Shown: positions 1 to 64,000 of the stretch, piece by piece
How the letters are laid out: each line of letters opens with the position of its first letter
How positions within the stretch are numbered: position 1 is the first letter of the stretch
From: an uncultured Bacilli bacterium
Lineage (GTDB): Bacteria > Bacillota_I > Bacilli_A > RFN20 > CAG-826
Assembly (NCBI GenBank): GCA_944327845.1
Contig: CALVHN010000001.1
Coordinates: forward strand, 9,149 to 73,148
DNA: 64,000 bases
Direction: 5' to 3'
Program-made: the position numbers and the translations under genes
Notes under the pieces: model-generated
Told to the model about the DNA's origin: nothing
Database searches by the model: none
The model's input: only the letters and a program-made list of their open reading frames with translations

Positions 1-30
1 AAGATTTATGTAATAAATGGAGGTTAAGTT

Positions 31-381
31 ATGAATACAAATTTAGTTAAAGAAGTAGCTGCCACACAATTAAGAACTGATCTTCCAGAATTCTCTTCTG
101 GTGATACAATTAAAGTTTCAGTAAAAATTACTGAAGGTGGCAAATCAAGAATCCAAGTTTTTGAAGGTGTTGTTATGGCTCGCCGTGGTGGTGGAGTTGG
201 AGAAACCTTCACAGTAAGAAAAATGTCAGCAGGAATTGGAGTCGAAAGAATTTTTGGACTTCATTCACCACTTGTTGCTAATATTGAAGTAGTTAAAAAA
301 GGTAAAGTAAGACGTAATAAAATTAACTATCTTCGCGGAAGAAGTGGTAAAGCTGCTAGAATTAAACAAATTCTTAAATAG
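31..381 (+). CDS. rplS: 50S ribosomal protein L19
   Basis: 116 aa. Conserved L19 core '[12 protein letters not shown]...[17 protein letters not shown]' and a C-terminal basic tail. A GGAGG ribosome-binding site lies upstream. Confidence 0.9.
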
Positions 382-412
382 AATAAGTATTAAATTATTA
401 AAAGGTGACGAT

Positions 413-440
413 AAAGATGGCAAAAAAGCCATCTTTTTAT
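413..440 (+). terminator. rho-independent terminator after rplS
   Basis: Stem AAGATGGC / GCCATCTT around an AAAAAA loop, followed by a T-tract. Confidence 0.5.
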
Positions 441-452
441 TAGACTATTTTT

Positions 453-1334
453 ATGGGTAAATATGTAGAAAAGAAAGAAAATAATAAAAATGTAAATAAC
501 TGGTATCCAGGACATATGAAGAAAGCAACTAATCAAATAATTGAAAAATTAAAATTAGTTGATTTTATTATTTTTATTTTGGATAGTAGAGTTCCTTATA
601 CTTCTTTTAATTCTAATTTAAATGAACTAATTAAAAATAAGAGAAAACTTATTATTTTTAATAAAATTGATTTAGCTGATTTAGATAAATTAAATCTATT
701 TATTGATAAAAATTTAAATAAAGAAAATGATTATTATTTATTATTAAATTTAAGTGATAATAGTTCAAAAGAGAAAATTTTTAAAAAAATAGATGATTTT
801 AGCAAAGAAAAATTAGAAAAACTTAAAAATAAAGGGATTAAACATGCTGTGACAAGAGCATTAGTTTTAGGAATTCCTAATGTTGGAAAATCTACTTTTA
901 TTAATATGATCGCACCTAAAAATATTCAAAAAGTTCAAAACATGCCAGGTATAACAAGAAATATTACTTGGGTAAAAATAAATAAAAATTTTGAGATGAT
1001 TGATAGTCCTGGAATTTTAGAACCTCGTTTTAAAGATGCTAATAGTGGGATTAAATTATCTTTAATTGGAAGTGTCAAAGAAGGAATAATTAATAATGAT
1101 GTTCTTGTTGAATTTGTTTTAAATTTTTTAAAAAATAATTGCTTAGAGCAATTATTAAATTACTTAAATTTAAAGGAACTTCCTAATAATAATGAAGAAA
1201 TTTTAAAAAATATTGCAGTTTTGCGAGGTTTTTTATTAAAAAATAGCGAATATGATATTGAAAAAGCAAAAGTTATATTATTAAAAGACTTTAAAAATGG
1301 AAAAATTTCAAAAGTCTTTTTAGATGAGGTTTAA
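453..1334 (+). CDS. rbgA: ribosome biogenesis GTPase A (YlqF/RbgA)
   Basis: N-terminal 'WYPGHMKKA', circularly permuted GTPase motifs 'NKIDL' and 'GIPNVGKST', and its position after rplS as in Bacillus. Confidence 0.8.
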
Positions 1335-1935
1335 TAAACTTATGTTAGATTATGATTATCAATTTTATACTGAAAAAATTCAAAAAATTGTAGGAATTGA
1401 TGAAGCAGGAAGAGGACCTTTAGCAGGTCCAGTTGTAGCAGCGGCTGTAATTTTACCTAAAGATTATACGAATGAAAAAATAAATGATTCAAAAAAATTA
1501 AGTGAAAAAGTACGTGAAAAATTATTTTTAGAAATTAAAGAAATTGCTCTTGCTGTTGGAGTTGGAATAATTGAAGCTACTGTTATTGATCAAGTTAATA
1601 TTTATGAAGCGACAAAACTTGCGATGCTAGAGGCTTTAAAACAAATAAAAATTAATTACGATTTAGTTTTAACTGATGCTATGCCTTTAAAATTAGAAAA
1701 TAATATCAATGTAATTCCTATTATTAAAGGAGATGCAAAATGTATCTCTATTGCCGCTGCAAGTATTATTGCTAAAGTTACAAGAGATCATATTCTTTAT
1801 GATTTAGATAAAAAATATCCTGAATATGGTTTTAAAAATCATAAGGGTTACGGAACAAAAAAACATATAGAAGCTATTAAAAAATATGGCGAAATAGAAG
1901 GAATTCACCGCAAAAGTTTCAAAATCAAAAAATAA
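1324..1935 (+). CDS. rnhB: ribonuclease HII
   Basis: Motif '[21 protein letters not shown]' and the conserved rbgA-rnhB order. Confidence 0.85.
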
Positions 1936-1989
1936 TTTGGGAAATTTTTATCATTCAATTCATCTTGTTATATAGGAGGTGAACATTGA

Positions 1990-2802
1990 ATGAAAGGACG
2001 TGATTTAATCGCTTATCTATCTTACCTTTACGATGGTAATTGGGAAGAGATTTATGAAGCGATAAAAAGCAAACAAAGAGTTACTGAAAAAGAAATCGAA
2101 GATTTTTTAAGTAAAGAAAATATCGGACCTTATTTAACCTTGGTTGATGCAGAGTACCCTTCTTCTTTAAAAAAAATCTCTCGACCACCATTTGTTTTAT
2201 ACTATAAAGGTGATTTATCTTTAATTAGTGATGATAATTATGACAATTGTTTAGCAATTGTAGGTAGTAGAAATTCTTCAAAATATGGAGAAGATTCTGT
2301 TAAAAACATTGTTGAAAAATTAACAAATAATGTAATTATTGTTTCTGGTTTAGCTATTGGAATTGATAAAATTGCCCATCAAAGTGCATTATTTTCTAAC
2401 AAAAAGACTGTTGCGGTATTAGGATCTGGAATTGGGAATTATTATCCGAAAGAAAACGAATCTTTATTAGATGAAATTGTTAATAAGGGCGGATTAATAA
2501 TTAGTGAATATCCATTTAATGTAGAAGCAAGTAAAGATAATTTCCTATTTAGAAATAGATTAATTGCAGCATTTGGTAAGGCAGTACTAGTTGGTGAAGC
2601 ACATTTAAGAAGTGGAACTAGTAGGACGGTAAATTATGCAATAAATTGTGGAAAAGATGTTGGCTGTATTCCCTACCCTTTAAGCAATGATGGAATAAAA
2701 AGTGGATGTAATCGTTTAATTAAAGATGGTTCATATTTAATTGAAGATGATAACGATATTTATGATCTTCTAGGTATTAATCGAATTGATGATGAAAAAT
2801 AA
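1990..2802 (+). CDS. dprA: DNA processing protein DprA/Smf
   Basis: Rossmann-like DprA core 'VSGLAIGIDKIAHQSAL' and 'LVGEAHLRSGTSRTVNYA'. It precedes topA as in Bacillus. Confidence 0.8.
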   Translation: MKGRDLIAYLSYLYDGNWEEIYEAIKSKQRVTEKEIEDFLSKENIGPYLTLVDAEYPSSLKKISRPPFVLYYKGDLSLISDDNYDNCLAIVGSRNSSKYGEDSVKNIVEKLTNNVIIVSGLAIGIDKIAHQSALFSNKKTVAVLGSGIGNYYPKENESLLDEIVNKGGLIISEYPFNVEASKDNFLFRNRLIAAFGKAVLVGEAHLRSGTSRTVNYAINCGKDVGCIPYPLSNDGIKSGCNRLIKDGSYLIEDDNDIYDLLGINRIDDEK

Positions 2803-3025
2803 GTATTACTATAAAAAAGAATTAAGAGAACAACTTACTAATAAAGTTTTTAAAAATGCAGAATCTATTTCATATGAAGATGATTCATTTGAAATTGTTC
2901 AAGTCTATCAAAAAAATATTGCAAAAAGGAATAAACCAAAAGATTTAGTGACGATTATTAAAATAATTATTGCTCCTGCGACTAATAAAAACTGGGAAAT
3001 TTTCAAAAAATTTTATTTTTTTTAA
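2786..3025 (+). CDS. small hypothetical protein (79 aa), doubtful
   Basis: ORF overlapping the dprA stop. No recognisable motifs and lysine-rich. It may be an AT-rich artefact. Confidence 0.2.
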   Translation: MMMKNKYYYKKELREQLTNKVFKNAESISYEDDSFEIVQVYQKNIAKRNKPKDLVTIIKIIIAPATNKNWEIFKKFYFF

Positions 3026-3116
3026 ATATAATAATATTTAATAAGTTTTAAAAAATTTTTCTACTTTACAAAAATTACTTTTCTTTTTATATTCATAAAG
3101 TTTAAGAGAGGATTTT

Positions 3117-5195
3117 ATGAAATTAGTTATTGTTGAGTCACCAACTAAAAGTCATACGATTAGTCATTATCTAGGAGAAGACTATGTTGTTGAAGCTAGT
3201 ATTGGACATATTAGAGATTTAGCTAAATCTGGTAAAGGTGGGTTTGGAGTTGATATTGAAAATAATTTTAAGCCAACTTATGTAGTATTAGATGATAAAA
3301 AAGATGTTATTAAAAATTTAAAAAAATTAGCCAAAAAATCAGAAGAAATATATCTTGCAACCGACCCTGATAGAGAAGGTGAAGCTATTGCTTGGCATTT
3401 AAGCGATGTTTTAAACTTACCCATTGAAGATACTAAACGTTTGGAGTTTCATGAGATAACTAAAGAAACTATTTTAAAATCAATTGAAAATCCAAGAACA
3501 ATTAATATGAATCTTGTTCATTCCCAAGAAGCAAGGAGAATTATTGATCGTATTATTGGTTTTAAATTATCTGGTTTATTGAATCAAAAGATTAAAAGTA
3601 AATCTGCCGGAAGAGTCCAATCTGTTGTTTTAAAATTAATTTGTGACCATGAAAAAGAAATAAATTCTTTTGTTCCTGAAGAATATTGGACAATTGAATG
3701 TTATATTCAAATTAAAAATAATGAATATCTATTAAATCTTATTTCAGTTGATAAAAAGAAACCTGAATTAAAAAATGAAGAAGATGCTCTTAATTTATTT
3801 AGACAAATTGGTGATAAAGTTAAAGTTTCTAATATTAATTTTACTGAACGACAAACTTCTTCAAAAGAACCTTTTAGAACATCAACTTTACAACAAGAAG
3901 CTTTTTCTAAATACAACTTTAAGACTAAAGACACCTCTTTATTAGCTCAACAACTTTATGAAGGTATTGAAACAAATGAAGGTTTAACTGGTTTAATTAC
4001 CTATATGAGAACCGATTCAACAAGAATTAGCGAAGAATTTGTTGATAAAGCGAAAGCTTACATCACTAATAAATATGGCGCCGATTATTTTAAAGGTGTA
4101 GCAAGTTCTAAAAAAATAAAACTTGCTCAAGATGCACATGAATGTATTAGACCAACATCTTTAGAAAGAACACCTGAATCTATAAAACCATATTTAACTA
4201 CAAATCAGTACAAACTTTATAAATTAATTTTTAATAGAACAGTTGCATCTTTAATGTCTGATAAAATTGATTTAGTAAAGACAGTTACTATGTTTTCAAA
4301 TAATGTTGAATTTAATTTAAAAGGTATTACTAATAAATTTCCTGGATATAATATTTTAAAAATTGAAGAAAAGGATAAAACCGAACAAGAATTACCTGAA
4401 ATCAACGAAGGTGAAGAATTTGATTTAATTAAAAAGGAAAAAAATCAACATTTTACAAAACCACCTGCAAGATACAGCGAAGGAAAAATTGTACGTTTAA
4501 TGGAAGAAAAAGGTATTGGAAGACCATCAACTTATTCTTCAACAATTCAAACATTACTTCAAAGAAAGTACATTTTATCGGAAAAAGGAATTTTATCACC
4601 AACCGAACAAGGAGTTTTAACTTCTAATGTTTTATCAAAGTATTTCCCTGATTTAATGTCTACTGAATACACTGCAAACATGGAACTATCTTTGGATAAA
4701 ATCCAAGATGGAGACCTTAATGAAGTACAGTTATTAAAAGATTTTTATTCAGATTTCATAATGCATTTTGATGAAGTAAAACAAATTATGTATAAAGAAC
4801 CACCAAAATTAACAGGAGAAAAATGTCCAGTTTGTGGAGGAGATATGGTTTATCGTCAAGGAAAATATGGAGAATTCCAAGCTTGTATTAATTATCCAAC
4901 TTGCAAATATATTAAAAAAGAAAAGAAAGAAGTTGAATTTTTAAATAGAACTTGTCCTGAATGTGGTTCTCCTTTAGTTGTTAGAAAAAATAAAAAAGGC
5001 GATGAATTTATTGGATGTTCAAACTTCCCAAAATGTCATTATGTTGAAAGTATGAAAAATGAAGAATTGGAAGAAAGAATTTGCCCTGATTGTGGTGGGA
5101 AACTTGTTTTAAAACATTCAAGACGAGGAAGCTTCTATGGGTGTAGTAATTATCCAAAGTGTACTCATGTTGAACCTTTAAAATCAAAGAAATAG
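3117..5195 (+). CDS. topA: DNA topoisomerase I with three C-terminal zinc ribbons
   Basis: TOPRIM N-terminus 'KLVIVESPTKSHTISHYLG', the active-site Tyr region 'LITYMRTDS', and three CxxC...CxxC zinc-finger repeats at the C-terminus. Confidence 0.9.
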   Translation: MKLVIVESPTKSHTISHYLGEDYVVEASIGHIRDLAKSGKGGFGVDIENNFKPTYVVLDDKKDVIKNLKKLAKKSEEIYLATDPDREGEAIAWHLSDVLNLPIEDTKRLEFHEITKETILKSIENPRTINMNLVHSQEARRIIDRIIGFKLSGLLNQKIKSKSAGRVQSVVLKLICDHEKEINSFVPEEYWTIECYIQIKNNEYLLNLISVDKKKPELKNEEDALNLFRQIGDKVKVSNINFTERQTSSKEPFRTSTLQQEAFSKYNFKTKDTSLLAQQLYEGIETNEGLTGLITYMRTDSTRISEEFVDKAKAYITNKYGADYFKGVASSKKIKLAQDAHECIRPTSLERTPESIKPYLTTNQYKLYKLIFNRTVASLMSDKIDLVKTVTMFSNNVEFNLKGITNKFPGYNILKIEEKDKTEQELPEINEGEEFDLIKKEKNQHFTKPPARYSEGKIVRLMEEKGIGRPSTYSSTIQTLLQRKYILSEKGILSPTEQGVLTSNVLSKYFPDLMSTEYTANMELSLDKIQDGDLNEVQLLKDFYSDFIMHFDEVKQIMYKEPPKLTGEKCPVCGGDMVYRQGKYGEFQACINYPTCKYIKKEKKEVEFLNRTCPECGSPLVVRKNKKGDEFIGCSNFPKCHYVESMKNEELEERICPDCGGKLVLKHSRRGSFYGCSNYPKCTHVEPLKSKK

Positions 5196-5198
5196 AAT

Positions 5199-6482
5199 AT
5201 GGCAGATTTTGTAAATGTTATTGGTGGCGGACTTGCTGGATCTGAAGCAGCTTATTTTTTAGCAAATCATGGTATTAAAGTTAAACTATATGAAAAAAGA
5301 CCACTGGTAAATTCTCCTGCTCATAACACCTCCTTATTTGGGGAACTTGTTTGTTCAAACTCTCTAAAATCACAAGCTTTAACTAATGCATGTGGGCTTT
5401 TAAAGGAAGAAATTAAGCATTTAGATTCATTAATTATTGAAGCTGCGCAAACAAGTAAAATTGAAAGTGGAGATTCACTTGATGTTGATAGAGATATTTT
5501 TGCTAATTACATAACTAGTAAGATAAAAAGCCATAAAAACATTGAAATTATTAATGAAGATGTTTCTGTGCTAAATCTAAACGAAAAAACAATTGTTTGT
5601 ACAGGTCCTTTAACTTCTGAATCTCTTGTTGAATATATTTCAAGTTTAGTTGGAGAAAAGGTTTTCCATTTCTTTGATGCAAGTGCTCCTATTATTAAAA
5701 AAGAATCAATCGATAGTTCAAAAGTTTTCACAAAATCTCGCTACGACCATGGAGAAGGAAAATACATAAACTGTCCAATGAATAAGGAGCAGTATCTAAG
5801 CTTTTATAACGAATTAATAAACGCAAAAAAAGCTCATGTTCATTCTTTTGATACTAATTACTTTGAAGGTTGTTTACCTATTGAAGTTATTGCAAGCAGG
5901 GGAGTCGATACTTTAAGATTTGGTCCTTTAAAACCAGTTGGTTTAGAAAACGAAGGTAAAAGTTATTATGCTGTTGTTCAATTAAGACAAGACGATTTAA
6001 TTGGAAACTTTTATAATTTATTAGGTTTTCAGACAAATTTAACTTACGGTGAACAAAAAAGAGTTTTCTCGATGATTCCTGGACTTGAAAATGCAAAATT
6101 TGTCCGTTATGGAACAATGCATAGAAATACATTTCTATATTCACCAAAAATGCTTGATGATTTTTTAAGATTAAAAAAATTTAAGAATATTTATATTGGT
6201 GGTCAATTAAATGGTGTTGAAGGCTACGTCGAATCTGCTGCAACAGGATTATTAGCAGCTTATTATTGCTTTGCTGACATTAAAAAAATTCCAATAAAAA
6301 AATTATCTTTTTACACAATATTAGGAGCTTTAGTTAATTATATTACACATACTGGGGTGAATAATTTTCAACCAATGAATGCAAATTTTGGTATAATTTA
6401 TAAAGCATCAACTACACCAAAAGAAGAAATTATAAATCGTTCATTAACGTTAATTAATGACTTTAAAAAGCAATTTATTTAA
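5199..6482 (+). CDS. trmFO: methylenetetrahydrofolate--tRNA-(uracil-5-)-methyltransferase TrmFO (Gid)
   Basis: FAD-binding 'VIGGGLAGSEAAYFLANHGIKVKLYE' and the conserved topA-trmFO-xerC order. Confidence 0.85.
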   Translation: MADFVNVIGGGLAGSEAAYFLANHGIKVKLYEKRPLVNSPAHNTSLFGELVCSNSLKSQALTNACGLLKEEIKHLDSLIIEAAQTSKIESGDSLDVDRDIFANYITSKIKSHKNIEIINEDVSVLNLNEKTIVCTGPLTSESLVEYISSLVGEKVFHFFDASAPIIKKESIDSSKVFTKSRYDHGEGKYINCPMNKEQYLSFYNELINAKKAHVHSFDTNYFEGCLPIEVIASRGVDTLRFGPLKPVGLENEGKSYYAVVQLRQDDLIGNFYNLLGFQTNLTYGEQKRVFSMIPGLENAKFVRYGTMHRNTFLYSPKMLDDFLRLKKFKNIYIGGQLNGVEGYVESAATGLLAAYYCFADIKKIPIKKLSFYTILGALVNYITHTGVNNFQPMNANFGIIYKASTTPKEEIINRSLTLINDFKKQFI

Positions 6483-7384
6483 TGAATTTACTAGAAGAAA
6501 AATTTTTAGAACATTTAAAATTAAATCTCAATTTTAGCAATTATACTTTAATTGCTTATAAGCATGATATCGATGTTTTCTATGATTTTGTTAATGAGAA
6601 AGATTTGGATTTTGAAAATTTTTCTCGAACTAACATAAGAGATTTTATTAAATATCGACTAGATAAAAAAGATTCTATTAGAACTGTTAAAAGAAGAATA
6701 TCTGCTTTAAATAAATTTTATGAATATCTAGTAAAAAATAATTATATCCAAACAAATAATTTTGTTGGAATTAGGTTAAAATCGCGCGAAAATACTCTTC
6801 CTAATATATTATTTGAATCCCAAATTAATAGGCTTTTAGATGAAAATAATAAAAGAACCGATTTTTACAAAGAAAGAGATCAAGCAATATTAGAATTGAT
6901 GTTTTCTAGCGGTATAAGGTGCTCTGAAACAATTAATTTAAAACTAACTGACGTTAATTTTAGTTTAAATGTTGCTTTAATTAATGGTAAAAGGAACAAA
7001 CAAAGATATGTTCCATTTTCTCCTAACGCAAAACAGGCATTAATTTCGTATATAGAAAATACAAGAAAAGTTTTAATGAATAAAAGTCCAAATTATGAAG
7101 ATAAAAAATATTTATTTTTAAATAAAAATGGTTCGAAATTATCTGCTCGTGGTCTTGAATATATTTTTAAAACTATTACTTTAAAAACAGGTATTTCTTT
7201 TGATTTTAGCTTTCATCCTCACTCCTTAAGACATACTTTTGCAACACATTTATTAAACAATGGGGCGGATATAAAAACAATTCAAGAATTATTAGGACAC
7301 TCATCCTTAAATACGACACAAATTTATACACATGTTTCACTTGAGAAACTTAAAGAAGATTATAATAAGTATTTTCCTAAGTAG
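6482..7384 (+). CDS. xerC: tyrosine site-specific recombinase XerC/CodV
   Basis: C-terminal catalytic box 'HSLRHTFATHLLNNGADIKTIQELLGHSSLNTTQIYTHV' (R..H..R..Y) and a position equivalent to Bacillus codV. Confidence 0.75.
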   Translation: MNLLEEKFLEHLKLNLNFSNYTLIAYKHDIDVFYDFVNEKDLDFENFSRTNIRDFIKYRLDKKDSIRTVKRRISALNKFYEYLVKNNYIQTNNFVGIRLKSRENTLPNILFESQINRLLDENNKRTDFYKERDQAILELMFSSGIRCSETINLKLTDVNFSLNVALINGKRNKQRYVPFSPNAKQALISYIENTRKVLMNKSPNYEDKKYLFLNKNGSKLSARGLEYIFKTITLKTGISFDFSFHPHSLRHTFATHLLNNGADIKTIQELLGHSSLNTTQIYTHVSLEKLKEDYNKYFPK

Positions 7385-7418
7385 ATTTTTATTATTGTGA
7401 CACTTTGGTAATTTGAGA

Positions 7419-7448
7419 TTGAAAAATTAGAATAATCTCGTGTATAAT
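7419..7448 (+). promoter_or_regulatory. sigma-A-type promoter for the rpsB-tsf operon
   Basis: TTGAAA -35 (7419-7424), an 18-nt spacer ending in TG, and TATAAT -10 (7443-7448). A leader hairpin CTTTTGC/GCAAAAG lies at 7456-7475. Confidence 0.35.
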
Positions 7449-7573
7449 ATTACGACTTTTGCAAGAAGGCAAAAGATTACGCACACTATGAATTCAATGG
7501 CCTAGTCTTTAAATTATTTTAAAGGGAAATTGTTCGAAATAGTGGAGGCTTAACAAATTGGAGGAGAGTCAAA

Positions 7574-8632
7574 ATGACTGAAGAAATTTTAGAAAATGTA
7601 GAAACTTCAAATGAAGAAACTACAAACATTATGGAAAGTGTTGTACACGATCCTAACACACCTGTTGTTACTTTAAAGAAATTATTAGAAAGTGGAGTCC
7701 ATTATGGTCACAATACAAGAAAATGGAATCCAAAGATGCAACAATATATCTATTGTGCAAGAAATGGTATTTATATTATCGATTTAAATAAAGTAAAAGA
7801 AGGTATTGATGTTGCATATGCAAAATTAAAAGAAATCGTTAATGAAGGCGGAAAAGTTCTTTTTGTTGGTACAAAAGATAACGCTAAAGAAGTTGTTCAA
7901 GAAGAAGCAACAAGAAGTGGATCTTTCTATGTTAATAATAGATGGTTAGGTGGTATTTTAACTAATTTTAGAACTATTCAAACCAGAATTAGAAAATTAA
8001 AAGACATGGAAATTGAAGAAGAAGATGGTGCTTGGGATAATCTTCCTAAGAAAGAAGCTTCTAAATTAAAAAAGGAAAAAGAAAAATTATTTAAAAACCT
8101 TGAAGGTATCAAGGAAATGAGAAAAGTTCCTAATGCATTAATTGTTATCGACCCAATGAACGAACATAATGCTATTAGAGAAGCTAATAAATTAAATATT
8201 CCTGTTTTTGCTATTTGTGATACAAATTGTGATCCTGATAATGTTGATTATGTTATTCCAGGTAACGATGATGCTGATAAATCAATTAGACTTATTATTG
8301 GAATTTTAGCTGATGCTATCGTTGAAGCTAAAGGTGGACTTCCAGAAGTTGCATACGCACCTCTTGATGGTGAAGAAGTCACTATGAAAGATGCTTTAAG
8401 ACAAGCAGATAGAGAAAATGCTCTTAGAGTAGCTGCAAGAAGAGAAATGCAAAGAGAAAGACTTGAAAAAGAAAAAGCAAGACGTAATGCATTTGAAAAT
8501 AAAAATAAAGAAGTTGCTTCTAATCCAGTAGAAAATTCTACTGAAGAAGTCAAAGAAGAAACAAAAACTGTAAAAAAACCAAGAAAAACCGTTAAAAAAG
8601 AAGAAAAAGTTGAAGAAACTGAAAATAATTAA
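7574..8632 (+). CDS. rpsB: 30S ribosomal protein S2 with a long K/E-rich C-terminal extension
   Basis: S2 core 'LLESGVHYGHNTRKWNPKM' and 'VFAICDTNCDPD'. The 352 aa include a charged tail of about 100 aa. Confidence 0.9.
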   Translation: MTEEILENVETSNEETTNIMESVVHDPNTPVVTLKKLLESGVHYGHNTRKWNPKMQQYIYCARNGIYIIDLNKVKEGIDVAYAKLKEIVNEGGKVLFVGTKDNAKEVVQEEATRSGSFYVNNRWLGGILTNFRTIQTRIRKLKDMEIEEEDGAWDNLPKKEASKLKKEKEKLFKNLEGIKEMRKVPNALIVIDPMNEHNAIREANKLNIPVFAICDTNCDPDNVDYVIPGNDDADKSIRLIIGILADAIVEAKGGLPEVAYAPLDGEEVTMKDALRQADRENALRVAARREMQRERLEKEKARRNAFENKNKEVASNPVENSTEEVKEETKTVKKPRKTVKKEEKVEETENN

Positions 8633-8646
8633 AAAGGAGTATTTTA

Positions 8647-9510
8647 ATGGCAAACATTGAATTAATTAAGGTTCTTAGAGAAAGAACTGGCGCAGGAATT
8701 ATGGATTGCAAAAAGGCTCTTTCCGAATGCAATGATGATATCGATAAAGCTTGCGACTGGTTAAGAGAAAAAGGAATTGCTAAACAAGCTAAAAAAGCTG
8801 ATAGAATTGCTGCAGAAGGTTTAACTAATATTGCTGTTTCAGCTGAAACTAATTCTGCTAGTGTTGTTGAAGTAAACTGTGAAACTGATTTTGTCGCTAA
8901 AGCTACACCATTTATTGATTTAGTTAATGTTTGTGCAAAAAAAGCTTTAGTAGCTAAAGATATTAATGATTTACAAGAATTAGTAAAAGAAGAATTCACT
9001 GATGCTGCTGTTAAATTAGGGGAAAAATTAAGTATTCGTAGATTTAATGTTGTTAAAGGAACTTCTGAAAACTCCTTTGGAACATACTCACATGGTGGTG
9101 GAAAAATCTCGACAATAGTTCTTCTTAAGAACAAAGATGATGAGCTCGCTAAACAACTTGCAATGCATATTACTGCAAATAATCCAAAATATATTTCAGA
9201 AAATGATATTGCTCCAGAAGAAATTGAAAACGAAACAAAAGTTCAACTTGAAGCAATGAAAAATGATGAAAAATTAAAAGGCAAGAAAGAAGAACAATTA
9301 AAAATCATTGTTAAAGGTAAAGTTCATAAAGTATTTGCTGAATTTATATTACTTGAACAAGACTTCTTAATGGATCCTTCTAAGACAGTTGCTCAAGTCT
9401 TAAAAGAAAAAGGCAATGAAGTTCTTACTTTTGTTAGATATCAAGTTGGTGAAGGATTAGAAAAAAGAAAAGATAACTTTGCTGAAGAGGTAATGGCACA
9501 AGCTAAATAA
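8647..9510 (+). CDS. tsf: elongation factor Ts
   Basis: UBA-like N-terminus 'LRERTGAGIMDCKKAL' and the conserved rpsB-tsf pair. Confidence 0.9.
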   Translation: MANIELIKVLRERTGAGIMDCKKALSECNDDIDKACDWLREKGIAKQAKKADRIAAEGLTNIAVSAETNSASVVEVNCETDFVAKATPFIDLVNVCAKKALVAKDINDLQELVKEEFTDAAVKLGEKLSIRRFNVVKGTSENSFGTYSHGGGKISTIVLLKNKDDELAKQLAMHITANNPKYISENDIAPEEIENETKVQLEAMKNDEKLKGKKEEQLKIIVKGKVHKVFAEFILLEQDFLMDPSKTVAQVLKEKGNEVLTFVRYQVGEGLEKRKDNFAEEVMAQAK

Positions 9511-9515
9511 GAATG

Positions 9516-9537
9516 AGGCGCTTTATTGCGCCTTTTT
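9516..9537 (+). terminator. rho-independent terminator/attenuator between tsf and pyrH
   Basis: Stem AGGCGC / GCGCCT around a TTTATT loop, followed by TTTTT. Confidence 0.5.
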
Positions 9538-9543
9538 AAAAAT

Positions 9544-10266
9544 ATGAGTAAAACAATTATTTTAAAATTAAGTGGCGAATCATTAAGCGACATCGAAGAT
9601 GGTCTTATTTTGAACAACGAAAAAATGGACCAAATAATTTCAATTATTAATACTTTTGTAAATAAAAAGTATAAAGTCGGAATTGTTATCGGAGCAGGTA
9701 ATATTTTTAGAGGTAGAATTGCTAATAAAATAGGAGTTAATCAAGAGTCTGGCGATTATATGGGAATGCTAGGAACTATGATCAACTGTATCGCATTAGG
9801 AGATTTATTGACTAAAAATAATATTAAAAATCAAGTTTTTTCTGCTTTACCTATTTCAATTGAAAGATATGTTTTACCTTACGATGTTAGCTTAGCAAAT
9901 AATTTATTAAATGAAGGTTATGTATTGCTTTTTGGGGCTGGAGTTGGAAAACCAAATTTTACAACTGACACTTGTGCTGCAAAAAGAGCAATTGAAGTAA
10001 ATGCCGACTTGATTTTATGTGGAAAAAATGGAGTCGATGGAGTTTATAGCGACGATCCTAAAATTAATAAAAGTGCTACATTAATTTCGAAAATGTCTTA
10101 TAATGACATTATCTCAAATAACTTAAAAGTTATTGATAAAACGGCTGCAGAACTTTTAAAAGATTCAAAAGTCGTTACAAAAATATTTTCAATGGATGAC
10201 ATTTCCAACTTTATAAAAGTTATAGATGATGAAAATATTGGAACTACGATTAAAGGAGATATTTAA
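9544..10266 (+). CDS. pyrH: UMP kinase
   Basis: 'IILKLSGESL' and 'GIVIGAGNIFRG', matching the UMP-kinase consensus. I placed the start at the ATG at 9544, preceded by a ribosome-binding site, rather than at the ORF-track start 9526. Confidence 0.85.
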   Translation: MSKTIILKLSGESLSDIEDGLILNNEKMDQIISIINTFVNKKYKVGIVIGAGNIFRGRIANKIGVNQESGDYMGMLGTMINCIALGDLLTKNNIKNQVFSALPISIERYVLPYDVSLANNLLNEGYVLLFGAGVGKPNFTTDTCAAKRAIEVNADLILCGKNGVDGVYSDDPKINKSATLISKMSYNDIISNNLKVIDKTAAELLKDSKVVTKIFSMDDISNFIKVIDDENIGTTIKGDI

Positions 10267-10268
10267 AA

Positions 10269-10814
10269 ATGGAAGATATTTTATTAGAAATTGAAGATAA
10301 AATGGAAAAAACCGTTAATTCCTTAAAGAAAAATTTAAATACTTTAAGAACAGGAAGAGCTAGTGCTTCTTTACTTGATAATATTGAATGTGAATATTAT
10401 GGAGATAAAATTTTAATTTCTTCAATTGCTGCTATTAAAGTTCCAGAACCAAGACAATTATTAATTGCTCCATACGATCAAAATGATATTAGAACAATTG
10501 TGACTGCAATCAATGCAAGCAATATTGGAATTAATCCTATAGTTGATGGAAAACAAATTAGACTTATCATTCCTGCATTAACTGAAGATAGAAGAAAAGA
10601 ATTGGTTAAAAAAGCAAAAACTTATTGTGATGAAAGTAAAGTTGCAATTAGAAATATTCGCCGTGATTTTAATGAAAAAGTAAAAAAAGACGATTCCTAC
10701 ACAGAAGATACTCGTAAAAGAGAAGAAGAGAAAATTCAAAAATTAACGGATAGTTTTATCTCTCAAATTGATGCAATCTTAAAAGAAAAAGAAAGCGAAA
10801 TCATGTCAATATAG
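10269..10814 (+). CDS. frr: ribosome recycling factor
   Basis: 181 aa, 'LRTGRASASLLD', following pyrH. Confidence 0.9.
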   Translation: MEDILLEIEDKMEKTVNSLKKNLNTLRTGRASASLLDNIECEYYGDKILISSIAAIKVPEPRQLLIAPYDQNDIRTIVTAINASNIGINPIVDGKQIRLIIPALTEDRRKELVKKAKTYCDESKVAIRNIRRDFNEKVKKDDSYTEDTRKREEEKIQKLTDSFISQIDAILKEKESEIMSI

Positions 10815-10821
10815 TTGGTGA

Positions 10822-11925
10822 TTGTTTATGGTTGGAGGAGATAACAACTTAAATCGTAAAGAATCGCACATTAATCATTTAAACGTCGATACGAAAAAAT
10901 CGATGCTAAGTAGAATTATTATTTCTATTTGTTTAGTGATTATTGTTGTGCCTTGTATATTTTTTGGAGATTACATTTTTTTGTGTCTAATATTTTTAGC
11001 TAGCGTTATTGCTACGCATGAAATTATTAAAACACCCCAATCAATTGAAAGAAAATTTAACAACTTAATATATGTTTTTGCATATATTATGTCTTTTTTG
11101 CTTATTTATTGGATTTTTATTAAAAACAATTTAGCTTCTTATTTTGATAATCCTGACGCTTATAGTTTTTCTTTATACAATAATTTTGAATCACCATTTA
11201 TTTCATTATCGGCTTTTGTAATATCTGTTGCATTCTTATTTATTATGATTTTTATCGATAAAACATTTACCGTTCAGGATGCTTTCTATTTTGTTTCAAT
11301 GTTGTTTATCGTTTCAATTGGGTTCCAATCTATAATGTTCTTAAGATTTTTTCCTTCTACTGAACTTTATAACGAATATTTAGATTTGTTGAATTCAACA
11401 AATGCTTTAGATATTGCTCGAGTTGAAGAAATTAAAGCACAACTAGATAGTTCAACATTTAAATATCTTCATTCAACTGGACTATTATTTTATATGTTAA
11501 TTGGTGTTTGTTTGAATGACGTTGGTGCATACTTTATTGGCGTTTTATTTGGAAAACATAAGCTAATCCCACGTATTTCTCCTAAAAAAACTTGGGAAGG
11601 TTTTGTTGGTGGAATAGTTGTTTCTATTTCTACCAGTATGTTATTTGCGTTTTTAATGGCCTATTTTGGATATCCTATTTTAAATATTCTAGATTTAGAT
11701 CATTGGTATAATATTGTAATTTTATCACTTGTTATGCCTATTGTTGGAACATTTGGAGATTTATTATTCTCATCAATTAAAAGGTATTATAACATTAAAG
11801 ACTTTGGTCAAGCATTAAAGAGTCATGGTGGAGTTTTAGATAGGCTCGATTCCATTCTTATTTCATCAATTGCTTTAGGATTATTTATTCCATTAATGGA
11901 ACATACTTGGTTAATTTATCTATAA
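10822..11925 (+). CDS. cdsA: phosphatidate cytidylyltransferase with an N-terminal membrane extension
   Basis: C-terminal CTP-transferase signature 'PKKTWEGFVGG...SSIKRYYNIKDFGQALKSHGGVLDRLDS' and multiple transmembrane segments. Confidence 0.75.
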   Translation: MFMVGGDNNLNRKESHINHLNVDTKKSMLSRIIISICLVIIVVPCIFFGDYIFLCLIFLASVIATHEIIKTPQSIERKFNNLIYVFAYIMSFLLIYWIFIKNNLASYFDNPDAYSFSLYNNFESPFISLSAFVISVAFLFIMIFIDKTFTVQDAFYFVSMLFIVSIGFQSIMFLRFFPSTELYNEYLDLLNSTNALDIARVEEIKAQLDSSTFKYLHSTGLLFYMLIGVCLNDVGAYFIGVLFGKHKLIPRISPKKTWEGFVGGIVVSISTSMLFAFLMAYFGYPILNILDLDHWYNIVILSLVMPIVGTFGDLLFSSIKRYYNIKDFGQALKSHGGVLDRLDSILISSIALGLFIPLMEHTWLIYL

Positions 11926-13085
11926 TGAATCTAGTAATTTTAGGTGCCAGTGGTTCAATTGGAAAACAAACAATTGAAGTAGTTAAAAAAGAAAAAAAGT
12001 GGGATTTAGTAGGGATTTCAGTTGGAAATAATGTTAAATATGCACTTAATCTTTTAAAAGAATTTCCTTCCATTAAGTATCTTTCAATATTAAATAAAAA
12101 TGATTTAAATTATTTTAATAACTTAAATAGAGAAATTAAAATTTTTACAGGAAGTGAGGGTATACTTGAATTAATTAATACTAGTGGAGCAGAAATTTAT
12201 GTAAATGCATTAGCAGGTTTTAGTGGTGTTTTACCTAGCATCAAAATCATTGAAAAAGAGAAAAAGTTATGCCTTGCAAATAAAGAAACAATTGTTTGTT
12301 TAGGTGAATTATATAGTGAAATATTAGGCAAACATAAAAAAGCTATTGTTGTCCCTATTGATAGCGAGCATGCCGGTTTAAAAAAATGTATTGGTAAATT
12401 TAAAGATTCTGAAATATCCGAATATATCATTACTGCAAGTGGTGGTCCTTTTTTTGATTTAAATAAAGATGATTTTAAAAAAATAGAGTTAAAAGATGCG
12501 TTAAATCATCCAAATTGGAAAATGGGAAATAAAATTACTATTGATTCAAGTTGTATGATTAATAAAGCTTTTGAAATCATTGAAGCACATTATTTATTTA
12601 ATATACCTATTAATAAAATAAAAGTTTTGGTTGATCGAAAATCATATGTCCATGCTTTAGTTAAACTAAAAGATGGAACTTATAGAGTAAATTATGGGCC
12701 TAAAATCCCAACAATGACACGACCAATATCTTTTGCATTAAATTATAAAAAAGATAGAAATTTCTATACTGATGTTAAAAAATATTCCGATTTAGAAAGG
12801 TTTTCTTTTAAAATACTCGATAAAAATAAATTTCCTCTTATTAAATATGGGGAATTTGTTTTAAATAAAAAAGGTAACAGTGGAGTTGTCTTTAATGCAA
12901 TATCTGAAGAATGTGTTAATTCCTTTATACAAGGCAAAATTAAATATGTTGATATAGAGCAAATAGTTGATAAAATAATGAATAGTTTTGATTTTGAATA
13001 TGATTTATCTATCAATAAAATTATTGATAGTGATAAAAAAGCTCGTTTAAGAGCTCAAAAATTAATAAGTAATGAAAGGAGATAG
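11925..13085 (+). CDS. dxr: 1-deoxy-D-xylulose 5-phosphate reductoisomerase
   Basis: NADPH-binding 'ILGASGSIGKQTIEVV', 'LANKE', and the conserved cdsA-dxr-rseP order. The start ATG overlaps the cdsA stop (TAATG). Confidence 0.85.
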   Translation: MNLVILGASGSIGKQTIEVVKKEKKWDLVGISVGNNVKYALNLLKEFPSIKYLSILNKNDLNYFNNLNREIKIFTGSEGILELINTSGAEIYVNALAGFSGVLPSIKIIEKEKKLCLANKETIVCLGELYSEILGKHKKAIVVPIDSEHAGLKKCIGKFKDSEISEYIITASGGPFFDLNKDDFKKIELKDALNHPNWKMGNKITIDSSCMINKAFEIIEAHYLFNIPINKIKVLVDRKSYVHALVKLKDGTYRVNYGPKIPTMTRPISFALNYKKDRNFYTDVKKYSDLERFSFKILDKNKFPLIKYGEFVLNKKGNSGVVFNAISEECVNSFIQGKIKYVDIEQIVDKIMNSFDFEYDLSINKIIDSDKKARLRAQKLISNERR

Positions 13086-13093
13086 AAACTAGA

Positions 13094-14740
13094 ATGCCAA
13101 CTGGATTACGTATATTTGTTTCTATTATTTTATTTATTGTTGCGTTAAGTGTTCTTGTCGCCATTCATGAACTTGGACATTTTATTGCTGCTAAATCTTT
13201 TAAAGTTTATTGTAGTGACTTTTCTATTGGGTTTGGACCTAAAATATTAAAGATAAAAAGAAAAAAAGGTGAAACAACTTTTTCAATTGGAATTATTCCT
13301 TTTGGTGGATATGTTTCAATGTATGGAGAAGAAGGCGAACTAGAAGAGAGTGATGGCTATATTCCAAAAGAAAGATCTTTATCTGGAATTAAAAGATGGA
13401 AAAGAATAATAATCATGCTTGCAGGTATTTTTATGAACTTTGTTTTAGCATATTTATTATTTTTAATTGCTGTTGGATGTTTTGAACAAACTAGTTTGTA
13501 TTTAAATTTTAGTAAAAATTCTGATGTAAGTAATGCTCAATCTACTTTAGTTGTTGACAGAGAGAATTCAAATGAACTTTTAGAAAATGAATTTTTTAAT
13601 TATTCTACTTTAGTTTTTGATAATCATAGTGTAAATAATATTATTCGTCTTAAAGATGATAAACCTATTGAATTAAATGATAAAATTTATGTTTTAGGTA
13701 TTAATACTAATACTCCTGATTTTGGAATATATAATTGTGATATCGCTGATTTTTTAGTTCTTTATGAAGCTGAATATAATGAAAATGTTCAAATAATTGA
13801 TTCATATAACGTAAAGTATAATGAAGATAATACAATAGAAAGTGTTACAGAAGATATAAAGACATATGTACCAGTTGTTGAAAATAATAATTTAAAGATT
13901 TTAGATTTAAATAGTTTAGAAGAGCTAAATATTAATGAAATTGTAGTGAATCCTGAAATTATCTCTGGTGAGAATGAAACTAATAGTTTTAGAACAAAAT
14001 ATGATTCAATTTTAACCTTAAAAATTAATCAAGAAACAGATAAATTTTATTCATTTGGGTATTCGTTTTTAACTGATTCTTACTACAATGGTATCCACTC
14101 TTTTAGCCAAGCTGGTGAATTATGGGTAAGATCATGCAGTTTAATTACTGATACACTTGGTGGTTTATTTGTTGGTCAAGGATGGGATCAAGTTGGCGGA
14201 TTTGTTGCGATGCTAACACAAACAACCTCAACATTAATTAATAATCCTTTTTATATTTATTTAGAACAACGGGGTATGATTTCCGTTAATCTTGCCTTAT
14301 TTAATTTATTACCTTTTCCAGGTTTGGATGGATGGCAAGTTTTAGTTGAACTAGTTGAAGGATTTTGGAATGGTGTATTAAAAATTAAAAAGAAAATTGT
14401 TAAAAAGAAAGAAGATAAAAAACTTGTACCTTCTCTTTCATATAATGAATCAAACGCAGATCATAATGGGATTATCTCTAATGATAATATTGAAAATGTA
14501 TTTGAAGAAAGCGAAAGTGATAGTAGTAAAGATAATTCTGAAGTAATAAAAGATAATTTTGATGTAGTTAGCTCGATGAATAATACTGAAATTGTTATTG
14601 GCTATGAAAACGATAAATTAAAAGATGAAGAATGGCATTTACCTGCAAAATTTAAAACAGTTATGTCTTATCTTGGCTTAGGATTGTTATTTTTATTAAT
14701 GATCATTATTTTAATTAAAGATATTATAGGACTATTTTAG
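13094..14740 (+). CDS. rseP: site-2 zinc metalloprotease RseP/RasP family
   Basis: HExxH 'AIHELGHFIAAK' in the first transmembrane segment and an 'LDG' motif in the C-terminal segment ('FNLLPFPGLDGWQ'). At 548 aa it is longer than typical and has a large central insertion. Confidence 0.7.
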   Translation: MPTGLRIFVSIILFIVALSVLVAIHELGHFIAAKSFKVYCSDFSIGFGPKILKIKRKKGETTFSIGIIPFGGYVSMYGEEGELEESDGYIPKERSLSGIKRWKRIIIMLAGIFMNFVLAYLLFLIAVGCFEQTSLYLNFSKNSDVSNAQSTLVVDRENSNELLENEFFNYSTLVFDNHSVNNIIRLKDDKPIELNDKIYVLGINTNTPDFGIYNCDIADFLVLYEAEYNENVQIIDSYNVKYNEDNTIESVTEDIKTYVPVVENNNLKILDLNSLEELNINEIVVNPEIISGENETNSFRTKYDSILTLKINQETDKFYSFGYSFLTDSYYNGIHSFSQAGELWVRSCSLITDTLGGLFVGQGWDQVGGFVAMLTQTTSTLINNPFYIYLEQRGMISVNLALFNLLPFPGLDGWQVLVELVEGFWNGVLKIKKKIVKKKEDKKLVPSLSYNESNADHNGIISNDNIENVFEESESDSSKDNSEVIKDNFDVVSSMNNTEIVIGYENDKLKDEEWHLPAKFKTVMSYLGLGLLFLLMIIILIKDIIGLF

Positions 14741-14742
14741 TT

Positions 14743-17700
14743 ATGAATAATCGAGTTGAAAGATTTTTAAAATCGTTAAATATCGAGAATATTGAAGATT
14801 TTGATTTAGATTTTGATAAAATTTTAAAACCTTATTCTGATAGAAATTATTTTATTTATTATCTAAAAAAAGATTCTTTATGGGATTATCATTTATTTGA
14901 AGAATTTTTAAATGGTATAAATTCGATTACATCTTATACTTGCGATATTTATTTTGAATATACTTGTGATTTTAACTTTGATAGTGTAATTAATTTTGTT
15001 AAAGAATGGTTATTTTCGCGTACATCTAAAGATATAAATTTTGAATGGAATAATGTTGAAAATAAGATTTTATTTTCTTTTAAAAATGAATTAGATAAAC
15101 AAGAATTTAACAAAAATATTGAGGATTTGCGCAGTTTATTTCAATATTTAAACTATAATTATATTTTAGAGATCCAAGATGTTTTTATTAAAGAGAATAA
15201 AAATGAAGAAGAAAATCATCAATCAAATTTAGAACTTTTACTTGGGAAAGAGGATGATGCAAACGATATAAAATTAGAAGATGTTAGTAATAAATTAAAT
15301 AGTGAATTTAATAAAATTAAAGAAGACTCTGAAGAAGAATTACATAAAGCATTAGAAGATAATTACATGAGAATGCTTGAAGAAAGATTACAAAAAACTA
15401 GATTTAAAAAAGGTGGCTATGTTCCAATAGATAAACTAATAAATATTGACGGAAATAATTTATCGGTAGATGTAAATGGAAAAACTTTTGATGTTGATGA
15501 AAAATTAAATACAACTCAAACTGGTAAAAAGAAGATAAGATTTGGTATATCAGATGGCACAAGTGCAATTTACTGTAATGCTTTTGAAGGTGGTAGCTTA
15601 TCATTAGATACAATAAAACAAATAAAAAACAAAATTAATGTAAGAATACTTGGAAGATTAGTTTTAGATTCTTATAACAAAGAATATCAAATCAATGTTC
15701 ATGAAATAGATTTATTACCTGATGATAAATTAAGAGAAGATCATGCAGAAACTAAAAGAGTTGAACTTCATTTACATACAAATATGTCTGAAATGGATGG
15801 AATTACTTCAATTACTGATTATGTAAAGCTTGCTAAAAATATGGGACACAAGGCAATTGGATTAACAGACCACGCTGTAGTTCAATCATTTCCTGAAGCA
15901 GCAAGTGCTTCAAAAAAATATGGTGTTAAAATTTTATATGGTTGTGAAGTTTATATGATTAACGATTATTTAAAGGGTTGCTTTAATCCTAATAATCAAT
16001 CAATAAAAGATTCTACATATGTTGTATTCGATCTTGAATCAACTGGTTTAAGTGTAAAATATGATAAAATAACCGAGTTTGGCGCGGTTAAATATAAAAA
16101 TGGTATAGAAATTGATAGATTAAATATCTTAATTAATCCTGGAGTTCATATTTCAGACTTTATTGCAAAAAAGACTCATATTGATGATGAATTAGTAAAA
16201 AATGAAAAGAAGATTGATGAAGTTTTACCAACAATTAAAGAGTTCATTAAAGATTCAGTTTTAATTTCACATAATCTTGAATTTGACTACTATTTATTAA
16301 ATCAAGCTTTTGTTGATAATGGATATGAAAAACTTTCTCAACCAGGTATAGATACATTAGCTTTATCTAGATTTTTATTTCCACGAAAAAGAGGACACTC
16401 TTTAAAAGAATTATCAAGAGAATTAGAAGTTGAATATGATGAAGAAAGTGCACATAGAGCAACATATGATGCTAGTGTTTTAGGTTCTTGTTGGCATGCT
16501 ATTTATGAAATGTTAATTAAGGATAAAAAGATATTAACTTTAAAAGAATTAGAGAATCTAGAAATACCTAATGAGTATTTAAATCATATACGTAGAGGAG
16601 CATTTCATACCACTATTTTTGTAAAAAACCGTGCAGGTCTCAAAGATTTATATAATTTAGTTAGAATGTCACATGTTGAAACATTGGGCTATTATCCTTT
16701 TGTAAAAAGAAGTGAAATTGAAAAAAGGAGAGATAATTTCCTTATTGGAAGTGCTTGTTTTAATGGCGAAGTTTTTTATAACAGTTATCGTCGAAACAAA
16801 GATAAACTTATTGAAGCTATTAAATTTTATGATTTTATCGAGATTCAACCTTTAGGTAATTATTCTCATTTAGTATTTAATGGCGAAATACCAAATGAAG
16901 AAATGTTAAAAAAATATATTCTTGATATTATAGAAGCTTCTAAATCATTAAATAAAATAATTGTTGCAACAGGAGATGTACATTATGCAGAAAAAAGCGA
17001 TAAAAAATATCGTGATGTTTTAATTGAAACTCCTGGTGTTGGAAAAAAATGGCACCCTCTTGCTCATAGTCCTTTTAGTAAAAAAGAAGATGATGAGGGA
17101 GATTCTAATTCAAGAAGTTATTTTCCAAACCCTGATCAACATTTTAGATCAACAGAAGATATGCTTGATTGCTTTAAATGGTTAGGAGATGACGGCTATC
17201 AATATGTTGTTACTAATACTAATTTAATTGCCGATATGATTGAAGAAATTCAACCTATTCCACCTGGATTATATCCTCCAAAAATTAAAGATAGTGAGAA
17301 AATTTTAAAAGATTTATGCTATAAAAGAGCTCATGAATTATATGGTGAAAATTTACCTGAATTAATTAAAGATCGTCTTGATAAAGAATTAGAAGGTATC
17401 ATCTCAAATGGTTATTCTGTTATTTATTATATTTCGCATCTTTTAGTTAAAGAGTCGAATGATAGAGGCTATATTGTTGGAAGCAGAGGTTCTGTTGGTT
17501 CTTCTTTTGCTGCTACTATGGCATCAATTACTGAAGTTAATCCTTTAGCACCACATTACTGCTGTCCAAAATGTAAACATTTTGAATTTGCTAATATTCC
17601 TGGAATTACAAGTGGATTTGACCTTCCTGAAAAAAGATGTCCTAATTGTGGAGAAATAATGATTAGTGATGGACAATCTATTCCTTTCCAAACGTTCTTA

Positions 17701-19191
17701 GGGTTTAATGCTGAAAAAACTCCTGATATAGATTTAAATTTTCCAACAGATTTCCAATCAAAAGCTCATTTGATCTTAAAAGATTTATTAGGAGAAAAGA
17801 ATGTTTTTAGAGCTGGAACAATTTCTACTATTAAATTAAAAACTGCAATTGGTAATATAACAAAAAATTATTTACCTCGTACAGGACAAAGCCAATCTTC
17901 TTATAAAGCTGCAGAAATTAAAGAACTAGCTTTTGGGACGACTGGTGTAAAAAGAACTACAGGTCAACATCCTGGAGGAATTGTTGCTGTTCCTAATGAA
18001 TATGATGTTACTGATTTTACTCCTACTCAATTTCCAGCTGATGATTCAGAAGCAACATGGCAAACAACTCATTTTGATTACAATGCTTTACATGATACTT
18101 TACTTAAATTTGATATGTTAGGTCATGTCGATCCACAAGCAGTGAAAATGATGTCAGATTTAACAGGAGTAGATGGAAGAAATGTTCCAATGAACGATAA
18201 AAAAGTTCTTTCTATTTTTTCTAGCGATAAAGAATTAAATTTAATGCATAAATATTTAAAAGAAGATAATGGGGCTCTTGGTCTTCCTGAATTTGGTACT
18301 GAATTTGTTAGACAAATGTTAAGAGAAACTAATCCACAAACTTTTTCTGATTTATTAATTATTTCAGGTTTATCACATGGAACCGATGTTTGGGCTTTTA
18401 ATGCACAAACTTTAATTAAAGATGGAATTACTAATCTTAAAGGTGTTATCGGATGTCGTGACGATATTATGGAATATTTAATTTCTATGGGTATGGATCA
18501 ATCGGAATCCTTTAAAATAATGGAAATTGTTCGTAAAAATAAAAAATTAAGTGATGAGCAGATTCAACATATGAAGGAACATGGAGTACCTGATTATTAT
18601 ATTGAATCTTGTAGAAAAATTGCTTATCTTTTCCCTAAAGGTCACGCTTGTGCTTATGTTATGATGGCAGTGAGAGTCGCTTATTATAAGGTTTATTATC
18701 CTTTAGAATATTATGCAACCTTCTTTACTTTAAGGTGCGATGCATATGATATTAAAACTATGATTGGTGGTATCGATACTATATATGAAAAATTAAAATC
18801 TTTGGAGCAAAGAAGAAATATCCGAGCCGGAGAAGGTGCTTTAAGTAACAAAGAAAAATCATTAATTATTACTTTAAGTTCAGCTTTAGAAATGCATGAA
18901 AGAGGATATAAATTCTTAAATGTTGATATTAATAAATCAGATAGTTCTAATTTTATTGTTGATAAAGAAAATAAAGCCCTTATTTTACCTTTAAAAGTAC
19001 TTGATGGATTAGGTGAAAATAGTGGAGATGAATTTATTAAAGCTAGAAATGAAAAACCATTTTCAAGTATTGAAGACTTTAAGAAAAGAAGTGGATTAAC
19101 AAGTACAGTTATTGGTAACTTAATTGATTTACATTGTTTAGATCATTTAAAAGAAGATGATAATATTTCGTTATTTGATTTTTCTTTCTAA
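14743..19191 (+). CDS. polC: DNA polymerase III alpha subunit, PolC type
   Basis: 1482 aa. PHP domain 'HLHTNMSEMDG', a 3'-5' exonuclease domain 'VVFDLESTGLS', and a zinc-finger 'CPKCKH...CPNCG' within the polymerase core. Confidence 0.9.
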   Translation: MNNRVERFLKSLNIENIEDFDLDFDKILKPYSDRNYFIYYLKKDSLWDYHLFEEFLNGINSITSYTCDIYFEYTCDFNFDSVINFVKEWLFSRTSKDINFEWNNVENKILFSFKNELDKQEFNKNIEDLRSLFQYLNYNYILEIQDVFIKENKNEEENHQSNLELLLGKEDDANDIKLEDVSNKLNSEFNKIKEDSEEELHKALEDNYMRMLEERLQKTRFKKGGYVPIDKLINIDGNNLSVDVNGKTFDVDEKLNTTQTGKKKIRFGISDGTSAIYCNAFEGGSLSLDTIKQIKNKINVRILGRLVLDSYNKEYQINVHEIDLLPDDKLREDHAETKRVELHLHTNMSEMDGITSITDYVKLAKNMGHKAIGLTDHAVVQSFPEAASASKKYGVKILYGCEVYMINDYLKGCFNPNNQSIKDSTYVVFDLESTGLSVKYDKITEFGAVKYKNGIEIDRLNILINPGVHISDFIAKKTHIDDELVKNEKKIDEVLPTIKEFIKDSVLISHNLEFDYYLLNQAFVDNGYEKLSQPGIDTLALSRFLFPRKRGHSLKELSRELEVEYDEESAHRATYDASVLGSCWHAIYEMLIKDKKILTLKELENLEIPNEYLNHIRRGAFHTTIFVKNRAGLKDLYNLVRMSHVETLGYYPFVKRSEIEKRRDNFLIGSACFNGEVFYNSYRRNKDKLIEAIKFYDFIEIQPLGNYSHLVFNGEIPNEEMLKKYILDIIEASKSLNKIIVATGDVHYAEKSDKKYRDVLIETPGVGKKWHPLAHSPFSKKEDDEGDSNSRSYFPNPDQHFRSTEDMLDCFKWLGDDGYQYVVTNTNLIADMIEEIQPIPPGLYPPKIKDSEKILKDLCYKRAHELYGENLPELIKDRLDKELEGIISNGYSVIYYISHLLVKESNDRGYIVGSRGSVGSSFAATMASITEVNPLAPHYCCPKCKHFEFANIPGITSGFDLPEKRCPNCGEIMISDGQSIPFQTFLGFNAEKTPDIDLNFPTDFQSKAHLILKDLLGEKNVFRAGTISTIKLKTAIGNITKNYLPRTGQSQSSYKAAEIKELAFGTTGVKRTTGQHPGGIVAVPNEYDVTDFTPTQFPADDSEATWQTTHFDYNALHDTLLKFDMLGHVDPQAVKMMSDLTGVDGRNVPMNDKKVLSIFSSDKELNLMHKYLKEDNGALGLPEFGTEFVRQMLRETNPQTFSDLLIISGLSHGTDVWAFNAQTLIKDGITNLKGVIGCRDDIMEYLISMGMDQSESFKIMEIVRKNKKLSDEQIQHMKEHGVPDYYIESCRKIAYLFPKGHACAYVMMAVRVAYYKVYYPLEYYATFFTLRCDAYDIKTMIGGIDTIYEKLKSLEQRRNIRAGEGALSNKEKSLIITLSSALEMHERGYKFLNVDINKSDSSNFIVDKENKALILPLKVLDGLGENSGDEFIKARNEKPFSSIEDFKKRSGLTSTVIGNLIDLHCLDHLKEDDNISLFDFSF

Positions 19192-19323
19192 AATTTTGAA
19201 ATTTATTTTTTACTTTCACTATTAATTTATAAAAGTATTGAAAACTTTAATGGTTTAATACAGCATTTATATGTTATTTAGGATTACTTTTTAAGAAAAA
19301 TTTTCCACCCAAAACATAAAAAA

Positions 19324-19348
19324 AGCCGATAAAATCGGCATTTTTATT
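19324..19348. terminator. bidirectional rho-independent terminator
   Basis: Hairpin GCCGAT-AAA-ATCGGC flanked by an A-tract upstream and TTTTTATT downstream. It sits between convergent polC and tRNA-Cys. Confidence 0.5.
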
Positions 19349-19351
19349 CAA

Positions 19352-19425
19352 TTGGAGCCCCCTAGCGGATTTGAACCACTGATCACTGAGTTGCAGTCAG
19401 TTGCCTTACCACTTGGCTAAGAGGG
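19352..19425 (-). tRNA. tRNA-Cys (GCA)
   Basis: The reverse complement folds as a cloverleaf. Acceptor stem GCCCTCT/AGGGGGC, anticodon stem ACTGA/TCAGT with loop CTGCAAC, T-arm GGTTCAAATCC, and an encoded CCA. Confidence 0.8.
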
Positions 19426-19544
19426 CAGCTATTCAATTATAAAGATATTGCTATCTTTAATCAAGGGCAAAGATATATTCAAGAGCAAAACAAAGCATGT
19501 TTTGCTCTTGAGATGTTTTTAATATGTTTTGCTTATAATTAAAA

Positions 19545-19928
19545 TTAAAGTTCTTTAACCCATAAGCCATGAAGGTTACAGTATTCATAAACTTTTAATA
19601 CTTTTTCGTTATTTAAAACAAAACTTGCTTTTGGCTCATCTAAATGTGTTAAATCCTTACGATAAATATTCTTATCTGTTACAACAACTATAAAGGAAAT
19701 TAAATGTTCTTTTGTCATTGGGTGAATTGTTGAACCTACTTGGACATTAACTACATTATCCTTTATTTCAACAACAGGAACGTGTTTTTCTAAAGCAGCA
19801 TCAACTGTATTTGCTTTTAATTCGACCATTGGTTGACCACAACAAATTGTAGGAATATTATTCTCTTTTGTGATTAATTCAATAATTTTTCCACAAGTAT
19901 TACATTTAAAAAATCTTACATCATTCAT
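19545..19928 (-). CDS. dfx: desulfoferrodoxin (superoxide reductase, 2Fe-SOR)
   Basis: N-terminal desulforedoxin-like 'CNTCGK...CCGQPM' Cys cluster plus a C-terminal SOR domain with 'HPMTKEHLISFI'. Confidence 0.75.
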   Translation of the reverse strand: MNDVRFFKCNTCGKIIELITKENNIPTICCGQPMVELKANTVDAALEKHVPVVEIKDNVVNVQVGSTIHPMTKEHLISFIVVVTDKNIYRKDLTHLDEPKASFVLNNEKVLKVYEYCNLHGLWVKEL

Positions 19929-20072
19929 ATTTTTTTACCTCACTACTTTAATTTTATACTTTATTAAAGAAAATATAAATTAAATGCTTAAAATTTTTAT
20001 TTTAAAAAGTTTATTATTAATCAACTTTAAGATGGCATTATATTTAGATATAATTTTTATCGAGGTGATTTT

Positions 20073-21896
20073 ATGAGCAAATTACAATTAGTAAATAACG
20101 ATACATATTATATTGGAGCAAGCGATAGACGATTAGCTCTTTTTGAAAACATTTATCCACTTAAAAATGGAGTTAGTTATAATTCTTATTTAATTTTAGA
20201 TAATAAAACTTGTGTTCTTGATTCAGTAGATAAATCTGTGGAAGAAACATTTTTAAATTTATTAAAGCAAGGGTTAGATGATAGAGAATTAGATTATTTA
20301 ATTATTAATCATATGGAACCTGACCATTCATATTCTTTAATGAAAGTTATTGAAAAATATCCTAATGTAACAGTAGTTACAAATGAAAAGGCTTTAAAAA
20401 TGTTTAAAAACTTTAATAATGATTTTGTTCCTAAAAATTTATTACTTGTTAAAGAAGGAGATACATTATCATTAGGCAAACATACTTTAACTTTTGTTAA
20501 TGCACCAATGGTTCATTGGCCTGAAGTAATGGTTACATATGATCTTTATACTAAAACTTTATTTTCTGCTGATGCATTTGGAACTTTTAACGCTTTAAAT
20601 GGAAATATTTTTGCTGATGAATGTGACTTTATAAATGAACATTTAGAAGAAGCAAGAAGGTATTATACAAATATTGTTGGTAAATATGGTCCTCAAGTTC
20701 AAGCTTTGCTTAAAAAAGCAAGCAATATTGATATTCAAATGATTTGTCCTTTACATGGACCAATTCGGAGACAAGATTTAACTTATTTTATCGATAAATA
20801 TGATAAATGGAGTTCATATACTCCTGAAAAGAAAGGTGTTTTAATTGTTTATGGAAGCATTTATGGAAATACAGAAAAAGTAGCCAATATTTTTGCTTCT
20901 AAATTAAGTGATTTAGGAATATCTGATATTAAAATGTATGATGCTTCTAAAACTGATAAATCATATATTTTAAGTGAAGCATTTAAATATTCGCATTTAA
21001 TTATTTTATCTTCTACATATAATATGGGTATATTTACTCCAGTTGAAGAATTTTTATTAGATTTAAAATATCATAATTTACAAAATAGAAAATATATTCT
21101 TGTTGAAAATGGCTCATGGGCACCAAATAGTGGAAAATTGATGAATGAAATCTTATCATCAATGAAAAATATGGTTCAAATTGGTAAAACTTTAACTATT
21201 AATAGTGCTTTAAAAGATTCTCAATACAATGATATAGATTTATTAGTTAATGAATTAGCTAAAGATTTTCCAAGTAAAACTGTAATTGATGATATGCTTT
21301 ATAACATTTCTTATGGATTATATGTTTTAACAACTTTTGATGGAAAGAAAAATAATGGTTGCATTTTAAATAGCGTTAATCAAGTTAGTTCTAATCCAGA
21401 TCGATTAATGATTTCTATTAATAAAAAGAACTACACTGCAAATACTTTAAAAGAAACAAAAGTATGTAACTTATGTGTTTTAAATAAACATACTCCATTT
21501 ACTTTAATAAAAAGATTTGGTTTTAGTAGTGGGAAAGATGTAGATAAGTTTGAAGATTTTAAAGATTATCAAATTGCAAAAAATAATTTAACTTACTTAA
21601 CTAAATATACAAATTGTTATATCTCTTTAAAAGTAATTGAAACAATCGATTTAGGAAGTCATTTTGGTTTTATTTTAGAAATAGAAGAAATGAAACAAAT
21701 TTCTAACGAAGACAGTTTAACTTATAAATTTTATTTAGATAATATAAAACCAAAACCTTCAAGAGAAGAAAAACATATTAAAGGGTGGAGATGTAAGATT
21801 TGTGGATATATTTATGAGGGAGAAAATATTCCTGAAGATTTTATATGTCCTTTATGTAAACATGGAGTAAAAGATTTTGAAAAAATAGGGGATTAG
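20073..21896 (+). CDS. multidomain flavodiiron protein: metallo-beta-lactamase, flavodoxin and flavin-reductase-like domains with a C-terminal rubredoxin
   Basis: Di-iron site 'HMEPDHS', flavodoxin-like 'VLIVYGSIYGNTEKVA', and terminal rubredoxin 'WRCKICGYIYEG...FICPLCKHG'. Divergently arranged with dfx. Confidence 0.75.
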   Translation: MSKLQLVNNDTYYIGASDRRLALFENIYPLKNGVSYNSYLILDNKTCVLDSVDKSVEETFLNLLKQGLDDRELDYLIINHMEPDHSYSLMKVIEKYPNVTVVTNEKALKMFKNFNNDFVPKNLLLVKEGDTLSLGKHTLTFVNAPMVHWPEVMVTYDLYTKTLFSADAFGTFNALNGNIFADECDFINEHLEEARRYYTNIVGKYGPQVQALLKKASNIDIQMICPLHGPIRRQDLTYFIDKYDKWSSYTPEKKGVLIVYGSIYGNTEKVANIFASKLSDLGISDIKMYDASKTDKSYILSEAFKYSHLIILSSTYNMGIFTPVEEFLLDLKYHNLQNRKYILVENGSWAPNSGKLMNEILSSMKNMVQIGKTLTINSALKDSQYNDIDLLVNELAKDFPSKTVIDDMLYNISYGLYVLTTFDGKKNNGCILNSVNQVSSNPDRLMISINKKNYTANTLKETKVCNLCVLNKHTPFTLIKRFGFSSGKDVDKFEDFKDYQIAKNNLTYLTKYTNCYISLKVIETIDLGSHFGFILEIEEMKQISNEDSLTYKFYLDNIKPKPSREEKHIKGWRCKICGYIYEGENIPEDFICPLCKHGVKDFEKIGD

Positions 21897-21903
21897 CAAG
21901 GTT

Positions 21904-22242
21904 ATGGAAAAAATTAGCTTTAATGAATATCAAAAAGAAGCCTATAAATTAATTTCTGAAGAAGGCAAAAAAGACATGGTAACTAATGGTGTTTTAGGGT
22001 TAGCTGGAGAAAGCGGAGAATGCTGTGATATCGTTAAAAAATATAAGTATCAAGGACATGAATTAGATAAAGATCATTTAAAAGATGAACTTGGTGATGT
22101 TTTATGGTATATTGCTGAAACAGCAAGTGGATTAAATATCACCTTAGAAGAAATTGCTTTATATAATTTAAATAAATTACATAAAAGATATCACGGAGAT
22201 AAGTTTTCAAAGGAAGATTCAATTAACCGCAAAGAAGATTAG
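21904..22242 (+). CDS. MazG-like nucleoside triphosphate pyrophosphohydrolase
   Basis: 112 aa all-alpha NTP-PPase signature 'LAGESGEC...KDELGDVLWYI'. Confidence 0.6.
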   Translation: MEKISFNEYQKEAYKLISEEGKKDMVTNGVLGLAGESGECCDIVKKYKYQGHELDKDHLKDELGDVLWYIAETASGLNITLEEIALYNLNKLHKRYHGDKFSKEDSINRKED

Positions 22243-22261
22243 ATAATTTTTATTATTTGTT

Positions 22262-23731
22262 ATGAAATATATTTTATCTATTGATCAAGGAACTACATCA
22301 TCAAGAGCCATATTGTTTGATAATGAAAGCAATGTAATTTTTAAAGCGCAAATGGAAGTAAAATGTTATTTTCCTAATGATGGATGGGTTGAACAAAATC
22401 CAAATGATATTTATATTTCAGTGTTAAATGTAATTAATGAATGTTTAGTTAATGCAAATATTACTTATTCAGATATAGATTCAATTGGCATTACTAATCA
22501 AAGAGAAACAACAATTATTTGGAACAAAAAAACTGGTGTTCCTATTTATAATGCAATTGTTTGGCAATCTCGCCAATCTCTTGATTTATGTAATAAATGG
22601 GAAAAATATAAAGATTCAGTTCATGAAAAAACTGGATTATTAATTAATCCTTATTTTAGTGCGTCAAAAATTCGATTTATTCTTGATAATGTTAAAGATG
22701 CACAAAAAATGGCTGAAAATGGTGAATTATGTTTTGGAACTGTTGATACTTGGTTAATGTATAAATTATCAGAAGGTAAAATTTTTAAAACTGATGTGAC
22801 CAACGCTTCAAGAACAATGTTATTTAACATTAAAACTTTAACTTGGGATGAAGAGTTATTAGAATTTTTTAATATTCCAAAAGGTATCTTACCTACTGTT
22901 CATCCTTCATCTTACTATTTTGGGAATGCAACTATATTAAATAAAGATTTAAAAATAATGGCTGTTGCTGGAGATCAACAAGCTTCTTTATTTGGACAAA
23001 ATTGCTTTAGTATCGGAGAAAGTAAAAATACGTATGGCACAGGTTGCTTCATGTTAATGAATATTGGGAAAGAAATCAAATATTCAAAAAATGGACTATT
23101 AACAACAATTGCACGGCAAATAAATGATGAAGTTTATTATGCTTTAGAAGGCAGTGTTTTTATTGGTGGAGCAGCAGTTCAATGGTTAAGAGATGAATTA
23201 AATATAATAAATAATGCTAAAGAAAGTGAAGAACATGCTTATCAATCAAAAGAAGATAATGTTTATTTTGTTCCTGCTTTTGTTGGACTTGGAGCACCTT
23301 ATTGGGATAATGAATGTCGTGGATCTTTTTTTGGATTAACTCGTTCAACAAACAAAAATGATATTATTCGTGCAGTTTTAAATTCGATTGATTTACAAGT
23401 AAAAGATATTATAAAAACTATGGAAAAAGATACTTCTTTAAAACTTAAAATTTTAAAAGTTGATGGAGGTGCAACTGATAATAATTACTTAATGCAATAT
23501 CAAGCAGACATTTTAAATGTTAAATTGATGTTACCAAATTGTTTAGAAACAACTGCATTAGGTGTAGCTTATTTATCAGGACTAGCAAGTGGTTATTATA
23601 AAAGCATTGAAGAAATTAAAAATATCCATAAATATAAAAAAGTTTTTTATCCTAATATGAATGCTCAAAAAAGAAAAGAAATTGATCAGAAATGGAAAAA
23701 AGCTATTAAAATAACAAGGGAATTTAAATAA
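22262..23731 (+). CDS. glpK: glycerol kinase
   Basis: FGGY kinase N-terminus 'ILSIDQGTTSSRAILFD' and 'GTVDTWL'. Confidence 0.9.
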   Translation: MKYILSIDQGTTSSRAILFDNESNVIFKAQMEVKCYFPNDGWVEQNPNDIYISVLNVINECLVNANITYSDIDSIGITNQRETTIIWNKKTGVPIYNAIVWQSRQSLDLCNKWEKYKDSVHEKTGLLINPYFSASKIRFILDNVKDAQKMAENGELCFGTVDTWLMYKLSEGKIFKTDVTNASRTMLFNIKTLTWDEELLEFFNIPKGILPTVHPSSYYFGNATILNKDLKIMAVAGDQQASLFGQNCFSIGESKNTYGTGCFMLMNIGKEIKYSKNGLLTTIARQINDEVYYALEGSVFIGGAAVQWLRDELNIINNAKESEEHAYQSKEDNVYFVPAFVGLGAPYWDNECRGSFFGLTRSTNKNDIIRAVLNSIDLQVKDIIKTMEKDTSLKLKILKVDGGATDNNYLMQYQADILNVKLMLPNCLETTALGVAYLSGLASGYYKSIEEIKNIHKYKKVFYPNMNAQKRKEIDQKWKKAIKITREFK

Positions 23732-23733
23732 CT

Positions 23734-26139
23734 ATGTTAGAGTTAAGCAATTATGATTTTATTGTTGGACCATATAATATAAAAAGGTACTTTTTGAATA
23801 AAAAGTCTTCTAATTATACATATAATTTTAAATTTTTAACAAAAGAAGAGTTAGAAGGATTACTTTTTGGGAAGGTAGAAAAAGAAGCAATTTTATATTT
23901 AATTAAAAAATATAATTATACTTTTTTAGTTGCTTCAAAAATTATTTCTTATATTAATAAAGGTGGAGAAATCGAATTAAGAGAAGAACTTATAAAAAAT
24001 AATTTAATTAAAATTGATAAATACAATAAAAAATTATTTTTAAATAAAAAAATCTTGTTTGTTAGTTATGGTAAGAATAATGAAGAAATTAAACACATTA
24101 TCCAAGAATTAAATTTTAATAATTCACCTTTAGTTAAATATCAAGATTTTAACGAAATAATTGAACATGATAATTCTTTAAAGAGTGAAGAAAATAACAA
24201 AAAAACATATAAGTTTAATAATATTGAAGAAGAAGTTAAATATTTATTAGATGATTTATCTTTTGAATTAGATAAAAATAAAGATAAAAATAAAAATGAA
24301 GATAAAGATAATAAAAATTATATAGAGCCAAAAAATGCTAAAATATTTTGCTTAGATATCGAAAAATATAAGTATTATCTAATAAATTTAGGAAATTTAG
24401 CTGGATTAAAATTTAATTTCCCAAACTCAAAAACATTATTTGACACCGAATTATCTAAAGTATTATTTAAAAAACTAAGTAATGATGAACAATTCAATTT
24501 AAAAGATTATTTAGAATCTAATTGTATTTATTTATCTCAAGTTTATCCAAATTATGAAGAAATAAAAAAGGTAATATTTGAATATGATATCGATAATTTA
24601 AATAATAAAATTTTAAATTTTAAAGAGGTTTTGCAAGGTTTTTCATTAAATAATATAAGATTTTTAGAAGGAATTGATGTTATAAATTCTTGTGAATTTG
24701 ATGAAAATTGTATTTATTATTTTTTAGGATTAAATGATAATGGGTTCCCTAATATTTCAGTTAATAATGATTTTTATGATGATGAATATAAAGAAAAAAT
24801 AAAGATTGAAACTTCACTAAATAAAAATACTGTAAGTAGAGATTTAGCATTAGCATTTTTAAAATTTAATCAATTAAAAATGAGTTTATTTCATAGTATA
24901 GATATTTCTGGAAAATATGAATTTAATTTCTTGGCTGAAAATTTAGGATATAAACCAATTGAACCTGAAATAGCAAAAACAAAAATTGAATATTCGCCAA
25001 GTTTAACTTCTATCTATTATCAAAATTTTGAATATATTTACCAACATTATCATCAAAAGAATAAACTATATTTAGCTTATAAAAAGAATGAAGCTTTAAA
25101 ATTAGAAAAAATATATTCTTCTGAATTTAAGAAGATGACTAATTTTAATCTTGATCCAAATTTTATTTATAGTTTTTCAAATATGTCTTCTTACTATTCA
25201 TGTCCTTTTTATTTTTATTGTGCTTATATTTTAAAATTAGGAGAGTTTGAAGAAAACTTTAGTTTAAAGTATGGTACAATGGCACATAGTATTTTTGAAA
25301 AAGTTTATCAAGATACACCTTTTGATGAACTTGCAGAAGAATATTTAATATTGAATGATAATTTATTTTCAAAAAAAGAAAAACTATTTATTAAAAGTTT
25401 ATTACCTAGGTTAAAAATATTATTTGACGAAGTACGTAGTAGAAAAAACATAGAAAAATTTGATAAAAAACCATTATCTGAATATAAAATTACTATTAAT
25501 TTACCTGATAATCATAAATTTGAAGGGACTATTGATAGTATTGTTTTTCTTCAATCAATTAATACAAATAATAAATTTTTATATTTAGTTGATTATAAAA
25601 CTGGAAATGTAAATTTTGAGCCTAAATATATAAAAGAAGGATACAAAAATTCAATTCAACTACCTGCCTATCTATATTTAATTAGAAATTATCAAAAATT
25701 TAATGAATATACTCCTATTGGTTTATACATTCAACCATTATTGATTAAGCAAAAAGATTTAAAAGAAGAACTTGATTTATCTTTAAAGGGAATAACCTTA
25801 TATAATGAAGATGCAATAAAATCAATCGATAATACATTAAATGATCCTTCGCAAGCTACTACCTCAAGAATTTTAGAATATGATGAAAAAAGTAAAGATC
25901 TTTATTATTTTCAATATAAAAATTTATTTACCGAAGATGGTTTAAATAATATTTATAATGATTTTGAACAATTATTAAATGATTTTAGCAACAATTTAAA
26001 ACAAGGTAACTTTAAGATAATGGTATTAAAAGGACCAAAAAGTACTGATTCTATTCAATGTGAATATTGTAATTTTTATGATATTTGTTATTTAAAAAAT
26101 CAAAGAGTTAAACAACTTTCTAGTGGAGATAAAAAATGA
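23734..26139 (+). CDS. addB: AddB/RexB-like helicase-nuclease subunit (compact, 801 aa)
   Basis: C-terminal RecB-family nuclease motif 'LVDYKTG' and a Cys cluster ('CPFYFYC', 'CEYCNFYDIC') consistent with the AddB Fe-S domain. Its start overlaps the glpK stop and it immediately precedes the AddA-like gene. Confidence 0.55.
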   Translation: MLELSNYDFIVGPYNIKRYFLNKKSSNYTYNFKFLTKEELEGLLFGKVEKEAILYLIKKYNYTFLVASKIISYINKGGEIELREELIKNNLIKIDKYNKKLFLNKKILFVSYGKNNEEIKHIIQELNFNNSPLVKYQDFNEIIEHDNSLKSEENNKKTYKFNNIEEEVKYLLDDLSFELDKNKDKNKNEDKDNKNYIEPKNAKIFCLDIEKYKYYLINLGNLAGLKFNFPNSKTLFDTELSKVLFKKLSNDEQFNLKDYLESNCIYLSQVYPNYEEIKKVIFEYDIDNLNNKILNFKEVLQGFSLNNIRFLEGIDVINSCEFDENCIYYFLGLNDNGFPNISVNNDFYDDEYKEKIKIETSLNKNTVSRDLALAFLKFNQLKMSLFHSIDISGKYEFNFLAENLGYKPIEPEIAKTKIEYSPSLTSIYYQNFEYIYQHYHQKNKLYLAYKKNEALKLEKIYSSEFKKMTNFNLDPNFIYSFSNMSSYYSCPFYFYCAYILKLGEFEENFSLKYGTMAHSIFEKVYQDTPFDELAEEYLILNDNLFSKKEKLFIKSLLPRLKILFDEVRSRKNIEKFDKKPLSEYKITINLPDNHKFEGTIDSIVFLQSINTNNKFLYLVDYKTGNVNFEPKYIKEGYKNSIQLPAYLYLIRNYQKFNEYTPIGLYIQPLLIKQKDLKEELDLSLKGITLYNEDAIKSIDNTLNDPSQATTSRILEYDEKSKDLYYFQYKNLFTEDGLNNIYNDFEQLLNDFSNNLKQGNFKIMVLKGPKSTDSIQCEYCNFYDICYLKNQRVKQLSSGDKK

Positions 26140-29100
26140 AGGATCTGAAAAAATATTTAAAAGATAAAAAACTAACAGGCAAACAAATTGATGCTGTTAC
26201 TGCTCCAATTGGACAAAACACTTTAATTAGTGCTGGTGCAGGAAGTGGTAAAACCAAGGTTTTATCTATTAGAGTCCCTCATTTACTTGAAGATGAAAAC
26301 GTAGATATATCTCAACTTTTGATTTTAACTTTTACAAAAGATGCAGCTGCTGAAATGAAACGTAGAATTAAAGATGAGATAATTAAAGAACATAAAAATA
26401 TTATAGATATTTTACCTTTAGTTGATTCATCTCATATTGAGACTTATGATGCTTTTAGACTCTTTATTGTCAAAAAATATTCACATTTAGTAGGGATTAG
26501 CAAGGATATTGAAATAATTGATAAGGATGTTCTTGATTGTAAATATTACGAAATTATTAATGAAGTGTTAAATGAAGAATATGAAAAATGCGAAGGAAAA
26601 GATGATGAACCTTTATTTTTTATAGTAAAAAATTATTTAGATAAAGATGATAACAATCTTGTTGGTTTTTTATTAAAAATATGTAAAGAAATATATTATG
26701 AAGATGAAGATAAAATTATTGATGGATATCAAAAGAAATTTTTAACTGATGAATTTTTTGATAATTTTACTTTAGATTTATTTAATAAGATAAAAAAGCT
26801 TCAAAAAGAAGCAAAAAAATTATCTTTATCTGGAGATCAAAAAATTGAAAATTATTATAATTTTTATTTTTCTCCAATTGAAATGGCTAAATCTTTGGAT
26901 GAAATACTTGAACTTGGTGAATTATTTAAGGAAACTAAAACAGTTACGTGCAAAGATGAAGGCTTAAAAGAAATATATCAATCAATTAAAAAGATAAAAA
27001 GTCAATTACAAATAGATTACATTAATAAAATTAACTTAGATAAACTAAAAGAAATTGATATTCCAAATCATAAAAAAATAATTCCGTATCTTTTAAATTT
27101 AGCAATCAAAATTAATCAAAAAATAAAAACTTTTAAGAAAAATAATGGTTCATTTACTTTTGATGATGTATCTTATTTTGCATATAAAATTTTAAAGGAA
27201 CACGATGATATAAGAGAAAATATTAAAAATAATTTTAAAGAAATAATAATCGATGAATATCAAGATACCTCAGATAAAGATGAAGAATTCATTAATTTAA
27301 TTGAAAATCATAATGTTTTTGCAGTTGGTGATATTAAACAATCAATTTATTTATTTAGAGGAGCTAACCCTGAAAACTTTAAAAGAAAATCTGATTTATA
27401 TTCAAAAGATCCTTCTAAAGGTCAATTAATTCGAATGAACGATAATTTTAGAAGTAGAAAAGAAATTATTAAGGGAATAAACGACTTATTTGGTAAAGAA
27501 ATGACACTTGAAGTTGGTGGAGTCAATTATTTAAATCAAGAAGAATTAAATCCAGGAAATGGAACATATGACACATTAAAACCTGAAAATCAAGAGTTTG
27601 GTTTTTTAAAATTAAAATTTAATGAATCTTTAAATGCAGAAAATTCTTATTATCGAGAAGCAGAATTAGTTGCTAAAGATATTTTAAATAGAATAAATAA
27701 TAAAGAAAAAGTAGTTCAAAGTAATAATAAGGGCGAATCTTATTTAAGAGATTTAAAATTTAGTGATTTTGCAATCTTATGCTCTACTAAACAAAAGACA
27801 GATTATTTTGAAGAAATTTTTGGAAAATATGGAATCCCACTTAATATATATTCTGATGAAGAATTAATGGAAAATAATGTCATATTAACTCTTATTTCTA
27901 TTTTAAAATTTGTTAATTTTTATAATTTAGGTTATGAGGAAAACCTTAATTTATTAAAGAAATGTTTTATTTCTATTGTTAGAAGTTTTCTATTTGAATA
28001 TAGTGATGAAAAAATTTATGAGTTAATTAAAGATAATCAATATTTAAATGATGATACATATAATAAGTTAATTCAATTTTCTCAAAAACATATGAATATA
28101 TCAATAAATGAGTTATTTAATGATATATTAAAAGAGTTTGATTTTGTTAAAAACCTTGCTAAATTTCCAAATCCTTTTAAAGAATTAAATACTTTATCTT
28201 TATTAAATAATAAATCAAAACAAATGGATAAATTAAGTTTTAATATTGAAGAATTTGTGAGTTACTTAGAAAATATTAATAAATTTGAAATAAAGATTGA
28301 TGTTTCTAAACAAGCAGAAAGCGATAATGCTGTTACTTTATGTTCAATTCATAAATCGAAAGGCCTTCAATATAAAATTGTTTATTTTCCTCAACTAAAA
28401 GGAAAAGGAAAAAATGAAACTGATACTTTTGTTGGAAATTTAAAAACTGGATTTTATCTTCCATTTAAATCAAATAAAACTGGGGAGATTTCTTATATTT
28501 ATAAATTTTATGATGATTCAAAAGAAAAGTTAAACTCTGAAGATTTAAGAAAATTATATGTTGCATTAACAAGAGCTGAAGAAGTTGGAATTTTTGTTAT
28601 TTCTCCTGAAACTAAGGGTGGAACTTATAATACAGGTTTAGCTAGATTTTTAAATAATTTTATTTTCACTACCCCAGATTCAAAATATTTTGATCAAGAT
28701 GTCGTATATAACGAAAATTCTGATGATGCAAAAAGCGATGAATCAAAAATTCCTGATATCACTATTGGAAAACCAATTAATTTAGGCGATGAAATCGATG
28801 ATTCAAGAAAAAGAGCATCAAAAGCTTTAAATGAAGATAGTAATGAAGATATTTTAACTTATGGAACACATATGCACTTATTGATGGAATTAATTGATTT
28901 TAAAAATATTGATTTATCTTTTATTGAAGATTCAAAAGAAAGAGAAATTGTTGAAAAATTATTTAAATTAGATATTTTTTCTAATTTAAATAAAGCAATA
29001 AATATTTATAAAGAATATCAATTTTATGATTCTAAAAATAATATAAATGGTGTTATTGATTTAATGATTGAATATCAAGATAGGATTGATTTAATCGATT

Positions 29101-29243
29101 ATAAGTTAAAAGATATTGAAGATAAGGAATATATAACTCAATTAAAAATATATAAAGAATATATTAAAGAAAGAACGAAGAAAAATGTTTCTTGCTATTT
29201 GCTTTCTTTATTAGATAATAATTATAAGAAACTTGATGTATGA
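26136..29243 (+). CDS. addA: AddA/RexA-like UvrD-family helicase-nuclease subunit
   Basis: Walker A 'SAGAGSGKTKVLS', helicase motif II 'IIIDEYQDTS', and C-terminal nuclease motif 'IDLIDYKLKD'. Overlaps addB by 4 nt (ATGA). Confidence 0.7.
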   Translation: MKDLKKYLKDKKLTGKQIDAVTAPIGQNTLISAGAGSGKTKVLSIRVPHLLEDENVDISQLLILTFTKDAAAEMKRRIKDEIIKEHKNIIDILPLVDSSHIETYDAFRLFIVKKYSHLVGISKDIEIIDKDVLDCKYYEIINEVLNEEYEKCEGKDDEPLFFIVKNYLDKDDNNLVGFLLKICKEIYYEDEDKIIDGYQKKFLTDEFFDNFTLDLFNKIKKLQKEAKKLSLSGDQKIENYYNFYFSPIEMAKSLDEILELGELFKETKTVTCKDEGLKEIYQSIKKIKSQLQIDYINKINLDKLKEIDIPNHKKIIPYLLNLAIKINQKIKTFKKNNGSFTFDDVSYFAYKILKEHDDIRENIKNNFKEIIIDEYQDTSDKDEEFINLIENHNVFAVGDIKQSIYLFRGANPENFKRKSDLYSKDPSKGQLIRMNDNFRSRKEIIKGINDLFGKEMTLEVGGVNYLNQEELNPGNGTYDTLKPENQEFGFLKLKFNESLNAENSYYREAELVAKDILNRINNKEKVVQSNNKGESYLRDLKFSDFAILCSTKQKTDYFEEIFGKYGIPLNIYSDEELMENNVILTLISILKFVNFYNLGYEENLNLLKKCFISIVRSFLFEYSDEKIYELIKDNQYLNDDTYNKLIQFSQKHMNISINELFNDILKEFDFVKNLAKFPNPFKELNTLSLLNNKSKQMDKLSFNIEEFVSYLENINKFEIKIDVSKQAESDNAVTLCSIHKSKGLQYKIVYFPQLKGKGKNETDTFVGNLKTGFYLPFKSNKTGEISYIYKFYDDSKEKLNSEDLRKLYVALTRAEEVGIFVISPETKGGTYNTGLARFLNNFIFTTPDSKYFDQDVVYNENSDDAKSDESKIPDITIGKPINLGDEIDDSRKRASKALNEDSNEDILTYGTHMHLLMELIDFKNIDLSFIEDSKEREIVEKLFKLDIFSNLNKAINIYKEYQFYDSKNNINGVIDLMIEYQDRIDLIDYKLKDIEDKEYITQLKIYKEYIKERTKKNVSCYLLSLLDNNYKKLDV

Positions 29244-30355
29244 AATTAGAAGTATTAAATAAAGAAAGATTTTTTAAAGTATGTGAAACTTTAAAAGTTC
29301 CACCAATTGTTAATTTAGAATATATTTATGAACTTTATGAAACAGTAATGGCTGCATTAGATCAAGTATTTTTTCAATCTGATTTTGCTAAATTTACCCC
29401 AATAAATAATGTCATTGTTATCCTTTATTTAATTAATGAATACTTATATACAATTAAGAATAAAACAGGTGAAGAAATAAATAATTTATTAGATGATGAT
29501 AATGTTTTTAATCAAATTGCTAGTTTATGTGCGGATAAATATTTAACCAATGAACAATTAAACTATCGATCTCAAGCTTTTTTATCTCGATTTAATCCTC
29601 AAATTTCAACACTTGAATTGTATTTGAATTTTTGTTTAAGAACACTTGAATCATTTAAACCAAGTAATAAAGGCGAAGAACTTATTTTTGATATGTTAAC
29701 TAATGCCTTTAAATTATCTAAATGTATTATTACTTTACTTTTAAATGGATTTGAAACTGAAGCATTTTCTACCTGGAGAACTTTACATGAAAATGAATCT
29801 ATATTAATTGTTAATTTAAAATATGGAAATGAAGTTTTAAAAGAATATATTAAACATATTACTTATGCTTTAGCGTATCGTGGCCAAATTAAATCAAAAG
29901 AAGAAACAGATTTAATTTTTCAAGATATTAAAAAAGAAATGAAAGAACATGACTTAAAAAGTAAGGACATGAAAAAATTTATTGAATATGGATATTTATT
30001 TAAAATACCAAATATTGAATTAAATAAAGACTTTAAATTAAATTTTAGAGATGGAGTTCAAAAATTAGCGAATTTATCGATGTATTCTAAAATTTATGAA
30101 ACTGCAAGTGAAATTGCTCATTCTTCCCCTTTATTATTATTTTCAAGAAGAGATTATTTTTTTAATTTAACTATTATTAATTTATATGAAACTTTCTTTA
30201 GATTAGAAATTATTTTTGAACAAGTTTATCGTAACAAAAAACAAGATAATAATTATTTAGCGATTAGGAAAATTTATTTAACTCAATTAAAAAATATAAA
30301 AGAAGAACTAAATAATAACTTCCTTAAATTCTTAAAACCAAGAAAAAAAGAGTAG
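29240..30355 (+). CDS. hypothetical protein co-transcribed with addAB (371 aa)
   Basis: Its start overlaps the addA stop by 4 nt. No recognisable motifs. Confidence 0.4.
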   Translation: MKLEVLNKERFFKVCETLKVPPIVNLEYIYELYETVMAALDQVFFQSDFAKFTPINNVIVILYLINEYLYTIKNKTGEEINNLLDDDNVFNQIASLCADKYLTNEQLNYRSQAFLSRFNPQISTLELYLNFCLRTLESFKPSNKGEELIFDMLTNAFKLSKCIITLLLNGFETEAFSTWRTLHENESILIVNLKYGNEVLKEYIKHITYALAYRGQIKSKEETDLIFQDIKKEMKEHDLKSKDMKKFIEYGYLFKIPNIELNKDFKLNFRDGVQKLANLSMYSKIYETASEIAHSSPLLLFSRRDYFFNLTIINLYETFFRLEIIFEQVYRNKKQDNNYLAIRKIYLTQLKNIKEELNNNFLKFLKPRKKE

Positions 30356-30379
30356 TTCTGCAAGGCTTTTATAAAAAAA

Positions 30380-30406
30380 AGAAACTAATTTGCTTAGTTT
30401 CTTTTT
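30380..30406. terminator. bidirectional terminator between convergent genes
   Basis: Stem AGAAACTAA / TTAGTTTCT around a TTTGC loop, flanked by A8 upstream and T-tracts downstream. Confidence 0.55.
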
Positions 30407-30428
30407 AATAATTTAATTATTATTTTAA

Positions 30429-32111
30429 TTAAGAATCTCGATAACAACTTCCACCAATAAATTCTTTTAAGATTGAATTACATGGAATCCAAGTAGTATC
30501 AATATTTTTAAAATATTTTAATAATTTAATTAATCTTTCAGCATCAGATCCATATTCTGAATCACGATCAATTTTTTGAAGAAGAGGTAAAGCAAATTGC
30601 TTCATGACACATAATTCATAATTTAAAAATGAGTCAAAGACATAATCAGCTTCTTCTTGAGTTTGATATATCCATTTAAATTCTCCACGTCTAACACTTG
30701 GCCACATTGAAATAGTTTCTTCAGCTGAAGAATTACGATATTTAAAATCACGAACAATTCTTCTAATTAAACGAATATCAGTTAAAGAAATAGGATTTTC
30801 ATTATCAATATTTATTTGAGCTTGAGGAGAAATAAATATTTTATATTTTAAGAACTTAGGAATTGAACTGGTCATTTTTTCATTTAAAGCATGAATTCCT
30901 TCAATAATAATTGGATTTAATTGAGAAATTTTAACAGTTTTACCTTTTTTACGTTTATTTTCTTTAAATGAAAATATAGGAAGATCAACTGATTTTCCAT
31001 CTAATAAACCATGAAGATTTTGATTAAATAAATCTATATCTAAAGCATCAAGAGATTCAAAATCTAAATTACCATATTCATCTTTTGGAACATCTTCCCT
31101 TCTTTTATAGTAATCATCTATTGAAATTCTTATTGGATTTATTCCACGAGACATAAGTTCAACCGTTAAACGATCAGCAAAAGTAGTTTTTCCACTGCTT
31201 GAAGGTCCAGCGATACAAATTAAGCGAATATCTTTAATATGGTTTTCAATTTCTTCTCCAAGTTGAGAAAGCATTCGATTATGACGATTTTCACACATAT
31301 TAATTAAAGTTACTGCTCCAGTATTATTTATATAACTATTAATTCCAGCAACAGTACTTAAATTAACTAAATTTCCCCATTCTTGAGAATGAATTAAAGT
31401 ATCTCTAAATGTAGGTTCATCTAAAAATGGTGGAATTAATCCATTAAATTCGCTTCTTGGATATTGAATTAATAGGCCATTAACATATTGAATTAACTTA
31501 AAATCTTTTAAATATCCAGTTGAAGGAACCATCTTTCCATACATGTAATTAACATACCCATCGACTTCATAGAAGTGGACTGTCTTTTCTGGACGATATT
31601 TTAAAATTGCGGCTTTATCAAGTAATGAAAACTTTTTATATAAAGTTAAAGCTTCTTCATTACTAGCAATTTTTCTAATGAAAGGAAAATCTTCATTAAC
31701 GATTCTTTTCATTTCAGCTTCTAATTTACGAGTCATATCTAATGTGACCATTTTTGTTTTACCACTAATTATTTGAGCAAAGATTGCTCTTGATACAAAG
31801 TAAGTTAATTTAAATCTAATATTTGGATATAAATTATGGGCGGCCATTGTAAATAAAAATCTTAACCCTCTTTCATAAATTCCCATTGCATCATGATCTT
31901 TAAGTGTTAAAAATTCAACCTCAGCATCATAATAAACATCGTAATCTAATTCACGAATTCTTTTATTTACTTGAGCACAAATAATATTTTTATCGTTATT
32001 AGTTAAATCAAGAAGTTTTACTTTTTTCTCAAAAGAGCGTGTTTCCCCATTATAAGTTAATGTGAACATATTATTATTTCTCCTTTTCGTATATTGATAA
32101 GATTTTAGCAA
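30429..32111 (-). CDS. uridine-kinase-family P-loop kinase with a ~270-aa N-terminal extension
   Basis: P-loop 'IAGPSSSGKTTFADRL' followed by 'ISIDDYYKRRED', a Udk/PRK-family signature. 560 aa. Confidence 0.5.
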   Translation of the reverse strand: MLKSYQYTKRRNNNMFTLTYNGETRSFEKKVKLLDLTNNDKNIICAQVNKRIRELDYDVYYDAEVEFLTLKDHDAMGIYERGLRFLFTMAAHNLYPNIRFKLTYFVSRAIFAQIISGKTKMVTLDMTRKLEAEMKRIVNEDFPFIRKIASNEEALTLYKKFSLLDKAAILKYRPEKTVHFYEVDGYVNYMYGKMVPSTGYLKDFKLIQYVNGLLIQYPRSEFNGLIPPFLDEPTFRDTLIHSQEWGNLVNLSTVAGINSYINNTGAVTLINMCENRHNRMLSQLGEEIENHIKDIRLICIAGPSSSGKTTFADRLTVELMSRGINPIRISIDDYYKRREDVPKDEYGNLDFESLDALDIDLFNQNLHGLLDGKSVDLPIFSFKENKRKKGKTVKISQLNPIIIEGIHALNEKMTSSIPKFLKYKIFISPQAQINIDNENPISLTDIRLIRRIVRDFKYRNSSAEETISMWPSVRRGEFKWIYQTQEEADYVFDSFLNYELCVMKQFALPLLQKIDRDSEYGSDAERLIKLLKYFKNIDTTWIPCNSILKEFIGGSCYRDS

Positions 32112-32192
32112 TAAAAGGATAGTTTATCAATATAGATAGACCTTTATCTAAAATTAATTGATAGATTTTTTAAGATTATTAAAATATAAGTT

Positions 32193-33173
32193 GTGAGCAA
32201 TCTTTTATATCTAAATAACTTCTATTTAGCTAGACGAAAAAACAATAAAAGAATTATTGAAATTGATTTTTTAAGAGGTTTTTGCATTGTTTTAATGATA
32301 ATTGACCATTTTTTCTATGATTTTGCTTTTTTAATAGAAGAACTTTATGATTTAAGTAATATTACAAATTCTTTTATTATAAATTTACAAAATTTTGCTA
32401 CTTTTTATTGGGATTGGGATGTAAGGATAAATGTAAGATATTTTATTATAGCTTTATTCTTCTTTTTATCAGGATTATCTTCTTATTTTTCAAGAGATAA
32501 TTTAAAAAGAGGATTATTAATTTCTATTGTTGGGTTATTAATTAATATTATAACTTTTAGTATAAGCTTTATTATTCCAGGATTTAATTCTTCTAGAATT
32601 CTTTTTGGAACAATAAATGCTTTTGGTTTATCAATTTTAATATATGGAATAATTGAAGCGATTTTAAATAAATTTAATAAAAACAATATGTTTTCCAATA
32701 TATTTTTAATTATAGTTGGTTTAATAATAGTATTTGTTGGTTATTTTGGGACTAATTTTTTCAATAAAACATCAATTTATTTATATGAAGTAGACTTTAA
32801 AAATTATTTAAATTTAGTTATTGGAAATATGATTTTAACTCCAAGTGCAGATTCTATGCCTATTGTTCCATACTTAGGATATTTATTAATTGGTGCAGGT
32901 TTAGCAAGCTTTTTATATAAAAATAAGGTTTCTATATTTACTAAATTATCAAAATTTAAATTAAAAGAGATGAATAGAAATAGCTTTTCTAACATTTATC
33001 ATCTATATCTATATAAATTTTATTCCTATGGATATAAAACAATATCAGTAGTTTCTAAAATAATAAATTTTATTGGAAGATACTCTTTTTACTTTTATAT
33101 CTTTCATCAAATAGGAATACTATTAATCGTTATAATTATTATGTATATCAATGGATTTAGGATGAATATATAA
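32193..33173 (+). CDS. polytopic membrane protein (DUF1624 / heparan-alpha-glucosaminide acetyltransferase-like); start uncertain
   Basis: About 9 predicted transmembrane helices and an N-terminal 'IIEIDFLRGFCIVLMIIDHF' motif typical of this acyltransferase-like family. Non-ATG start (GTG/TTG) in the ORF track. Confidence 0.45.
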   Translation: MSNLLYLNNFYLARRKNNKRIIEIDFLRGFCIVLMIIDHFFYDFAFLIEELYDLSNITNSFIINLQNFATFYWDWDVRINVRYFIIALFFFLSGLSSYFSRDNLKRGLLISIVGLLINIITFSISFIIPGFNSSRILFGTINAFGLSILIYGIIEAILNKFNKNNMFSNIFLIIVGLIIVFVGYFGTNFFNKTSIYLYEVDFKNYLNLVIGNMILTPSADSMPIVPYLGYLLIGAGLASFLYKNKVSIFTKLSKFKLKEMNRNSFSNIYHLYLYKFYSYGYKTISVVSKIINFIGRYSFYFYIFHQIGILLIVIIIMYINGFRMNI

Positions 33174-33181
33174 TTTTAATT

Positions 33182-34786
33182 ATGGAACAAATTAATAATC
33201 AAACCTTATATCAAGCTATTCTTAAAGCAAGAGAAAATTTTCCTAAAAGAAAAGCTTTATATTATAAAAATAAATATATTTATTACTCGACATTAATTAA
33301 AAATATTAATTTAATGTCTTCTTTTTTAAAAACACTTGGAATAATTAAGGATGATGTAGTTTCAATAGCTTTACCCAATACTTTTGTTACTGTTTATTTG
33401 ATTTATGCAGTAAATCAAATAGGAGCAATTAATAATTTAATTCATCCATTAATTAAAAGTAATAACTTAAAGAAAATTATTAATAAAGTAAATTCTAAAA
33501 TTTTATTTTGTTTAGATACATCATATAGTGAATATTTTAAAGAATTAGATGAAGATATTTTAATAGTTCCAGTAAATCCAACATTTGGTTTAAATAAATT
33601 TGTTCAACTTGCTTACCATTTATTAAATAAAAAGAATCTTCAATTTAAAAATAAGATAAAAATAAATTTAAATAAATATCAAGAATATAAAGAATTTGAT
33701 AAAGATTATTTAAAAGATTCATTTTACTTACAAAGTGGTGGAACAAGTGGAGATAGTAAAACAATCGCTTTATCTAATTTTGCAATTAACGCATTAGTTA
33801 ATGAATTTCCTAAAATGATTGGATTTAATGATGCAAAAGATATGTATATGCTTGCAACTTTACCTACTTTTCATGGTTTTGGACTAGCAGTTGGGATCCA
33901 TACTTTATTAAGCTATGGTGGATGTGACATGCTTTTACCAAAGTTTTCTACTAAAGAAACAATAAAATTAATAAATAAAGATAAATTAACTTTTATTATT
34001 GGAATTCCTCGATTATATCAAGCTTTATTGAATAATAAAAAATTTGATACACCCCATTTAAAATCATTAAAATATACTTTTGTTGGAGGAGATAGTGTAA
34101 GTAAAACTTTAAAAAGTAACTTTGATAATTTAATGATTAAAAATAATTCTATTGCTAGACTTTATGAAGGATATGGCTTAACAGAAGTAGTGACTGTTTG
34201 TTCTTTAAATATAAATAATTTTTATAAAGAAGGAAGCGTTGGAAAATTATTAAATAATGTTAAATGCAAAATAATTGATGAAAACTTAAATGATGTTACT
34301 TATTTAAAAGATGGAGAGATCTATTTAAGTGGAGAAACATTAATGAATGGATATCGTTTTAATAATGAAGAATCATTTATTTATGATGAAAATAATGTTA
34401 AATGGATAAAAACAGGAGATTATGGATTTTTAGATAAAGATAACTTTCTTTATTTTAAACAAAGAATTAAACAGATCATTAAAATTAAAGGAATAAACCT
34501 TTATCCTAAAGAAATTGAATCAGTTGTTAAGGAATTAGATTTTATTTTTGATTGTTCAGTATTAGGAATTAAAGAAGAAAATTTAATTGAAGAAAAGATC
34601 TATTTATTTATAGTAATTAATAAATTATATGAAAACAAAAACTATGATTTTGAAATAAAAGCTAAGATTAGCAAGGATATTGGAGAAATTGCTTTACCTT
34701 ATAAAATAATTTATTTAGATAAAATTGATAAAACAGATATAGGTAAAACTGATTATAAAAAATTAATTAGTAGAATTAATAACTGA
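33182..34786 (+). CDS. AMP-binding (adenylate-forming) enzyme, acyl-CoA synthetase-like
   Basis: AMP-binding motif 'YLQSGGTSGDSKTIALS', 'YEGYGLTE', 'GDYGFLD', and a C-terminal 'K' motif region. Confidence 0.65.
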   Translation: MEQINNQTLYQAILKARENFPKRKALYYKNKYIYYSTLIKNINLMSSFLKTLGIIKDDVVSIALPNTFVTVYLIYAVNQIGAINNLIHPLIKSNNLKKIINKVNSKILFCLDTSYSEYFKELDEDILIVPVNPTFGLNKFVQLAYHLLNKKNLQFKNKIKINLNKYQEYKEFDKDYLKDSFYLQSGGTSGDSKTIALSNFAINALVNEFPKMIGFNDAKDMYMLATLPTFHGFGLAVGIHTLLSYGGCDMLLPKFSTKETIKLINKDKLTFIIGIPRLYQALLNNKKFDTPHLKSLKYTFVGGDSVSKTLKSNFDNLMIKNNSIARLYEGYGLTEVVTVCSLNINNFYKEGSVGKLLNNVKCKIIDENLNDVTYLKDGEIYLSGETLMNGYRFNNEESFIYDENNVKWIKTGDYGFLDKDNFLYFKQRIKQIIKIKGINLYPKEIESVVKELDFIFDCSVLGIKEENLIEEKIYLFIVINKLYENKNYDFEIKAKISKDIGEIALPYKIIYLDKIDKTDIGKTDYKKLISRINN

Positions 34787-34859
34787 TTATTAAAAAAATT
34801 TAATTCTTACTATGTCAAATTTATAGATATTTTAAGAATGTTAAATGAGCTATAACAAT

Positions 34860-35600
34860 TAAGTGAGGGAAATTATACTTAATTTAATAGTAGAGCTTGA
34901 TAACTATATGATTGAAGATTATATGTTTATTATTTAGCTTGGAATTTTTATTATTTGCGTTTTAACTAAATTCTTTACTAATAAATTAGTAAGCATTTGG
35001 TTTATTAGAGGAATATTAATTACAAACTTTACTTCGTTCATTGATAAATCTCCTTTTTGATGAGAGATATTAATTTTTAGTGGATTAAGTGCTTTTTTAT
35101 TAATTATTTTTCAACCAATTATTAAAAATTTTTATCTCATAATAAAGAAAATACTAATATTAACGAATTTATTGGTAAAAAATGTATTGTTTTAAAATAT
35201 ATTACTTTTTTTGAAAAAGGAGAAGTTAAAGTTAATAGACATATCTAGCTTGTAGTTTCAAGTTAAAGATCCTAAATTCTATTTGTATGGCGCTGAAGAT
35301 TCAATCAGGGTAATCAGAGATTAATAAGTACAACATCAAGAAATATAATTGTCGAATTAGATTTAGACCAAACTTTAACTAGTAGGAATCTCATTAATAC
35401 TAAATAATAAAAGAAGCAGAGGGTGAAGCTGCAACAAAAGGTCGAGAAGCACTTAAAAAAGCTGGTGTAGATGACAAAGATTTAATCTTAAATCATATGA
35501 AGCTTTAAATAAAGTTGCTGATGGAAAATCAACAAAATTCATCATCCCAAGTTTACTTTAAAATATAAGTTCAATCACTTTAACTATCAAAGAAATTATC
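34860..35600 (+). pseudogene. decayed remnants of an NfeD/YuaF-like membrane protein and an SPFH (stomatin/flotillin-like) C-terminus
   Basis: Short frames: 'LGIFIICVLTKFFTNKLVSIWFIRGILITNFTSFIDKSPF' then TGA TGA, then 'EILIFSGLSAFLLIIFQPII...' and 'ITFFEKGEVKVNRHI'; later 'EAEGEAATKGREALKKAGVDDKDLI' and 'NKVADGKSTKFIIPSLL'. Many stops and frameshifts, and no ORF of 60 aa or more. Confidence 0.3.
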
Positions 35601-35736
35601 AAAAATTAGTCTTATTTTTTAAATTTCCTTTTAGATTCTATATTTTTTTAAAATAATAATAAAAATTATTTTGTGGCAAAATTATTTTTGTTATAATTAA
35701 TGTACAATTAGAATTTACTCAGGAGGAGATAATAAT

Positions 35737-36459
35737 ATGAGAAAATTTTTAAAATTAGGAATTTGTTTAGTCGTTGGTGCAAGTTTTTTATTAACTAGTT
35801 GTGGAGAAACTGCTATTACCCAAGCAGAAGCTACTACTAAATTTAAAGCAATGGATGCTAAAAAGGCATTTGATGAATTAAATGGTTTAGAAGTCACTGC
35901 AACTATTGAAGCTAAGGGTGAAACTGTTGAGGAAACAGGCAAAGCTGAAGTTAAGTTCCAAGTTGATTTTACAGAAACTAGCGTTTATTTATATATGGAA
36001 GTATCAATGACACAAGGTGATAAAACCGAAGAAATGAAAGGTTTAATGTATATTGATGGGACAACTGCTTATAGTGGCGAATCTGTTAATGGTGAGGTAA
36101 ATGAAGCTACTATTACTGTAGAACAAGTTAAAACTCAATTTACGGAAGCTAAGGATTCAACTATTTATCCCATGGCTAATAATGAAGAACTTAGTGCAAT
36201 GGTATTTGGTGCAGCTGAAACAACATTTGACTATTTTGAATTAAGTGATGGTGGATTAAAAGTAAGTGGAGAAAGTTCAGCTACTGTTGGTGGTGATGGT
36301 GTTGTCCAAAAAATAAACATTGAATATACTAGTGCTGGATTATTAAGATTAGTTGATGCTGAAATTAATACAACTGTTAATGGTGTTACAACAGGAATGA
36401 TCATCAATTATGAGATTGATTACAACGCTAACTTTACTAAATTAACTTCTTTAAAATAA
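35737..36459 (+). CDS. lipoprotein (240 aa)
   Basis: Signal peptide with lipobox 'LLTSC' ('MRKFLKLGICLVVGASFLLTSCGE'). A GGAGG ribosome-binding site lies upstream. Confidence 0.6.
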   Translation: MRKFLKLGICLVVGASFLLTSCGETAITQAEATTKFKAMDAKKAFDELNGLEVTATIEAKGETVEETGKAEVKFQVDFTETSVYLYMEVSMTQGDKTEEMKGLMYIDGTTAYSGESVNGEVNEATITVEQVKTQFTEAKDSTIYPMANNEELSAMVFGAAETTFDYFELSDGGLKVSGESSATVGGDGVVQKINIEYTSAGLLRLVDAEINTTVNGVTTGMIINYEIDYNANFTKLTSLK

Positions 36460-36515
36460 TAAAAATTTTTATCAATTACACTTAGTAAGATTTTTAAAAT
36501 TAAAGCAAAAAACAA

Positions 36516-36551
36516 AATCTGTGAGGGTAAGCTCGCAGATTTTTCTTTTTA
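36516..36551 (+). terminator. rho-independent terminator after the lipoprotein gene
   Basis: 10-bp stem AATCTGTGAG / CTCGCAGATT with one G-U pair, loop GGTAAG, then TTTTTCTTTTT. Confidence 0.55.
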
Positions 36552-36953
36552 AACTAATCATTTTTTAATTAAAAAATAGATGATGTTTTAACTTCTGTAA
36601 CTATGAAATATGATATTGATTATAATGTTTCTTTTTTTGATAAACATCGTTAGAGAAATCGATCAATAATTAAAAAACCTATGTATTTATTAACCTTTTT
36701 GACCATATTTCTTAAAAAAATTGTTTTTTCTAGACTATTTTTTATTTTAAATATGAAAAAAATAGATAAAAAATTTGCAATTTTTTTTGACAATGTCAAA
36801 TTTATTAATTTATTGAAATTATTCAAGAAATAAATTTTGAACAAAAATATATTATTTCCCACATAATTTTAAAAAATACATAGGTTTTAAATGTTTTATA
36901 GTATTTATTTTATAAAAATAATTATCAACACTTTTAAGCTAAAACCCAAAAAT

Positions 36954-37098
36954 AAAAAAAAAAAAAAATTTATTAAAATTAAATAAAAAAAAAAAAAAAA
37001 AAAGTAAAAAAAAAAAAAAAAAAATTAATAGAACAAATATAATAAAAAAAAATAACAAAATAAATGACCTAAAATAAAAAAAAAAAAAAAAAAAAAAA
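36954..37098. repeat. cluster of five homopolymeric poly(A) tracts (15, 19, 19, 9 and 23 nt) upstream of the surface-protein operon
   Basis: Direct reading: A15 at 36954-36968, A19 at 36985-37003, A19 at 37006-37024, A9 at 37044-37052, A23 at 37076-37098. A TTGACA -35-like hexamer follows at 37164. Confidence 0.9.
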
Positions 37099-37241
37099 CG
37101 ACCATTAAAATTAAATAGAAATAATGGATACAAAAGTAAGAAAAAAATAAAAAAAATTAAGGTTTGACACTATAAACCTTGACTATTTATCATTTGGCAC
37201 CATGCATAAATGGAAATAGATTTTTAAAAGGGGGATATATT

Positions 37242-37874
37242 ATGCATAAGAAATTTTTTACATTTGCTGTCCCATTATTAGGAGCAGCTGTATTAGTTGG
37301 TGCTGGTTTTTCTGCTTGGGTTTTCCAAGGTGAAGGATCTGCAAAAATTACTGGAACTATTAGTGTTACACCAGCTATTGATACCTTAAATGTTCAACTT
37401 TATAAAGATGCTAGCACTAAAGCAGATGAAGTTAGTGCTGTAACACTTACCTTAGATCAAGGTGGTGTAATGAATAATGATGTAACTAAAGGTGCAACCA
37501 CTGATGTTTCTTCGTATGATATTCTTGTTACTTTTACTGAAACAGATGGTGCTTTAGCTGCTTTATTTGATGATTTTCAGTTAACTTTAGATGCAGAAAT
37601 TAGTGTTACTGCTGCAACAAAAGGTGATGCATCTAGCGATATTTTAACAACTTTTATAAATTATGTTGATTTAACTGATGATTCTAAAACAGCAACTGGT
37701 AATTTTACCGTTTATGATGAAAATAGTTTTGTTATCGAAGACGTAGATTTATTATGGACTTATGCTCAAAAACCTACAAGTTATGGTGAATATAATGCAA
37801 TGAATACAGCATTAAGTGGTGCTAATTTTACCATTACTGTAAGAGTTACTGCAGATTGGACTCCTAGAATTTAA
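37242..37874 (+). CDS. secreted protein with a 'GAGFSAWVF' signal-peptide motif
   Basis: The ATG at 37242 is preceded by a GGGGGA ribosome-binding site. N-terminus 'MHKKFFTFAVPLLGAAVLVGAGFSAWVFQGEG'. The ORF track starts earlier, at 37179. Confidence 0.6.
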   Translation: MHKKFFTFAVPLLGAAVLVGAGFSAWVFQGEGSAKITGTISVTPAIDTLNVQLYKDASTKADEVSAVTLTLDQGGVMNNDVTKGATTDVSSYDILVTFTETDGALAALFDDFQLTLDAEISVTAATKGDASSDILTTFINYVDLTDDSKTATGNFTVYDENSFVIEDVDLLWTYAQKPTSYGEYNAMNTALSGANFTITVRVTADWTPRI

Positions 37875-37914
37875 TTAGATTTAAATAATAATTAATCACT
37901 AAATAAAAAGGAAA

Positions 37915-38595
37915 ATGTACTTACTTAATAAGATAAAAAATATTGCTATTCCACTTTTAGGATTTACTACATTAGTTTCAACAGGGTTTGGAGCATGGGT
38001 CTTTCTTGGATCCATGTCCAGCTCTTATGAAATTAGATCAACTCAAGTAAATGTTACAAGAGTTAATGATTCTATAGGTAAGCTTGAAATCAATGATAGA
38101 ATCCATCTTTATGAAACTCCATATATTTTAACTTTTGAAGTTGGAAGTGGAGAGGATTTTACAAGTAGTGAAGTTGGTGTTGAGCTTTCAAATAATATTG
38201 AATATAAATTCTATGAGTTTTATCAACCAGAAGAGAATTATGGATATTATTTAAGCTATAGAGTTATTTATAGTGCAAATAGTATTTATGATCAATATGT
38301 TGTAATAAAGGATTTAGCAAATTCTGGAACTAATGAAGCAGATGGAAGATTATATCAAGAATCTCATCAAATTTTATTAGATTCAAGGTTATTTAATGAA
38401 TCATCTACTTTAGATAAAGCAAATAATCCTTATTATGAACTTAATGATGATTTATACATTGACTTTAATTGGAAAGAACATACAAAACCAATTACCGCAA
38501 GTGCATATAATGCATTTTTATCTTCAGTACATGATTCAAGTATCAATTTACCAATCGAAATTGAATTAAAAATTACGTATCAACGAATAAATTAA
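37915..38595 (+). CDS. secreted protein with a 'TGFGAWVF' signal-peptide motif
   Basis: N-terminus 'MYLLNKIKNIAIPLLGFTTLVSTGFGAWVFLGS'. Second of three same-strand genes sharing the motif. Confidence 0.6.
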   Translation: MYLLNKIKNIAIPLLGFTTLVSTGFGAWVFLGSMSSSYEIRSTQVNVTRVNDSIGKLEINDRIHLYETPYILTFEVGSGEDFTSSEVGVELSNNIEYKFYEFYQPEENYGYYLSYRVIYSANSIYDQYVVIKDLANSGTNEADGRLYQESHQILLDSRLFNESSTLDKANNPYYELNDDLYIDFNWKEHTKPITASAYNAFLSSVHDSSINLPIEIELKITYQRIN

Positions 38596-38643
38596 TAATT
38601 AATAAATTTATTTACTCTATATGGAAAGGAGCAAAGCTTTAAA

Positions 38644-41022
38644 ATGAATAAAGTACTTTTGTTTTTTAAATCAAAACCGCTTGCTATTTTATTAATAGTA
38701 TTCTTTATTGTTTTTGGAAGCTTTGCTTCGATTGGTTTTTCTAATTGGATCTTTGAAAGTGAAACAACAGATACAAAAGACAATATTGGATTAGATTCAG
38801 ATCCAATTAGAGAAAATGCAACATTTAATGATGGCTTCGATGTTGTTGATCGAGGCATTCAAACATATGATGTTTATTTTATGGCTCAATCTGTGCCTTA
38901 TACTACTTTATTTGGTAATGATGGATTTAATCAAAATGAAAATAATCAAATTGTTCAACCTTACTATACCTGTATGAATTATGGATCAGCATATGGTTAC
39001 AATGTAAATTATGGTCATTTTGATCAATACGATAATGTTACTGATTGGGAATCAAATAACTTCAACAAATATTTTCTTAAATTCGAAAATAGAGCTGAAA
39101 TATCTATGAGTGATTTGGGTAATATTCCTAACCCAAAAAATAAATTAGTTGATGGAAATAATTGGCCAAAAGATGGCTCTGGTTTAAGATTTGCTGGATG
39201 GATGATTTATCCTTATGATATTTATTTTAAAGAAAGTGGTTCTCATTCTTTAAACCAAGTTTATGGTTGGTATCCTTCGGATATTCTTTCTTCGGACTCG
39301 TCAATTCCTGCTTTTGAATTATTTAATAGTAACGCTTTATTATCTACTTACGATAATATAGCAATTAATGTTAATGGAAAAAAATCATTATTTTTATTTC
39401 CTCTATTTACTACTAATAAAAATTATTACGAACAAAGAAATCAACGTCCACAAAATGTAAGAGATTCTATCTCTATACAGAAAAAAGAATCGAATGGTAA
39501 AAATTTAGGTGAAAACTATTTTATTTATAGTTCTAATTTATCTCAAGGTTTAAGAACTGAATTAGGTTTAAAGACTTCTGATACAAGCGTTAATGTTTTT
39601 CAAATTAATAATTATACGATTGATTCAAAAGATTATAACGATGCAAATATAAGAATAGATATCATAAATGATATGGATAGAAACGATGGATCGTGGGAAG
39701 GAAATCAAAATTTTTATCAGTATGGCGGTAAACATTATGTTCAAAACAGTGATACTTTTAGTGATACTTTTGAAGATAATTTTGATTTAAAAAAGAGCAG
39801 TGGAAGATTTAATATTTATCTAATTGTTAAAGAGGCTTATGATTCAAACAGTGGTGGTTTTAGTAGTCATGATTATAATTTTAATTTTGGAAATAACACT
39901 TTCTTAAAGACTGATATTCAGACTATAGATAGTTTTTTCTCTAATAATAATATTGGTAAATATATTTCATTTAATCTAGGTACTTATGTATCACGACATG
40001 AGAGTGGCGGTTGGCTTAGTTGGCATACATATGGTGATACAAGAGATTATTACATTTACTATGAAAGACTATATGAACCTCGTTTAATTGGTGGAGAAAC
40101 AAATGAATTAAATTATGATTCTGAACGTTCAATTTCCGATCACTTCGTCCGCCAAGGAACCAAAGAATATTTAAAAGATAGATATGAACTTGCTGGTGTT
40201 AATCTTGATGGTAGTCAAACTATTGAATTACCAATTTCTAATGGAAGAAGAACTATGCTAATTCCTAATTATTATTTTGGTATTCAATTAACTCCAGAAA
40301 ATTTCTTTACAACTTATACCTTTGCTTTTAAAGATGAGAGTCAAAACCAAACACCTGAATGGCCTAAATTAAAATTAGAAAATGATGATGAAGTTATTGA
40401 GCAACCATTTTCATCTTCATCAATGTTTAGAATTTATGATCCTGATAGAGACCATGATATCTATATTCGCGAAAGTAATGGTGAAGTGAAAACTCTTCAA
40501 GAAGCAAATTATGATTTTGATGCAAACCCTATAGAATTAATTAAACCTATTAATAAAGGAAACGATGCAATTGGTATTTATACAATCACAGTAGATGTTG
40601 AATATGGCGAAGATGGTTCAGGAAGAACTGTCCCAAAAACAATTTATATTTATGGATATCGACTTTTAAATATTTTTGTTAACATCTGCGATGATAAAAC
40701 ATTTAAAACTGGTTTAAGTCTTGGTGGAGATAGAAATAATAATTTTGTTGATACGAGCAGTTATTCTTATCGAAAAGATAATTATTACCAACTTCAAACT
40801 CTTACTTTAGAAGATAGATTTACAGATACAAATGATTCAAATGAAATAACTTTAGGAGAAATTTTAACTAATTTAAGTTCTCAAAATAAGTGTTTACAAG
40901 AATTAGTTACTCATAGATATATAACTTATGAATCATTAGATCCTAATAATAGTGAATATGTTCCTTTTGTTATACGTAAAAATTATGTATTTATGATTGT
41001 TGATAAACCAACAGCAAATTAA
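38644..41022 (+). CDS. large secreted protein (792 aa) with an 'IGFSNWIF' signal-peptide motif
   Basis: N-terminus 'MNKVLLFFKSKPLAILLIVFFIVFGSFASIGFSNWIFESE'. N/D/Y/G-rich extracellular composition. Confidence 0.6.
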   Translation: MNKVLLFFKSKPLAILLIVFFIVFGSFASIGFSNWIFESETTDTKDNIGLDSDPIRENATFNDGFDVVDRGIQTYDVYFMAQSVPYTTLFGNDGFNQNENNQIVQPYYTCMNYGSAYGYNVNYGHFDQYDNVTDWESNNFNKYFLKFENRAEISMSDLGNIPNPKNKLVDGNNWPKDGSGLRFAGWMIYPYDIYFKESGSHSLNQVYGWYPSDILSSDSSIPAFELFNSNALLSTYDNIAINVNGKKSLFLFPLFTTNKNYYEQRNQRPQNVRDSISIQKKESNGKNLGENYFIYSSNLSQGLRTELGLKTSDTSVNVFQINNYTIDSKDYNDANIRIDIINDMDRNDGSWEGNQNFYQYGGKHYVQNSDTFSDTFEDNFDLKKSSGRFNIYLIVKEAYDSNSGGFSSHDYNFNFGNNTFLKTDIQTIDSFFSNNNIGKYISFNLGTYVSRHESGGWLSWHTYGDTRDYYIYYERLYEPRLIGGETNELNYDSERSISDHFVRQGTKEYLKDRYELAGVNLDGSQTIELPISNGRRTMLIPNYYFGIQLTPENFFTTYTFAFKDESQNQTPEWPKLKLENDDEVIEQPFSSSSMFRIYDPDRDHDIYIRESNGEVKTLQEANYDFDANPIELIKPINKGNDAIGIYTITVDVEYGEDGSGRTVPKTIYIYGYRLLNIFVNICDDKTFKTGLSLGGDRNNNFVDTSSYSYRKDNYYQLQTLTLEDRFTDTNDSNEITLGEILTNLSSQNKCLQELVTHRYITYESLDPNNSEYVPFVIRKNYVFMIVDKPTAN

Positions 41023-41037
41023 GTTAAAGGAGAGAGT

Positions 41038-43392
41038 ATGGGACATTTAATTACTTTAGTAAATGCATCAAAGATTGAAGCAATCTCACTTGCAATATCA
41101 ATCACAGTCATCGTTCTTTTATTTATTACACTTGCAGTATCTTTATATTTATATTATCGATACTATAAAAAATGTATCGATAATAAGATTGAAGATTCAT
41201 ACATTAAAAATGAAATAAAAGGTGAAAATAAAAAGTTTTTTAAACGTTTTGAAAGCTTAAAAAATAATCAAGAATTAACTAAAGATCAAAAGATTGATAA
41301 ATATAATGAAGAATTATTAGTTGAATATGTTGATAATAAAATTGGTAATAATAATTTTATTAAAGTAATTGCTAATTTATTCTTAATTATTTTCTATGTT
41401 TGCTTAATTGCTATTATGGGTTTTGCTATTTATACTCGAAGCCAAGGAGATACTATTCCTCTTGGAAATAGCTATTATGTTGTTATCCAAACTGGATCAA
41501 TGGAAGAAAAAAATAGTGCAAATACTTACTTAGAAGAAAATAATTTAAATGATCAAATCGAGACATTTTCTTTAATTGGATTAGATTATGTTGATAGTCC
41601 AGATGAATTAGAACAATATGATATTGTTGCTTATTATGATGATGATAACAATTTAATTGTTCATAGAATTATTAATATTACTTATGATGAAAATAATAAT
41701 CCTATCTATACTTTAAGAGGTGATAGCAATACTTTCTCAAATAGTGATGAAAGAAGTTTAACTTTTGATGATATCGAAGGAAAATATAATGGATTTCAAA
41801 ATTTTGGCTTAGGTTTAACTATCAATTATATGAAATCTAATATTGGCATAATTGCTATATCTTTAGGCTTAATTTTAATTATGATCTATGACTACTTTGA
41901 TATCTTACTAGGTAAAAGAATTAAATTAAGAAAAGAAGAAATTTATCCTTTAATTGATGAAGAAAATATTAATACTTTAAAAGGTTTGACTTATGTTCCT
42001 GTTATTGAAGAAGAAGTTAAAGAAGAAACGATAGAAGAAATAAATGAAACACCTTTAGAAGAAGTTATTGAAAATAAAGAGGAAGTTTTAACTACAAATA
42101 GCGAAGAAAATAAAGATGAAATCTTAGTTAATCAAGAAATAAATAATGAAAATAATCTTCAAGATATAAATATTGAAACACAAGAAGAAAATAAACCTGA
42201 TATAGATGTAGTTGTTGTTCCTATTGTTCAAAAAACTAAAAAAGCTCGTAAAAAGATGATTCCATTTAACGATAAACTTTTAAGAGCAAGTGATGACTTA
42301 AAATTAAAATATGAATACTTAAGAGATTATATTTTAAGCTTTGGATTAAAACATCGTATTTCAAGACAATTTGATAATTATTCATTACATAGAGTGAGAT
42401 ATTTCTGTTTTGTTTTAAGAGGAAAAGCTTTATTTATTCACTTTAAACTTGATATTAATGATTATGCAGATTCAACAATTCCAGTTAAATTAGATGATAA
42501 AGTTAAATATCAGGATGTTCCAGTAATCTTTAAAGTTAAATCTAATCTTTCATTAAAACGTGCTAAATCTTTAATTGATGATGTTATGAGCAATGAAGGA
42601 TTTGAACAAAAATATGAATTTATCTCTCATTTTAATTTAAATGATATCGATGAAACTGAAGAAATTGAAGATGATTTTGAAGATGAATTTGATGATAATG
42701 ATTACGAAATTGAAGAAGTAGAAACTACTAATGAAAATAATGAAGAAGAAAAAGTAGTTGAAACTGATAATTTAAATGATAATGAAGCTTCTAATGAATC
42801 TATTGAAGATGATAATTCTAATGTCGAAATTAATAAAGAAGAATCTGATGAAGAAGAATTAAAAGACAATAATGAAGACACTGAAGATGAAAAAGATGTT
42901 GAAGTAGAAGAAGACTCTAACGACATCGAAGAAGAACAAAATATTTCTTTTGATTCACAAAATGAAGAAAATAATGATCAAGTTATTAAGGTTAAAAGAA
43001 AGAGAAATCCTGTTGTTAAACTTTCAACTAAACTTAATTTAATTCCTCAAGATTTAAAAGAAAAATATGATGAAATTATAAAATATGCTTCTAATTATGG
43101 ATTAAAAGGTAGAATTTCTAATACTCAATATACTTTTAGACTTCATAGAGTTACATATATTGTTGTTCAAATTAGAAATAATGCTTTAAGATTACATTTT
43201 AAACTTGAAGAATCTGATTTTGATGAAAATAATAAGATTCCATTTAAAAATGATTCAAAGAAAGCCAAGTTTATTGATACTCCAATCTTCTTTAAAGTTA
43301 AATCTAAATTATCTTTAAAAAGATGTAAAATGATGATTGATGTTTTAGCTAAAAAGTATAATTTTGAAAAGAAAGATGAATCTATAAATTAG
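41038..43392 (+). CDS. membrane protein carrying a SipW-type (S26B) signal-peptidase domain, an acidic linker and two tandem ~125-aa C-terminal domains
   Basis: Peptidase boxes 'VVIQTGSMEE' (Ser box), 'YDIVAYY...LIVHRII' (His box) and 'YTLRGDSN' (compare SipW 'SGSMEP', 'THRV', 'KGDNN'), flanked by transmembrane segments. Residues ~403-525 and ~645-775 are clearly paralogous ('...LHRVRYFCFVLRGKALFIHFKLD...FKVKSNLSLKRAKSL' against '...LHRVTYIVVQIRNNALRLHFKLE...FKVKSKLSLKRCKMM'). Confidence 0.5.
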   Translation: MGHLITLVNASKIEAISLAISITVIVLLFITLAVSLYLYYRYYKKCIDNKIEDSYIKNEIKGENKKFFKRFESLKNNQELTKDQKIDKYNEELLVEYVDNKIGNNNFIKVIANLFLIIFYVCLIAIMGFAIYTRSQGDTIPLGNSYYVVIQTGSMEEKNSANTYLEENNLNDQIETFSLIGLDYVDSPDELEQYDIVAYYDDDNNLIVHRIINITYDENNNPIYTLRGDSNTFSNSDERSLTFDDIEGKYNGFQNFGLGLTINYMKSNIGIIAISLGLILIMIYDYFDILLGKRIKLRKEEIYPLIDEENINTLKGLTYVPVIEEEVKEETIEEINETPLEEVIENKEEVLTTNSEENKDEILVNQEINNENNLQDINIETQEENKPDIDVVVVPIVQKTKKARKKMIPFNDKLLRASDDLKLKYEYLRDYILSFGLKHRISRQFDNYSLHRVRYFCFVLRGKALFIHFKLDINDYADSTIPVKLDDKVKYQDVPVIFKVKSNLSLKRAKSLIDDVMSNEGFEQKYEFISHFNLNDIDETEEIEDDFEDEFDDNDYEIEEVETTNENNEEEKVVETDNLNDNEASNESIEDDNSNVEINKEESDEEELKDNNEDTEDEKDVEVEEDSNDIEEEQNISFDSQNEENNDQVIKVKRKRNPVVKLSTKLNLIPQDLKEKYDEIIKYASNYGLKGRISNTQYTFRLHRVTYIVVQIRNNALRLHFKLEESDFDENNKIPFKNDSKKAKFIDTPIFFKVKSKLSLKRCKMMIDVLAKKYNFEKKDESIN

Positions 43393-43422
43393 GTTAATTC
43401 TCAATCATTCTTATTATTTATT

Positions 43423-43478
43423 ATCTATTCGATTTAAGTGAAAGATTATATCTTATTTAAATCGAATAGATTTTTATT
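43423..43478 (+). terminator. long-stem terminator after the surface-protein operon
   Basis: Perfect 15-bp inverted repeat ATCTATTCGATTTAA / TTAAATCGAATAGAT with a 19-nt loop, followed by TTTTATT. Confidence 0.5.
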
Positions 43479-43753
43479 ATTAAGAAAATTAAATCTATTT
43501 AATAATAGCATTATTAAATATAAGATTAATTATGGTTAATTATTTTTTGTCTTAACTCTATCTAATTATTTATTTTATCTTTAATTATTGAAAGTATTGG
43601 ATGTTTATTAATTAATAATATTATTAGTTTTAATTTAATTTATATTAGTACTTTATTAATGCTAGTACTTTTAATTATCTATTCTTTATTAATATTAAAA
43701 TCATTAAGATATATTAAAGAATAAGTTAATTTAAAGTAAAAAGCTTGCAAAAC

Positions 43754-44422
43754 TTAATTATTTTCTTTATTTTCTTTTTTCTCTTTAATTTTATTTTTAA
43801 TTAAATTATAAAGTGTAGGAGTATATTTAACTAAATAATAACCTAATATTCCGATAACTATTCCTAAACCCATTCCAGCAATAACATCGCTCATATAATG
43901 ATGAGATAAAAGAACACGAGTTAATCCCATAATAACAGCAAAGACAATAAAGAAAATCATAAATGGAAGATAAAATTTTCTTTCTTTTTTATTAAAGATA
44001 TATTCTATTGTAATTAAAGAAGCTACTGAAAAACATTCAAAGGTATGACCACTTGGAAAAGAAGCAGAAGAAGGAGCGATCCCATAAACTATTCCATCAT
44101 GATTAGTAATTGAAACTAATTGTGGTAGAAGTTCAGGATCTTCAAAAGGACGAGCGCGATCAAAGATATTTTTAAATATTAAATCATTAAAGATTAAAGC
44201 TAAGATAATTCCAACAAAACAGTAGATTCCTAATTTTCTAGTTTTCTTGAAGAATAAGAATAAAATCCCTGCTAAAATGAAGAATATTCCATAATCCCCT
44301 AAACTTGAAAAAGCGATAATTATATCTTGAAGGAAATGTGGCATCTTATCAAATAAATTAGAAAACCATATTGCAATTGAGTTATCAAACCCGTTTGACC
44401 AAATATTACTTAATATAAACAT
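43754..44422 (-). CDS. PAP2-family membrane phosphatase
   Basis: PAP2 motifs 'FPSGH' and 'SHHYMSD' ('SRxxxxxHxxxD'), and multiple transmembrane segments. Confidence 0.6.
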   Translation of the reverse strand: MFILSNIWSNGFDNSIAIWFSNLFDKMPHFLQDIIIAFSSLGDYGIFFILAGILFLFFKKTRKLGIYCFVGIILALIFNDLIFKNIFDRARPFEDPELLPQLVSITNHDGIVYGIAPSSASFPSGHTFECFSVASLITIEYIFNKKERKFYLPFMIFFIVFAVIMGLTRVLLSHHYMSDVIAGMGLGIVIGILGYYLVKYTPTLYNLIKNKIKEKKENKENN

Positions 44423-44426
44423 ATTT

Positions 44427-44852
44427 TTATAACCTCTCTTTCTTTTTTATATATTCGTATGCTAATGATAAAGTTTCTTTATCACTTTGATGAGTTAATA
44501 ATTGATAAGCTTCATTAAATGGATGGAATTCGATTTTGATAACTTCATTATCATGATTATCATAAGCTTTTTGATTATTATCAACAACTTTAGCAACATA
44601 AAATATCACATCTTTAATTATTCCTTCAAATGGAGAATATGTAATTGTATGAGAAAAATTTGTATCTAATAAGACATCAAGATTAGTTTCTTCTTTTATC
44701 TCTCTTAATGCTGTTTCACTTAATGTTTCATTTTTCTCTTGATGGCCTTTTACAAGTGAAATATGTCCTAAACTCATATATTCAATAAGAAAATATAATT
44801 TATTATTAATAAGTTTATATATAACAGCGCCTGAAGAAATTTCTTTTTTCAT
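44427..44852 (-). CDS. NUDIX hydrolase
   Basis: Nudix box 'GHQEKNETLSETALREIKEETNL' (GX5EX7REUXEEXGU pattern). Confidence 0.55.
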   Translation of the reverse strand: MKKEISSGAVIYKLINNKLYFLIEYMSLGHISLVKGHQEKNETLSETALREIKEETNLDVLLDTNFSHTITYSPFEGIIKDVIFYVAKVVDNNQKAYDNHDNEVIKIEFHPFNEAYQLLTHQSDKETLSLAYEYIKKKERL

Positions 44853-44918
44853 AGGTTAAATATTAATATATTTTCTTCTTGCTCGCAAGGCTATAAATGA
44901 GTATAATATTAAAGTATT

Positions 44919-44994
44919 GGGTGTTTAGCTCAGCTGGGAGAGCATCTGTTTGACGTACAGAAGGTCACAGGTTCGAGCCCTGTAGCACCCACCA
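44919..44994 (+). tRNA. tRNA-Val (GAC)
   Basis: Cloverleaf: acceptor GGGTGTT/AGCACCC, D-arm GCTCAGCTGGGAGAGC, anticodon stem TCTGT/ACAGA with loop TTGACGT, T-arm GGTTCGAGCC, and an encoded CCA. Confidence 0.8.
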
Positions 44995-45046
44995 GTTTGT
45001 TATTTATAAGGAGAGGATTTATTAAAATCCTTTTTTATTAGAAAAA

Positions 45047-45119
45047 GCACCAATAGTTCAGTGGTAGAACACTAGCTTCCCAAGCTAGTTATGCGGGTTC
45101 GATTCCCGTTTGGTGCTCC
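45047..45119 (+). tRNA. tRNA-Gly (anticodon loop TTCCCAA, read as CCC)
   Basis: Acceptor GCACCAA/TTGGTGC, D-arm TAGTTCAGTGGTAGAAC typical of tRNA-Gly, anticodon stem CTAGC/GCTAG, and T-arm GGGTTCGATTCCC. Confidence 0.7.
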
Positions 45120-45166
45120 GACTTATATTGAAATTAAGACTTAGGGTATATATGACTTAAGTCTTT

Positions 45167-45859
45167 TTATTTGCTATTTTCATCCTTTGAAATAAGTTCT
45201 TCTAAAAGAAGACCAACATTAGAACCAAGGTTATTTTTTAACATTTTTAAATCTTCACAGAAAAATTTCTCGTTTTTTATTGCTGTCTGGATTTTGTCTT
45301 TAAACTTTTCAAAATTTAAATTTGATTTTGTACAATTAAAAAAATCAGATAATTTAATTTCTAAAAATCTTTTTCCTCCTTTTCTAGTTTTTCGATTCTC
45401 TAACATCGCTTTAGGATCTAATGTAAAAATCTTATCATCATGCATTAATAAAAATAGTTCAAATGTTGGGTTAGAAAGACAAATATTATAGTTCTCATTT
45501 TCACATTTATTAAAGAATTCATCTAATTGTTCTTCTTTAAAGTTTTGTGGATCTCTATCTATTATAAAGAAAACTTTATCAATCTTTGGATCATAAGTAA
45601 TTTTATTGTCCTTAATTGATTTTTTAAAATTTTTAAGTTTAAGTAATGGATGGCTTTGTCCATTTTCATCAATCTCATTTTTTATTAACCTTATATCAAT
45701 TAAATAATTTATGTTTAAATAATCAGTATTTGCTTTTATACCTTGAAAATATTTAATTTCAGTAACATCTCCTTCAGTAACAATGAAGTATTTAGACTTT
45801 GGTTCGATATTACCTCTTTTTCTTGTTAAATTAAGATTATTTTCATTTAATTCTCTCAT
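45167..45859 (-). CDS. RloB-like protein (AbiLii-like partner of the AAA ATPase)
   Basis: N-terminal 'KYFIVTEGDVTEIKYF' and C-terminal 'FFIIDRDPQ...CLSNPTFELFLLMH' match the RloB-family pattern (IVCEGEKTE...SNPcFElWlLLH). Translationally coupled to the upstream ATPase. Confidence 0.6.
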   Translation of the reverse strand: MRELNENNLNLTRKRGNIEPKSKYFIVTEGDVTEIKYFQGIKANTDYLNINYLIDIRLIKNEIDENGQSHPLLKLKNFKKSIKDNKITYDPKIDKVFFIIDRDPQNFKEEQLDEFFNKCENENYNICLSNPTFELFLLMHDDKIFTLDPKAMLENRKTRKGGKRFLEIKLSDFFNCTKSNLNFEKFKDKIQTAIKNEKFFCEDLKMLKNNLGSNVGLLLEELISKDENSK

Positions 45860-47277
45860 TAATAATTATCTCCAATTGAAGACGTGACTTCAAAAGTTGG
45901 TATGCCTCCATATCGACCTTCTAAATACGCTTTATCAATTTTTTTATCAAATCTTTCGTTATATTTTTCTAATGAATAAAGGGTAGTTGGACCATTTTTG
46001 TCTCTATCTGTAAACCATATTTCATCTCTTCTTAATAAATTGAAATCTAACAATCTCGATTCATGAGTAGTAACGACTAATTGGCTATTTTCTGTTGCTT
46101 CAAGAAAATATTTAACAAATTCATAAGTTAATTCTGGATGAAAACATCTATCTAATTCATCGATAAAGTATACTTTTTCTCCTTTTGTATTTAAAAGTAC
46201 ACCAATTAAATCAAATAATCTTTGTGTTCCATCTGATTCTTCGATAAATAAATAATCACCATCATTGTTTTTATGGTTTAAAACTACTTTCTTAACATTA
46301 TATTGATTATTGTCTCGATTAATAAAAAACATTTCTCGGTTGATGCGTAAAGAAACTAATGGTTTTTCAGTAATGTTATTTTTAACTCGGTTAATATAAG
46401 CGGTATCTAAATTATTTAACATATTTTTTAAAAATTCTGGTGGAAGATTTAAACTTAATAATTCATCTAAAGAACTATCAACTAAATTACATTGACTTAT
46501 ACCTGTTCCAAATTTTGAAATTAATTCATTAATTTTATTAAGACTTTCTTCAGATAAAAATAGTGGAGAAGAGTCTAAACTTAATTGTGGGAATATTATA
46601 ACTAATGAGTTTAAAAACCAATTATAAATATCTTTAAAAATAGTTACATTGTTGTCGTTATATTCTCGATATAAGGTATCTTTATTTTTATTCATAATTG
46701 TTAAAAACAAAATAGTATCTTGATCTTTCATATCTGAATAATAAACATCTAACCTTTTTAAGATTTCTTTGTTGTTATTGAAATAATTGTTATCTAGATT
46801 AATGTTTTCGTGTAATTTACGATTAAAAATTAATTCTTCTTTATTTGATTTTTTATTAAGTTTATATAGCCATTCAGCTTTAATGCTATTTTTGGATAAC
46901 AAAATGTCAAAGCCGTAGGCATATAAATTATTATTAATTTCAATTTCAAAATCAAAAGAGCTCATTTTATCTTTATTTTCGGTATTTATTCGACAATATA
47001 AATTAGAACAATTTCCTCTAATACCACTTAATATTATATTTTTAGCAAAGGAAACGGCTTTTATTAAATTTGATTTTCCTGAAGAATTAGCTCCATAAAT
47101 TGCAGAAAATTTTAATAGTTTTAAATCATTATTTTTTTTAATGATGTGATTCTCTTTTTTTTTTGTACTTCCTGCAATCATCGAAAGTTCTTGTTCTTCT
47201 TGAAAAGATAAATAGTTTGATACTTTGAAATTGATTAACATTTTTTCTCCTTTAAAATGTGAAATTTTCACATTCAT
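45859..47277 (-). CDS. AAA-family (ABC-like/RloA-AbiLi-like) ATPase
   Basis: Walker A 'SAIYGANSSGKSNLIKA', a Q-loop region, Walker B 'VYFIDELDRCFHPE', and a D-loop/H-motif 'VVTTHESRLLD'. Its stop overlaps the start of the RloB-like gene. Confidence 0.7.
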   Translation of the reverse strand: MNVKISHFKGEKMLINFKVSNYLSFQEEQELSMIAGSTKKKENHIIKKNNDLKLLKFSAIYGANSSGKSNLIKAVSFAKNIILSGIRGNCSNLYCRINTENKDKMSSFDFEIEINNNLYAYGFDILLSKNSIKAEWLYKLNKKSNKEELIFNRKLHENINLDNNYFNNNKEILKRLDVYYSDMKDQDTILFLTIMNKNKDTLYREYNDNNVTIFKDIYNWFLNSLVIIFPQLSLDSSPLFLSEESLNKINELISKFGTGISQCNLVDSSLDELLSLNLPPEFLKNMLNNLDTAYINRVKNNITEKPLVSLRINREMFFINRDNNQYNVKKVVLNHKNNDGDYLFIEESDGTQRLFDLIGVLLNTKGEKVYFIDELDRCFHPELTYEFVKYFLEATENSQLVVTTHESRLLDFNLLRRDEIWFTDRDKNGPTTLYSLEKYNERFDKKIDKAYLEGRYGGIPTFEVTSSIGDNY

Positions 47278-47857
47278 ATATATTAATATATTATTTTTTA
47301 ATTTTTTTCAATATTTAACTATATTTTTATGTGAAAAAATCACATTTATGATATTTTTTAATAAATATCTTTTATTTAATCAAAATTATATTAATAAAGA
47401 TATTTTATAAATGTATCTTGTTGAGATGAATATAAAAAATCTTTTGTAATATTTTTAATAAAAAAACTTGATATCATTTGTTAGATTTTAGATAACAAGT
47501 TTCTAAAATTAGAGATTAATTTATGTCAAATAAAACATCTAGATTAATTATAGGTGTTTAAAGTATTAATTTTTTAATATCAATTAATCTAAAAACTACA
47601 CTAACAATGCAGTTAATAAAATTAATTTGAAGTATTTTTAAATTAAAAAAATAATATAGAAAAAAGGAATCATAAAAAAGTTAATTAATGTTAGTAATTC
47701 AACTTTATTTACTAATTCTTAAAACCTTTTAGAATTTAAGATTCAATAATTATTTTCTTTTTAAATTCAATCTTCTTATTTAAAAAAGTATTTTAAGTTT
47801 AGCGATTTATAACATTTTTAATTAAGCGATTTAAAAATATAAAGTTAAAGAATTGTT

Positions 47858-48695
47858 TTAATTAATTTCCTTTATTTCATCAATAATAGATTTATTTTTC
47901 TTTTTATATATAACATAAAAAGATTGAGTTGCTTCTTTATCTAAAATTGGTAAACAAATACGATTTTTATTTTCTCTCATATATAAAGTAATATTAGTGG
48001 CAAAAGCTGGAATAGAAGAAGCATCAATTATATCTTGAAGTTCATTTTTATTTTGATAGAAAAATCGAGAATTAGGTAATTTTTCTTTAATAATATTTTT
48101 CCAAATTCCAATATCATTTAATACTAAAAAAGATTGTCCATCTAAATCATTAAAAGTTATTCCATCTTTTTTAAAAGAAAGAAAATGATTTAATGGTAAA
48201 GAAGCAAATAATTTTTCTTCCATTATTTTTTCACAAATTATTTTATCATTTATAAAAGGATGATTAATAAAAGCAATATCTTTTGTACCATTTATAATGT
48301 CATTTATGCATTCATTTTCTTCTTCTATACATAAATTAAAGTGGTGTTTAGCTTTATTAAAAATAAAACAATTTGGAAATTTAAAGGTTGGACCGGGAGC
48401 AGTTAATGCAACTTGATAGGTAAGTTCTTTAAGTTTTAATTCTTTTGCTTTTTCTTTTAATCTTTCTTCTAAAGAAATGATGTTTTTAACATATTCAGCA
48501 ATTATTTTTCCATTTTCATTAATAATAATTTTATTAGGAAAACGATCAAATAATTTAAGATCTAATTCATCTTCTAACTTTTGAATTGCTTTAGTAATAG
48601 AAGGTTGAGAAATAGAAAGCTTTTCACTAGCTTTAAGAATAGTACCTTCTTCATAAACTGCTAAAAAAATATTCTAATAAATATGATTCAATCAT
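47858..48695 (-). pseudogene. LysR-family transcriptional regulator, frameshifted in an A7/T7 run 11 codons from the start
   Basis: Minus-strand ATG at 48695 gives 'MIESYLLEYF' and then shifts frame inside the T7 run (plus A7 at 48663-48669). The +1 frame continues as the LysR helix-turn-helix 'LAVYEEGTILKASEKLSISQPSITKAIQKLEDELDLKLFDR' with no stops through to 47858. The ORF track reports only the distal 121 aa. Confidence 0.55.
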
Positions 48696-48801
48696 TTTTA
48701 AGTTCTAGTATTCTTTATAATTATACTATTATGCATAATCAATATAAACATCTTTTCATAAATACTAATACAATTAAGTTATAAGGAGTTTAAAAAAGAA
48801 G

Positions 48802-49269
48802 ATGAAAAATTTAATTGTATACTTTACTTGGTCTAATAATACTAAAAAATTAGTATTAGATATAAATAAAGAATTTAATTTTGATATATTAAGAATAGAT
48901 CGTAAAAAACCATATTCAGAAAACTATAATACTTGTGCTTATGTTGAAGCAAAAGAAGAAGTTTCAAAACATATTTTTCCTGAAATAAGTGATTTTAGCG
49001 TTGATTTTAATGAATATAACAATATTTTACTATTCTTTCCAATATGGTGGTATACATTTCCAATGGTAATTGGAACTTTTATTAAAAAGATAAAAGGTTT
49101 TAAAGGAAATGTATATTATTTTGCAAATAGCTATACCAATGATTACCAATATATGATTAATGTAAGAAGAGATTTGTTAAAAATTGATTCAAGTATCAAT
49201 TTTAAAGAAGGGTTATTTAATAAAAATTTAAAAGATCATATTGATTTTATTAGAAGGGAGGTTAAATAA
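48802..49269 (+). CDS. flavodoxin-family protein (cytoplasmic paralog)
   Basis: 'LIVYFTWSNNTKKL' and 'FFPIWW' parallel the flavodoxin motifs of the downstream lipoprotein ('VVYFSATGNTE', 'GAPVWW'). Confidence 0.45.
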   Translation: MKNLIVYFTWSNNTKKLVLDINKEFNFDILRIDRKKPYSENYNTCAYVEAKEEVSKHIFPEISDFSVDFNEYNNILLFFPIWWYTFPMVIGTFIKKIKGFKGNVYYFANSYTNDYQYMINVRRDLLKIDSSINFKEGLFNKNLKDHIDFIRREVK

Positions 49270-49270
49270 T

Positions 49271-50131
49271 ATGAATACTTTTGAACTTAGTAATGGTGTT
49301 AAAATTCCAGAAAATGGATTTGGCGTTTATCAAGTTAGTAAAGAAGATTGTATAAAAAGTGTTTTATCAGCTTTAAAGGTTGGATATCGACATATCGATA
49401 CTGCTCAATCATATTTTAATGAAAGTGAAGTTGGAGAAGGTATTAAAGAAAGTGGTATTGATAGAAAAGATATCTTTTTAACTACTAAAGTATGGATTGA
49501 TAATTATGGAGAAAATAAAACTTATCAATCGGTTATTGAATCAATGAAAAAGTTAAAAACCGATTACTTAGATTTAATTCTTCTTCATCAACCAGTTAAT
49601 GATTATTATGGAGCGTATCGAGATTTAGAAAAACTTTATAAAGAAGGTAAAGTTAGAGCAATCGGTGTTTCTAATTTTTATAGTGATAGATTAGTTGATT
49701 TATGTTTATTTAGTGAAATTAAACCAATGGTTAATCAAATAGAAGTTAATCCATTCAACCAAAGAGAAGAAGATAAAAAATGGGCAGATAAATATGGAGT
49801 GTTACTTGAAGGATGGGCTCCTTTTGGAGAAGGAAGAAACAATATGTTTACTAATCCTACCCTTTTATCTATTGCTTCTAAACATCGTAAATCAGTTGCT
49901 CAAGTTATTTTACGTTGGCTTTATCAAAGAGGAATCGTATCTTTAGCTAAATCAATTCATGAAGAAAGAATCAAAGAAAATAATGATATTTATGATTTTT
50001 CATTAGATGAAGCTGATTTAGAAAGAATTAGATTATTGAATACAAATCAATCATTATTTTTCTCTCATCAAGATCCAAATATGATTGAATGGTTTGGTAA
50101 TTTAATTATTGAAAGAAGAAACAAAAAATAA
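49271..50131 (+). CDS. aldo/keto reductase
   Basis: AKR signatures 'GYRHIDTAQSYFNE', 'LDLILLHQP', 'IGVSNF'. The ATG at 49271 follows a GGAGG ribosome-binding site. Confidence 0.8.
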   Translation: MNTFELSNGVKIPENGFGVYQVSKEDCIKSVLSALKVGYRHIDTAQSYFNESEVGEGIKESGIDRKDIFLTTKVWIDNYGENKTYQSVIESMKKLKTDYLDLILLHQPVNDYYGAYRDLEKLYKEGKVRAIGVSNFYSDRLVDLCLFSEIKPMVNQIEVNPFNQREEDKKWADKYGVLLEGWAPFGEGRNNMFTNPTLLSIASKHRKSVAQVILRWLYQRGIVSLAKSIHEERIKENNDIYDFSLDEADLERIRLLNTNQSLFFSHQDPNMIEWFGNLIIERRNKK

Positions 50132-50134
50132 TAA

Positions 50135-50758
50135 GTGGAGAAAAATATGAAAAAATTTACATCAATTTTAACATTATGTAGTTTATTTATTTTAGTAGGT
50201 TGTTCTTCAAATATACAAAATAATGATGAAGCTGGGGGAGAACAAGAAACCCCAATATATCAAGATGGTAATGCAATTGTTGTTTATTTTTCAGCTACAG
50301 GTAATACTGAAAATGTTGCTAATTATATTAGTGAACATATTGAAGCTCCATTATATGAACTAGAACCTGTTGATCCATATACATCAGAAGATTTAAATTA
50401 TTCAAATCAAAGTAGTCGAGTTGTTCTTGAACATAATGATCCTAATAGACATGTTGAACTTGAAACTGTTACATTCGAAGGATTTGATGAAGCTAGTTAT
50501 ATCTTTTTAGGAGCACCAGTATGGTGGCAAGAACTTAGTTGGGTTGTTGATGATTTTGTTGAACTAAATGATTTTACAAATAAGACAATTATTCCTTTTG
50601 CAACCTCTTCTTCATCTAGTTATTCAATTGATAATTTAAAGGAATTAGCTCCTGAAGCAACCTGGTTTGATGAAACAAGATTTTCTTCTAGAGTTAGTGA
50701 ATCTCAAGTTATTGAATGGGTTGATAGCTTAGGAATTGATTTTAGAAGTGAAAATTAA
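50135..50758 (+). CDS. flavodoxin-family lipoprotein
   Basis: Lipobox 'FILVGCSS', then flavodoxin motifs 'IVVYFSATGNTENVANYI' and 'GAPVWW'. Confidence 0.6.
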   Translation: MEKNMKKFTSILTLCSLFILVGCSSNIQNNDEAGGEQETPIYQDGNAIVVYFSATGNTENVANYISEHIEAPLYELEPVDPYTSEDLNYSNQSSRVVLEHNDPNRHVELETVTFEGFDEASYIFLGAPVWWQELSWVVDDFVELNDFTNKTIIPFATSSSSSYSIDNLKELAPEATWFDETRFSSRVSESQVIEWVDSLGIDFRSEN

Positions 50759-50769
50759 GAAAGAGATAA

Positions 50770-51700
50770 ATTGAAGTTGTTTCTTTTTAGAAATTCAAAT
50801 ATTACTTCAATTGTTTACCTAATAGTATAAGAGAAATTGGAAATAATGCTTTTTATAATTGTTTTAATTTAAAAAAGTATTAATGCGTTTTCGGGGTATA
50901 ATACTTTAGAAAATATTAATATCCCTGCTAAAGTTAACTTAATTTTAGAAAATTCCTTTAATAATTGTTCTTTAATTAATTTTGATGTTGATAATGATAA
51001 TAGGAATTATTATTCATTAAATGGTTATCTTATTAAAAGAAGTAGTAACACTTTAATTAGAACTAGACAAATGGTGTTATTCCTGAATGAGTTTTAATTA
51101 TTGGGTATAAAGCTTTTATAAATTCAACATTACCTTCAATATCTTTTCTAGTCTAGTTAATGAAATTGCTTCTAATGCCTTTTATTTTAATGATAATTTA
51201 AAAGGTATAAATGTTGATTAAAATAATGAATTAATATAATGTTCCTTTAGGAATTGAAGGATATATTGAATTATTAAATATAAATATAATTTCAAGTTTT
51301 TCTATTTGAGGATGTAGATTAACTTTTATTATCAAGGTATTTTAGAAGAATGGAATTTAATTAAAAAACATTCTACATAGAATATAAATATAAATATTGA
51401 TGTTGAATATTTATATTAAATAAAGGGAGAAGATATAATGAAATTAAATATATTTATCAATTAGATAAAATGATGAATATTATGGAAGTGAAACTTTAAT
51501 AAATGGTTATAATAAGATAGTTAATATATATCTTAATAAAGGTTTAAATATTAAAACAGTAAATCAATTAGTAACATTAGATGTTAAATCTCATTCATAT
51601 TTTTAGATAATGGAGTTACTTATGAACATGGTGTAACTAATCTGTATGCTCACGATGAAAAGATAATGGGATAGTTGTTTGATTGATAAAAATTTACAAA
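50770..51700 (+). pseudogene. decayed BspA-type leucine-rich-repeat surface-protein pseudogene
   Basis: Frame fragments 'LPNSIREIGNNAFYNCFNLKK', 'INIPAKVNLILENSFNNCSLINFDV', and 'YYSLNGYLIKRSSNTLIRT' are typical BspA-like LRR units. Frequent stops in all frames. Confidence 0.4.
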
Positions 51701-51826
51701 AATAGATTATTTTTACAAGGTTTTTAATGAAAATATCGATTCTGTATTTTTATAAATTATTATTTATTTTTTAAATATTTTTTGGTTTATAAATGGTATA
51801 ATATTATAAATTGTTAATTAATTAAT

Positions 51827-51891
51827 AAAAAAGTCCTGAAGCCAGGACATATGTGATGACATAAGTTTTATTTGAACTTGTTATGTTATCT
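51827..51891 (-). ncRNA. tracrRNA of the type II-A system (predicted)
   Basis: Minus-strand RNA 'AGAUAACAUAACAAGUUCAAAUAAAACUUAUGUCAUCACAUAUGUCCUGGCUUCAGGACUUUUUU'. Its 5' part pairs with the CRISPR repeat as a 12-bp upper stem (GUUAUGUUAUCU), a bulge, and a 5-bp lower stem (UUUGA), the same architecture as the S. pyogenes repeat:anti-repeat duplex. A terminal hairpin GTCCTG-AAGC-CAGGAC plus U6 lies at 51827-51848. -35 TTGACT is at 51921-51926 and -10 TATTAT at 51898-51903, with a 17-nt spacer, both on the minus strand. Confidence 0.6.
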
Positions 51892-51931
51892 ATAAAAATA
51901 ATAATTCTTAAAAATAAAGGAGTCAAGTTTT

Positions 51932-54900
51932 ATGGCAGAAAAGTTGTTATTAGGTTTAGATATTGGAACTAATAGTGTTGGTTGGTGTTTAACAGATGAG
52001 AATTCGAAAATAATAAAAAAGAATGGAAAATATTTATGGGGAATTAGATTATTTGATGAATCTAAATCATGTAAAGATAGAAGAATTTATCGATCAACAA
52101 GAAGGAGATGTGCTAGAAGAAAACAAAGGTTAGCATTACTCCAAGATTTATTTGAAAAACCGATGTCTAAAATTGACCCATATTTTTTTAGAAGGCTTAA
52201 GGTTTCTCAAATTAAAAACGAAGATAGAAATGATGAATTTAATTTGAGTGAATATAAAAATAAATATTTATTCTCTGACCATCAAGAAGAAATAGAATTT
52301 TATAACAAATATCCAACAATCTATCATCTAAGATTAGCTTTAATTAATTCTAACGAAAAAATCGATTTAAAATATTTATATTTAGTCTGCGCACATTATA
52401 TTAAATATCGTGGGCATTTTTTATTCGAAGGACAAGATTTTAATGTTGAAAACGGTGCAAGCATTGCACAAAGTTTAAATTGTTTATTAAATGAAGATAA
52501 TGAAAATAATGTTTTGTTTGAAACTAAGGATCTCGATGAAATATATGATATTTATTCAAATAAAAAATTAGATAAAAAAGATAAAGTTAATAAAATTAGA
52601 GATTATTTATTTAATAAAGTTTATGAAGTAAATAATGATGAAAATGAAAAAATATATTTAGGATATATTGCTCAATTATTTTTAGATTCTAAAGTTGATG
52701 CTAAAAAAATTTATAAAGATAAGGACTTAGATTTAGATAATACAACAATAAGTTATGATTCTGATGATTTTGATTCGATTATTGATGAATTAATAAACGT
52801 CTCTTCTGATTATGATATAGATTCATCTTTTTTTGAAAATATAAAGGAATTAAAGAAAGTATATGATTACTTAAAGTTAAAAAATATTTTAGGAGATTCG
52901 ATTTATATATCAGAAGCAATTGTTAAAAGATTTGATAAACATAAGGAAGATTTAATAAAGTTAAAGAATTTTGTAAAAACAAATTTTGATAGAGAAACAT
53001 ATAAGAAGGTATTTATAAATGTTGATGATAAAGTTTGTAATTACCCTCATTTTGTCGGTTCTTCTTTAGTTAAAGGGAAAAAGAAAACAATTTCAAAATG
53101 TAAAAAAGATGATTTTTATAAATTTTTAGAAACTACATTAAATATTAAAAGAAATGAAATAGTTAAAGAAGAAAATGAATTAAGTGATAAAGAATATATT
53201 GAAAAAAGAATGTATGATGGAACTTTTTTAGAATTATTACGTTCAAGTCAAAATAGATTTATACCTTATCAATTAAATAAAAAAGAATTAGAAATTATTT
53301 TAAATAATCAATCTAAATATTATGAATTTTTAAATGAAAGTGATGATTATGGAACAGTTAAAGATAAAATAATAAGTTTATTAACATTTAAAATCCCATA
53401 TTATGTTGGTCCATTAAACGAATCTAGTAAATTTGCTTGGATTAAGAAAAAACAAAATCAAAAAATTACTCCTTGGAATTTTAATGATATTGTTGATAAA
53501 GATGCATCTGAAAATGAGTTTATTAAACGAATGGCAAATCATTGTTCTTATTTGTTCAAAGAAGAAACCTTGCCTAAAGAATCACTTCTTTATCAAGAAT
53601 ATGAACTTTTATCTACATTAAATAAACTTTATATAAATAATCAGCCAATAACTAATGAGATAAAAACTTTCTTAATTGATGTATATAAAAATAGAGGTAC
53701 TAAAATTAGTTTAAAAGATTTAAAAAGAATAATTAGTGATAGATTTGGTGATGGAAATGAAATAATTTTAACGACATCCAATGATAAAGAATTAGATGAA
53801 AATTATTTATCCGATTCTTTAAGTTCTTTTAAAAAGTTTTCTAATATTTTTGGAAAAAATTATGTTGAAAGTAATGTTGAAAAAATTGATCAAATAATTT
53901 CAATATGTACAATTATATCTGATAAAAATAGATTAAAAGATTATTTAATAAAAGAATTTAAATTGAATGAAGAGGATGCAATTAAAGTATCTAAATTAAA
54001 GTTTTCTAAATTTGGTAGACTTTCAAATAAACTTCTCTGTAAGTTAAAAGGAATCGATTCAAAAACTGGTGAAGTTATATGTGATAAGAGTATTATCCAA
54101 TTAATGAGAGAAACTAATCAAAACCTTATTGAAATTATAAATAATAAAAAATATGGCTTTCCTGCAGCAATTAATTTAGAAAATAGCGAATTTTTAAAAG
54201 AAAAATATGGAAATAAAGAATTATCTGATGAACAAAAGATTTTAGATTTCATTGATAAACTTTATATTTCTCCAAAATTAAAAAGACCATTAATTCAAGC
54301 AATGAAGATTATTAATGAACTTGAAAATATAATGGGTTCAAAAGAAAAAGGTAAAAGGTCAATCGATGAATATTATATTGAAGCAACTAGAGGACCAGAT
54401 ATAAAAGCAAAAGGTAAAGCAACAAAAAGTAGAAGGCAAAAGATGCTCGAAATTTATAAAGATGCAAAAGATTTTGTCGATGAATATGATAGCAGCAAAG
54501 CAATTTTATCTAATTTAAATGGAGTTGAGGATTCCAGATTAAATAGTAAAAAAGTTTTCTTGTATTTTAGACAATTAGGAAAGGATCTTTATACTGGTAA
54601 TCCAATTGATTTTGATAGATTAGAAACTGATTACGATATTGATCATGTATTTCCTCAATCTAAAATTAAAGATGATAGTTTTGATAATTTAGTTTTAACT
54701 TTAAAGGAAAATAATTCAGATAAAGGTGATATATATCCAATTCCTTATGATAGTTTTCGTGAAAAGCATAATTGGTCTAGTAAAATAAGAAATAGATTTT
54801 TTGAAAAACTGCATAAAAATAAATTTATAAGTGAAACTTTATATCATAGATTAACAAGACTAACTCCATTAACTGAAAATGAATTATTTAATTTTGTTAG

Positions 54901-56260
54901 TTCTCAAATAACAACTACATCTCAAGCAGTTAAAGCAATTAAAGATACAATATTGCAGTTTAAAACTAATAACGAAAATAAAGAGCCTGCTGTAATTTTA
55001 TCGAAGGCTCAAGTTATATCAGATTTTAGAAAGAATCATGATTTATTAAAATGTAGAAAAGCTAATGATTTTCATCATGCTCATGATGCTTATTTAAATT
55101 TGATTGTTGGAAGAGCCGTCAATGAGTATTTTACTAAATATATTGCTAGAAAATCTTATTTAAAGAATTTTGATATTTCTAAAAAATTAACAACAAATAT
55201 TAATAAATTTTTAGATAGTAAAGATTCTAAAGGCAGTGATTTAAATAGACCTAATATATATGATGGAGATTATCTAGTATGGGATTATAAAGATGAGAAA
55301 ACTTTGAATGAAATAAAATATAATATTTATCATAATTTTAATATTTTACATACAGTTAGAACTTATGAAAAAGCTGGTATATTTTCTCAAGTAACAATAT
55401 CTCCAAGCAATCCAAAAGGTTATGCATTATCAATTAAAAATTCAATAGGAAACCCATTATCTAATTCAATTAAATATGGCGGATATTCACAATTATCTTT
55501 TGCATATATGATGCTAATCAAAAACTTAGATAAAAATGATAAATATTTATTAATTATGGTTCCGAGTATTTATAAGGATAAATTGGAAACAAAGGAATTT
55601 AACGATTATGTTTTTGAAGAATATAATGTTAAAAATTTTGATATTATTTTACCCAAACTAAAAATAAACACACTGATTAAAGAAAACGAATCTGAGTTTA
55701 GGATAACAGGCAAAGCAGATGTAAGACTTGCATTAAAAAATAATAAATATGTGTTTTATAACGAGGATTATATTAAAACAATCAAAAATCTTTTTAAAAT
55801 AACAAATAAAATTTCTGAAATTGTTATCAATAAAAAATATAAAAATATTGATGCTTATATTAACGATAATTACAAACAAACATCTTTCGGAATTTATTTT
55901 GATGAAGAATTTATAAAATTAAACGGCGAAACTCTTATTACTAAAAGACAAATTGTAGATTTAAGTAATTTTTTGAAAAAAATTATAAAAAATAAGATAT
56001 ACGATTATGCTAGAAGTAGTTATGATACTATGGATAATTATTTGTCTTATGATAATGATTTATCTTTAATCAAAAATATGCTTATTTTAAAAGAGTGTAT
56101 TAATCGTTTACGAGATTCTTCTTTGACATTTAATCTCAAAGCGTTTGGAAAAGGAGTTATTTCAAGAGAAAGAATGCAATCGAATATTTCAAAGAAAATT
56201 TCAATAATTTATGAATCAACTACAGGATATTATCGAAAAGTTGTCTGGAGCAATGAGTAA
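51932..56260 (+). CDS. cas9: Cas9 (type II-A), 1442 aa
   Basis: RuvC-I 'GLDIGTNSVGW', arginine-rich bridge helix 'RRRCARRKQR', HNH 'DIDHVFPQSKIKDDSFDNLVLTLKENNSDKGD', and RuvC-III 'HHAHDAYL'. Followed by cas1-cas2-csn2 and the array. Confidence 0.95.
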   Translation: MAEKLLLGLDIGTNSVGWCLTDENSKIIKKNGKYLWGIRLFDESKSCKDRRIYRSTRRRCARRKQRLALLQDLFEKPMSKIDPYFFRRLKVSQIKNEDRNDEFNLSEYKNKYLFSDHQEEIEFYNKYPTIYHLRLALINSNEKIDLKYLYLVCAHYIKYRGHFLFEGQDFNVENGASIAQSLNCLLNEDNENNVLFETKDLDEIYDIYSNKKLDKKDKVNKIRDYLFNKVYEVNNDENEKIYLGYIAQLFLDSKVDAKKIYKDKDLDLDNTTISYDSDDFDSIIDELINVSSDYDIDSSFFENIKELKKVYDYLKLKNILGDSIYISEAIVKRFDKHKEDLIKLKNFVKTNFDRETYKKVFINVDDKVCNYPHFVGSSLVKGKKKTISKCKKDDFYKFLETTLNIKRNEIVKEENELSDKEYIEKRMYDGTFLELLRSSQNRFIPYQLNKKELEIILNNQSKYYEFLNESDDYGTVKDKIISLLTFKIPYYVGPLNESSKFAWIKKKQNQKITPWNFNDIVDKDASENEFIKRMANHCSYLFKEETLPKESLLYQEYELLSTLNKLYINNQPITNEIKTFLIDVYKNRGTKISLKDLKRIISDRFGDGNEIILTTSNDKELDENYLSDSLSSFKKFSNIFGKNYVESNVEKIDQIISICTIISDKNRLKDYLIKEFKLNEEDAIKVSKLKFSKFGRLSNKLLCKLKGIDSKTGEVICDKSIIQLMRETNQNLIEIINNKKYGFPAAINLENSEFLKEKYGNKELSDEQKILDFIDKLYISPKLKRPLIQAMKIINELENIMGSKEKGKRSIDEYYIEATRGPDIKAKGKATKSRRQKMLEIYKDAKDFVDEYDSSKAILSNLNGVEDSRLNSKKVFLYFRQLGKDLYTGNPIDFDRLETDYDIDHVFPQSKIKDDSFDNLVLTLKENNSDKGDIYPIPYDSFREKHNWSSKIRNRFFEKLHKNKFISETLYHRLTRLTPLTENELFNFVSSQITTTSQAVKAIKDTILQFKTNNENKEPAVILSKAQVISDFRKNHDLLKCRKANDFHHAHDAYLNLIVGRAVNEYFTKYIARKSYLKNFDISKKLTTNINKFLDSKDSKGSDLNRPNIYDGDYLVWDYKDEKTLNEIKYNIYHNFNILHTVRTYEKAGIFSQVTISPSNPKGYALSIKNSIGNPLSNSIKYGGYSQLSFAYMMLIKNLDKNDKYLLIMVPSIYKDKLETKEFNDYVFEEYNVKNFDIILPKLKINTLIKENESEFRITGKADVRLALKNNKYVFYNEDYIKTIKNLFKITNKISEIVINKKYKNIDAYINDNYKQTSFGIYFDEEFIKLNGETLITKRQIVDLSNFLKKIIKNKIYDYARSSYDTMDNYLSYDNDLSLIKNMLILKECINRLRDSSLTFNLKAFGKGVISRERMQSNISKKISIIYESTTGYYRKVVWSNE

Positions 56261-57132
56261 TGGGTTTTAGAACAGTAGTGGTTAAAAATAGATCTAAATT
56301 AGAAGTTTCATTAAACTATTTAGTTTGCAGAACTGTTGATGGAGAAAAAAGAATTTTACTCGATGAAATTGCTACTGTTTTAATTGAATCAACACAAGTT
56401 GCAGTTACTAGTTCTTTACTTTCAGCTTTGGCTGAAAAAAATATTAATTTAATTATTTGTGATTCTAAACATAATCCAGTTTCACAAATGTTAAGTTTAT
56501 ACGGAAGTTATGATGCTTATCATAAACTATTAAAACAATTATCTTTTAGCGAGGAAAGAAAAGGTAATATTTGGGCTGCAATTATTAATAGAAAAATATT
56601 AAATCAATCTCGTGTATTAGAGATTTCTAATAAAGAAGATAGTTATAAAAAACTACTTGAATATGCTTCAGAAATTGAACGAGGTGATATAACAAATAGA
56701 GAAGGACATGCAGCCAAAGTTTACTTTAATAGTTTATTTGGAAATGAATTTTCGAGAAATCAAGAAAGAAAAGAAAATAAATATCTAGATTACGGTTATT
56801 CAATAATTTTAAGTTCTGTTTCTAGAGCAATAAAGTGTATAGGTTATTATACTGAATTAGGTGTTCATCATATTGGTAAAACGAATCCATTTAATTTATC
56901 TTGCGATTTTGTTGAACCTTTAAGACCTTTGATTGATTATCAAGTTGTTTCAAATAAAGTTAATGATGAAAATTATAAAAATACATTTGTCGATATATTA
57001 AGTTTAAATGTTGACTGTGATAATAAAAATATGCTTTTGGATAATGCTATAAAAACGTATGTTCAGTCATTATTTAATGCTTTAGATAATAATGATATAA
57101 GCAAAATAAAGTGGATTAATTATGAGCTCTAG
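56260..57132 (+). CDS. cas1: Cas1 (type II)
   Basis: 'GFRTVVVKNRSKLEVSLNYLV' N-terminus typical of type-II Cas1. 290 aa. Overlaps the cas9 stop. Confidence 0.9.
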   Translation: MGFRTVVVKNRSKLEVSLNYLVCRTVDGEKRILLDEIATVLIESTQVAVTSSLLSALAEKNINLIICDSKHNPVSQMLSLYGSYDAYHKLLKQLSFSEERKGNIWAAIINRKILNQSRVLEISNKEDSYKKLLEYASEIERGDITNREGHAAKVYFNSLFGNEFSRNQERKENKYLDYGYSIILSSVSRAIKCIGYYTELGVHHIGKTNPFNLSCDFVEPLRPLIDYQVVSNKVNDENYKNTFVDILSLNVDCDNKNMLLDNAIKTYVQSLFNALDNNDISKIKWINYEL

Positions 57133-57442
57133 ATTTATGAGATTAGTATTATTTTTTGATTTACCTGTTATTAAAACTTCTCAAAGAAAAGCTTATACAA
57201 AGTTTGTTAAAGATATAAAGAAAATTGGATTTTATATGTTACAAGAATCTGTATATATTAAGATGTGTTTAGATTCACAAGCTTCAAATTCAACTATAAA
57301 CAAAGTGAAGGACTTAGCGCCAAGCGAAGGTAGTATAATGATTTTAATGGTTACTGAAAAAGAATTTTCAGAAATGAAAGTCGTATGTGGAGAAAGTATA
57401 TCAGATGTTATTACTACTTCAGATAGGGTTGTAGTATTATGA
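57122..57442 (+). CDS. cas2: Cas2
   Basis: 106 aa, 'MRLVLFFDLPVIKTSQRKAYTKFVKDIKKIGFYMLQESVY'. Overlaps cas1. Confidence 0.9.
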   Translation: MSSRFMRLVLFFDLPVIKTSQRKAYTKFVKDIKKIGFYMLQESVYIKMCLDSQASNSTINKVKDLAPSEGSIMILMVTEKEFSEMKVVCGESISDVITTSDRVVVL

Positions 57443-58095
57443 TTTTAAAGTTTAGAGGAATTAATTATTCTTTTGAATATTGTGGTGGAGATATTTCTTT
57501 TTTAGTCATTGAAAGTAGAGAATTTTACTGGAAGCTTTTAAATTCTTTAAATGAATTAAATGAAGATAATATATTTTTAATAGATGATAAAAAGATTGAT
57601 TTAAAAAATGCGATTTTATTTTTTGATAGATTATTCGATTTGGATCCAAATAGTAAAAAAATACTATCCTTAACTTATCAAGATATAAATAAAATGTATT
57701 TAAATGATTCAATCAAAGTTAAAATAAGTGTAGCTAATGAAATACTTTTAGGAATTTTAGATAAGTTAGCTCTTGATGTTGATTTTAAGGCTAGATATGA
57801 AAGTGATTTAACATTGAATGATGTTTTAAATTTATATAAATTTAGATATGAAATTGAATCTAAATCTTTTATTGAAATGTTTCTTCAATATATAAAATCG
57901 TTGATGGTTGTTATGAAATATAAGTATGTTGTGACATTAAATTTATTAGACTTTATTGATAAAAATAATCTAGATTTGCTAAGTAATGAGTTAAAAATAC
58001 TAGGTTTAGACTTAATTGATATTTCAAGACACTCTTATAAATTAGAAAAATATAAAGAAATTCTTATTGATAATGATTTATGCGAAATATCGTAG
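57439..58095 (+). CDS. csn2: Csn2 (type II-A signature protein, short form)
   Basis: 218 aa, placed between cas2 and the array and overlapping cas2 by 4 nt. Confidence 0.8.
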   Translation: MILKFRGINYSFEYCGGDISFLVIESREFYWKLLNSLNELNEDNIFLIDDKKIDLKNAILFFDRLFDLDPNSKKILSLTYQDINKMYLNDSIKVKISVANEILLGILDKLALDVDFKARYESDLTLNDVLNLYKFRYEIESKSFIEMFLQYIKSLMVVMKYKYVVTLNLLDFIDKNNLDLLSNELKILGLDLIDISRHSYKLEKYKEILIDNDLCEIS

Positions 58096-58098
58096 TAA

Positions 58099-58225
58099 AA
58101 TTATATTGATAAAATAAATTTTATCAAAAAATAAAGACGAATTATGTCTTTATTAAAGTTATTGTTTCAAGCCTAAAACAGGTAATTAATTCTAAAATCT
58201 CTGTTATTTGTTTATATAATTTGAG
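58099..58225 (+). promoter_or_regulatory. CRISPR leader
   Basis: AT-rich 127-bp region between the csn2 stop and the first repeat. Confidence 0.5.
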
Positions 58226-59571
58226 GTTTGAGAGTTATGTTATCTACGGTCGGTCTTGAACAACTAGAAGAAGATGTTTTAATGACTTATAGTTTGAGAG
58301 TTATGTTATCTACGGTCGGTCTTGAACTCAAGTTACGGATACACCGTTCCTTCAGTGTTTGAGAGTTATGTTATCTACGGTCGGTCTTGAACTTGAGATT
58401 GAGGTGCTTTTGCAAAATGATTGTTTGAGAGTTATGTTATCTACGGTCGGTCTTGAACATTTATTCTTTTCCGTTCTAGTAATTTTTTGTTTGAGAGTTA
58501 TGTTATCTACGGTCGGTCTTGAACATTATTTGGAAGTTCTGTTGCATCAATATAGTTTGAGAGTTATGTTATCTACGGTCGGTCTTGAACTACTTTAATA
58601 TGTAAAATGTTGTTCATCCGTTTGAGAGTTATGTTATCTACGGTCGGTCTTGAACATAACATCTTTACAAGGATCTTGCACACAGTTTGAGAGTTATGTT
58701 ATCTACGGTCGGTCTTGAACATATCTTGTTCATAGACTTGTCCATCTTCAGTTTGAGAGTTATGTTATCTACGGTCGGTCTTGAACTGTCTTTGATTTTT
58801 AAATCTGTCATAATTGTTTGAGAGTTATGTTATCTACGGTCGGTCTTGAACTAAAACTGGCATCATTTCCTTGATTATATTGTTTGAGAGTTATGTTATC
58901 TACGGTCGGTCTTGAACACTAATTCCTTTGCATTTGGTCCTATTGTGTTTGAGAGTTATGTTATCTACGGTCGGTCTTGAACCCTAGAAAGTATAATAAT
59001 TTTATGGATTAGTTTGAGAGTTATGTTATCTACGGTCGGTCTTGAACTTTTGTTCATTCTTTAGTCCTCCTATTGATGTTTGAGAGTTATGTTATCTACG
59101 GTCGGTCTTGAACTTAAACTGGCGTTTTACCTTGATTATATAGTTTGAGAGTTATGTTATCTACGGTCGGTCTTGAACAGTCTGTTCTTCTAAAATACTT
59201 GCCTGTGTGTTTGAGAGTTATGTTATCTACGGTCGGTCTTGAACAAGAACGATTTGAGGTGCTCACGGTATCTGTTTGAGAGTTATGTTATCTACGGTCG
59301 GTCTTGAACGCATCGTTTGTATCTTGGCTTGTGCTTTTGTTTGAGAGTTATGTTATCTACGGTCGGTCTTGAACATATTTCTACAAGCACATTTACTACA
59401 ATTGGTTTGAGAGTTATGTTATCTACGGTCGGTCTTGAACTTACTTTCTTTGATATAATAATTCTAGGCCGTTTGAGAGTTATGTTATCTACGGTCGGTC
59501 TTGAACCATTATCTAGATTAATCCATTCGCTACCGGTTTGAGAGTTATGTTATCTACGGTCGGTCTTGAAC
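58226..59571 (+). CRISPR. CRISPR array of 21 x 36-bp repeats (GTTTGAGAGTTATGTTATCTACGGTCGGTCTTGAAC) with 20 spacers of 29-30 bp
   Basis: Repeats counted directly at 58226, 58292, 58357, 58423, 58489, 58555, 58620, 58685, 58751, 58816, 58882, 58947, 59012, 59078, 59143, 59209, 59274, 59339, 59405, 59471, and 59536. All repeats are identical, including the last. Confidence 0.97.
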
Positions 59572-59602
59572 TCTTATATATTGTTAATCACGGATATAAA
59601 AT

Positions 59603-61190
59603 GTACATAAGGGGGATGCGGATATTTTTTTAGACTAATATTGATTATAATTTAACATAAATTCTTTTGGGGATAAATATCCTAATCGTCTCTTAATTCG
59701 TTTATTTTTAAACCAGATTAAATATTTTTCTAATTCTGTAATAAAATCATCACATGTTGTATATTTCCAATCATTTGGATAAAAGAACTCATTTTTAATT
59801 GTTCCAAAGAATCCTTCACACATTGAATTGTCTGGAGAACATCCCTTTCTAGACATAGATCTTTTATAACCATATTGTTCCATTAGCTTTATCCAAGAAT
59901 CTATTCTATAATGGAAACCTCTATCGCTATGAATTAGTATCCCGCAATCACCAATAATTTCATGAGCTTCCTTTAACATTTTATTAGTTAATTCAGAATT
60001 AGGAGATTTACCAATTCTCCAAGTAATAGGAGAACCATCGAAGCAATCAATAAGAGGGGACAAATAAACTTTACCATCTTTTAATGCGAATTCAGTTATA
60101 TCTGTAAGAGCTTGTTTATATGGTTTATTCACAATAAATTTTCTATTAACTAAGTTTTCAACTTGTGGACTTATTTCACCTTTATAAGAAGAGTACTTGA
60201 GTTTTGATTTTGGCATATAAACAAATAATTTTTCTTCTTTCATTAACCTAATAATCACTTTTTCAGAAATAACAACTCCATACGATTTTGACAACTCTTG
60301 TTTTACTCTTCTATATCCATAACATTCATAATTATTAAAAAATATTTCTTTAATGATTTTCCTTATAATTAAGTATTTATCAAAGTTTAGTCTTTTTATT
60401 TCATAAAAATATGTTGAACGTTTTAAATGAATTATTTTAAGCAACTCATTGATTTTATATTCTTCTTTTAAGGCGTTGATTATTTGAGTTTTTTCTTTAT
60501 TGCTTAATAGAGAATAATCAACGCCTATTTCTTTTTTTAATATTTCGTTTGCTTTTTTTAGAACTTTATTTTCAAGTTCGAGTTTTAAATGTTCTTTTCG
60601 AAGAGCTATTATTTCTCTTTCAAGTTCTTGTTTTGATTTATCTTTCTTTTTCATAATTGGTTCACCAGTTAGTTCTTTTTGCCACTCATATAAAGTAACT
60701 CTAGTAACATTATACTTATTAGCAACAGTAATTGCTGACGAATCTCTTAAAACTAAATCAACAATTGCTTTTTTCATATTTTCATCGTCCAATATCGTTG
60801 GCTTTTTATGAATTTTATGTTTTCTGGTCCATCTTTTATCTTTTTTTACCCATGATTTTAATGATGAAGGGGATGGATAACCAAATTTTCGGCATGCTTT
60901 AGTTATGTTTTCACCATGACTAAAGTAGTATTCTATTACAGACTCTTGTTCCTCTTTACTCCATTTTGATGATTTATTCCTCTTTCTTGAAATTAAGGGT
61001 TCTCCCTTTTTTCTTTTATCTCTCCAAGATCTTAATGTATAGCGATTAATCCCTAATGCTTTTGCGGTTTTAGATAATTGTCCATCATAGGTATCTAACA
61101 AATTTAATGCTTTTTCAATTTCTTCTATTTTGTGCATACTTGTCCTTTCTATTTAGTCCAAGTTTTTGTCTGCACTCCCTTTTGGTTAAA
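59603..61190 (-). mobile_element. IS3-family insertion sequence (about 1.6 kb) with imperfect terminal inverted repeats
   Basis: A single 500-aa transposase gene. Imperfect ~35-bp inverted termini: left '...AAGGGGGATGCGGATATTTTTTTAGACTAATAT' against right reverse complement '...AAGGGAGTGCAGACAAAAACTTGGACTAAATA'. Boundaries are approximate. Confidence 0.55.
59635..61137 (-). CDS. IS3-family transposase, fused OrfAB form
   Basis: Three N-terminal helix-turn-helix units, a leucine zipper ('LELENKVLKKANEILKKE'), then an rve DDE integrase core ('HSDRGFHY', '...CSPDNSMCEGFFGTIKNEFFY'). Confidence 0.75.
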   Translation of the reverse strand: MHKIEEIEKALNLLDTYDGQLSKTAKALGINRYTLRSWRDKRKKGEPLISRKRNKSSKWSKEEQESVIEYYFSHGENITKACRKFGYPSPSSLKSWVKKDKRWTRKHKIHKKPTILDDENMKKAIVDLVLRDSSAITVANKYNVTRVTLYEWQKELTGEPIMKKKDKSKQELEREIIALRKEHLKLELENKVLKKANEILKKEIGVDYSLLSNKEKTQIINALKEEYKINELLKIIHLKRSTYFYEIKRLNFDKYLIIRKIIKEIFFNNYECYGYRRVKQELSKSYGVVISEKVIIRLMKEEKLFVYMPKSKLKYSSYKGEISPQVENLVNRKFIVNKPYKQALTDITEFALKDGKVYLSPLIDCFDGSPITWRIGKSPNSELTNKMLKEAHEIIGDCGILIHSDRGFHYRIDSWIKLMEQYGYKRSMSRKGCSPDNSMCEGFFGTIKNEFFYPNDWKYTTCDDFITELEKYLIWFKNKRIKRRLGYLSPKEFMLNYNQY

Positions 61191-61370
61191 TATAGAATAC
61201 CTCTATCATTCGTTAAGGATAGAAACTATTAATGAAATATATCAAAGAAATTTTGATGAATAGTAGTTTAAATTTAAAAAATATAGAGAAAAAAATAAAA
61301 TAGCTAAACGAAATGGGGTGATATCATAGATTTTAATAAGTTATTAAAGGATTTTTTTGAAAAAGCTAAG

Positions 61371-61880
61371 GTGAATAATATCGACATATATAATGAAATT
61401 TCATTGCAATTGGAATTAGGAATATTTTTGAGAAGTCAAATTAAAGATTATAAAATCCAATTTGAAAGAAATATCTCTTTCTTTGGCATCACAGGCACTA
61501 CAAAACATGAAATTGACATTGTGATTTTTAATAAGGATAAAAAAGAGAAATATGCTATTGAACTGAAATTTCCTAAAAATGGCCAATATCCTGAAGAAAT
61601 GTATTCTTTCATTGAAGATATTGTTTTTATGGAAGAACTTAAACGCGAAGGTTTTACTAAGACATATACTTTAGTGGTTGTGTCTGATCCGTTGTTTTAT
61701 GAAGGCGGAAGGGTAAAAACAGGAATTTATGCATATTTCAGAGATAGTAAATCAATTACTGGGGAAATATCTAAACCTACTGGTAAGGATAAAGGCATTT
61801 CTCTTTTAAAAGTTAAAAACTCATATACTATCAATTGGAAAGATTGCTATTTAGGCAAGTATTACTTTCTTGAAATTTAA
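61371..61880 (+). CDS. hypothetical protein, possibly PD-(D/E)XK-like
   Basis: 169 aa from a GTG start. 'HEIDIVIFNK...YAIELKFPK' resembles a D...(D/E)xK nuclease core. Weak. Confidence 0.3.
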   Translation: MNNIDIYNEISLQLELGIFLRSQIKDYKIQFERNISFFGITGTTKHEIDIVIFNKDKKEKYAIELKFPKNGQYPEEMYSFIEDIVFMEELKREGFTKTYTLVVVSDPLFYEGGRVKTGIYAYFRDSKSITGEISKPTGKDKGISLLKVKNSYTINWKDCYLGKYYFLEI

Positions 61881-61904
61881 TAATTTAATACGAACTTGTT
61901 TCAT

Positions 61905-62210
61905 TTAAAAGTTGCCGTTGTAAGGGTGTGCAATGTATCAAAAGCCGTAGTATGTAGGCATCTTTATACAACATGTCTGATACAAACTTAGTCGATGACT
62001 AGGGGTGTGCAGACTTTTTTCATTTTTAGACATAAATAGCCACTTTTTAAAATTATGCCGTTGTTATAGTGGAAGTCAAATTCACTAAAATTCATCGAAA
62101 AATCATCATTTTTAAGTTTCACTTTTAAACGGCAGGTGTGCACTATTACACGGCAACCCCTTTTTGTACACCCTTGTACACCCCTAAACACGGCAACTGC
62201 ACACCCTATC
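61905..62210. repeat. GC-richer cluster of iteron-like motifs (GGGTGTGCA/GGGTGTAC and GTTGCCGTG) in both orientations
   Basis: Direct copies at 61924, 62003, and 62135. Inverted copies at 62166, 62175, and 62198. GTTGCCGT at 61911 and 62056, and its inverse CACGGCAAC at 62149 and 62189. Confidence 0.5.
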
Positions 62211-62409
62211 TTTATTAATAATATTGATTGACCATCTGGTTCTAATTGAGCTGGGTGGTCTTTTTTATACCTAAAAATATTTTTTGCTTTTTTTAATTTA
62301 TGCGCCCATCAAAATGTTCCTTAAAGCCTATAACGAGATGATTAGGAGTAAAGACCTTCTTATTACTAATCTTATATAAACAGTAAGCAAAGCTCTTGAT
62401 GTATCATCT

Positions 62410-62781
62410 TTGGATAAGCAAATAGAAGCATTATCTAATGAACTCAATGATATGTATAAAGAGTTTGAACTACTCGTTAAGATGAACGCGACCACGCAGC
62501 AAGATCAAACGATTTGGCGAAAAAAGTATGCAGAACTTGAGAATATTTATAAAAACAAAGAAGCAGAACTTAATTCACTTATTACTAAAAAGAACAAAAT
62601 CAAACTAAAAATTAATAAGTTTAATATCTTCATAAAAACACTTAAAAAAGGTGAACTCATCACTGATTTTGATGAAGAGATATTCAATTTCAATCTAGAG
62701 AAAGCAATAGTTCATAAAGATAAATCAATAACATTTAAGTTCTATTCTGGTTATGAAGTAACAATTAAGTCTGAAGGGTAA
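62410..62781 (+). CDS. hypothetical coiled-coil protein (TTG start); possibly the remnant of a longer gene
   Basis: 123 aa. The same frame upstream is open ('FLLFLIYAPIKMFLKAYNEMIRSKDLLITNLI') but interrupted by TAA at 62377. Confidence 0.3.
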   Translation: MDKQIEALSNELNDMYKEFELLVKMNATTQQDQTIWRKKYAELENIYKNKEAELNSLITKKNKIKLKINKFNIFIKTLKKGELITDFDEEIFNFNLEKAIVHKDKSITFKFYSGYEVTIKSEG

Positions 62782-62930
62782 AGCAAAACCATCATATTTT
62801 GTCAAGACTTAATTTCTAAAATTATTGAAATTTAATTTTTTCGTATGTAGAATAAAGTTGCTAGTTAATAATACCTTGCCTCTCTCGAAAGGCTCGGTGG
62901 GGGTAATATTGAATCATATTATATCCTTCT

Positions 62931-62963
62931 AGGATCTAGGTGAAAGAAACTAGATCCGTTTTT
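62931..62963 (+). terminator. rho-independent terminator
   Basis: Stem GGATCTAG / CTAGATCC around a 10-nt loop, followed by GTTTTTT. Confidence 0.5.
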
Positions 62964-62979
62964 TGTTAGGGGGATAAAA

Positions 62980-64000
62980 ATGATTAGAAAGATTGTGTAT
63001 CTATTTGCTTCCGTTTTTTTAACATTTGGTTTTGCATTGACCAGTTGTGATTCTTTAGGTGAAAATAATTCAACTTCTAACAGTGAATCGACTAGTGAAA
63101 CCAATGATGGCAATTCTGCAACTACTCATGAACATACATATAGTAGTTCATATGAATATGATGATACATATCACTGGCATCCATCAACATGTGGCCATAA
63201 TGTTGTAAGTGATAAAGAAAAACATACGTTTAAAGAAGAAGTGACTGACCCAACCTATGAAAATGGCGGTTACACAACTTATACTTGTTCAACATGTGGA
63301 TATTCATACACTGATGATGAAGTAGACGCCTTACCGATTACCATCACTTGGAAAAATTATGATGGGACAGTATTAGAAGTGGATAATAATGTTCCTTATG
63401 GCACGATGCCTAGTTATGATGGTGAAACACCTACTAAAGAAAGTGATAGCAATTATGATTACATTTTTGCTGGTTGGACTCCTAGTGTTGTTATAGCAAC
63501 ACAACCTACAACATACATTGCTACATTTTCTAATCAAGAAATTACTTATACTGTTGATTTTGATTTAAATGGTGGTACTTCAAATTCATATAAAGGTCCA
63601 ATTGAAGTAAAAACACTTAGTAAAGATATGTTTTTCTTTGATTGCGTTAAAGAAGATTGGTCTTTTAGAGGTTGGGAATATAAAGGAGAAAAAATCTTTG
63701 ATGAAAATGGTAATCAACTAAAAAATGTTACTTTAGTTGACAATATGGTTTTTAAAGCTATTTATTCTCAAACTGTAAAATTATCAATTGTTAGTAATAT
63801 TCCTAGAGCAGGGACTATTACTGGTGAAGGAGAGTATCCATATAATACTTATGTCGATGTATCAGTTAAGCCTAATCAAGGTTATGTATTTATAGGTTGG
63901 TATTATCAAAATACTTTGCTTTCAAATACTGAAGATTATAAATATATGATGTGGGATCAAGATGTTACATTAGAAGCAAGATTCCAATTAGATTCATTTA
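62980..64000 (+). CDS. surface lipoprotein with Listeria-Bacteroides (Flg_new-type) repeat units; truncated at the window end
   Basis: The ATG at 62980 follows a GGGGGA ribosome-binding site. Lipobox 'ALTSC'. Repeated modules such as 'YTVDFDLNGGTSNSYKGP...FRGWEYKGEKIFDENGN' and 'IFAGWTPS' are typical of this beta-repeat. The ORF is open to the end of the window. Confidence 0.55.
   Translation, partial: MIRKIVYLFASVFLTFGFALTSCDSLGENNSTSNSESTSETNDGNSATTHEHTYSSSYEYDDTYHWHPSTCGHNVVSDKEKHTFKEEVTDPTYENGGYTTYTCSTCGYSYTDDEVDALPITITWKNYDGTVLEVDNNVPYGTMPSYDGETPTKESDSNYDYIFAGWTPSVVIATQPTTYIATFSNQEITYTVDFDLNGGTSNSYKGPIEVKTLSKDMFFFDCVKEDWSFRGWEYKGEKIFDENGNQLKNVTLVDNMVFKAIYSQTVKLSIVSNIPRAGTITGEGEYPYNTYVDVSVKPNQGYVFIGWYYQNTLLSNTEDYKYMMWDQDVTLEARFQLDSF

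Follow-up and report, generated by a model that had tools for sequence, protein, structure and literature searches.

Does the CRISPR-Cas locus in the 64,000-nucleotide stretch of DNA analysed here (the window) form a complete type II-A system, and is its Cas9 a distinct orthologue with its own PAM? A first-pass annotation had claimed the first and put forward the second as a candidate, placing the system at positions 51827-59571. We found a contiguous tracrRNA gene, cas9, cas1, cas2, csn2, leader and array over this span, with every listed element present and intact. The claim of a complete system was borne out by HMM typing, by the catalytic motifs, by the co-varying anti-repeat and by the motif at the leader end. 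The locus very probably represents a canonical, functional-looking CRISPR-Cas9 system of type II-A for adaptive immunity, carried on the chromosome of an uncultured bacterium of Bacillota type with low GC. Direct observation covers the genes present and their intactness, the domains and catalytic motifs, the co-varying complementarity of repeat and anti-repeat, the leader motif, and the spacers that differ at the leader end between natural variants.

Organization of the locus

Searches with TIGRFAM, Pfam and PADLOC profiles placed all four Cas proteins above the curated HMM cut-offs (Table 1). The cas ORFs overlap or abut, with cas1 and cas2 directly 3' of cas9. Besides the cas genes, the operon contains just two ORFs of at least 60 aa, both short and lying within cas9 and csn2. 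Two further short ORFs were seen downstream, both within the array. The gene order cas9-cas1-cas2-csn2-leader-array and a leader ending in ATTTGAG are hallmarks of type II-A systems.

Table 1. Features of the type II-A locus and its flanks (window coordinates)
Feature	Position	Strand	Description
BspA-type LRR pseudogene	about 50760-51250		upstream flank
tracrRNA gene	51891-51827 (about)	-	putative; ~65 nt; anti-repeat, short nexus-like hairpin, terminator hairpin, U-run
promoter-like site for tracrRNA	51898-51926	-	TTGACT, 17 nt, TATTAT; 10/12 matches
cas9	51932-56260	+	1442 aa, single uninterrupted ORF; AAGGAG ribosome-binding site upstream of ATG
cas1	56260-57132	+	290 aa, type II class; TIGR03639 cas1_NMENI 289.7 bits (cut-off 120); PADLOC Cas1_II 330 bits
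cas2	57122-57442	+	106 aa; TIGR01573 71.1 bits (cut-off 24.5); PADLOC Cas2_II 120.7 bits
csn2	57439-58095	+	218 aa, short form, II-A signature gene
CRISPR leader	58096-58225	+	130 nt, csn2 to first repeat; last 7 nt (58219-58225) ATTTGAG, then GTTT
CRISPR array	58226-59571	+	21 identical 36-nt repeats, 20 unique spacers
trailer	59572-59609	+	38 nt, last repeat to inverted repeat of IS3-family element
IS3-family element	about 59610-61180		immediate downstream flank

Cas9 is a divergent orthologue

Cas9 scored 707 bits against TIGR01865 (cut-off 100) and 686 bits against the PADLOC Cas9 model, and Pfam assigned bridge helix, REC, HNH_4, Cas9_RuvC and Cas9_PI domains. RuvC motifs I-III and the HNH site, as first annotated, were all found with their catalytic residues: D10, E817 in YYIEATRG, H905 in DIDH, N919/N928, and H1049/D1052 in HHAHD. 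No frameshift was present in cas9; the identical protein occurs on 13 independent contigs, and its translation is 100% identical in four contigs from other samples (L001, L002, L003 and L006).

In a collection of 5.8 billion proteins, the nearest non-self relative showed 39% identity over the whole protein. For the PI region the best relative reached about 34%, with none above ~35%, and phmmer found no significant match between the C-terminal 343 aa and any PDB chain, FrCas9 included. Judged by sequence, Cas9 thus appears to be a distant, deeply branching orthologue in a system of otherwise ordinary architecture. Its 1442 aa had been considered the large end of the range; this proved unexceptional, since the nearest relatives measure 1340-1495 aa and such a length is normal for the clade. 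The description of a distinct orthologue with its own PAM is plausible in view of the divergence of the whole protein and the PI domain. We advance only tentatively, with slightly more doubt than confidence, the proposal that this Cas9 combines a PAM differing from those known for other orthologues that have been characterised, its PI domain having no relative above ~35% identity, with an unusually compact ~65-nt tracrRNA bearing a single 3' hairpin. If true, the divergent PI region and compact tracrRNA would make a new, orthogonal Cas9/sgRNA pair.

A putative tracrRNA is encoded upstream of cas9

The T-run at position 51827 forms the 3' end of the tracrRNA gene on the minus strand. The anti-repeat, AGAUAACAUAAC-AAGU-UCAAAU, pairs with positions 1-20 of the repeat and forms the canonical GA/AAGU bulge. 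It is followed downstream by the terminator hairpin GUCCUGGCUUCAGGAC and a U-run, the sole terminator-like site within 51400-59700. A repeat-tracrRNA sgRNA fusion folded at -29.7 kcal/mol (z = -6.7), and the sgRNA predicted from the repeat and tracrRNA reads N20-GUUUGAGAGUUAUGUUAUCU-GAAA-AGAUAACAUAACAAGUUCAAAUAAAACUUAUGUCAUCACAUAUGUCCUGGCUUCAGGACUUUUUU. The 5' end was placed from the promoter-like site; because 65 such sites were found in the AT-rich region against 64 expected by chance, only the position of this one is suggestive.

We then compared the repeat and anti-repeat in four distant relatives. The results showed that 100% of positions were paired and that 5 of 15 pairs had changed on both sides, against 27-37% paired when, as a control, the partner was displaced by 1-3 columns; choosing the anti-repeats by eye, as was done here, raises the paired percentage artificially and leaves the compensatory changes unaffected. 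Rfam RF02348 (tracrRNA) was the best match here, agreeing in strand and position with the predicted gene, at 22.7 bits and E = 0.15 against a gathering score of 70. The RNA appears tracrRNA-like, yet lies outside the curated RF02348 family by score. The bulged anti-repeat, the terminator and the covariation agree with its earlier listing as part of the II-A system, and the probable tracrRNA assignment rests on pairing that co-varies in the four relatives.

Genomic context and origin of the locus

The first-pass annotation had placed the locus in an accessory island and suggested horizontal acquisition. The flanking LRR pseudogene and IS element were confirmed. An alternative genetic code (TGA = Trp) as the cause of the apparent pseudogene was rejected: TGA ends four long ORFs, and the long ORFs are intact under table 11.

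Recent horizontal acquisition as an accessory island would be compatible with II-A identity, and the mobile and decayed surroundings point that way: besides the BspA-type LRR pseudogene upstream and the IS3-family element immediately downstream, an AbiL pair for abortive infection and two tRNA genes are found 4.6-7 kb upstream, the window and contig L001 differ in sequence to the right of the IS, and the loci of the Cas9 relatives sit in unrelated gene neighbourhoods. However, the cas operon shows no compositional anomaly, with a GC content of 23.2% compared with 25.2% elsewhere in the window. In all recovered same-species contigs that reach the flanks, these being contigs recovered through their own Cas9 or Csn2, the locus occupies the same site, with the same upstream flank of flavodoxin and aldo-keto reductase genes. 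Nor can a donor be named, the nearest Cas9 being 39% identical. Recent acquisition is thus unlikely, though it deserves more weight than the other alternatives considered below; of the island claim, the mobile surroundings stood and recent transfer is the weaker part.

Neither the repeat nor a close PolC was found among the GTDB species representatives, and the repeat was not found in JGI metagenomes. The TopA encoded in the window is 99% identical to that of MAG GCA_949284795.1.

Leader, array and spacer variation

The leader adjoining csn2, the 21 identical repeats and the 29-30 bp spacers were all as first annotated. The repeat, GTTTGAGAGTTATGTTATCTACGGTCGGTCTTGAAC, is perfect and without degeneration even in its terminal copy, and its 5' 20-nt part gave 21 matches against 0 in 100 shuffles. 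Ten spacers are 30 nt long and ten are 29 nt. The ATTTGAG/GTTT boundary is the Group 1 type II-A leader-repeat junction, and this leader-end motif has been shown experimentally to be necessary for adaptation in S. thermophilus (PMC5382924, PMC4330368).

We compared the array with those of contigs carrying the same proteins. An identical Csn2 was present on 19 contigs. The leader sequence is identical in L001-L003, and the trailer is identical in L001, L005 and L006 over the first 45 nt compared. Truncation of the array by the IS was unsupported, as the 38 nt that follow the array lead into no further repeat. Arrays on the identical-Csn2 contigs L001/L005, L006, L002, L008 and L009 start at window spacer 5, whereas in the window and in L010 four additional spacers (1-4) precede it on the leader side. 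The lack of spacers 1-4 in the shorter arrays agrees with recent, polarised uptake of spacers. Because the sequence comes from a metagenome, array order depends on assembly; the spacer order was corroborated by several independent contigs (L001, L005, L006, L008, L009 and L010).

Protospacer searches were proposed in the first-pass annotation as a route to the PAM, and BLAST against phage and plasmid databases gave neither a protospacer nor a PAM. With the 20 spacers concatenated, the best blastn hit had E = 0.8 among INPHARED phages and E = 0.7 among PLSDB plasmids. Exact scans of IMG/VR with the 3' 20-26 nt of spacers 1, 2, 7, 8, 16, 17 and 20 returned no protospacer, and one gapped pattern that took in both spacer 10 and spacer 14 returned no credible one; its sole IMG/VR match (L004) agreed with the pattern only at the 20 bases specified, had 43% GC and was treated as chance. 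Spacer 5 had 0 matches in JGI metagenomes, and a search of the window and L001-L003 for self-targets with at most 7 mismatches gave none that was credible.

These results bear on whether the system might be a relic that is no longer active, its sequence complete and its expression or function lost. All 20 spacers lacked an identified target, and a pseudogene and an IS lie in the neighbourhood, both of which would agree with such a loss. However, every ORF is intact and the catalytic residues are kept, all 21 repeats are identical, Cas9 is fully conserved between samples, and the four leader-end spacers differ between variants, indicating acquisition after their divergence. We therefore regard a relic as highly improbable and favour the functional-looking II-A system.

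Csn2 typing and subtype

The protein encoded by the fourth gene aligned with TIGR01866 from end to end (residues 2-217 to profile positions 1-222 of 222) with a score of 78.7 bits (cut-off 35), and therefore assigns the locus to subtype II-A. It also scored 28.0 bits against PF09711, above the gathering score of 23.7, and matched 12 PADLOC Csn2 models, the best at 106.8 bits, so that the Csn2 call passed the HMM typing named as its check. cas4 is absent from the operon, which departs both from II-B, defined by cas4 as the fourth gene, and from II-C, defined by the lack of csn2. Although plain phmmer against PDB sequences detected no Csn2 structure for the 218-aa protein, and its precomputed Pfam hits are blank in the contig tables, these profile matches, the missing cas4 and the typical II-A gene order and leader end make it wholly implausible that the locus is II-B, II-C or some other type II variant with a fourth gene other than csn2.

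Proposed mechanism and significance

Taking the homologous systems of S. pyogenes and S. thermophilus as models, we infer the mechanism of this type II-A system, including its expression, processing, cleavage and PAM use. Transcription of the array, driven from the leader, would yield a pre-crRNA. The ~65-nt tracrRNA, divergently transcribed just upstream of cas9, would pair with positions 1-20 of each repeat, and host RNase III together with Cas9 would process the duplex. Cas9 loaded with crRNA:tracrRNA would then bind PAM-adjacent invader DNA, where its HNH and RuvC sites are expected to cut both strands. Cas1-Cas2, with Csn2 and Cas9, would insert new spacers at the leader-proximal repeat, positioned by ATTTGAG.

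As a textbook II-A system, the locus changes no concept and its value is incremental. It adds a Cas9 orthologue that appears to branch deeply, from a low-GC bacterium of gut type that is uncultured and poorly sampled. Because the repeat, tracrRNA and leader are fully defined, an sgRNA could be designed directly and the PAM determined by experiment. The array variants between samples provide a small natural record of spacer gain at the leader end.

Comparison with known systems

The best-scoring solved structure was FrCas9 from the II-A system of Faecalibaculum rodentium (PDB 9JWK/9JWN; PMC12926199), at 533 bits, with window Cas9 residues 6-1273 aligned to FrCas9 chain positions 16-1225. Both proteins are large (1372 aa for FrCas9 against 1442 aa) and share the RuvC/BH/REC/HNH/PI layout, the window domains being those assigned by Pfam. 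FrCas9 recognises a 5'-NRTA-3' PAM; transfer of this PAM to the window Cas9 was ruled out, because its PI region has no detectable PDB similarity.

The S. pyogenes II-A system has the same gene set, and window Cas9 residues 3-1085 align to SpCas9 at 364 bits. It also shares the operon order, 36-nt repeats, ~30-nt spacers and catalytic motifs, together with the repeat:anti-repeat geometry of lower stem, GA/AAGU bulge and upper stem, then UAA and the nexus. At its 3' end the S. pyogenes tracrRNA carries additional hairpins, and the S. pyogenes leader ends in a sequence of the other class (...ACGAG). In contrast, the predicted window tracrRNA is shorter (~65 nt) and has one terminator hairpin beside a small nexus-like hairpin, the leader ends in ATTTGAG, and the PI region is unrelated to that of SpCas9 at the sequence level.

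St1Cas9, from S. thermophilus, is much smaller, at about 1121 aa. The S. thermophilus CRISPR1 and other Group 1 II-A loci share the ATTTGAG/GTTT junction with the window, and Group 1 loci likewise encode a short-form Csn2 of about 218-230 aa (Van Orden et al. 2017, PMC5382924).

The relatives in the uncultured clade P0002-P0007 (loci L015-L018) have the same operon, with a minus-strand tracrRNA upstream of cas9, a TTTGAG leader end in all four and repeats that begin GTTTGAGAG or GTTTATGAG. Identity between the window and these relatives was 37-39% for Cas9, 52-59% for Cas1, 52-58% for Cas2 and 32-34% for Csn2, and the 3' halves of their repeats and their genomic neighbourhoods differ from those of the window.

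Gene content and subtype of the locus

We typed the locus as II-A because its four Cas proteins scored above curated cut-offs, the catalytic residues were intact, and no cas4 was found at the locus. The scores were 707 bits for Cas9 (TIGR01865, cut-off 100), 289.7 for Cas1 (TIGR03639, type II class, cut-off 120), 71.1 for Cas2 (TIGR01573, cut-off 24.5) and 78.7 for Csn2 (TIGR01866, cut-off 35, matched end to end). PADLOC concurred (Cas9, 686 bits; Cas1_II, 330; Cas2_II, 121; Csn2, 107). Pfam recognized the bridge helix, REC lobe, HNH_4, Cas9_RuvC and Cas9_PI in Cas9, and Cas_Csn2 exceeded its gathering score in the csn2 product. The first-pass annotation had described a complete, intact II-A system whose Cas9 carries the RuvC motifs and HNH. 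The ORFs, HMM typing, tracrRNA, leader and array all agreed with it: catalytic residues of both nuclease domains were located (D10, E817, H905 (DIDH), N919/N928 and H1049/D1052 (HHAHD)), cas9 showed no frameshift, and Csn2 typing gave no II-C or other subtype. These results indicate that the locus architecture is ordinary type II-A throughout.

Features of the CRISPR-Cas locus and its surroundings (window coordinates)
Feature	Position	Strand	Description
tRNA-Val(GAC), tRNA-Gly(CCC)	44919-44994, 45047-45119	+	adjoin the AbiL pair
AbiL abortive-infection pair	45167-47277	-	PADLOC: AbiLi-like AAA_21 ATPase, 264 bits; AbiLii/RloB-like protein, 65 bits
Decayed BspA-type leucine-rich-repeat (LRR) gene	50760-51250		LRR_5 motifs across three frames, many stops
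tracrRNA	~51891 to 51827	-	directly upstream of cas9; divergent transcription predicted
Promoter-like site	51926-51898	-	TTGACT-17-TATTAT; candidate for tracrRNA
cas9	51932-56260	+	single unbroken ORF, 1442 aa (ORF listing)
cas1	56260-57132	+	290 aa; abuts/overlaps neighbouring ORFs
cas2	57122-57442	+	106 aa; abuts/overlaps neighbouring ORFs
csn2	57439-58095	+	218 aa; abuts/overlaps cas2
Leader	58096-58225	+	130 nt, between csn2 and first repeat
CRISPR array	58226-59571	+	21 perfect copies of 36-nt repeat GTTTGAGAGTTATGTTATCTACGGTCGGTCTTGAAC
IS3-family element	~59610-61180	-	starts 38 nt past last repeat; single 500-aa transposase ORF

Array, leader and spacer turnover

Counting confirmed the 21 identical repeats and 29-30 bp spacers reported earlier; the terminal repeat is as perfect as the other 20, and the 20 spacers are all unique (10 of 30 nt, 10 of 29 nt). 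A search with the repeat's 5' 20 nt matched 21 times, compared with none in 100 shuffles. Spacers 10 (58852-58881) and 14 (59114-59142) have two blocks in common, AAACTGGC and CCTTGATTATAT, with a one-base offset, and may be separate acquisitions from one site in two diverged invaders; neither yielded a target.

The leader ends in ATTTGAG, abutting the GTTT of repeat 1, which is the Group 1 type II-A motif. This leader end occurs in 87 of 167 II-A loci, and experiments on S. thermophilus CRISPR1 demonstrated that it is needed for spacer integration (PMC5382924, PMC4330368). The leaders of four distant relatives (L015-L018, with Cas9 37-39% identical to ours) all end in TTTGAG.

Among public contigs, 13 encode the identical Cas9 and 19 the identical Csn2, and cas9 translated from L001, L002, L003 and L006 showed zero amino-acid differences from the window. 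Two array versions were present among these metagenome contigs. In version A (L001/L005, L006, L002, L008, L009), the first spacer is window spacer 5, and spacers 8-9 are missing in L001/L005, L006, L008 and L009, the version-A contigs reaching that far. Version B (the window and L010) opens with spacers 1-5. The four additional csn2-proximal spacers in one lineage are the signature of polarised acquisition, and such natural variation fits an active system; the internal difference is most simply a deletion through repeat recombination. At the contig end of L010 (ERZ24773426), the 18 nt after spacer 5 are TACTTTTATTTGTAGAAT, against TACTTTAATATGTAAAAT in window spacer 6; the 3 mismatches reflect either a contig-end error at low coverage (3.2x) or a variant spacer.

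A spacer BLAST against phage and plasmid databases, proposed earlier for reading the PAM from protospacer flanks, was run and yielded no credible protospacer among INPHARED phages or PLSDB plasmids. Nor did eight IMG/VR scans, JGI metagenomes, or the window and related loci; the single IMG/VR match (L004) was judged to be chance.

Comparative support for the tracrRNA

The predicted tracrRNA reads, 5' to 3', AGAUAACAUAAC-AAGU-UCAAAU-AAAACUUAUGUCAUCACAUAU-GUCCUGGCUUCAGGAC-UUUUUU. Base pairing between its nt 1-22 and repeat positions 1-20 gives the canonical duplex, in which a GA/AAGU bulge separates a lower stem of 6 bp from an upper stem of 12 bp. The molecule is compact (roughly 65 nt), with a small nexus-like stem followed by one 3' hairpin, and this hairpin with its U-run is the sole terminator-like site in 51400-59700. 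Promoter-like sites are about as common in this AT-rich DNA as chance predicts (65 vs 64 expected). The repeat-tracrRNA fusion (sgRNA) folded as expected (-29.7 kcal/mol, z = -6.7).

All four distant loci carry a repeat-like sequence upstream of cas9, at the position of the window anti-repeat; the reverse complement of this sequence is thus an anti-repeat for the locus's own repeat. We then aligned the repeat:anti-repeat cores of the five loci, with anti-repeats picked by eye. The results showed standard pairs in 75/75 cells of this hand-chosen set, and 5 of the 15 core pairs had changed on both sides. With the partner shifted by 1-3 columns, 27-37% of cells paired, with zero compensatory changes. 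Comparative support for the predicted tracrRNA is stronger than the fold or promoter evidence. The top regional match to Rfam RF02348 (tracrRNA) fell on its strand and position at 22.7 bits, below the gathering score of 70, which excludes membership by score; despite this, the predicted functional anatomy is the same as that of the family.

Host genome and neighbourhood

The window encodes PolC, AddA, TopA and TrmFO and has a GC content of ~25%. Four of its long ORFs end in TGA, so the code in use is the standard bacterial one; these features fit a low-GC Bacillota-type organism. Neither the CRISPR repeat nor a close PolC was found among GTDB species representatives. One conspecific MAG is GCA_949284795.1, and beyond conspecifics the next TopA match was 69% identical.

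The AbiL pair, with the tRNA genes beside it, is found ~4.6 kb from the CRISPR-Cas locus on the upstream side, in what resembles a small defence island. A flavodoxin/aldo-keto reductase cluster separates them from the LRR remnants, whose peptide, stitched from three reading frames, matched PF13306 at 59.3 bits; no gene was called at this site in other contigs. The IS3 ORF joins HTH and rve parts in one frame, and its terminal inverted repeats are imperfect (AGGGGGATGCGGA... / AGGGAGTGCAGA...). Over 1.6 kb, the L001 copy (17285-18857) differs from that of the window by two 1-nt indels and ~25 substitutions, against a 100% identical Cas9, and to the right of the element the two sequences are unrelated. 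This flank difference suggests either that the IS mediated a rearrangement or that the assembly was joined at a multi-copy IS. Together, the AbiL pair, LRR remnants, IS3 element and differing right flank place the locus in a defence-island-like, rearrangement-prone region.

The locus therefore does lie between a decayed LRR pseudogene and an IS element, as first annotated. The horizontal acquisition suggested from these mobile and decayed flanks is, as a recent event, no more than possible. Speaking against it, GC was 23.2% in the cas operon vs 25.2% in the remaining window, and every conspecific contig recovered via Cas9/Csn2 and reaching the flanks carried the locus at the same site.

Two nearby ORFs, of 169 aa just past IS3 (61371-61880, +) and 121 aa ~3.7 kb upstream of cas9 (47858-48223, -), had no Pfam, NCBIfam or PADLOC match. 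Adjacent large ORFs at 38644-43392 (+; 792 and 784 aa) had no NCBIfam match, save that part of the second matched a SipW-like signal peptidase. An ORF running past the window end (62701-64000, +) probably encodes a lipoprotein or surface protein: in its translation, repeated beta-rich modules come after an N-terminal signal and Cys.

A divergent Cas9 orthologue

In a search of ~5.8 billion proteins, the nearest non-self Cas9 was 39% identical. Although 1442 aa had been placed at the large end for II-A, the length is typical of the clade, because the top matches span 1340-1495 aa. The PI region (aa 1160-1442) was searched exhaustively by phmmer against 1.84 billion cluster representatives, giving 92 proteins at E <= 1e-3 (the window's own Cas9 included), of which 12 reached E <= 1e-10. 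Leaving out the protein itself, the top-scoring match shared 34% identity. This region is so divergent that the PAM is not inferable by homology, for example from the NRTA of FrCas9. Of the earlier proposal of a distinct orthologue with its own PAM, the first part holds, and judging from the PI sequence the PAM may well be distinct from known ones. In practice, the system is chiefly of interest for its Cas9 orthologue, whose guide-RNA scaffold is fully specified and whose PAM is possibly new.

Among solved structures, the closest was FrCas9 (9JWK; PMC12926199), at 533 bits over residues 6-1273 of the window protein, compared with 364 bits over residues 3-1085 for SpCas9; the C-terminal 343 aa alone matched no PDB chain at E <= 0.01. 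The system is a deeply branching addition to the already known type II-A.

Follow-up and report, generated by a model that had tools for sequence, protein, structure and literature searches.

Where does the CRISPR-Cas9 locus of this genome encode its tracrRNA, and how does that gene share the DNA in front of cas9 with the signals that express cas9 itself? The locus lies in a window of 64,000 nucleotides, by which we mean the whole stretch of DNA that was analysed (64 kb; G+C content 25.4%), from an uncultured gut bacterium that belongs to the Bacilli. [quoted passage not shown] The matches to TIGR01865, TIGR03639, TIGR01573 and TIGR01866 all exceed their cut-offs, and a leader of 130 nt separates csn2 from the array. 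The Cas9 is 100% identical to one metagenome protein, and contigs that carry this cas9 come from the sample sets ERZ24773417, ERZ24773548, ERZ28614132 and ERR4096501. Its nearest relatives outside its own species or 90% cluster share 39–41% identity, and the nearest solved structure is that of FrCas9 (9JWK; 533 bits, compared to 364 bits for SpCas9). The conspecific strains L001–L005 carry the same cas genes, and their DNA upstream of cas9 differs by one base only, a near-identity that leaves them without covariation information. Their arrays are more variable: in one strain window spacers 5–7 and 10–20 are present and the four leader-proximal spacers are absent, and three strains have no spacer in common with the window array. 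To judge from these arrays, the turnover of spacers at the leader end is ongoing, leader-polarised acquisition by a system that is active in nature. From the turnover follows the direction in which the repeat is to be read; together with the completeness of the locus, it implies that a tracrRNA is required. A search of a viral collection with spacers 1–3 (seed regions) and with the core shared by spacers 10 and 14 did not recover an exact protospacer.

We assign the tracrRNA gene to the minus strand immediately upstream of cas9, from 51893 to 51827, and comparison of the sequences makes this assignment very probable. It builds on sequence elements, pairing with the repeat, homology to related loci and conservation of the promoter position, all of which can be read directly in the DNA. 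A preliminary description of this stretch had noted, on the plus strand from position 51869, a repeat-like sequence with a 3-nt change at the bulge position. The repeat-like sequence is present, as TTTGAACTTGTTATGTTATCTAT, and occupies 51871–51893, so that its start had been placed 2 nt off. The change relative to the repeat (GTTTGAGAGTTATGTTATCTAC) was misjudged: ACTT (51876–51879) replaces GA, which is 4 nt for 2, and there are two further substitutions, G1 to A and C22 to T. The other elements named in that description were found. A minus-strand promoter, TTGACT-17-TATTAT, is present at 51926–51898 and has an equivalent in related loci. The hairpin with its U6 tract at 51848–51827 is the sole terminator-like site in 50700–52100 (1.4 kb, in which shuffled sequences give 0.1); its stem comprises 6 bp, of which four are G-C pairs. 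On the plus strand the same hairpin lacks a trailing U-tract, so that termination would operate in one direction and read-through is expected on the cas9 strand. The start of the RNA is deduced from the -10 box, with purines at 51893, 51891 and 51890. From the anti-repeat to the cas9 ATG the distance is 39 nt (38 nt between them). No open reading frame of at least 60 aa overlaps the gene.

Table 1. Coordinates of the type II-A locus, of the predicted tracrRNA gene and of candidate promoters in the window.
Feature	Position	Strand	Description
cas9	51932–56260	+	1442 aa; TIGR01865, 707 bits
cas1	56260–57132	+	NCBIfam TIGR03639
cas2	57122–57442	+	NCBIfam TIGR01573
csn2	57439–58095	+	NCBIfam TIGR01866
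CRISPR array	58226–59572	+	21 identical 36-nt repeats GTTTGAGAGTTATGTTATCTACGGTCGGTCTTGAAC, 20 spacers of 29–30 nt
Predicted tracrRNA primary transcript	51827–51893	-	about 65–67 nt, AUAGAUAACAUAACAAGUUCAAAUAAAACUUAUGUCAUCACAUAUGUCCUGGCUUCAGGACUUUUUU; ends in the U-tract
Anti-repeat, upper stem	51880–51892	-	UAGAUAACAUAAC; pairs with repeat positions 9–21
Bulge	51876–51879	-	AAGU; faces GA of the repeat in the co-fold
Anti-repeat, lower stem	51870–51875	-	UCAAAU; pairs with repeat positions 1–6, G:U first
Junction and nexus-like stem-loop	51859–51869	-	AAA, then AC-UUAU-GU; register as in the nexus of the relatives
Alternative hairpin	51851–51864	-	UAUGU-CAUC-ACAUA; predicted when the anti-repeat is occupied; competes with the nexus-like stem
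Predicted intrinsic terminator	51827–51848	-	GUCCUG-GCUU-CAGGAC plus U6; hairpin 51848–51833, T6 51832–51827
Predicted tracrRNA promoter	51898–51926	-	-35 TTGACT 51926–51921, 17-nt spacer, -10 TATTAT 51903–51898; 10/12 match
cas9 Shine-Dalgarno sequence	51917–51922	+	AAGGAG, 9 nt upstream of ATG 51932; 2-nt overlap with the tracrRNA -35
Candidate cas9 promoter	51794–51802	+	predicted extended -10 TGGTATAAT, with the -10 at 51797–51802; 24 nt past the tracrRNA 3' end; poor -35
Alternative weak cas9 promoter	51878–51905	+	TTGTTA-16-AATAAT; shares the -10 region; would give a leader of about 20 nt

The minus-strand anti-repeat that had been proposed pairs with the repeat. Co-folding of the two, suggested in the preliminary description as a check, yields for the 67-nt RNA a lower stem of seven pairs with G1:U first, a bulge in which GA of the crRNA faces AAGU of the tracrRNA, and an upper stem of 13 bp. 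The whole repeat:tracrRNA duplex is a short, AU-rich hybrid of -20.4 kcal/mol, weaker than the average of its relatives (-28 kcal/mol); the published median hybrid energy for type II-A is -47.6 (PMC6546382). Among the 46 repeats compared, the anti-repeat ranks its cognate one only second. An energy-only RNAduplex scan of the window was tried and rejected: it ranked 51831–51880(+), 16826–16880, 7116–7170 and 38046–38095 above the candidate, and these are G-U-rich or interrupted pairings that lie in coding sequence or lack tracrRNA modules. Scanning by energy only is unsuitable for AU-rich anti-repeats.

The order of modules in the window RNA is that of type II-A guide RNAs, for which Faure et al. 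list a G:U start of the lower stem, an A or AA junction and a nexus 1–3 nt past the hybrid (PMC6546382). The nexus-like stem of the window RNA is small, with only two Watson-Crick pairs (2–3 pairs overall). An sgRNA-style fusion of repeat, GAAA and tracrRNA adopts the expected fold (z=-6.7), which agrees with the earlier claim that a single-guide RNA could be designed from this locus. The Rfam tracrRNA model RF02348 aligns end to end (positions 1–92) at 51826–51912 of the minus strand with 22.7 bits and E=4.6, a value that refers to 4227 families and corresponds to about 1e-3 for the tracrRNA family alone. The score is far under the gathering score of 70, which places the RNA outside the curated family; the functional class of tracrRNAs is wider than RF02348, a Streptococcus/Listeria-type model.

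Some of this could be chance resemblance in AT-rich intergenic DNA, in a locus that is inactive or works without a tracrRNA. In a gapped local alignment to the repeat the site is the best of the window (score 27.0), yet it stays inside the range obtained from shuffled 64-kb sequences (24.5–30.5). Promoter-like hexamer pairs are no commoner in this AT-rich region than in shuffled sequence, 14 being found where 15.3 are expected. Since the repeat match and the hexamers alone are not significant, the case rests on position and on comparative tests. Two of the elements do stand out by themselves, the terminator and the exact 13-mer GTTATGTTATCTA. Outside the 21 array repeats the 13-mer has a single copy in the window, at 51880–51892 (expectation about 0.16 sites per window even with one mismatch allowed). 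As to position, this 13-mer, the terminator and the promoter all fall within the 100 nt that adjoin cas9. The leader-end additions that distinguish the arrays of the strains also argue against an inactive locus. Comparative evidence against chance comes from a profile HMM (nhmmer) for which the 5'-terminal 52 nt of 41 related RNAs were used and the window sequence was left out. It matches the window at 51889–51842 of the minus strand, exactly at the site, with E=1.4e-7; the next best match has E=0.54, and the array repeats are not matched. Taken together, we regard a chance origin as scarcely credible.

The profile derives from a comparison set of 80 fetched loci whose Cas9 proteins are 29–40% identical to that of the window and whose repeats are all of the GTTTGAGAGT... 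type. Counting the window, there are 46 loci whose best repeat-like match within 400 nt upstream of cas9 is found on the cas9 strand, so that the anti-repeat would be carried by an antisense RNA. The end of the match lies 32–111 nt from the ATG (median 50), and in 43 of the 46 a T-run of at least five follows the 3' hairpins. The comparison with related Cas9 loci that had been recommended thus predicts an equivalent antisense tracrRNA upstream of cas9, and the layout first described for the window, with the tracrRNA antisense and immediately in front of cas9, has its counterpart in 45 related loci. The RNAs of the relatives have in common an ACGAGU/AAGU bulge (A/G-AGU motif), UCAAAU and a UAAA-nexus.

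Repeat and anti-repeat have also changed together. In a gap-free alignment of both from 39 loci, with the pairs stated explicitly, 93.6% of the repeat:anti-repeat cells are paired (99.6% in helix 1), 13 of the 18 pairs show compensatory changes, and the covariation score is 0.463, whereas shuffles gave 0.138 and a slid partner no more than 0.113; these figures are inflated, since the anti-repeat of each relative had been selected for its resemblance to the repeat of that locus, and many of the loci are not independent of each other (several are close kin). The mean duplex energy is -28.0 kcal/mol for cognate pairs against -11.6 kcal/mol for non-cognate ones. For the nexus stem, covariation among the relatives is modest (0.344 vs 0.182 for shuffles). 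A consensus structure was also sought with MAFFT and RNAalifold for ten relatives with a single hairpin; none emerged, the hairpins being 1 nt out of register.

Four of the relatives, from uncultured gut Bacilli/Erysipelotrichales (L009, L014, L015 and L042; Cas9 37–39% identical), have the same layout as the window and predicted RNAs of 64–67 nt. All five predicted RNAs are composed of an anti-repeat, a CGAGU/AAGU bulge, UCAAAU, a UAAA-nexus, a ..CAUA.. linker, one hairpin and a U-tract, whereas the sequences of the upper stem and of the hairpin in the four differ from those in the window. In most relatives the hybrid is longer, extending to repeat position 25–30, compared to position 21 in the window.

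The true anti-repeat might, alternatively, lie elsewhere. Two segments come into question by a pairing energy that is similar to or stronger than that of the candidate: 51843–51870 on the plus strand, which pairs with repeat positions 4–33 at -24 to -25.7 kcal/mol, and the leader segment 58165–58199, whose duplex with the first repeat has -19.0 kcal/mol. Neither has a nexus or a terminator after it, however, and both pairings are interrupted and G-U-dependent. The complementarity of 51843–51870 is missing in 42 related loci, where cognate and non-cognate repeats give the same result (-10.3 and -10.2 kcal/mol). The leader segment sits on the pre-crRNA and fits the leader-repeat hairpin of type II-A systems (PMC12080349). 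It also lacks a terminator, and the better anti-repeat with terminator that the preliminary description had envisaged between csn2 and the array was not found there. We therefore consider an anti-repeat at either of these places highly improbable. The plus-strand segment 51843–51870 pairs with the repeat because the part of the tracrRNA gene that encodes nexus, linker and terminator arm is itself repeat-like.

This repeat-like nexus/linker segment is an outlier (0.3% of shuffles), and in a comparison with 42 relatives it is seen in the window RNA only. It may be a relic of the origin of the tracrRNA gene.

A further reading starts from the same stretch of DNA and assigns it to the other strand: a decayed orphan repeat in the 5' leader of cas9, any function of which would belong to the plus strand, for example as a cr-like or regulatory RNA, with no tracrRNA made from the minus strand. 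The stretch does have the orientation of the array repeats, an extended -10 upstream of it could drive plus-strand transcription across it, and standalone repeat-like regulators are known from CRISPR loci (bioRxiv 10.1101/2023.03.03.530964). Moreover, the plus strand forms a hairpin of -11.2 kcal/mol (z=-3.3), compared to -5.0 for the minus strand, but this hairpin is not kept in the relatives. What is kept in them is strand-specific, and all of it points to the minus strand: the U-tract, TTGAC[AT]-17-TAnnnT, the AAGU bulge and the UAAA-nexus. The locus has no other tracrRNA candidate, and a plus-strand transcript could in any case coexist with a tracrRNA. An orphan repeat in place of a tracrRNA gene is therefore very unlikely, and we retain the minus-strand tracrRNA gene as the explanation of the site.

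The preliminary description had stated that the -35 box of this gene overlaps the AAGGAG ribosome-binding site of cas9. The overlap is confirmed, and a -35 box on or near the start of cas9 proved to be common in the clade. In the short stretch between anti-repeat and cas9 start, scored in 43 loci, the best minus-strand promoter reaches on average 10.4 of 12 possible matches, compared to 7.4 for the other strand and 7.4 for shuffles. Scores of at least 10/12 occur in 33 of the 43 loci (3 on the other strand) and scores of at least 11/12 in 23 (0 on the other strand). A TTGAC[AT] hexamer for the -35 box is present in this zone in 36 of the 43. In most loci the -35 box begins, at its 5' end, 0 to 26 nt upstream of the ATG of cas9, and is located on the Shine-Dalgarno sequence or between it and the ATG. 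Among the four gut relatives, L014 and L042 resemble the window in having the -35 within 2–6 nt of the cas9 ATG; in L009 and L015, unlike in the window, the promoter is found 41–65 nt upstream of it. The predicted promoter is thus backed far better by its conservation than by the hexamers of a single sequence, and its tight overlap with the ribosome-binding site is, as far as these alignments tell, typical of this Cas9 clade and not peculiar to the window genome. A -35 box acts at the level of DNA and a ribosome-binding site at the level of RNA, and their overlap, from which the preliminary description had derived a potential mutual interference, is not a conflict per se.

The tracrRNA promoter fills the ~35 bp immediately in front of the ATG, and the promoter of cas9 is therefore most likely to be found further upstream, and not between the two genes as in S. 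pyogenes. We scored cas9-directed promoter motifs in the zone just past the 3' end of the tracrRNA in 41 related loci. On the cas9-directed strand the mean score is 9.7 and seven loci score at least 12, compared to a mean of 8.7 and one such locus on the other strand of the same zone, a mean of 8.0 and none 110 nt further out on the cas9-directed strand, and a mean of 8.5 in shuffles (Wilcoxon p between 1.6e-3 and 1.6e-6). Many of these motifs in the relatives are an extended -10 (TGnTATAAT) or a perfect TTGACA-17-TATAAT, and their -10 boxes end 6–62 nt from the 3' end of the tracrRNA. The window has its candidate, TGGTATAAT, in the corresponding place (Table 1), together with the weaker alternative that shares the -10 region of the tracrRNA promoter. 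This pattern suggests that cas9 is probably transcribed from beyond the tracrRNA gene, in which case the two units would be convergent and overlapping and not simply divergent. If TGGTATAAT is used, the leader of cas9 would be fully antisense to the tracrRNA and the two promoters would be convergent. We found no description of an antisense leader or of a cas9 promoter with a shared -10 in the literature that we searched; one metatranscriptome preprint does mention tracrRNAs that have RNA-seq signal and lie antisense to the cas9 mRNA as predicted.

A regulatory circuit characteristic of the clade can tentatively be proposed from this arrangement. In it, the tracrRNA promoter would sit on the ribosome-binding site and start of cas9, the cas9 promoter would lie past the tracrRNA terminator, and a cas9 leader of about 120 nt would be antisense to the whole tracrRNA. 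The two promoters, about 100 bp apart, might interfere with each other, the duplex of leader and tracrRNA might serve as a substrate for RNase III, and the balance of Cas9 and tracrRNA might be set in this way. We consider such a circuit possible and rather doubtful at present. If it exists, it would be a built-in balancing circuit for Cas9 and tracrRNA and would differ from the tracr-L mechanism that streptococci have.

The tracrRNA gene itself would function as follows, where transcription, processing and binding to Cas9 are what we infer from the elements of the gene. A sigma-70-type promoter (TTGACT-17-TATTAT) would start the RNA at about 51893–51890, so that its 5' end is the anti-repeat, and the GUCCUG/CAGGAC hairpin with U6 would end it, giving an RNA of about 65–67 nt. 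Its 5' 24 nt would pair with the first 21–22 nt of each repeat in the pre-crRNA, and RNase III presumably cuts the resulting duplex. As in other type II-A systems, Cas9 would hold the RNA by its AAA junction, its small nexus-like stem and its 3' hairpin. Transcription from the candidate cas9 promoter TGGTATAAT (51794–51802) would read antisense across the gene.

In practical terms, repeat and tracrRNA together make up a complete guide scaffold, and this for a Cas9 without a close characterised relative. The recipe for an sgRNA would be repeat nt 1–20, GAAA and the 65-nt RNA that starts at 51891. The conceptual gain is modest and concerns the clade, in which the predicted tracrRNA promoter lies atop the region where translation of cas9 is initiated. 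This layout raises the question of where the promoter of cas9 is located, and of whether an antisense overlap with the tracrRNA sets the level of Cas9.

The position of the gene has ample precedent. Upstream of cas9 is the characteristic site of the tracrRNA in most type II-A loci (Chylinski et al.; PMC3737331). The placement in the window is thus normal for type II-A, and the gene is an ordinary helper RNA gene. The short tracrRNA of Streptococcus pyogenes (RF02348) is likewise encoded upstream of cas9 on the opposite strand, and has the same order of modules: an upper stem, an AAGU bulge, a U.AAAU lower stem, a UAA junction, a nexus and a terminator. The window RNA differs from it in lacking stem-loop 2 and in having no room for a long form. 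The distance of 39 nt from anti-repeat to ATG is a further difference: in S. pyogenes a gap of about 200 bp separates the tracrRNA from cas9, and the cas9 promoter lies inside that gap. The spacing between tracrRNA and cas9 averages about 200 bp shorter in loci that are without the long form.

This long form, tracr-L, is a naturally occurring single guide and acts as a repressor of the cas9 promoter (Workman et al., bioRxiv 10.1101/2020.05.21.102756). It shares with the window the principle that the expression of tracrRNA and cas9 is linked through a divergent, adjacent arrangement of the two genes. However, it depends on an additional promoter upstream, on a lower stem that resembles the repeat, on 11–15 nt that match the cas9 promoter, and on a PAM (bioRxiv 10.1101/2020.05.21.102756), none of which fits into the 38 nt available in the window. 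We also considered a tracr-L-like long form that would arise from a promoter-like site inside cas9 (52075–52048), with a start at about 52041 and a length of about 215 nt; it was rejected, as its anti-repeat has no repeat-like partner and no guide-like hairpin forms.

Among the Cas9 proteins of solved structure, the closest to that of the window is FrCas9 of Faecalibaculum rodentium. Its tracrRNA, about 71 nt long, is encoded upstream of cas9, and small-RNA-seq confirmed that it is transcribed in the direction opposite to that of the cas genes; in the mature crRNAs, 21–22 nt are spacer and 20 nt are repeat (PMC8931148). The FrCas9 tracrRNA is thus experimentally validated, whereas that of the window is predicted from its sequence. 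Both systems are of type II-A with csn2, and the FrCas9 repeat, too, begins with GTTTGAG. The sgRNA of FrCas9 has a GUUUGA/UCAAAU lower stem and a bulge as in the window RNA (PMC12926199; cryo-EM 9JWK/9JWN). Its bulge, with ..GAGU, shows the A/G-AGU motif that is conserved in the relatives, and an AU-rich upper stem is common to both. The nexus and the distal region are longer in FrCas9 (CAGGCUCCUAGAGAGAUCCGAAC...), in contrast to the minimal nexus-like stem of 2–3 bp and the single 3' hairpin of the window RNA. Finally, the upper stems differ between FrCas9 and the window, each of them tracking the repeat of its own locus.

Just past the tracrRNA terminator, at most ~100 nt from the tracrRNA 3' end, promoter motifs directed towards cas9 are enriched in the related cas9 loci L007-L085, where they frequently correspond to an extended -10 element (TGnTATAAT). 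The window contains a corresponding candidate (see table). Judged from sequence, this enrichment suggests that cas9 transcription would cross the tracrRNA gene in antisense. The flavodoxin and tracrRNA genes are separated by 1.17 kb, most of which is filled by stop-ridden remnants of a BspA-type leucine-rich-repeat gene.

Within 51843-51893, repeat-like character is also seen in the part of the tracrRNA that lies 3' of the anti-repeat and comprises the nexus, the linker and the 5' arm of the terminator. The plus-strand complement of this segment is able to pair with repeat positions 4-33, and the plus strand can fold so that 51855-64 pairs with 51881-90 in a hairpin of 10 bp (z=-3.3). The repeat-like segment was not found in 42 related loci and is confined to the species of the window. 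Another stretch, TTATCTGCTCGTGGTCTTGAA at 7139-7159 (+), is similar to the 3' half of the repeat; it falls within an ORF of 300 aa (6482-7384), and its resemblance is most likely due to chance.

Features in the window and in related cas9 loci
Feature	Locus	Position	Strand	Remark
Candidate cas9-directed promoter motif	window	51794-51802		
BspA-type leucine-rich-repeat remnants	window	~50790-51700		examples: LPNSIREIGNNAFYNCFNLK, NYYSLNGYLIKRSSNTLIRT
IS3-family transposase gene	window	59635-61137	minus	within 59573-61137
Anti-repeat-like stretch near array	L012	13939-13965	plus	example
Anti-repeat-like stretch near array	L081	16104-16132	plus	example

Comparison of the window spacers (58262-59535) with those of four strains of the same species (L001, L002, L004 and L005) shows that array content varies from strain to strain. 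L002 has spacers 5-7 and 10-20 in common with the window and lacks the four newest, and none is shared with the other three strains. Spacers 10 and 14, and in part also 3 and 16, are variants of one another, a pattern suggesting that spacer acquisition repeatedly sampled a single target region. At the trailer end, the IS3-family transposase gene begins ~60 nt past the last repeat; because that repeat is non-degenerate, the insertion may have removed the original trailer end of the array.

At the opposite end, the 3' part of the leader (58165-58199, +) could pair with the first repeat (58226-58261) at -19.0 kcal/mol. Comparable anti-repeat-like stretches adjoin the arrays upstream, on the plus strand, in many related loci. 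The pairing in the window agrees with published descriptions of a leader-repeat hairpin in type II-A systems.

Follow-up and report, generated by a model that had tools for sequence, protein, structure and literature searches.

A repeat-rich block in an uncultured gut Bacilli genome is probably an attP-like junction of a phage family that inserts behind tRNA genes

We analysed a stretch of 64,000 nucleotides from an uncultured Bacilli bacterium (hereafter the window) that contains a block packed with short direct and inverted repeats near one end. The block is best explained as an attP-like junction of a family of temperate phages and their internally deleted derivatives in uncultured gut Bacilli/Mollicutes, and we regard this explanation as probable overall. 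The family inserts, in a single orientation, right behind the encoded CCA of many tRNA genes and of tmRNA. The repeat block is very probably a composite in which the right end of one integrated element abuts the left end of the next, and we have high confidence that what the window shows is the right and left ends of this tRNA-3'-end-targeting family joined together, in a copy that has decayed and is non-autonomous.

Repeats and layout of the block

The repeats are real and lie far beyond chance expectation. The 9-mer GGGTGTRCA occurs five times in the 64-kb window, against 0.05 expected from shuffles of the whole window, and every copy falls inside 61924-62206 (direct at 61924 and 62003, inverted at 62165, 62175 and 62198). 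Relaxing it to the 8-mer GGTGTGCA adds one more direct copy at 62136, which brings the total to the six GGGTGT-type copies, three per orientation, that an earlier sequence-only reading had counted. The second motif, B (GTTGCCGT), has three exact copies (61911 direct, 62150 and 62190 inverted; 0.06 expected in whole-window shuffles) and two partial ones, TGCCGTTGT at 62056 (direct) and ACGGCA at 62129 (inverted). The four copies reported earlier for this motif, two each way, can be recovered if the partial TGCCGTTGT at 62056 is counted, but not from the exact copies, of which one is direct and two are inverted. Shuffling at local composition had been set beforehand as a possible refutation of the repeats. 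In 5000 dinucleotide-preserving shuffles of the flagged 306 bp only, the 9-mer GGGTGTRCA had a mean of 0.012 (maximum 2) and the 8-mer motif B GTTGCCGT also a mean of 0.012 (maximum 1), which leaves both motifs far above chance. The raised local GC content that had been noticed is likewise borne out, at 37.6% in the 306 bp versus 25.4% in the whole window.

The block and its neighbours were annotated as follows.

59635-61137, minus strand: IS3-family transposase ORF (Pfam rve and HTH_Tnp_1)
61371-61880, plus strand: 169-aa ORF, last gene of the left-hand element and part of its right-end cargo
61905-61960: right end ('P arm') of the integrative element family
61905-61933, plus strand: right-end subterminal repeats, GTTGCCGT(T) at 61911-61919 and GGGTGTGCAA at 61924-61933, flush against the core half-site TGTATCA
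61934-61984, no strand: attP-like attachment-site core, consisting of TGTATCA (61934-61940), N18, CA (61959-61960), N17 and TGATACA (61978-61984)
61961-62314: left end ('P-prime') with terminator
61975-62020, plus strand: left-end hairpin and T-run, terminator-like (hairpin 61975-62014, then U6/T6; -19.7 kcal/mol, z = -4.8)
62056-62066, plus strand (direct): partial B repeat TGCCGTTGTTA, an GCCGTTGT-type site (mean column identity 0.94 in 21 copies)
62128-62207, no strand: dense distal left-end repeat cluster, nearly invariant across 21 copies, with ACGGCAGGTGTGCAC (62129-62143), ACGGCAAC (62150-62157), two tandem copies of TTGTACACCC (62164-62183) and, as its last unit, ACGGCAAC plus TGCACACCC (62190-62206)
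62230-62266, plus strand: strong intrinsic terminator (13 pairs and a T-run; -19.9 kcal/mol, z = -6.0)
62314-62781, plus strand: 3' remnant of a large serine recombinase (residues 372-525 of 526), with an in-frame stop at 62377-62379

Several of these features recur with small variations in related elements, which we designate by L numbers. The right-end subterminal sequence is kept in L002, L044, L122, L123, L125, L128, L129, L132, L134 and L137, with one or two GTTGCCGTT units per copy, varying among relatives. The 3' arm of the left-end hairpin holds the repeat GGGGTGTGCAG (62002-62012); L117 and L119 retain this hairpin with changed inner sequence and an invariant GGGTGTGCAGAC arm. The terminator at 62230-62266, whose stem is preserved across copies through G-U/A-U/G-C changes, closes the left-end region, and in intact relatives it lies upstream of phage early genes.

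The flanks correspond to those first described, namely the 169-aa ORF at 61371-61880, with its faint nuclease-type hits, and a coiled-coil ORF at 62410-62781. The placement of the coiled-coil fragment next to the IS was mistaken, as the IS3-family element actually lies to the left of the 169-aa ORF. It reaches to about 61208, and homology to L002 picks up again at 61209; the IS breaks into the left-hand element or the DNA beside it, at a point between the CRISPR array and the 169-aa gene, and is context, outside the repeat element. The same IS is present in L122, and in L132 it is inserted into a left end. In the window, one unit finishes with the 169-aa gene and its right end; next comes the left end of a deletion derivative, which continues into a lipoprotein/InlB-repeat gene from 62980.

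The 169-aa ORF belongs to a widespread family of ~185-aa hypothetical proteins (876 homologs) with faint PD-(D/E)xK-type hits. An ATG found in L002, 48 nt upstream, is ATA in the window, where the gene appears to have lost its start codon. The P arm comes after the gene in L002 as well. Beside homologs of this gene, the repeat element was found in the near-identical copies L001 and L002 only; distant homologs adjoin DUF3800, SSB or other genes and have no repeat element downstream.

The block adjoins an IS together with a type II-A CRISPR locus. A tracrRNA or other CRISPR-linked RNA was considered for the block and rejected: the IS and a gene separate it from the array, and its relatives sit at tRNA genes without CRISPR loci.

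Relatives follow the CCA of many tRNA genes

We compared ~25 related loci, from metagenome-assembled genomes (MAGs) of uncultured gut Bacilli/Mollicutes and from viral contigs, by BLAST maps and a listing of their junctions. The 20 genomic loci come from MAGs of uncultured Bacilli, Mollicutes, Acholeplasmatales and Ca. Caccosoma. A repeat-based pattern identified L013, L070, L082, L044 and L099 as true viral-contig homologs; further scans of viral sequences with TGYACACCCNTGYACACCC gained one true copy (L099), and the rest of their matches were chance or unrelated. Window positions 61967-62314 are 80-93% identical to the relatives, whose sequence begins straight after a tRNA CCA. P-prime follows the genes for tRNA-Glu(TTC), Glu(CTC), His, Leu(CAG), Leu(CAA), Leu(TAG), Ala, Cys and Gly as well as tmRNA, so that its targets include at least nine different tRNA genes plus tmRNA. 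In L099 the host gene rpsD lies directly upstream of the tRNA-His gene. Phage-type left ends with early genes were found at tRNA-Glu(TTC), tRNA-Glu(CTC), tRNA-His and tmRNA.

The P arm closes the element at its far side, and the two halves are apart in most loci, with 2 to 51 kb of cargo between them. Stand-alone P arms (L044, L122, L123, L125, L126, L129, L134 and L137) end in ...GGCA (GGTA in L134b) and are followed by unrelated DNA, mostly with a terminator hairpin. P arms joined to P-prime, as in the window, occur in L117, L122, L128, L132 and L134.

A metagenome search for a vacant attB, using tRNA-CCA joined to the presumed host flank of L137/L044, returned no empty site. It revealed that this 'host flank' recurs after many metagenomic tRNAs (Leu, Arg, Gly, Ala, His, Trp and others) and continues with a conserved hairpin, a T-run and further conserved sequence. 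The flank is therefore the left end of a second element family, and the right-end junctions of L137 and L044 are tandem junctions as well. In L229, a member of the second family, the left end is followed by an IS3-type insertion and a serine recombinase gene that is truncated.

Core symmetry points to a crossover at a shared CA

The core has the symmetry TGTATCA-N17/18-CA-N17-TGATACA, that is, imperfect inverted half-sites around a central dinucleotide within ~51 bp. Relatives have N17 on both sides of the CA and the window has N18 on the left, with one extra C. The N17 register holds in three families, including the sister right ends L221/L228 and L131, and the core inverted repeat is also found in family 2 (L221). 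In tRNAs, the sequence G53-T-T-C-R57 lies exactly 17 nt ahead of C75-A76, which places the T-loop in the register of TGTATCA. On the other side, four of six non-element right flanks have TGATAC or TGATAT at the register or at most 1 nt off (three exactly). The pattern GTWTCR is found 17 nt from the CA in P, P-prime, the tRNA (B) and most B-prime half-sites.

All tRNA and tmRNA ends (..CCA) and nearly all P arms (..GGCA) have the CA in common, and beyond it P-prime and the right flanks differ in L122b, L123 and L126. We infer from these comparisons that crossover takes place at the CA at 61959-61960. A 2-bp crossover combined with four related half-sites is the pattern expected of a serine recombinase. 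The junctions have the inverted half-sites of a serine-recombinase site, a recombinase on the same element and a shared dinucleotide without longer identity; the spacing difference between attP and attB, in which the zinc-ribbon motif lies ~5 bp further out in attP, is not seen in these half-sites. It is likely that large serine recombinases perform the integration, with exchange at the CA and recognition of the T-loop.

Intact phages and deletion derivatives

Intact members of the family are phages. The 51,659-bp viral contig IMGVR_UViG_3300044556_000194, of which L013 and L137 are the two ends, is a 51.6-kb prophage that has both element ends and encodes, close to the right one, two large serine recombinases (our recombinase inventory covers ~21 kb of its sequence). 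The L013 end carries tRNA-Glu, P-prime, the terminator, a 64-aa gene (p64), a DUF2800/PD-(D/E)xK nuclease, an AAA_24 ATPase and a helicase. At the L137 end are encoded an HTH_3 protein, the two recombinases (431 and 526 aa), a Schlafen/AlbA_2 protein and a 329-aa protein, followed by the P arm, which lies ~120 bp short of the contig end. Both of these large serine recombinases contain the Pfam domains Resolvase, Recombinase and Zn_ribbon_recom; a Pfam search found no DUF4368 in either.

The window retains a piece of this machinery. Its 'coiled-coil fragment', for which the first lead was a weak match to phage integrase family PHROG 95, corresponds to the C-terminal 154 residues of such a large serine recombinase: positions 62314-62775 encode residues 372-525 of the 526-aa recombinase of L137/L044 at 88% identity (tblastn), and the DNA of the remnant is 90% identical to L044 5116-5576. 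No second recombinase homolog was found anywhere in the 64-kb window. The left end is fused to this recombinase 3' fragment by an internal deletion. The same fusion occurs at other sites in L115, L118 and L122; L121 and L127 show another deletion endpoint, at recombinase residue 284 after a stub of the 64-aa gene. Two-kilobase 'mini' elements have both ends and no recombinase; that in L125 carries a Schlafen/AlbA_2 gene and a pyrophosphatase-like gene, and that in L126 carries p64 and an AAA_14/DUF4143 ATPase. With these deletion derivatives and mini elements, the family includes non-autonomous members at various tRNAs and in tandem arrays. The suggestion made from the sequence that the block may mark an integrated-replicon remnant is borne out.

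Repeats are conserved and differ between sister families

The left-end alignment comprises 21 closely related copies (80-93% identity), among which the mean identity of motif columns is 0.968 versus 0.901 for spacers (p = 2e-4), a modest excess among copies so similar. The tandem 10-bp unit TTGCACACCC is present in one or two copies among the 21 left ends. In the window, and in no other copy, both tandem units have T in place of C (TGTACACCC); the 20 relatives carry TGCACACCC. Both the GGGTGTGCA and the (T)GCCGTKK repeats lie outside the ~51-bp core and flank it on both sides. Sister families have different repeats at the same places, all of them direct and spaced 20-21 or 30-32 bp: AGGGGGTGCACTCGTTAAACGG three times at the left end of family 2 (spacing 30-31 bp), a 32-bp unit twice at its right end, and TTGCAACCCCCT three times at the right end of family 3 (spacing 20-21 bp).

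Repeats that are direct, helically phased and particular to each family, and that co-vary with the ends of the elements, fit DNA sites for protein binding, and this is the most likely role of the array. This part of the sequence-only reading stands, and its assignment of the repeats to a Rep origin or an oriT is not supported. We give an even or slightly better chance that the bound protein would use the repeats to assemble or regulate recombination.

Alternative explanations

Other functions have been proposed or can be imagined for so dense a repeat array, and a replication origin is the foremost among them. A Rep-dependent plasmid origin with iterons and an oriT, both raised from the sequence, found no counterpart at the locus, as the flanks contain neither a Rep gene nor a relaxase gene and BLASTN against plasmid and phage databases returned no homolog (no phage matches, and a single 42-bp chance match, E = 0.009, to a haloarchaeal plasmid). 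A phage origin, in which the repeats would be iterons for a phage initiator in the circular phage and their position at the att site incidental, draws on 11 short repeats in both orientations, some phased at 10 bp, directly upstream of the module of DUF2800 nuclease, AAA_24 ATPase and helicase; the unrelated phage L104, moreover, has a GGTGTACA repeat array around a ATATATAT tract. We nevertheless think it unlikely. The repeats flank the crossover on both sides and abut the core half-site in three families, they are kept at above-average conservation in derivatives without replication genes, and no initiator gene was found among the replication and recombination genes downstream in intact phages. 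The DNA between the repeats is no AT-richer than the genome (GC of 0.31 at 62000-62150 vs 0.25 background). Set beside the three or more regularly spaced direct repeats of a 17-22-bp unit expected of an iteron origin, the arrays give a mixed picture: family 1 has 9-10-bp units in mixed orientation with a single tandem pair, and families 2 and 3 do have two to three direct repeats of 12-32 bp, spaced 20-32 bp. An operator array, through which a phage repressor or regulator would act across the att junction on the recombinase genes or the early operon, is less probable still. It would suit the position of the array, which in the circular phage has recombinases and cargo on one side and early genes on the other, the HTH_3 (Cro/CI-type) protein encoded near the recombinases and the specificity of the repeat sequences to each family, but the strong terminator at 62230-62266 lies between the array and the early genes. 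Nor does a conserved promoter overlie the repeats, where the best promoter-like site (62079-62052, minus strand) is not conserved.

The sequence-only reading also offered a structured ncRNA, which would be co-transcribed with the upstream tRNA or from the circular junction, with helices formed by complementary repeats. The plus strand of 61895-62275 does fold stably (-106.2 kcal/mol, z = -5.3, versus z = -1.5 for the minus strand), nested complements pair 62002-62012 with 62197-62206 and 62057-62071 with 62141-62154, and the region sits right behind tRNA genes with its own terminator. The asymmetry between the strands arises because the window-only C-to-T changes (TGTACACCC) create G-U pairs. 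Against such an RNA, Rfam 15 gave no match at its gathering score (the best at E <= 10 reached 21 bits against a 50-bit cut-off), and the RNAalifold covariation term over the 21 copies was +0.32 kcal/mol, with invariant motif helices in very similar copies; double base changes in the 21 copies are confined to a small hairpin (columns 67-79) and the terminator. The terminator-like hairpin 16 nt past the CCA would stop read-through, the repeats of the sister families are all direct and unable to pair, and in most copies the 5' partner, the P arm, is tens of kb away, all of which makes a structured RNA improbable. The attP of a tyrosine integrase, with the repeats as arm-type sites in the manner of lambda, would account for a length of ~300 bp, repeats on both arms, tandem 10-bp sites like P'1-P'3 and the targeting of tRNAs. 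It is very improbable in that the junction identity can be as little as CA (L126, L123 and L122b), too short for a 6-8-bp overlap, the far end has no duplicated tRNA 3' segment, and the recombinases seen in the elements, with ~21 kb of the 51.6-kb prophage covered, are of the serine type, the sole tyrosine-type gene (in L126) lying outside the element. A MITE or other self-contained palindromic unit of ~300 bp, for which a search for further copies had been advised, might be read from the imperfect ~25-bp inverted repeat near both edges (61910-61933 vs 62174-62198) and from the many copies across related genomes. In most relatives, however, the two halves occur apart, with 2 to 51 kb between them, the 64-kb window contains no further copy and the junctions show no target-site duplication, and we give this idea next to no credence.

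Three further candidates were rejected. A conserved protein-coding gene, which the sequence-only reading had named as a possible refutation of its proposal, was not found, as the minus-strand 67-aa ORF at 61988-62191 is interrupted or frameshifted in 7 of 21 copies, with a 10-bp indel shifting its 5' part. Single-strand transposition in the style of IS200/IS605, suggested by the ..CCA target and the ..GGCA right end, was dropped in view of 50-kb serine-recombinase phages, the symmetric core and the fact that no HUH transposase was seen, and cassette sites like integron attC were dropped on the same grounds.

Comparison with known systems

For characterised large serine integrases, sites of 40-50 bp suffice and accessory sites are not known to be needed. 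The family resembles their att sites in its Resolvase/Recombinase/Zn_ribbon_recom enzymes, its ~51-bp core and its central dinucleotide, and it departs from the well-studied serine integrases in the short-repeat arrays that flank the core and in the single register shared by four half-sites. Serine transposases include TnpX and TndX, and the register of the half-sites is nearer to the similarity between joint and target of the TnpX type than to the asymmetry of phage integrases. Multi-targeting enzymes are known among the large serine recombinases (Durrant et al. 2022, PMC10083194), and the main text of that study does not contain the word 'tRNA'. As with those enzymes, one recombinase lineage uses many target loci without a long duplicated target segment; unlike theirs, the targets here are united by the tRNA T-loop and the encoded CCA, and DUF4368, typical of that clade, is absent.

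The ssrA islands of Dehalococcoides are the nearest natural parallel to the present family. In common with it, these islands encode a large and a smaller serine recombinase, target the 3' part of tmRNA and form tandem arrays (McMurdie et al. 2011, PMC3146451), and the recombinase-less islands in the arrays are thought to be mobilised in cis or trans (PMC3146451). They have ssrA as their single target, with insertion in the T-loop and a 20-bp direct repeat (PMC3146451). The family described here, in contrast, has at least ten targets, a junction at the terminal CA, no such repeat, and phages as its intact members.

The ends of IS607 carry several short subterminal binding repeats. This transposon offers the best mechanistic analogy for repeats that flank a serine-recombinase crossover, and we compare the repeats as an analogy, with no expectation of homology. 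One study of IS607 (Chen et al. 2018, PMC6188088) describes the assembly of a transposon-end synaptic complex by multiple serine-recombinase dimers, and ends that have no long terminal inverted repeats and no target duplication. IS607 transposases are small, with an N-terminal DNA-binding domain and minimal target specificity, whereas the proteins of the family are large serine recombinases with C-terminal domains and a defined target.

Tyrosine integrases classically target tRNA genes and use an attP of ~300 bp with arm-type repeats. The block is like a lambda-type attP in its ~300 bp, its repeated motifs on both sides of the crossover and its association with tRNA 3' ends, and unlike it in that no tyrosine integrase is seen in the elements, no tRNA 3' segment is duplicated and the junction identity goes down to 2 bp. 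Like iteron origins, it packs short repeats densely into an intergenic stretch that is GC-richer and belongs to a mobile replicon; it differs from them in its 9-10-bp units of mixed orientation, split over the crossover, in the lack of a Rep and in its persistence without replication functions. Our literature search, which was limited, brought up no account of serine recombinases directed as a family at the generic 3' end of tRNAs, nor of cores flanked by such repeats.

Proposed mechanism

In the mechanism that we propose for the attP-like junction, the serine recombinase or recombinases would bind four similar half-sites with GTWTCR 17 nt from the CA crossover, one of which would be the universal tRNA T-loop (G53-T-T-C-R57), 17 nt from C75-A76. 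Use of the T-loop as a half-site would explain why so many tRNAs can serve as targets. The GGGTGTGCA/GCCGT repeats may be bound by an element-encoded protein that builds or regulates the recombination complex, for which the candidates are a subunit of the recombinase, the second recombinase and a factor for directionality or regulation, and an IS607-like assembly of several dimers on the repeats is one possible route. The two left-end structures of hairpin and T-run would let the tRNA transcript terminate again and shield the early operon of the phage, the left-end hairpin standing in for the tRNA's own terminator in integrated copies. In its fullest form, the proposal is that a lineage of large serine recombinases evolved to read the T-loop sequence GTTCR, set 17 nt from the terminal CA of the encoded CCA, to swap strands at C75-A76 and, in contrast to every characterised serine integrase, to build or gate the synapse through family-specific subterminal repeat arrays to which the two recombinases or a partner protein would bind; this we offer as a tentative possibility that we would not favour over its negation.

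Several observations run against the preferred reading of the block as an attP-like junction. Accessory repeats are atypical for large serine integrases, one register shared by four half-sites is unlike the classical attP/attB model, and the position of the left-end cluster just upstream of replication and recombination genes also suits an origin or an operator.

Significance

The locus in the window is itself the scar of two decayed integrated elements and is of modest interest, mostly clarifying. It is the family that looks unusual, in its tRNA targeting and its repeat-studded ends. The short, portable target rule GTTCR-N17-CA would be of interest for integrase-based genome-engineering tools, and should the flanking repeats turn out to be required, this would challenge the view that accessory DNA sites play no part in the work of large serine recombinases. 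The family would represent a variant of serine-recombinase integration in which the target is a structural constant of all tRNAs and not one gene. If this is true, one phage family and its deletion-derived satellites would be able to colonise essentially any tRNA or tmRNA gene and to pile up in tandem, and targeting of this tRNA constant would explain multi-site lysogeny and the build-up of tandem islands in poorly studied gut Bacilli/Mollicutes.

ORFs and private changes in the window

The features that flank or cross the window's family 1 element ends, which belong to integrated elements that target tRNA 3' ends, are:

51932-59572: complete type II-A CRISPR-Cas locus, with Cas9 (1442 aa), Cas1, a Csn2-like protein and an array
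59600-61208: IS3-family insertion
61371-61880, plus strand: 169-aa ORF, the last gene of the left-hand element
61988-62191, minus strand: 67-aa ORF crossing the repeat cluster

Relatives of the 169-aa ORF are about 185 aa long and begin at an ATG located 48 nt upstream (window 61323-61373 compared with 1650-1700 of the related locus L002). As the window reads ATA at this codon, the start of the gene appears to have been lost, and the gene may be a pseudogene or may be translated from a downstream GTG. A 63%-identical homolog of its product in four further loci (L003-L006) regularly has a 74-aa ORF in front, with a DUF3800 gene downstream in three of the four contexts and a group II intron-type reverse transcriptase (RVT_1 + GIIM) nearby in one. 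These gene contexts suggest that the protein family resides in variable, island-like neighbourhoods. The 67-aa minus-strand ORF, uninterrupted in 14 of the 21 relatives, is probably no gene but a side effect of the conserved, GC-rich motifs.

Two changes are private to the window copy. An extra C at 61941-61958 lengthens the spacer of the left half-site from 17 to 18 nt and, at 62164-62183, both tandem TTGYACACCC units carry T for C. The occurrence of the same substitution in both units suggests that the mutated unit was re-duplicated through slippage or gene conversion.

Insertion sequences and neighbouring loci

IS3-family insertions recur in or beside left ends, being found at L132 1-80, L229 6325-7535 and L117 2141-3387 as well as in the window. 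The L132 insertion, of the same IS as that in the window, directly follows the first hairpin and T-run of the left end, which hints at a target preference of the IS3 family for terminator-like hairpins. The window's own IS begins at most ~60 bp from the last repeat of the CRISPR array, in which the 36-nt unit GTTTGAGAGTTATGTTATCTACGGTCGGTCTTGAAC is present ~21 times.

A repeat resembling motif A (GGGTGTRCA) of the window element was observed in an unrelated phage contig (L104 3520-3700; GC 0.49), where seven or more repeats of the GGTGTACA type, some direct and some inverted, surround a ATATATAT tract in the gap that separates an HTH-like gene from the one that follows; this array looks like an origin or operator. 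In L126 (5122-6282), a 386-aa protein resembles a tyrosine-recombinase-type integrase by eye. Its gene lies just upstream of a tRNA-Gly with a mini element, outside that mini element, and may be part of another integrated element at the same tRNA region.

Sister families of tRNA-3'-end elements

A second family of tRNA-3'-end elements (L229 6085-6320; L221 1-135; L228; L215-L227) shares the core of family 1, TATTAGAACGA...TGATAC, but differs in its subterminal repeats (AGGGGGTGCACTCGTTAAACGG). In individual metagenomes it occurs downstream of numerous tRNAs, including those for Leu, Arg, Gly, Ala, His and Trp. The right end at L131 2380-2491 represents a third family; it carries three copies of TTGCAACCCCCT, spaced 20-21 bp apart, and its core reads CGTATCA-N17-CA. 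In L131 this right end is joined to a family 1 left end, and thus tandem arrays can mix families.
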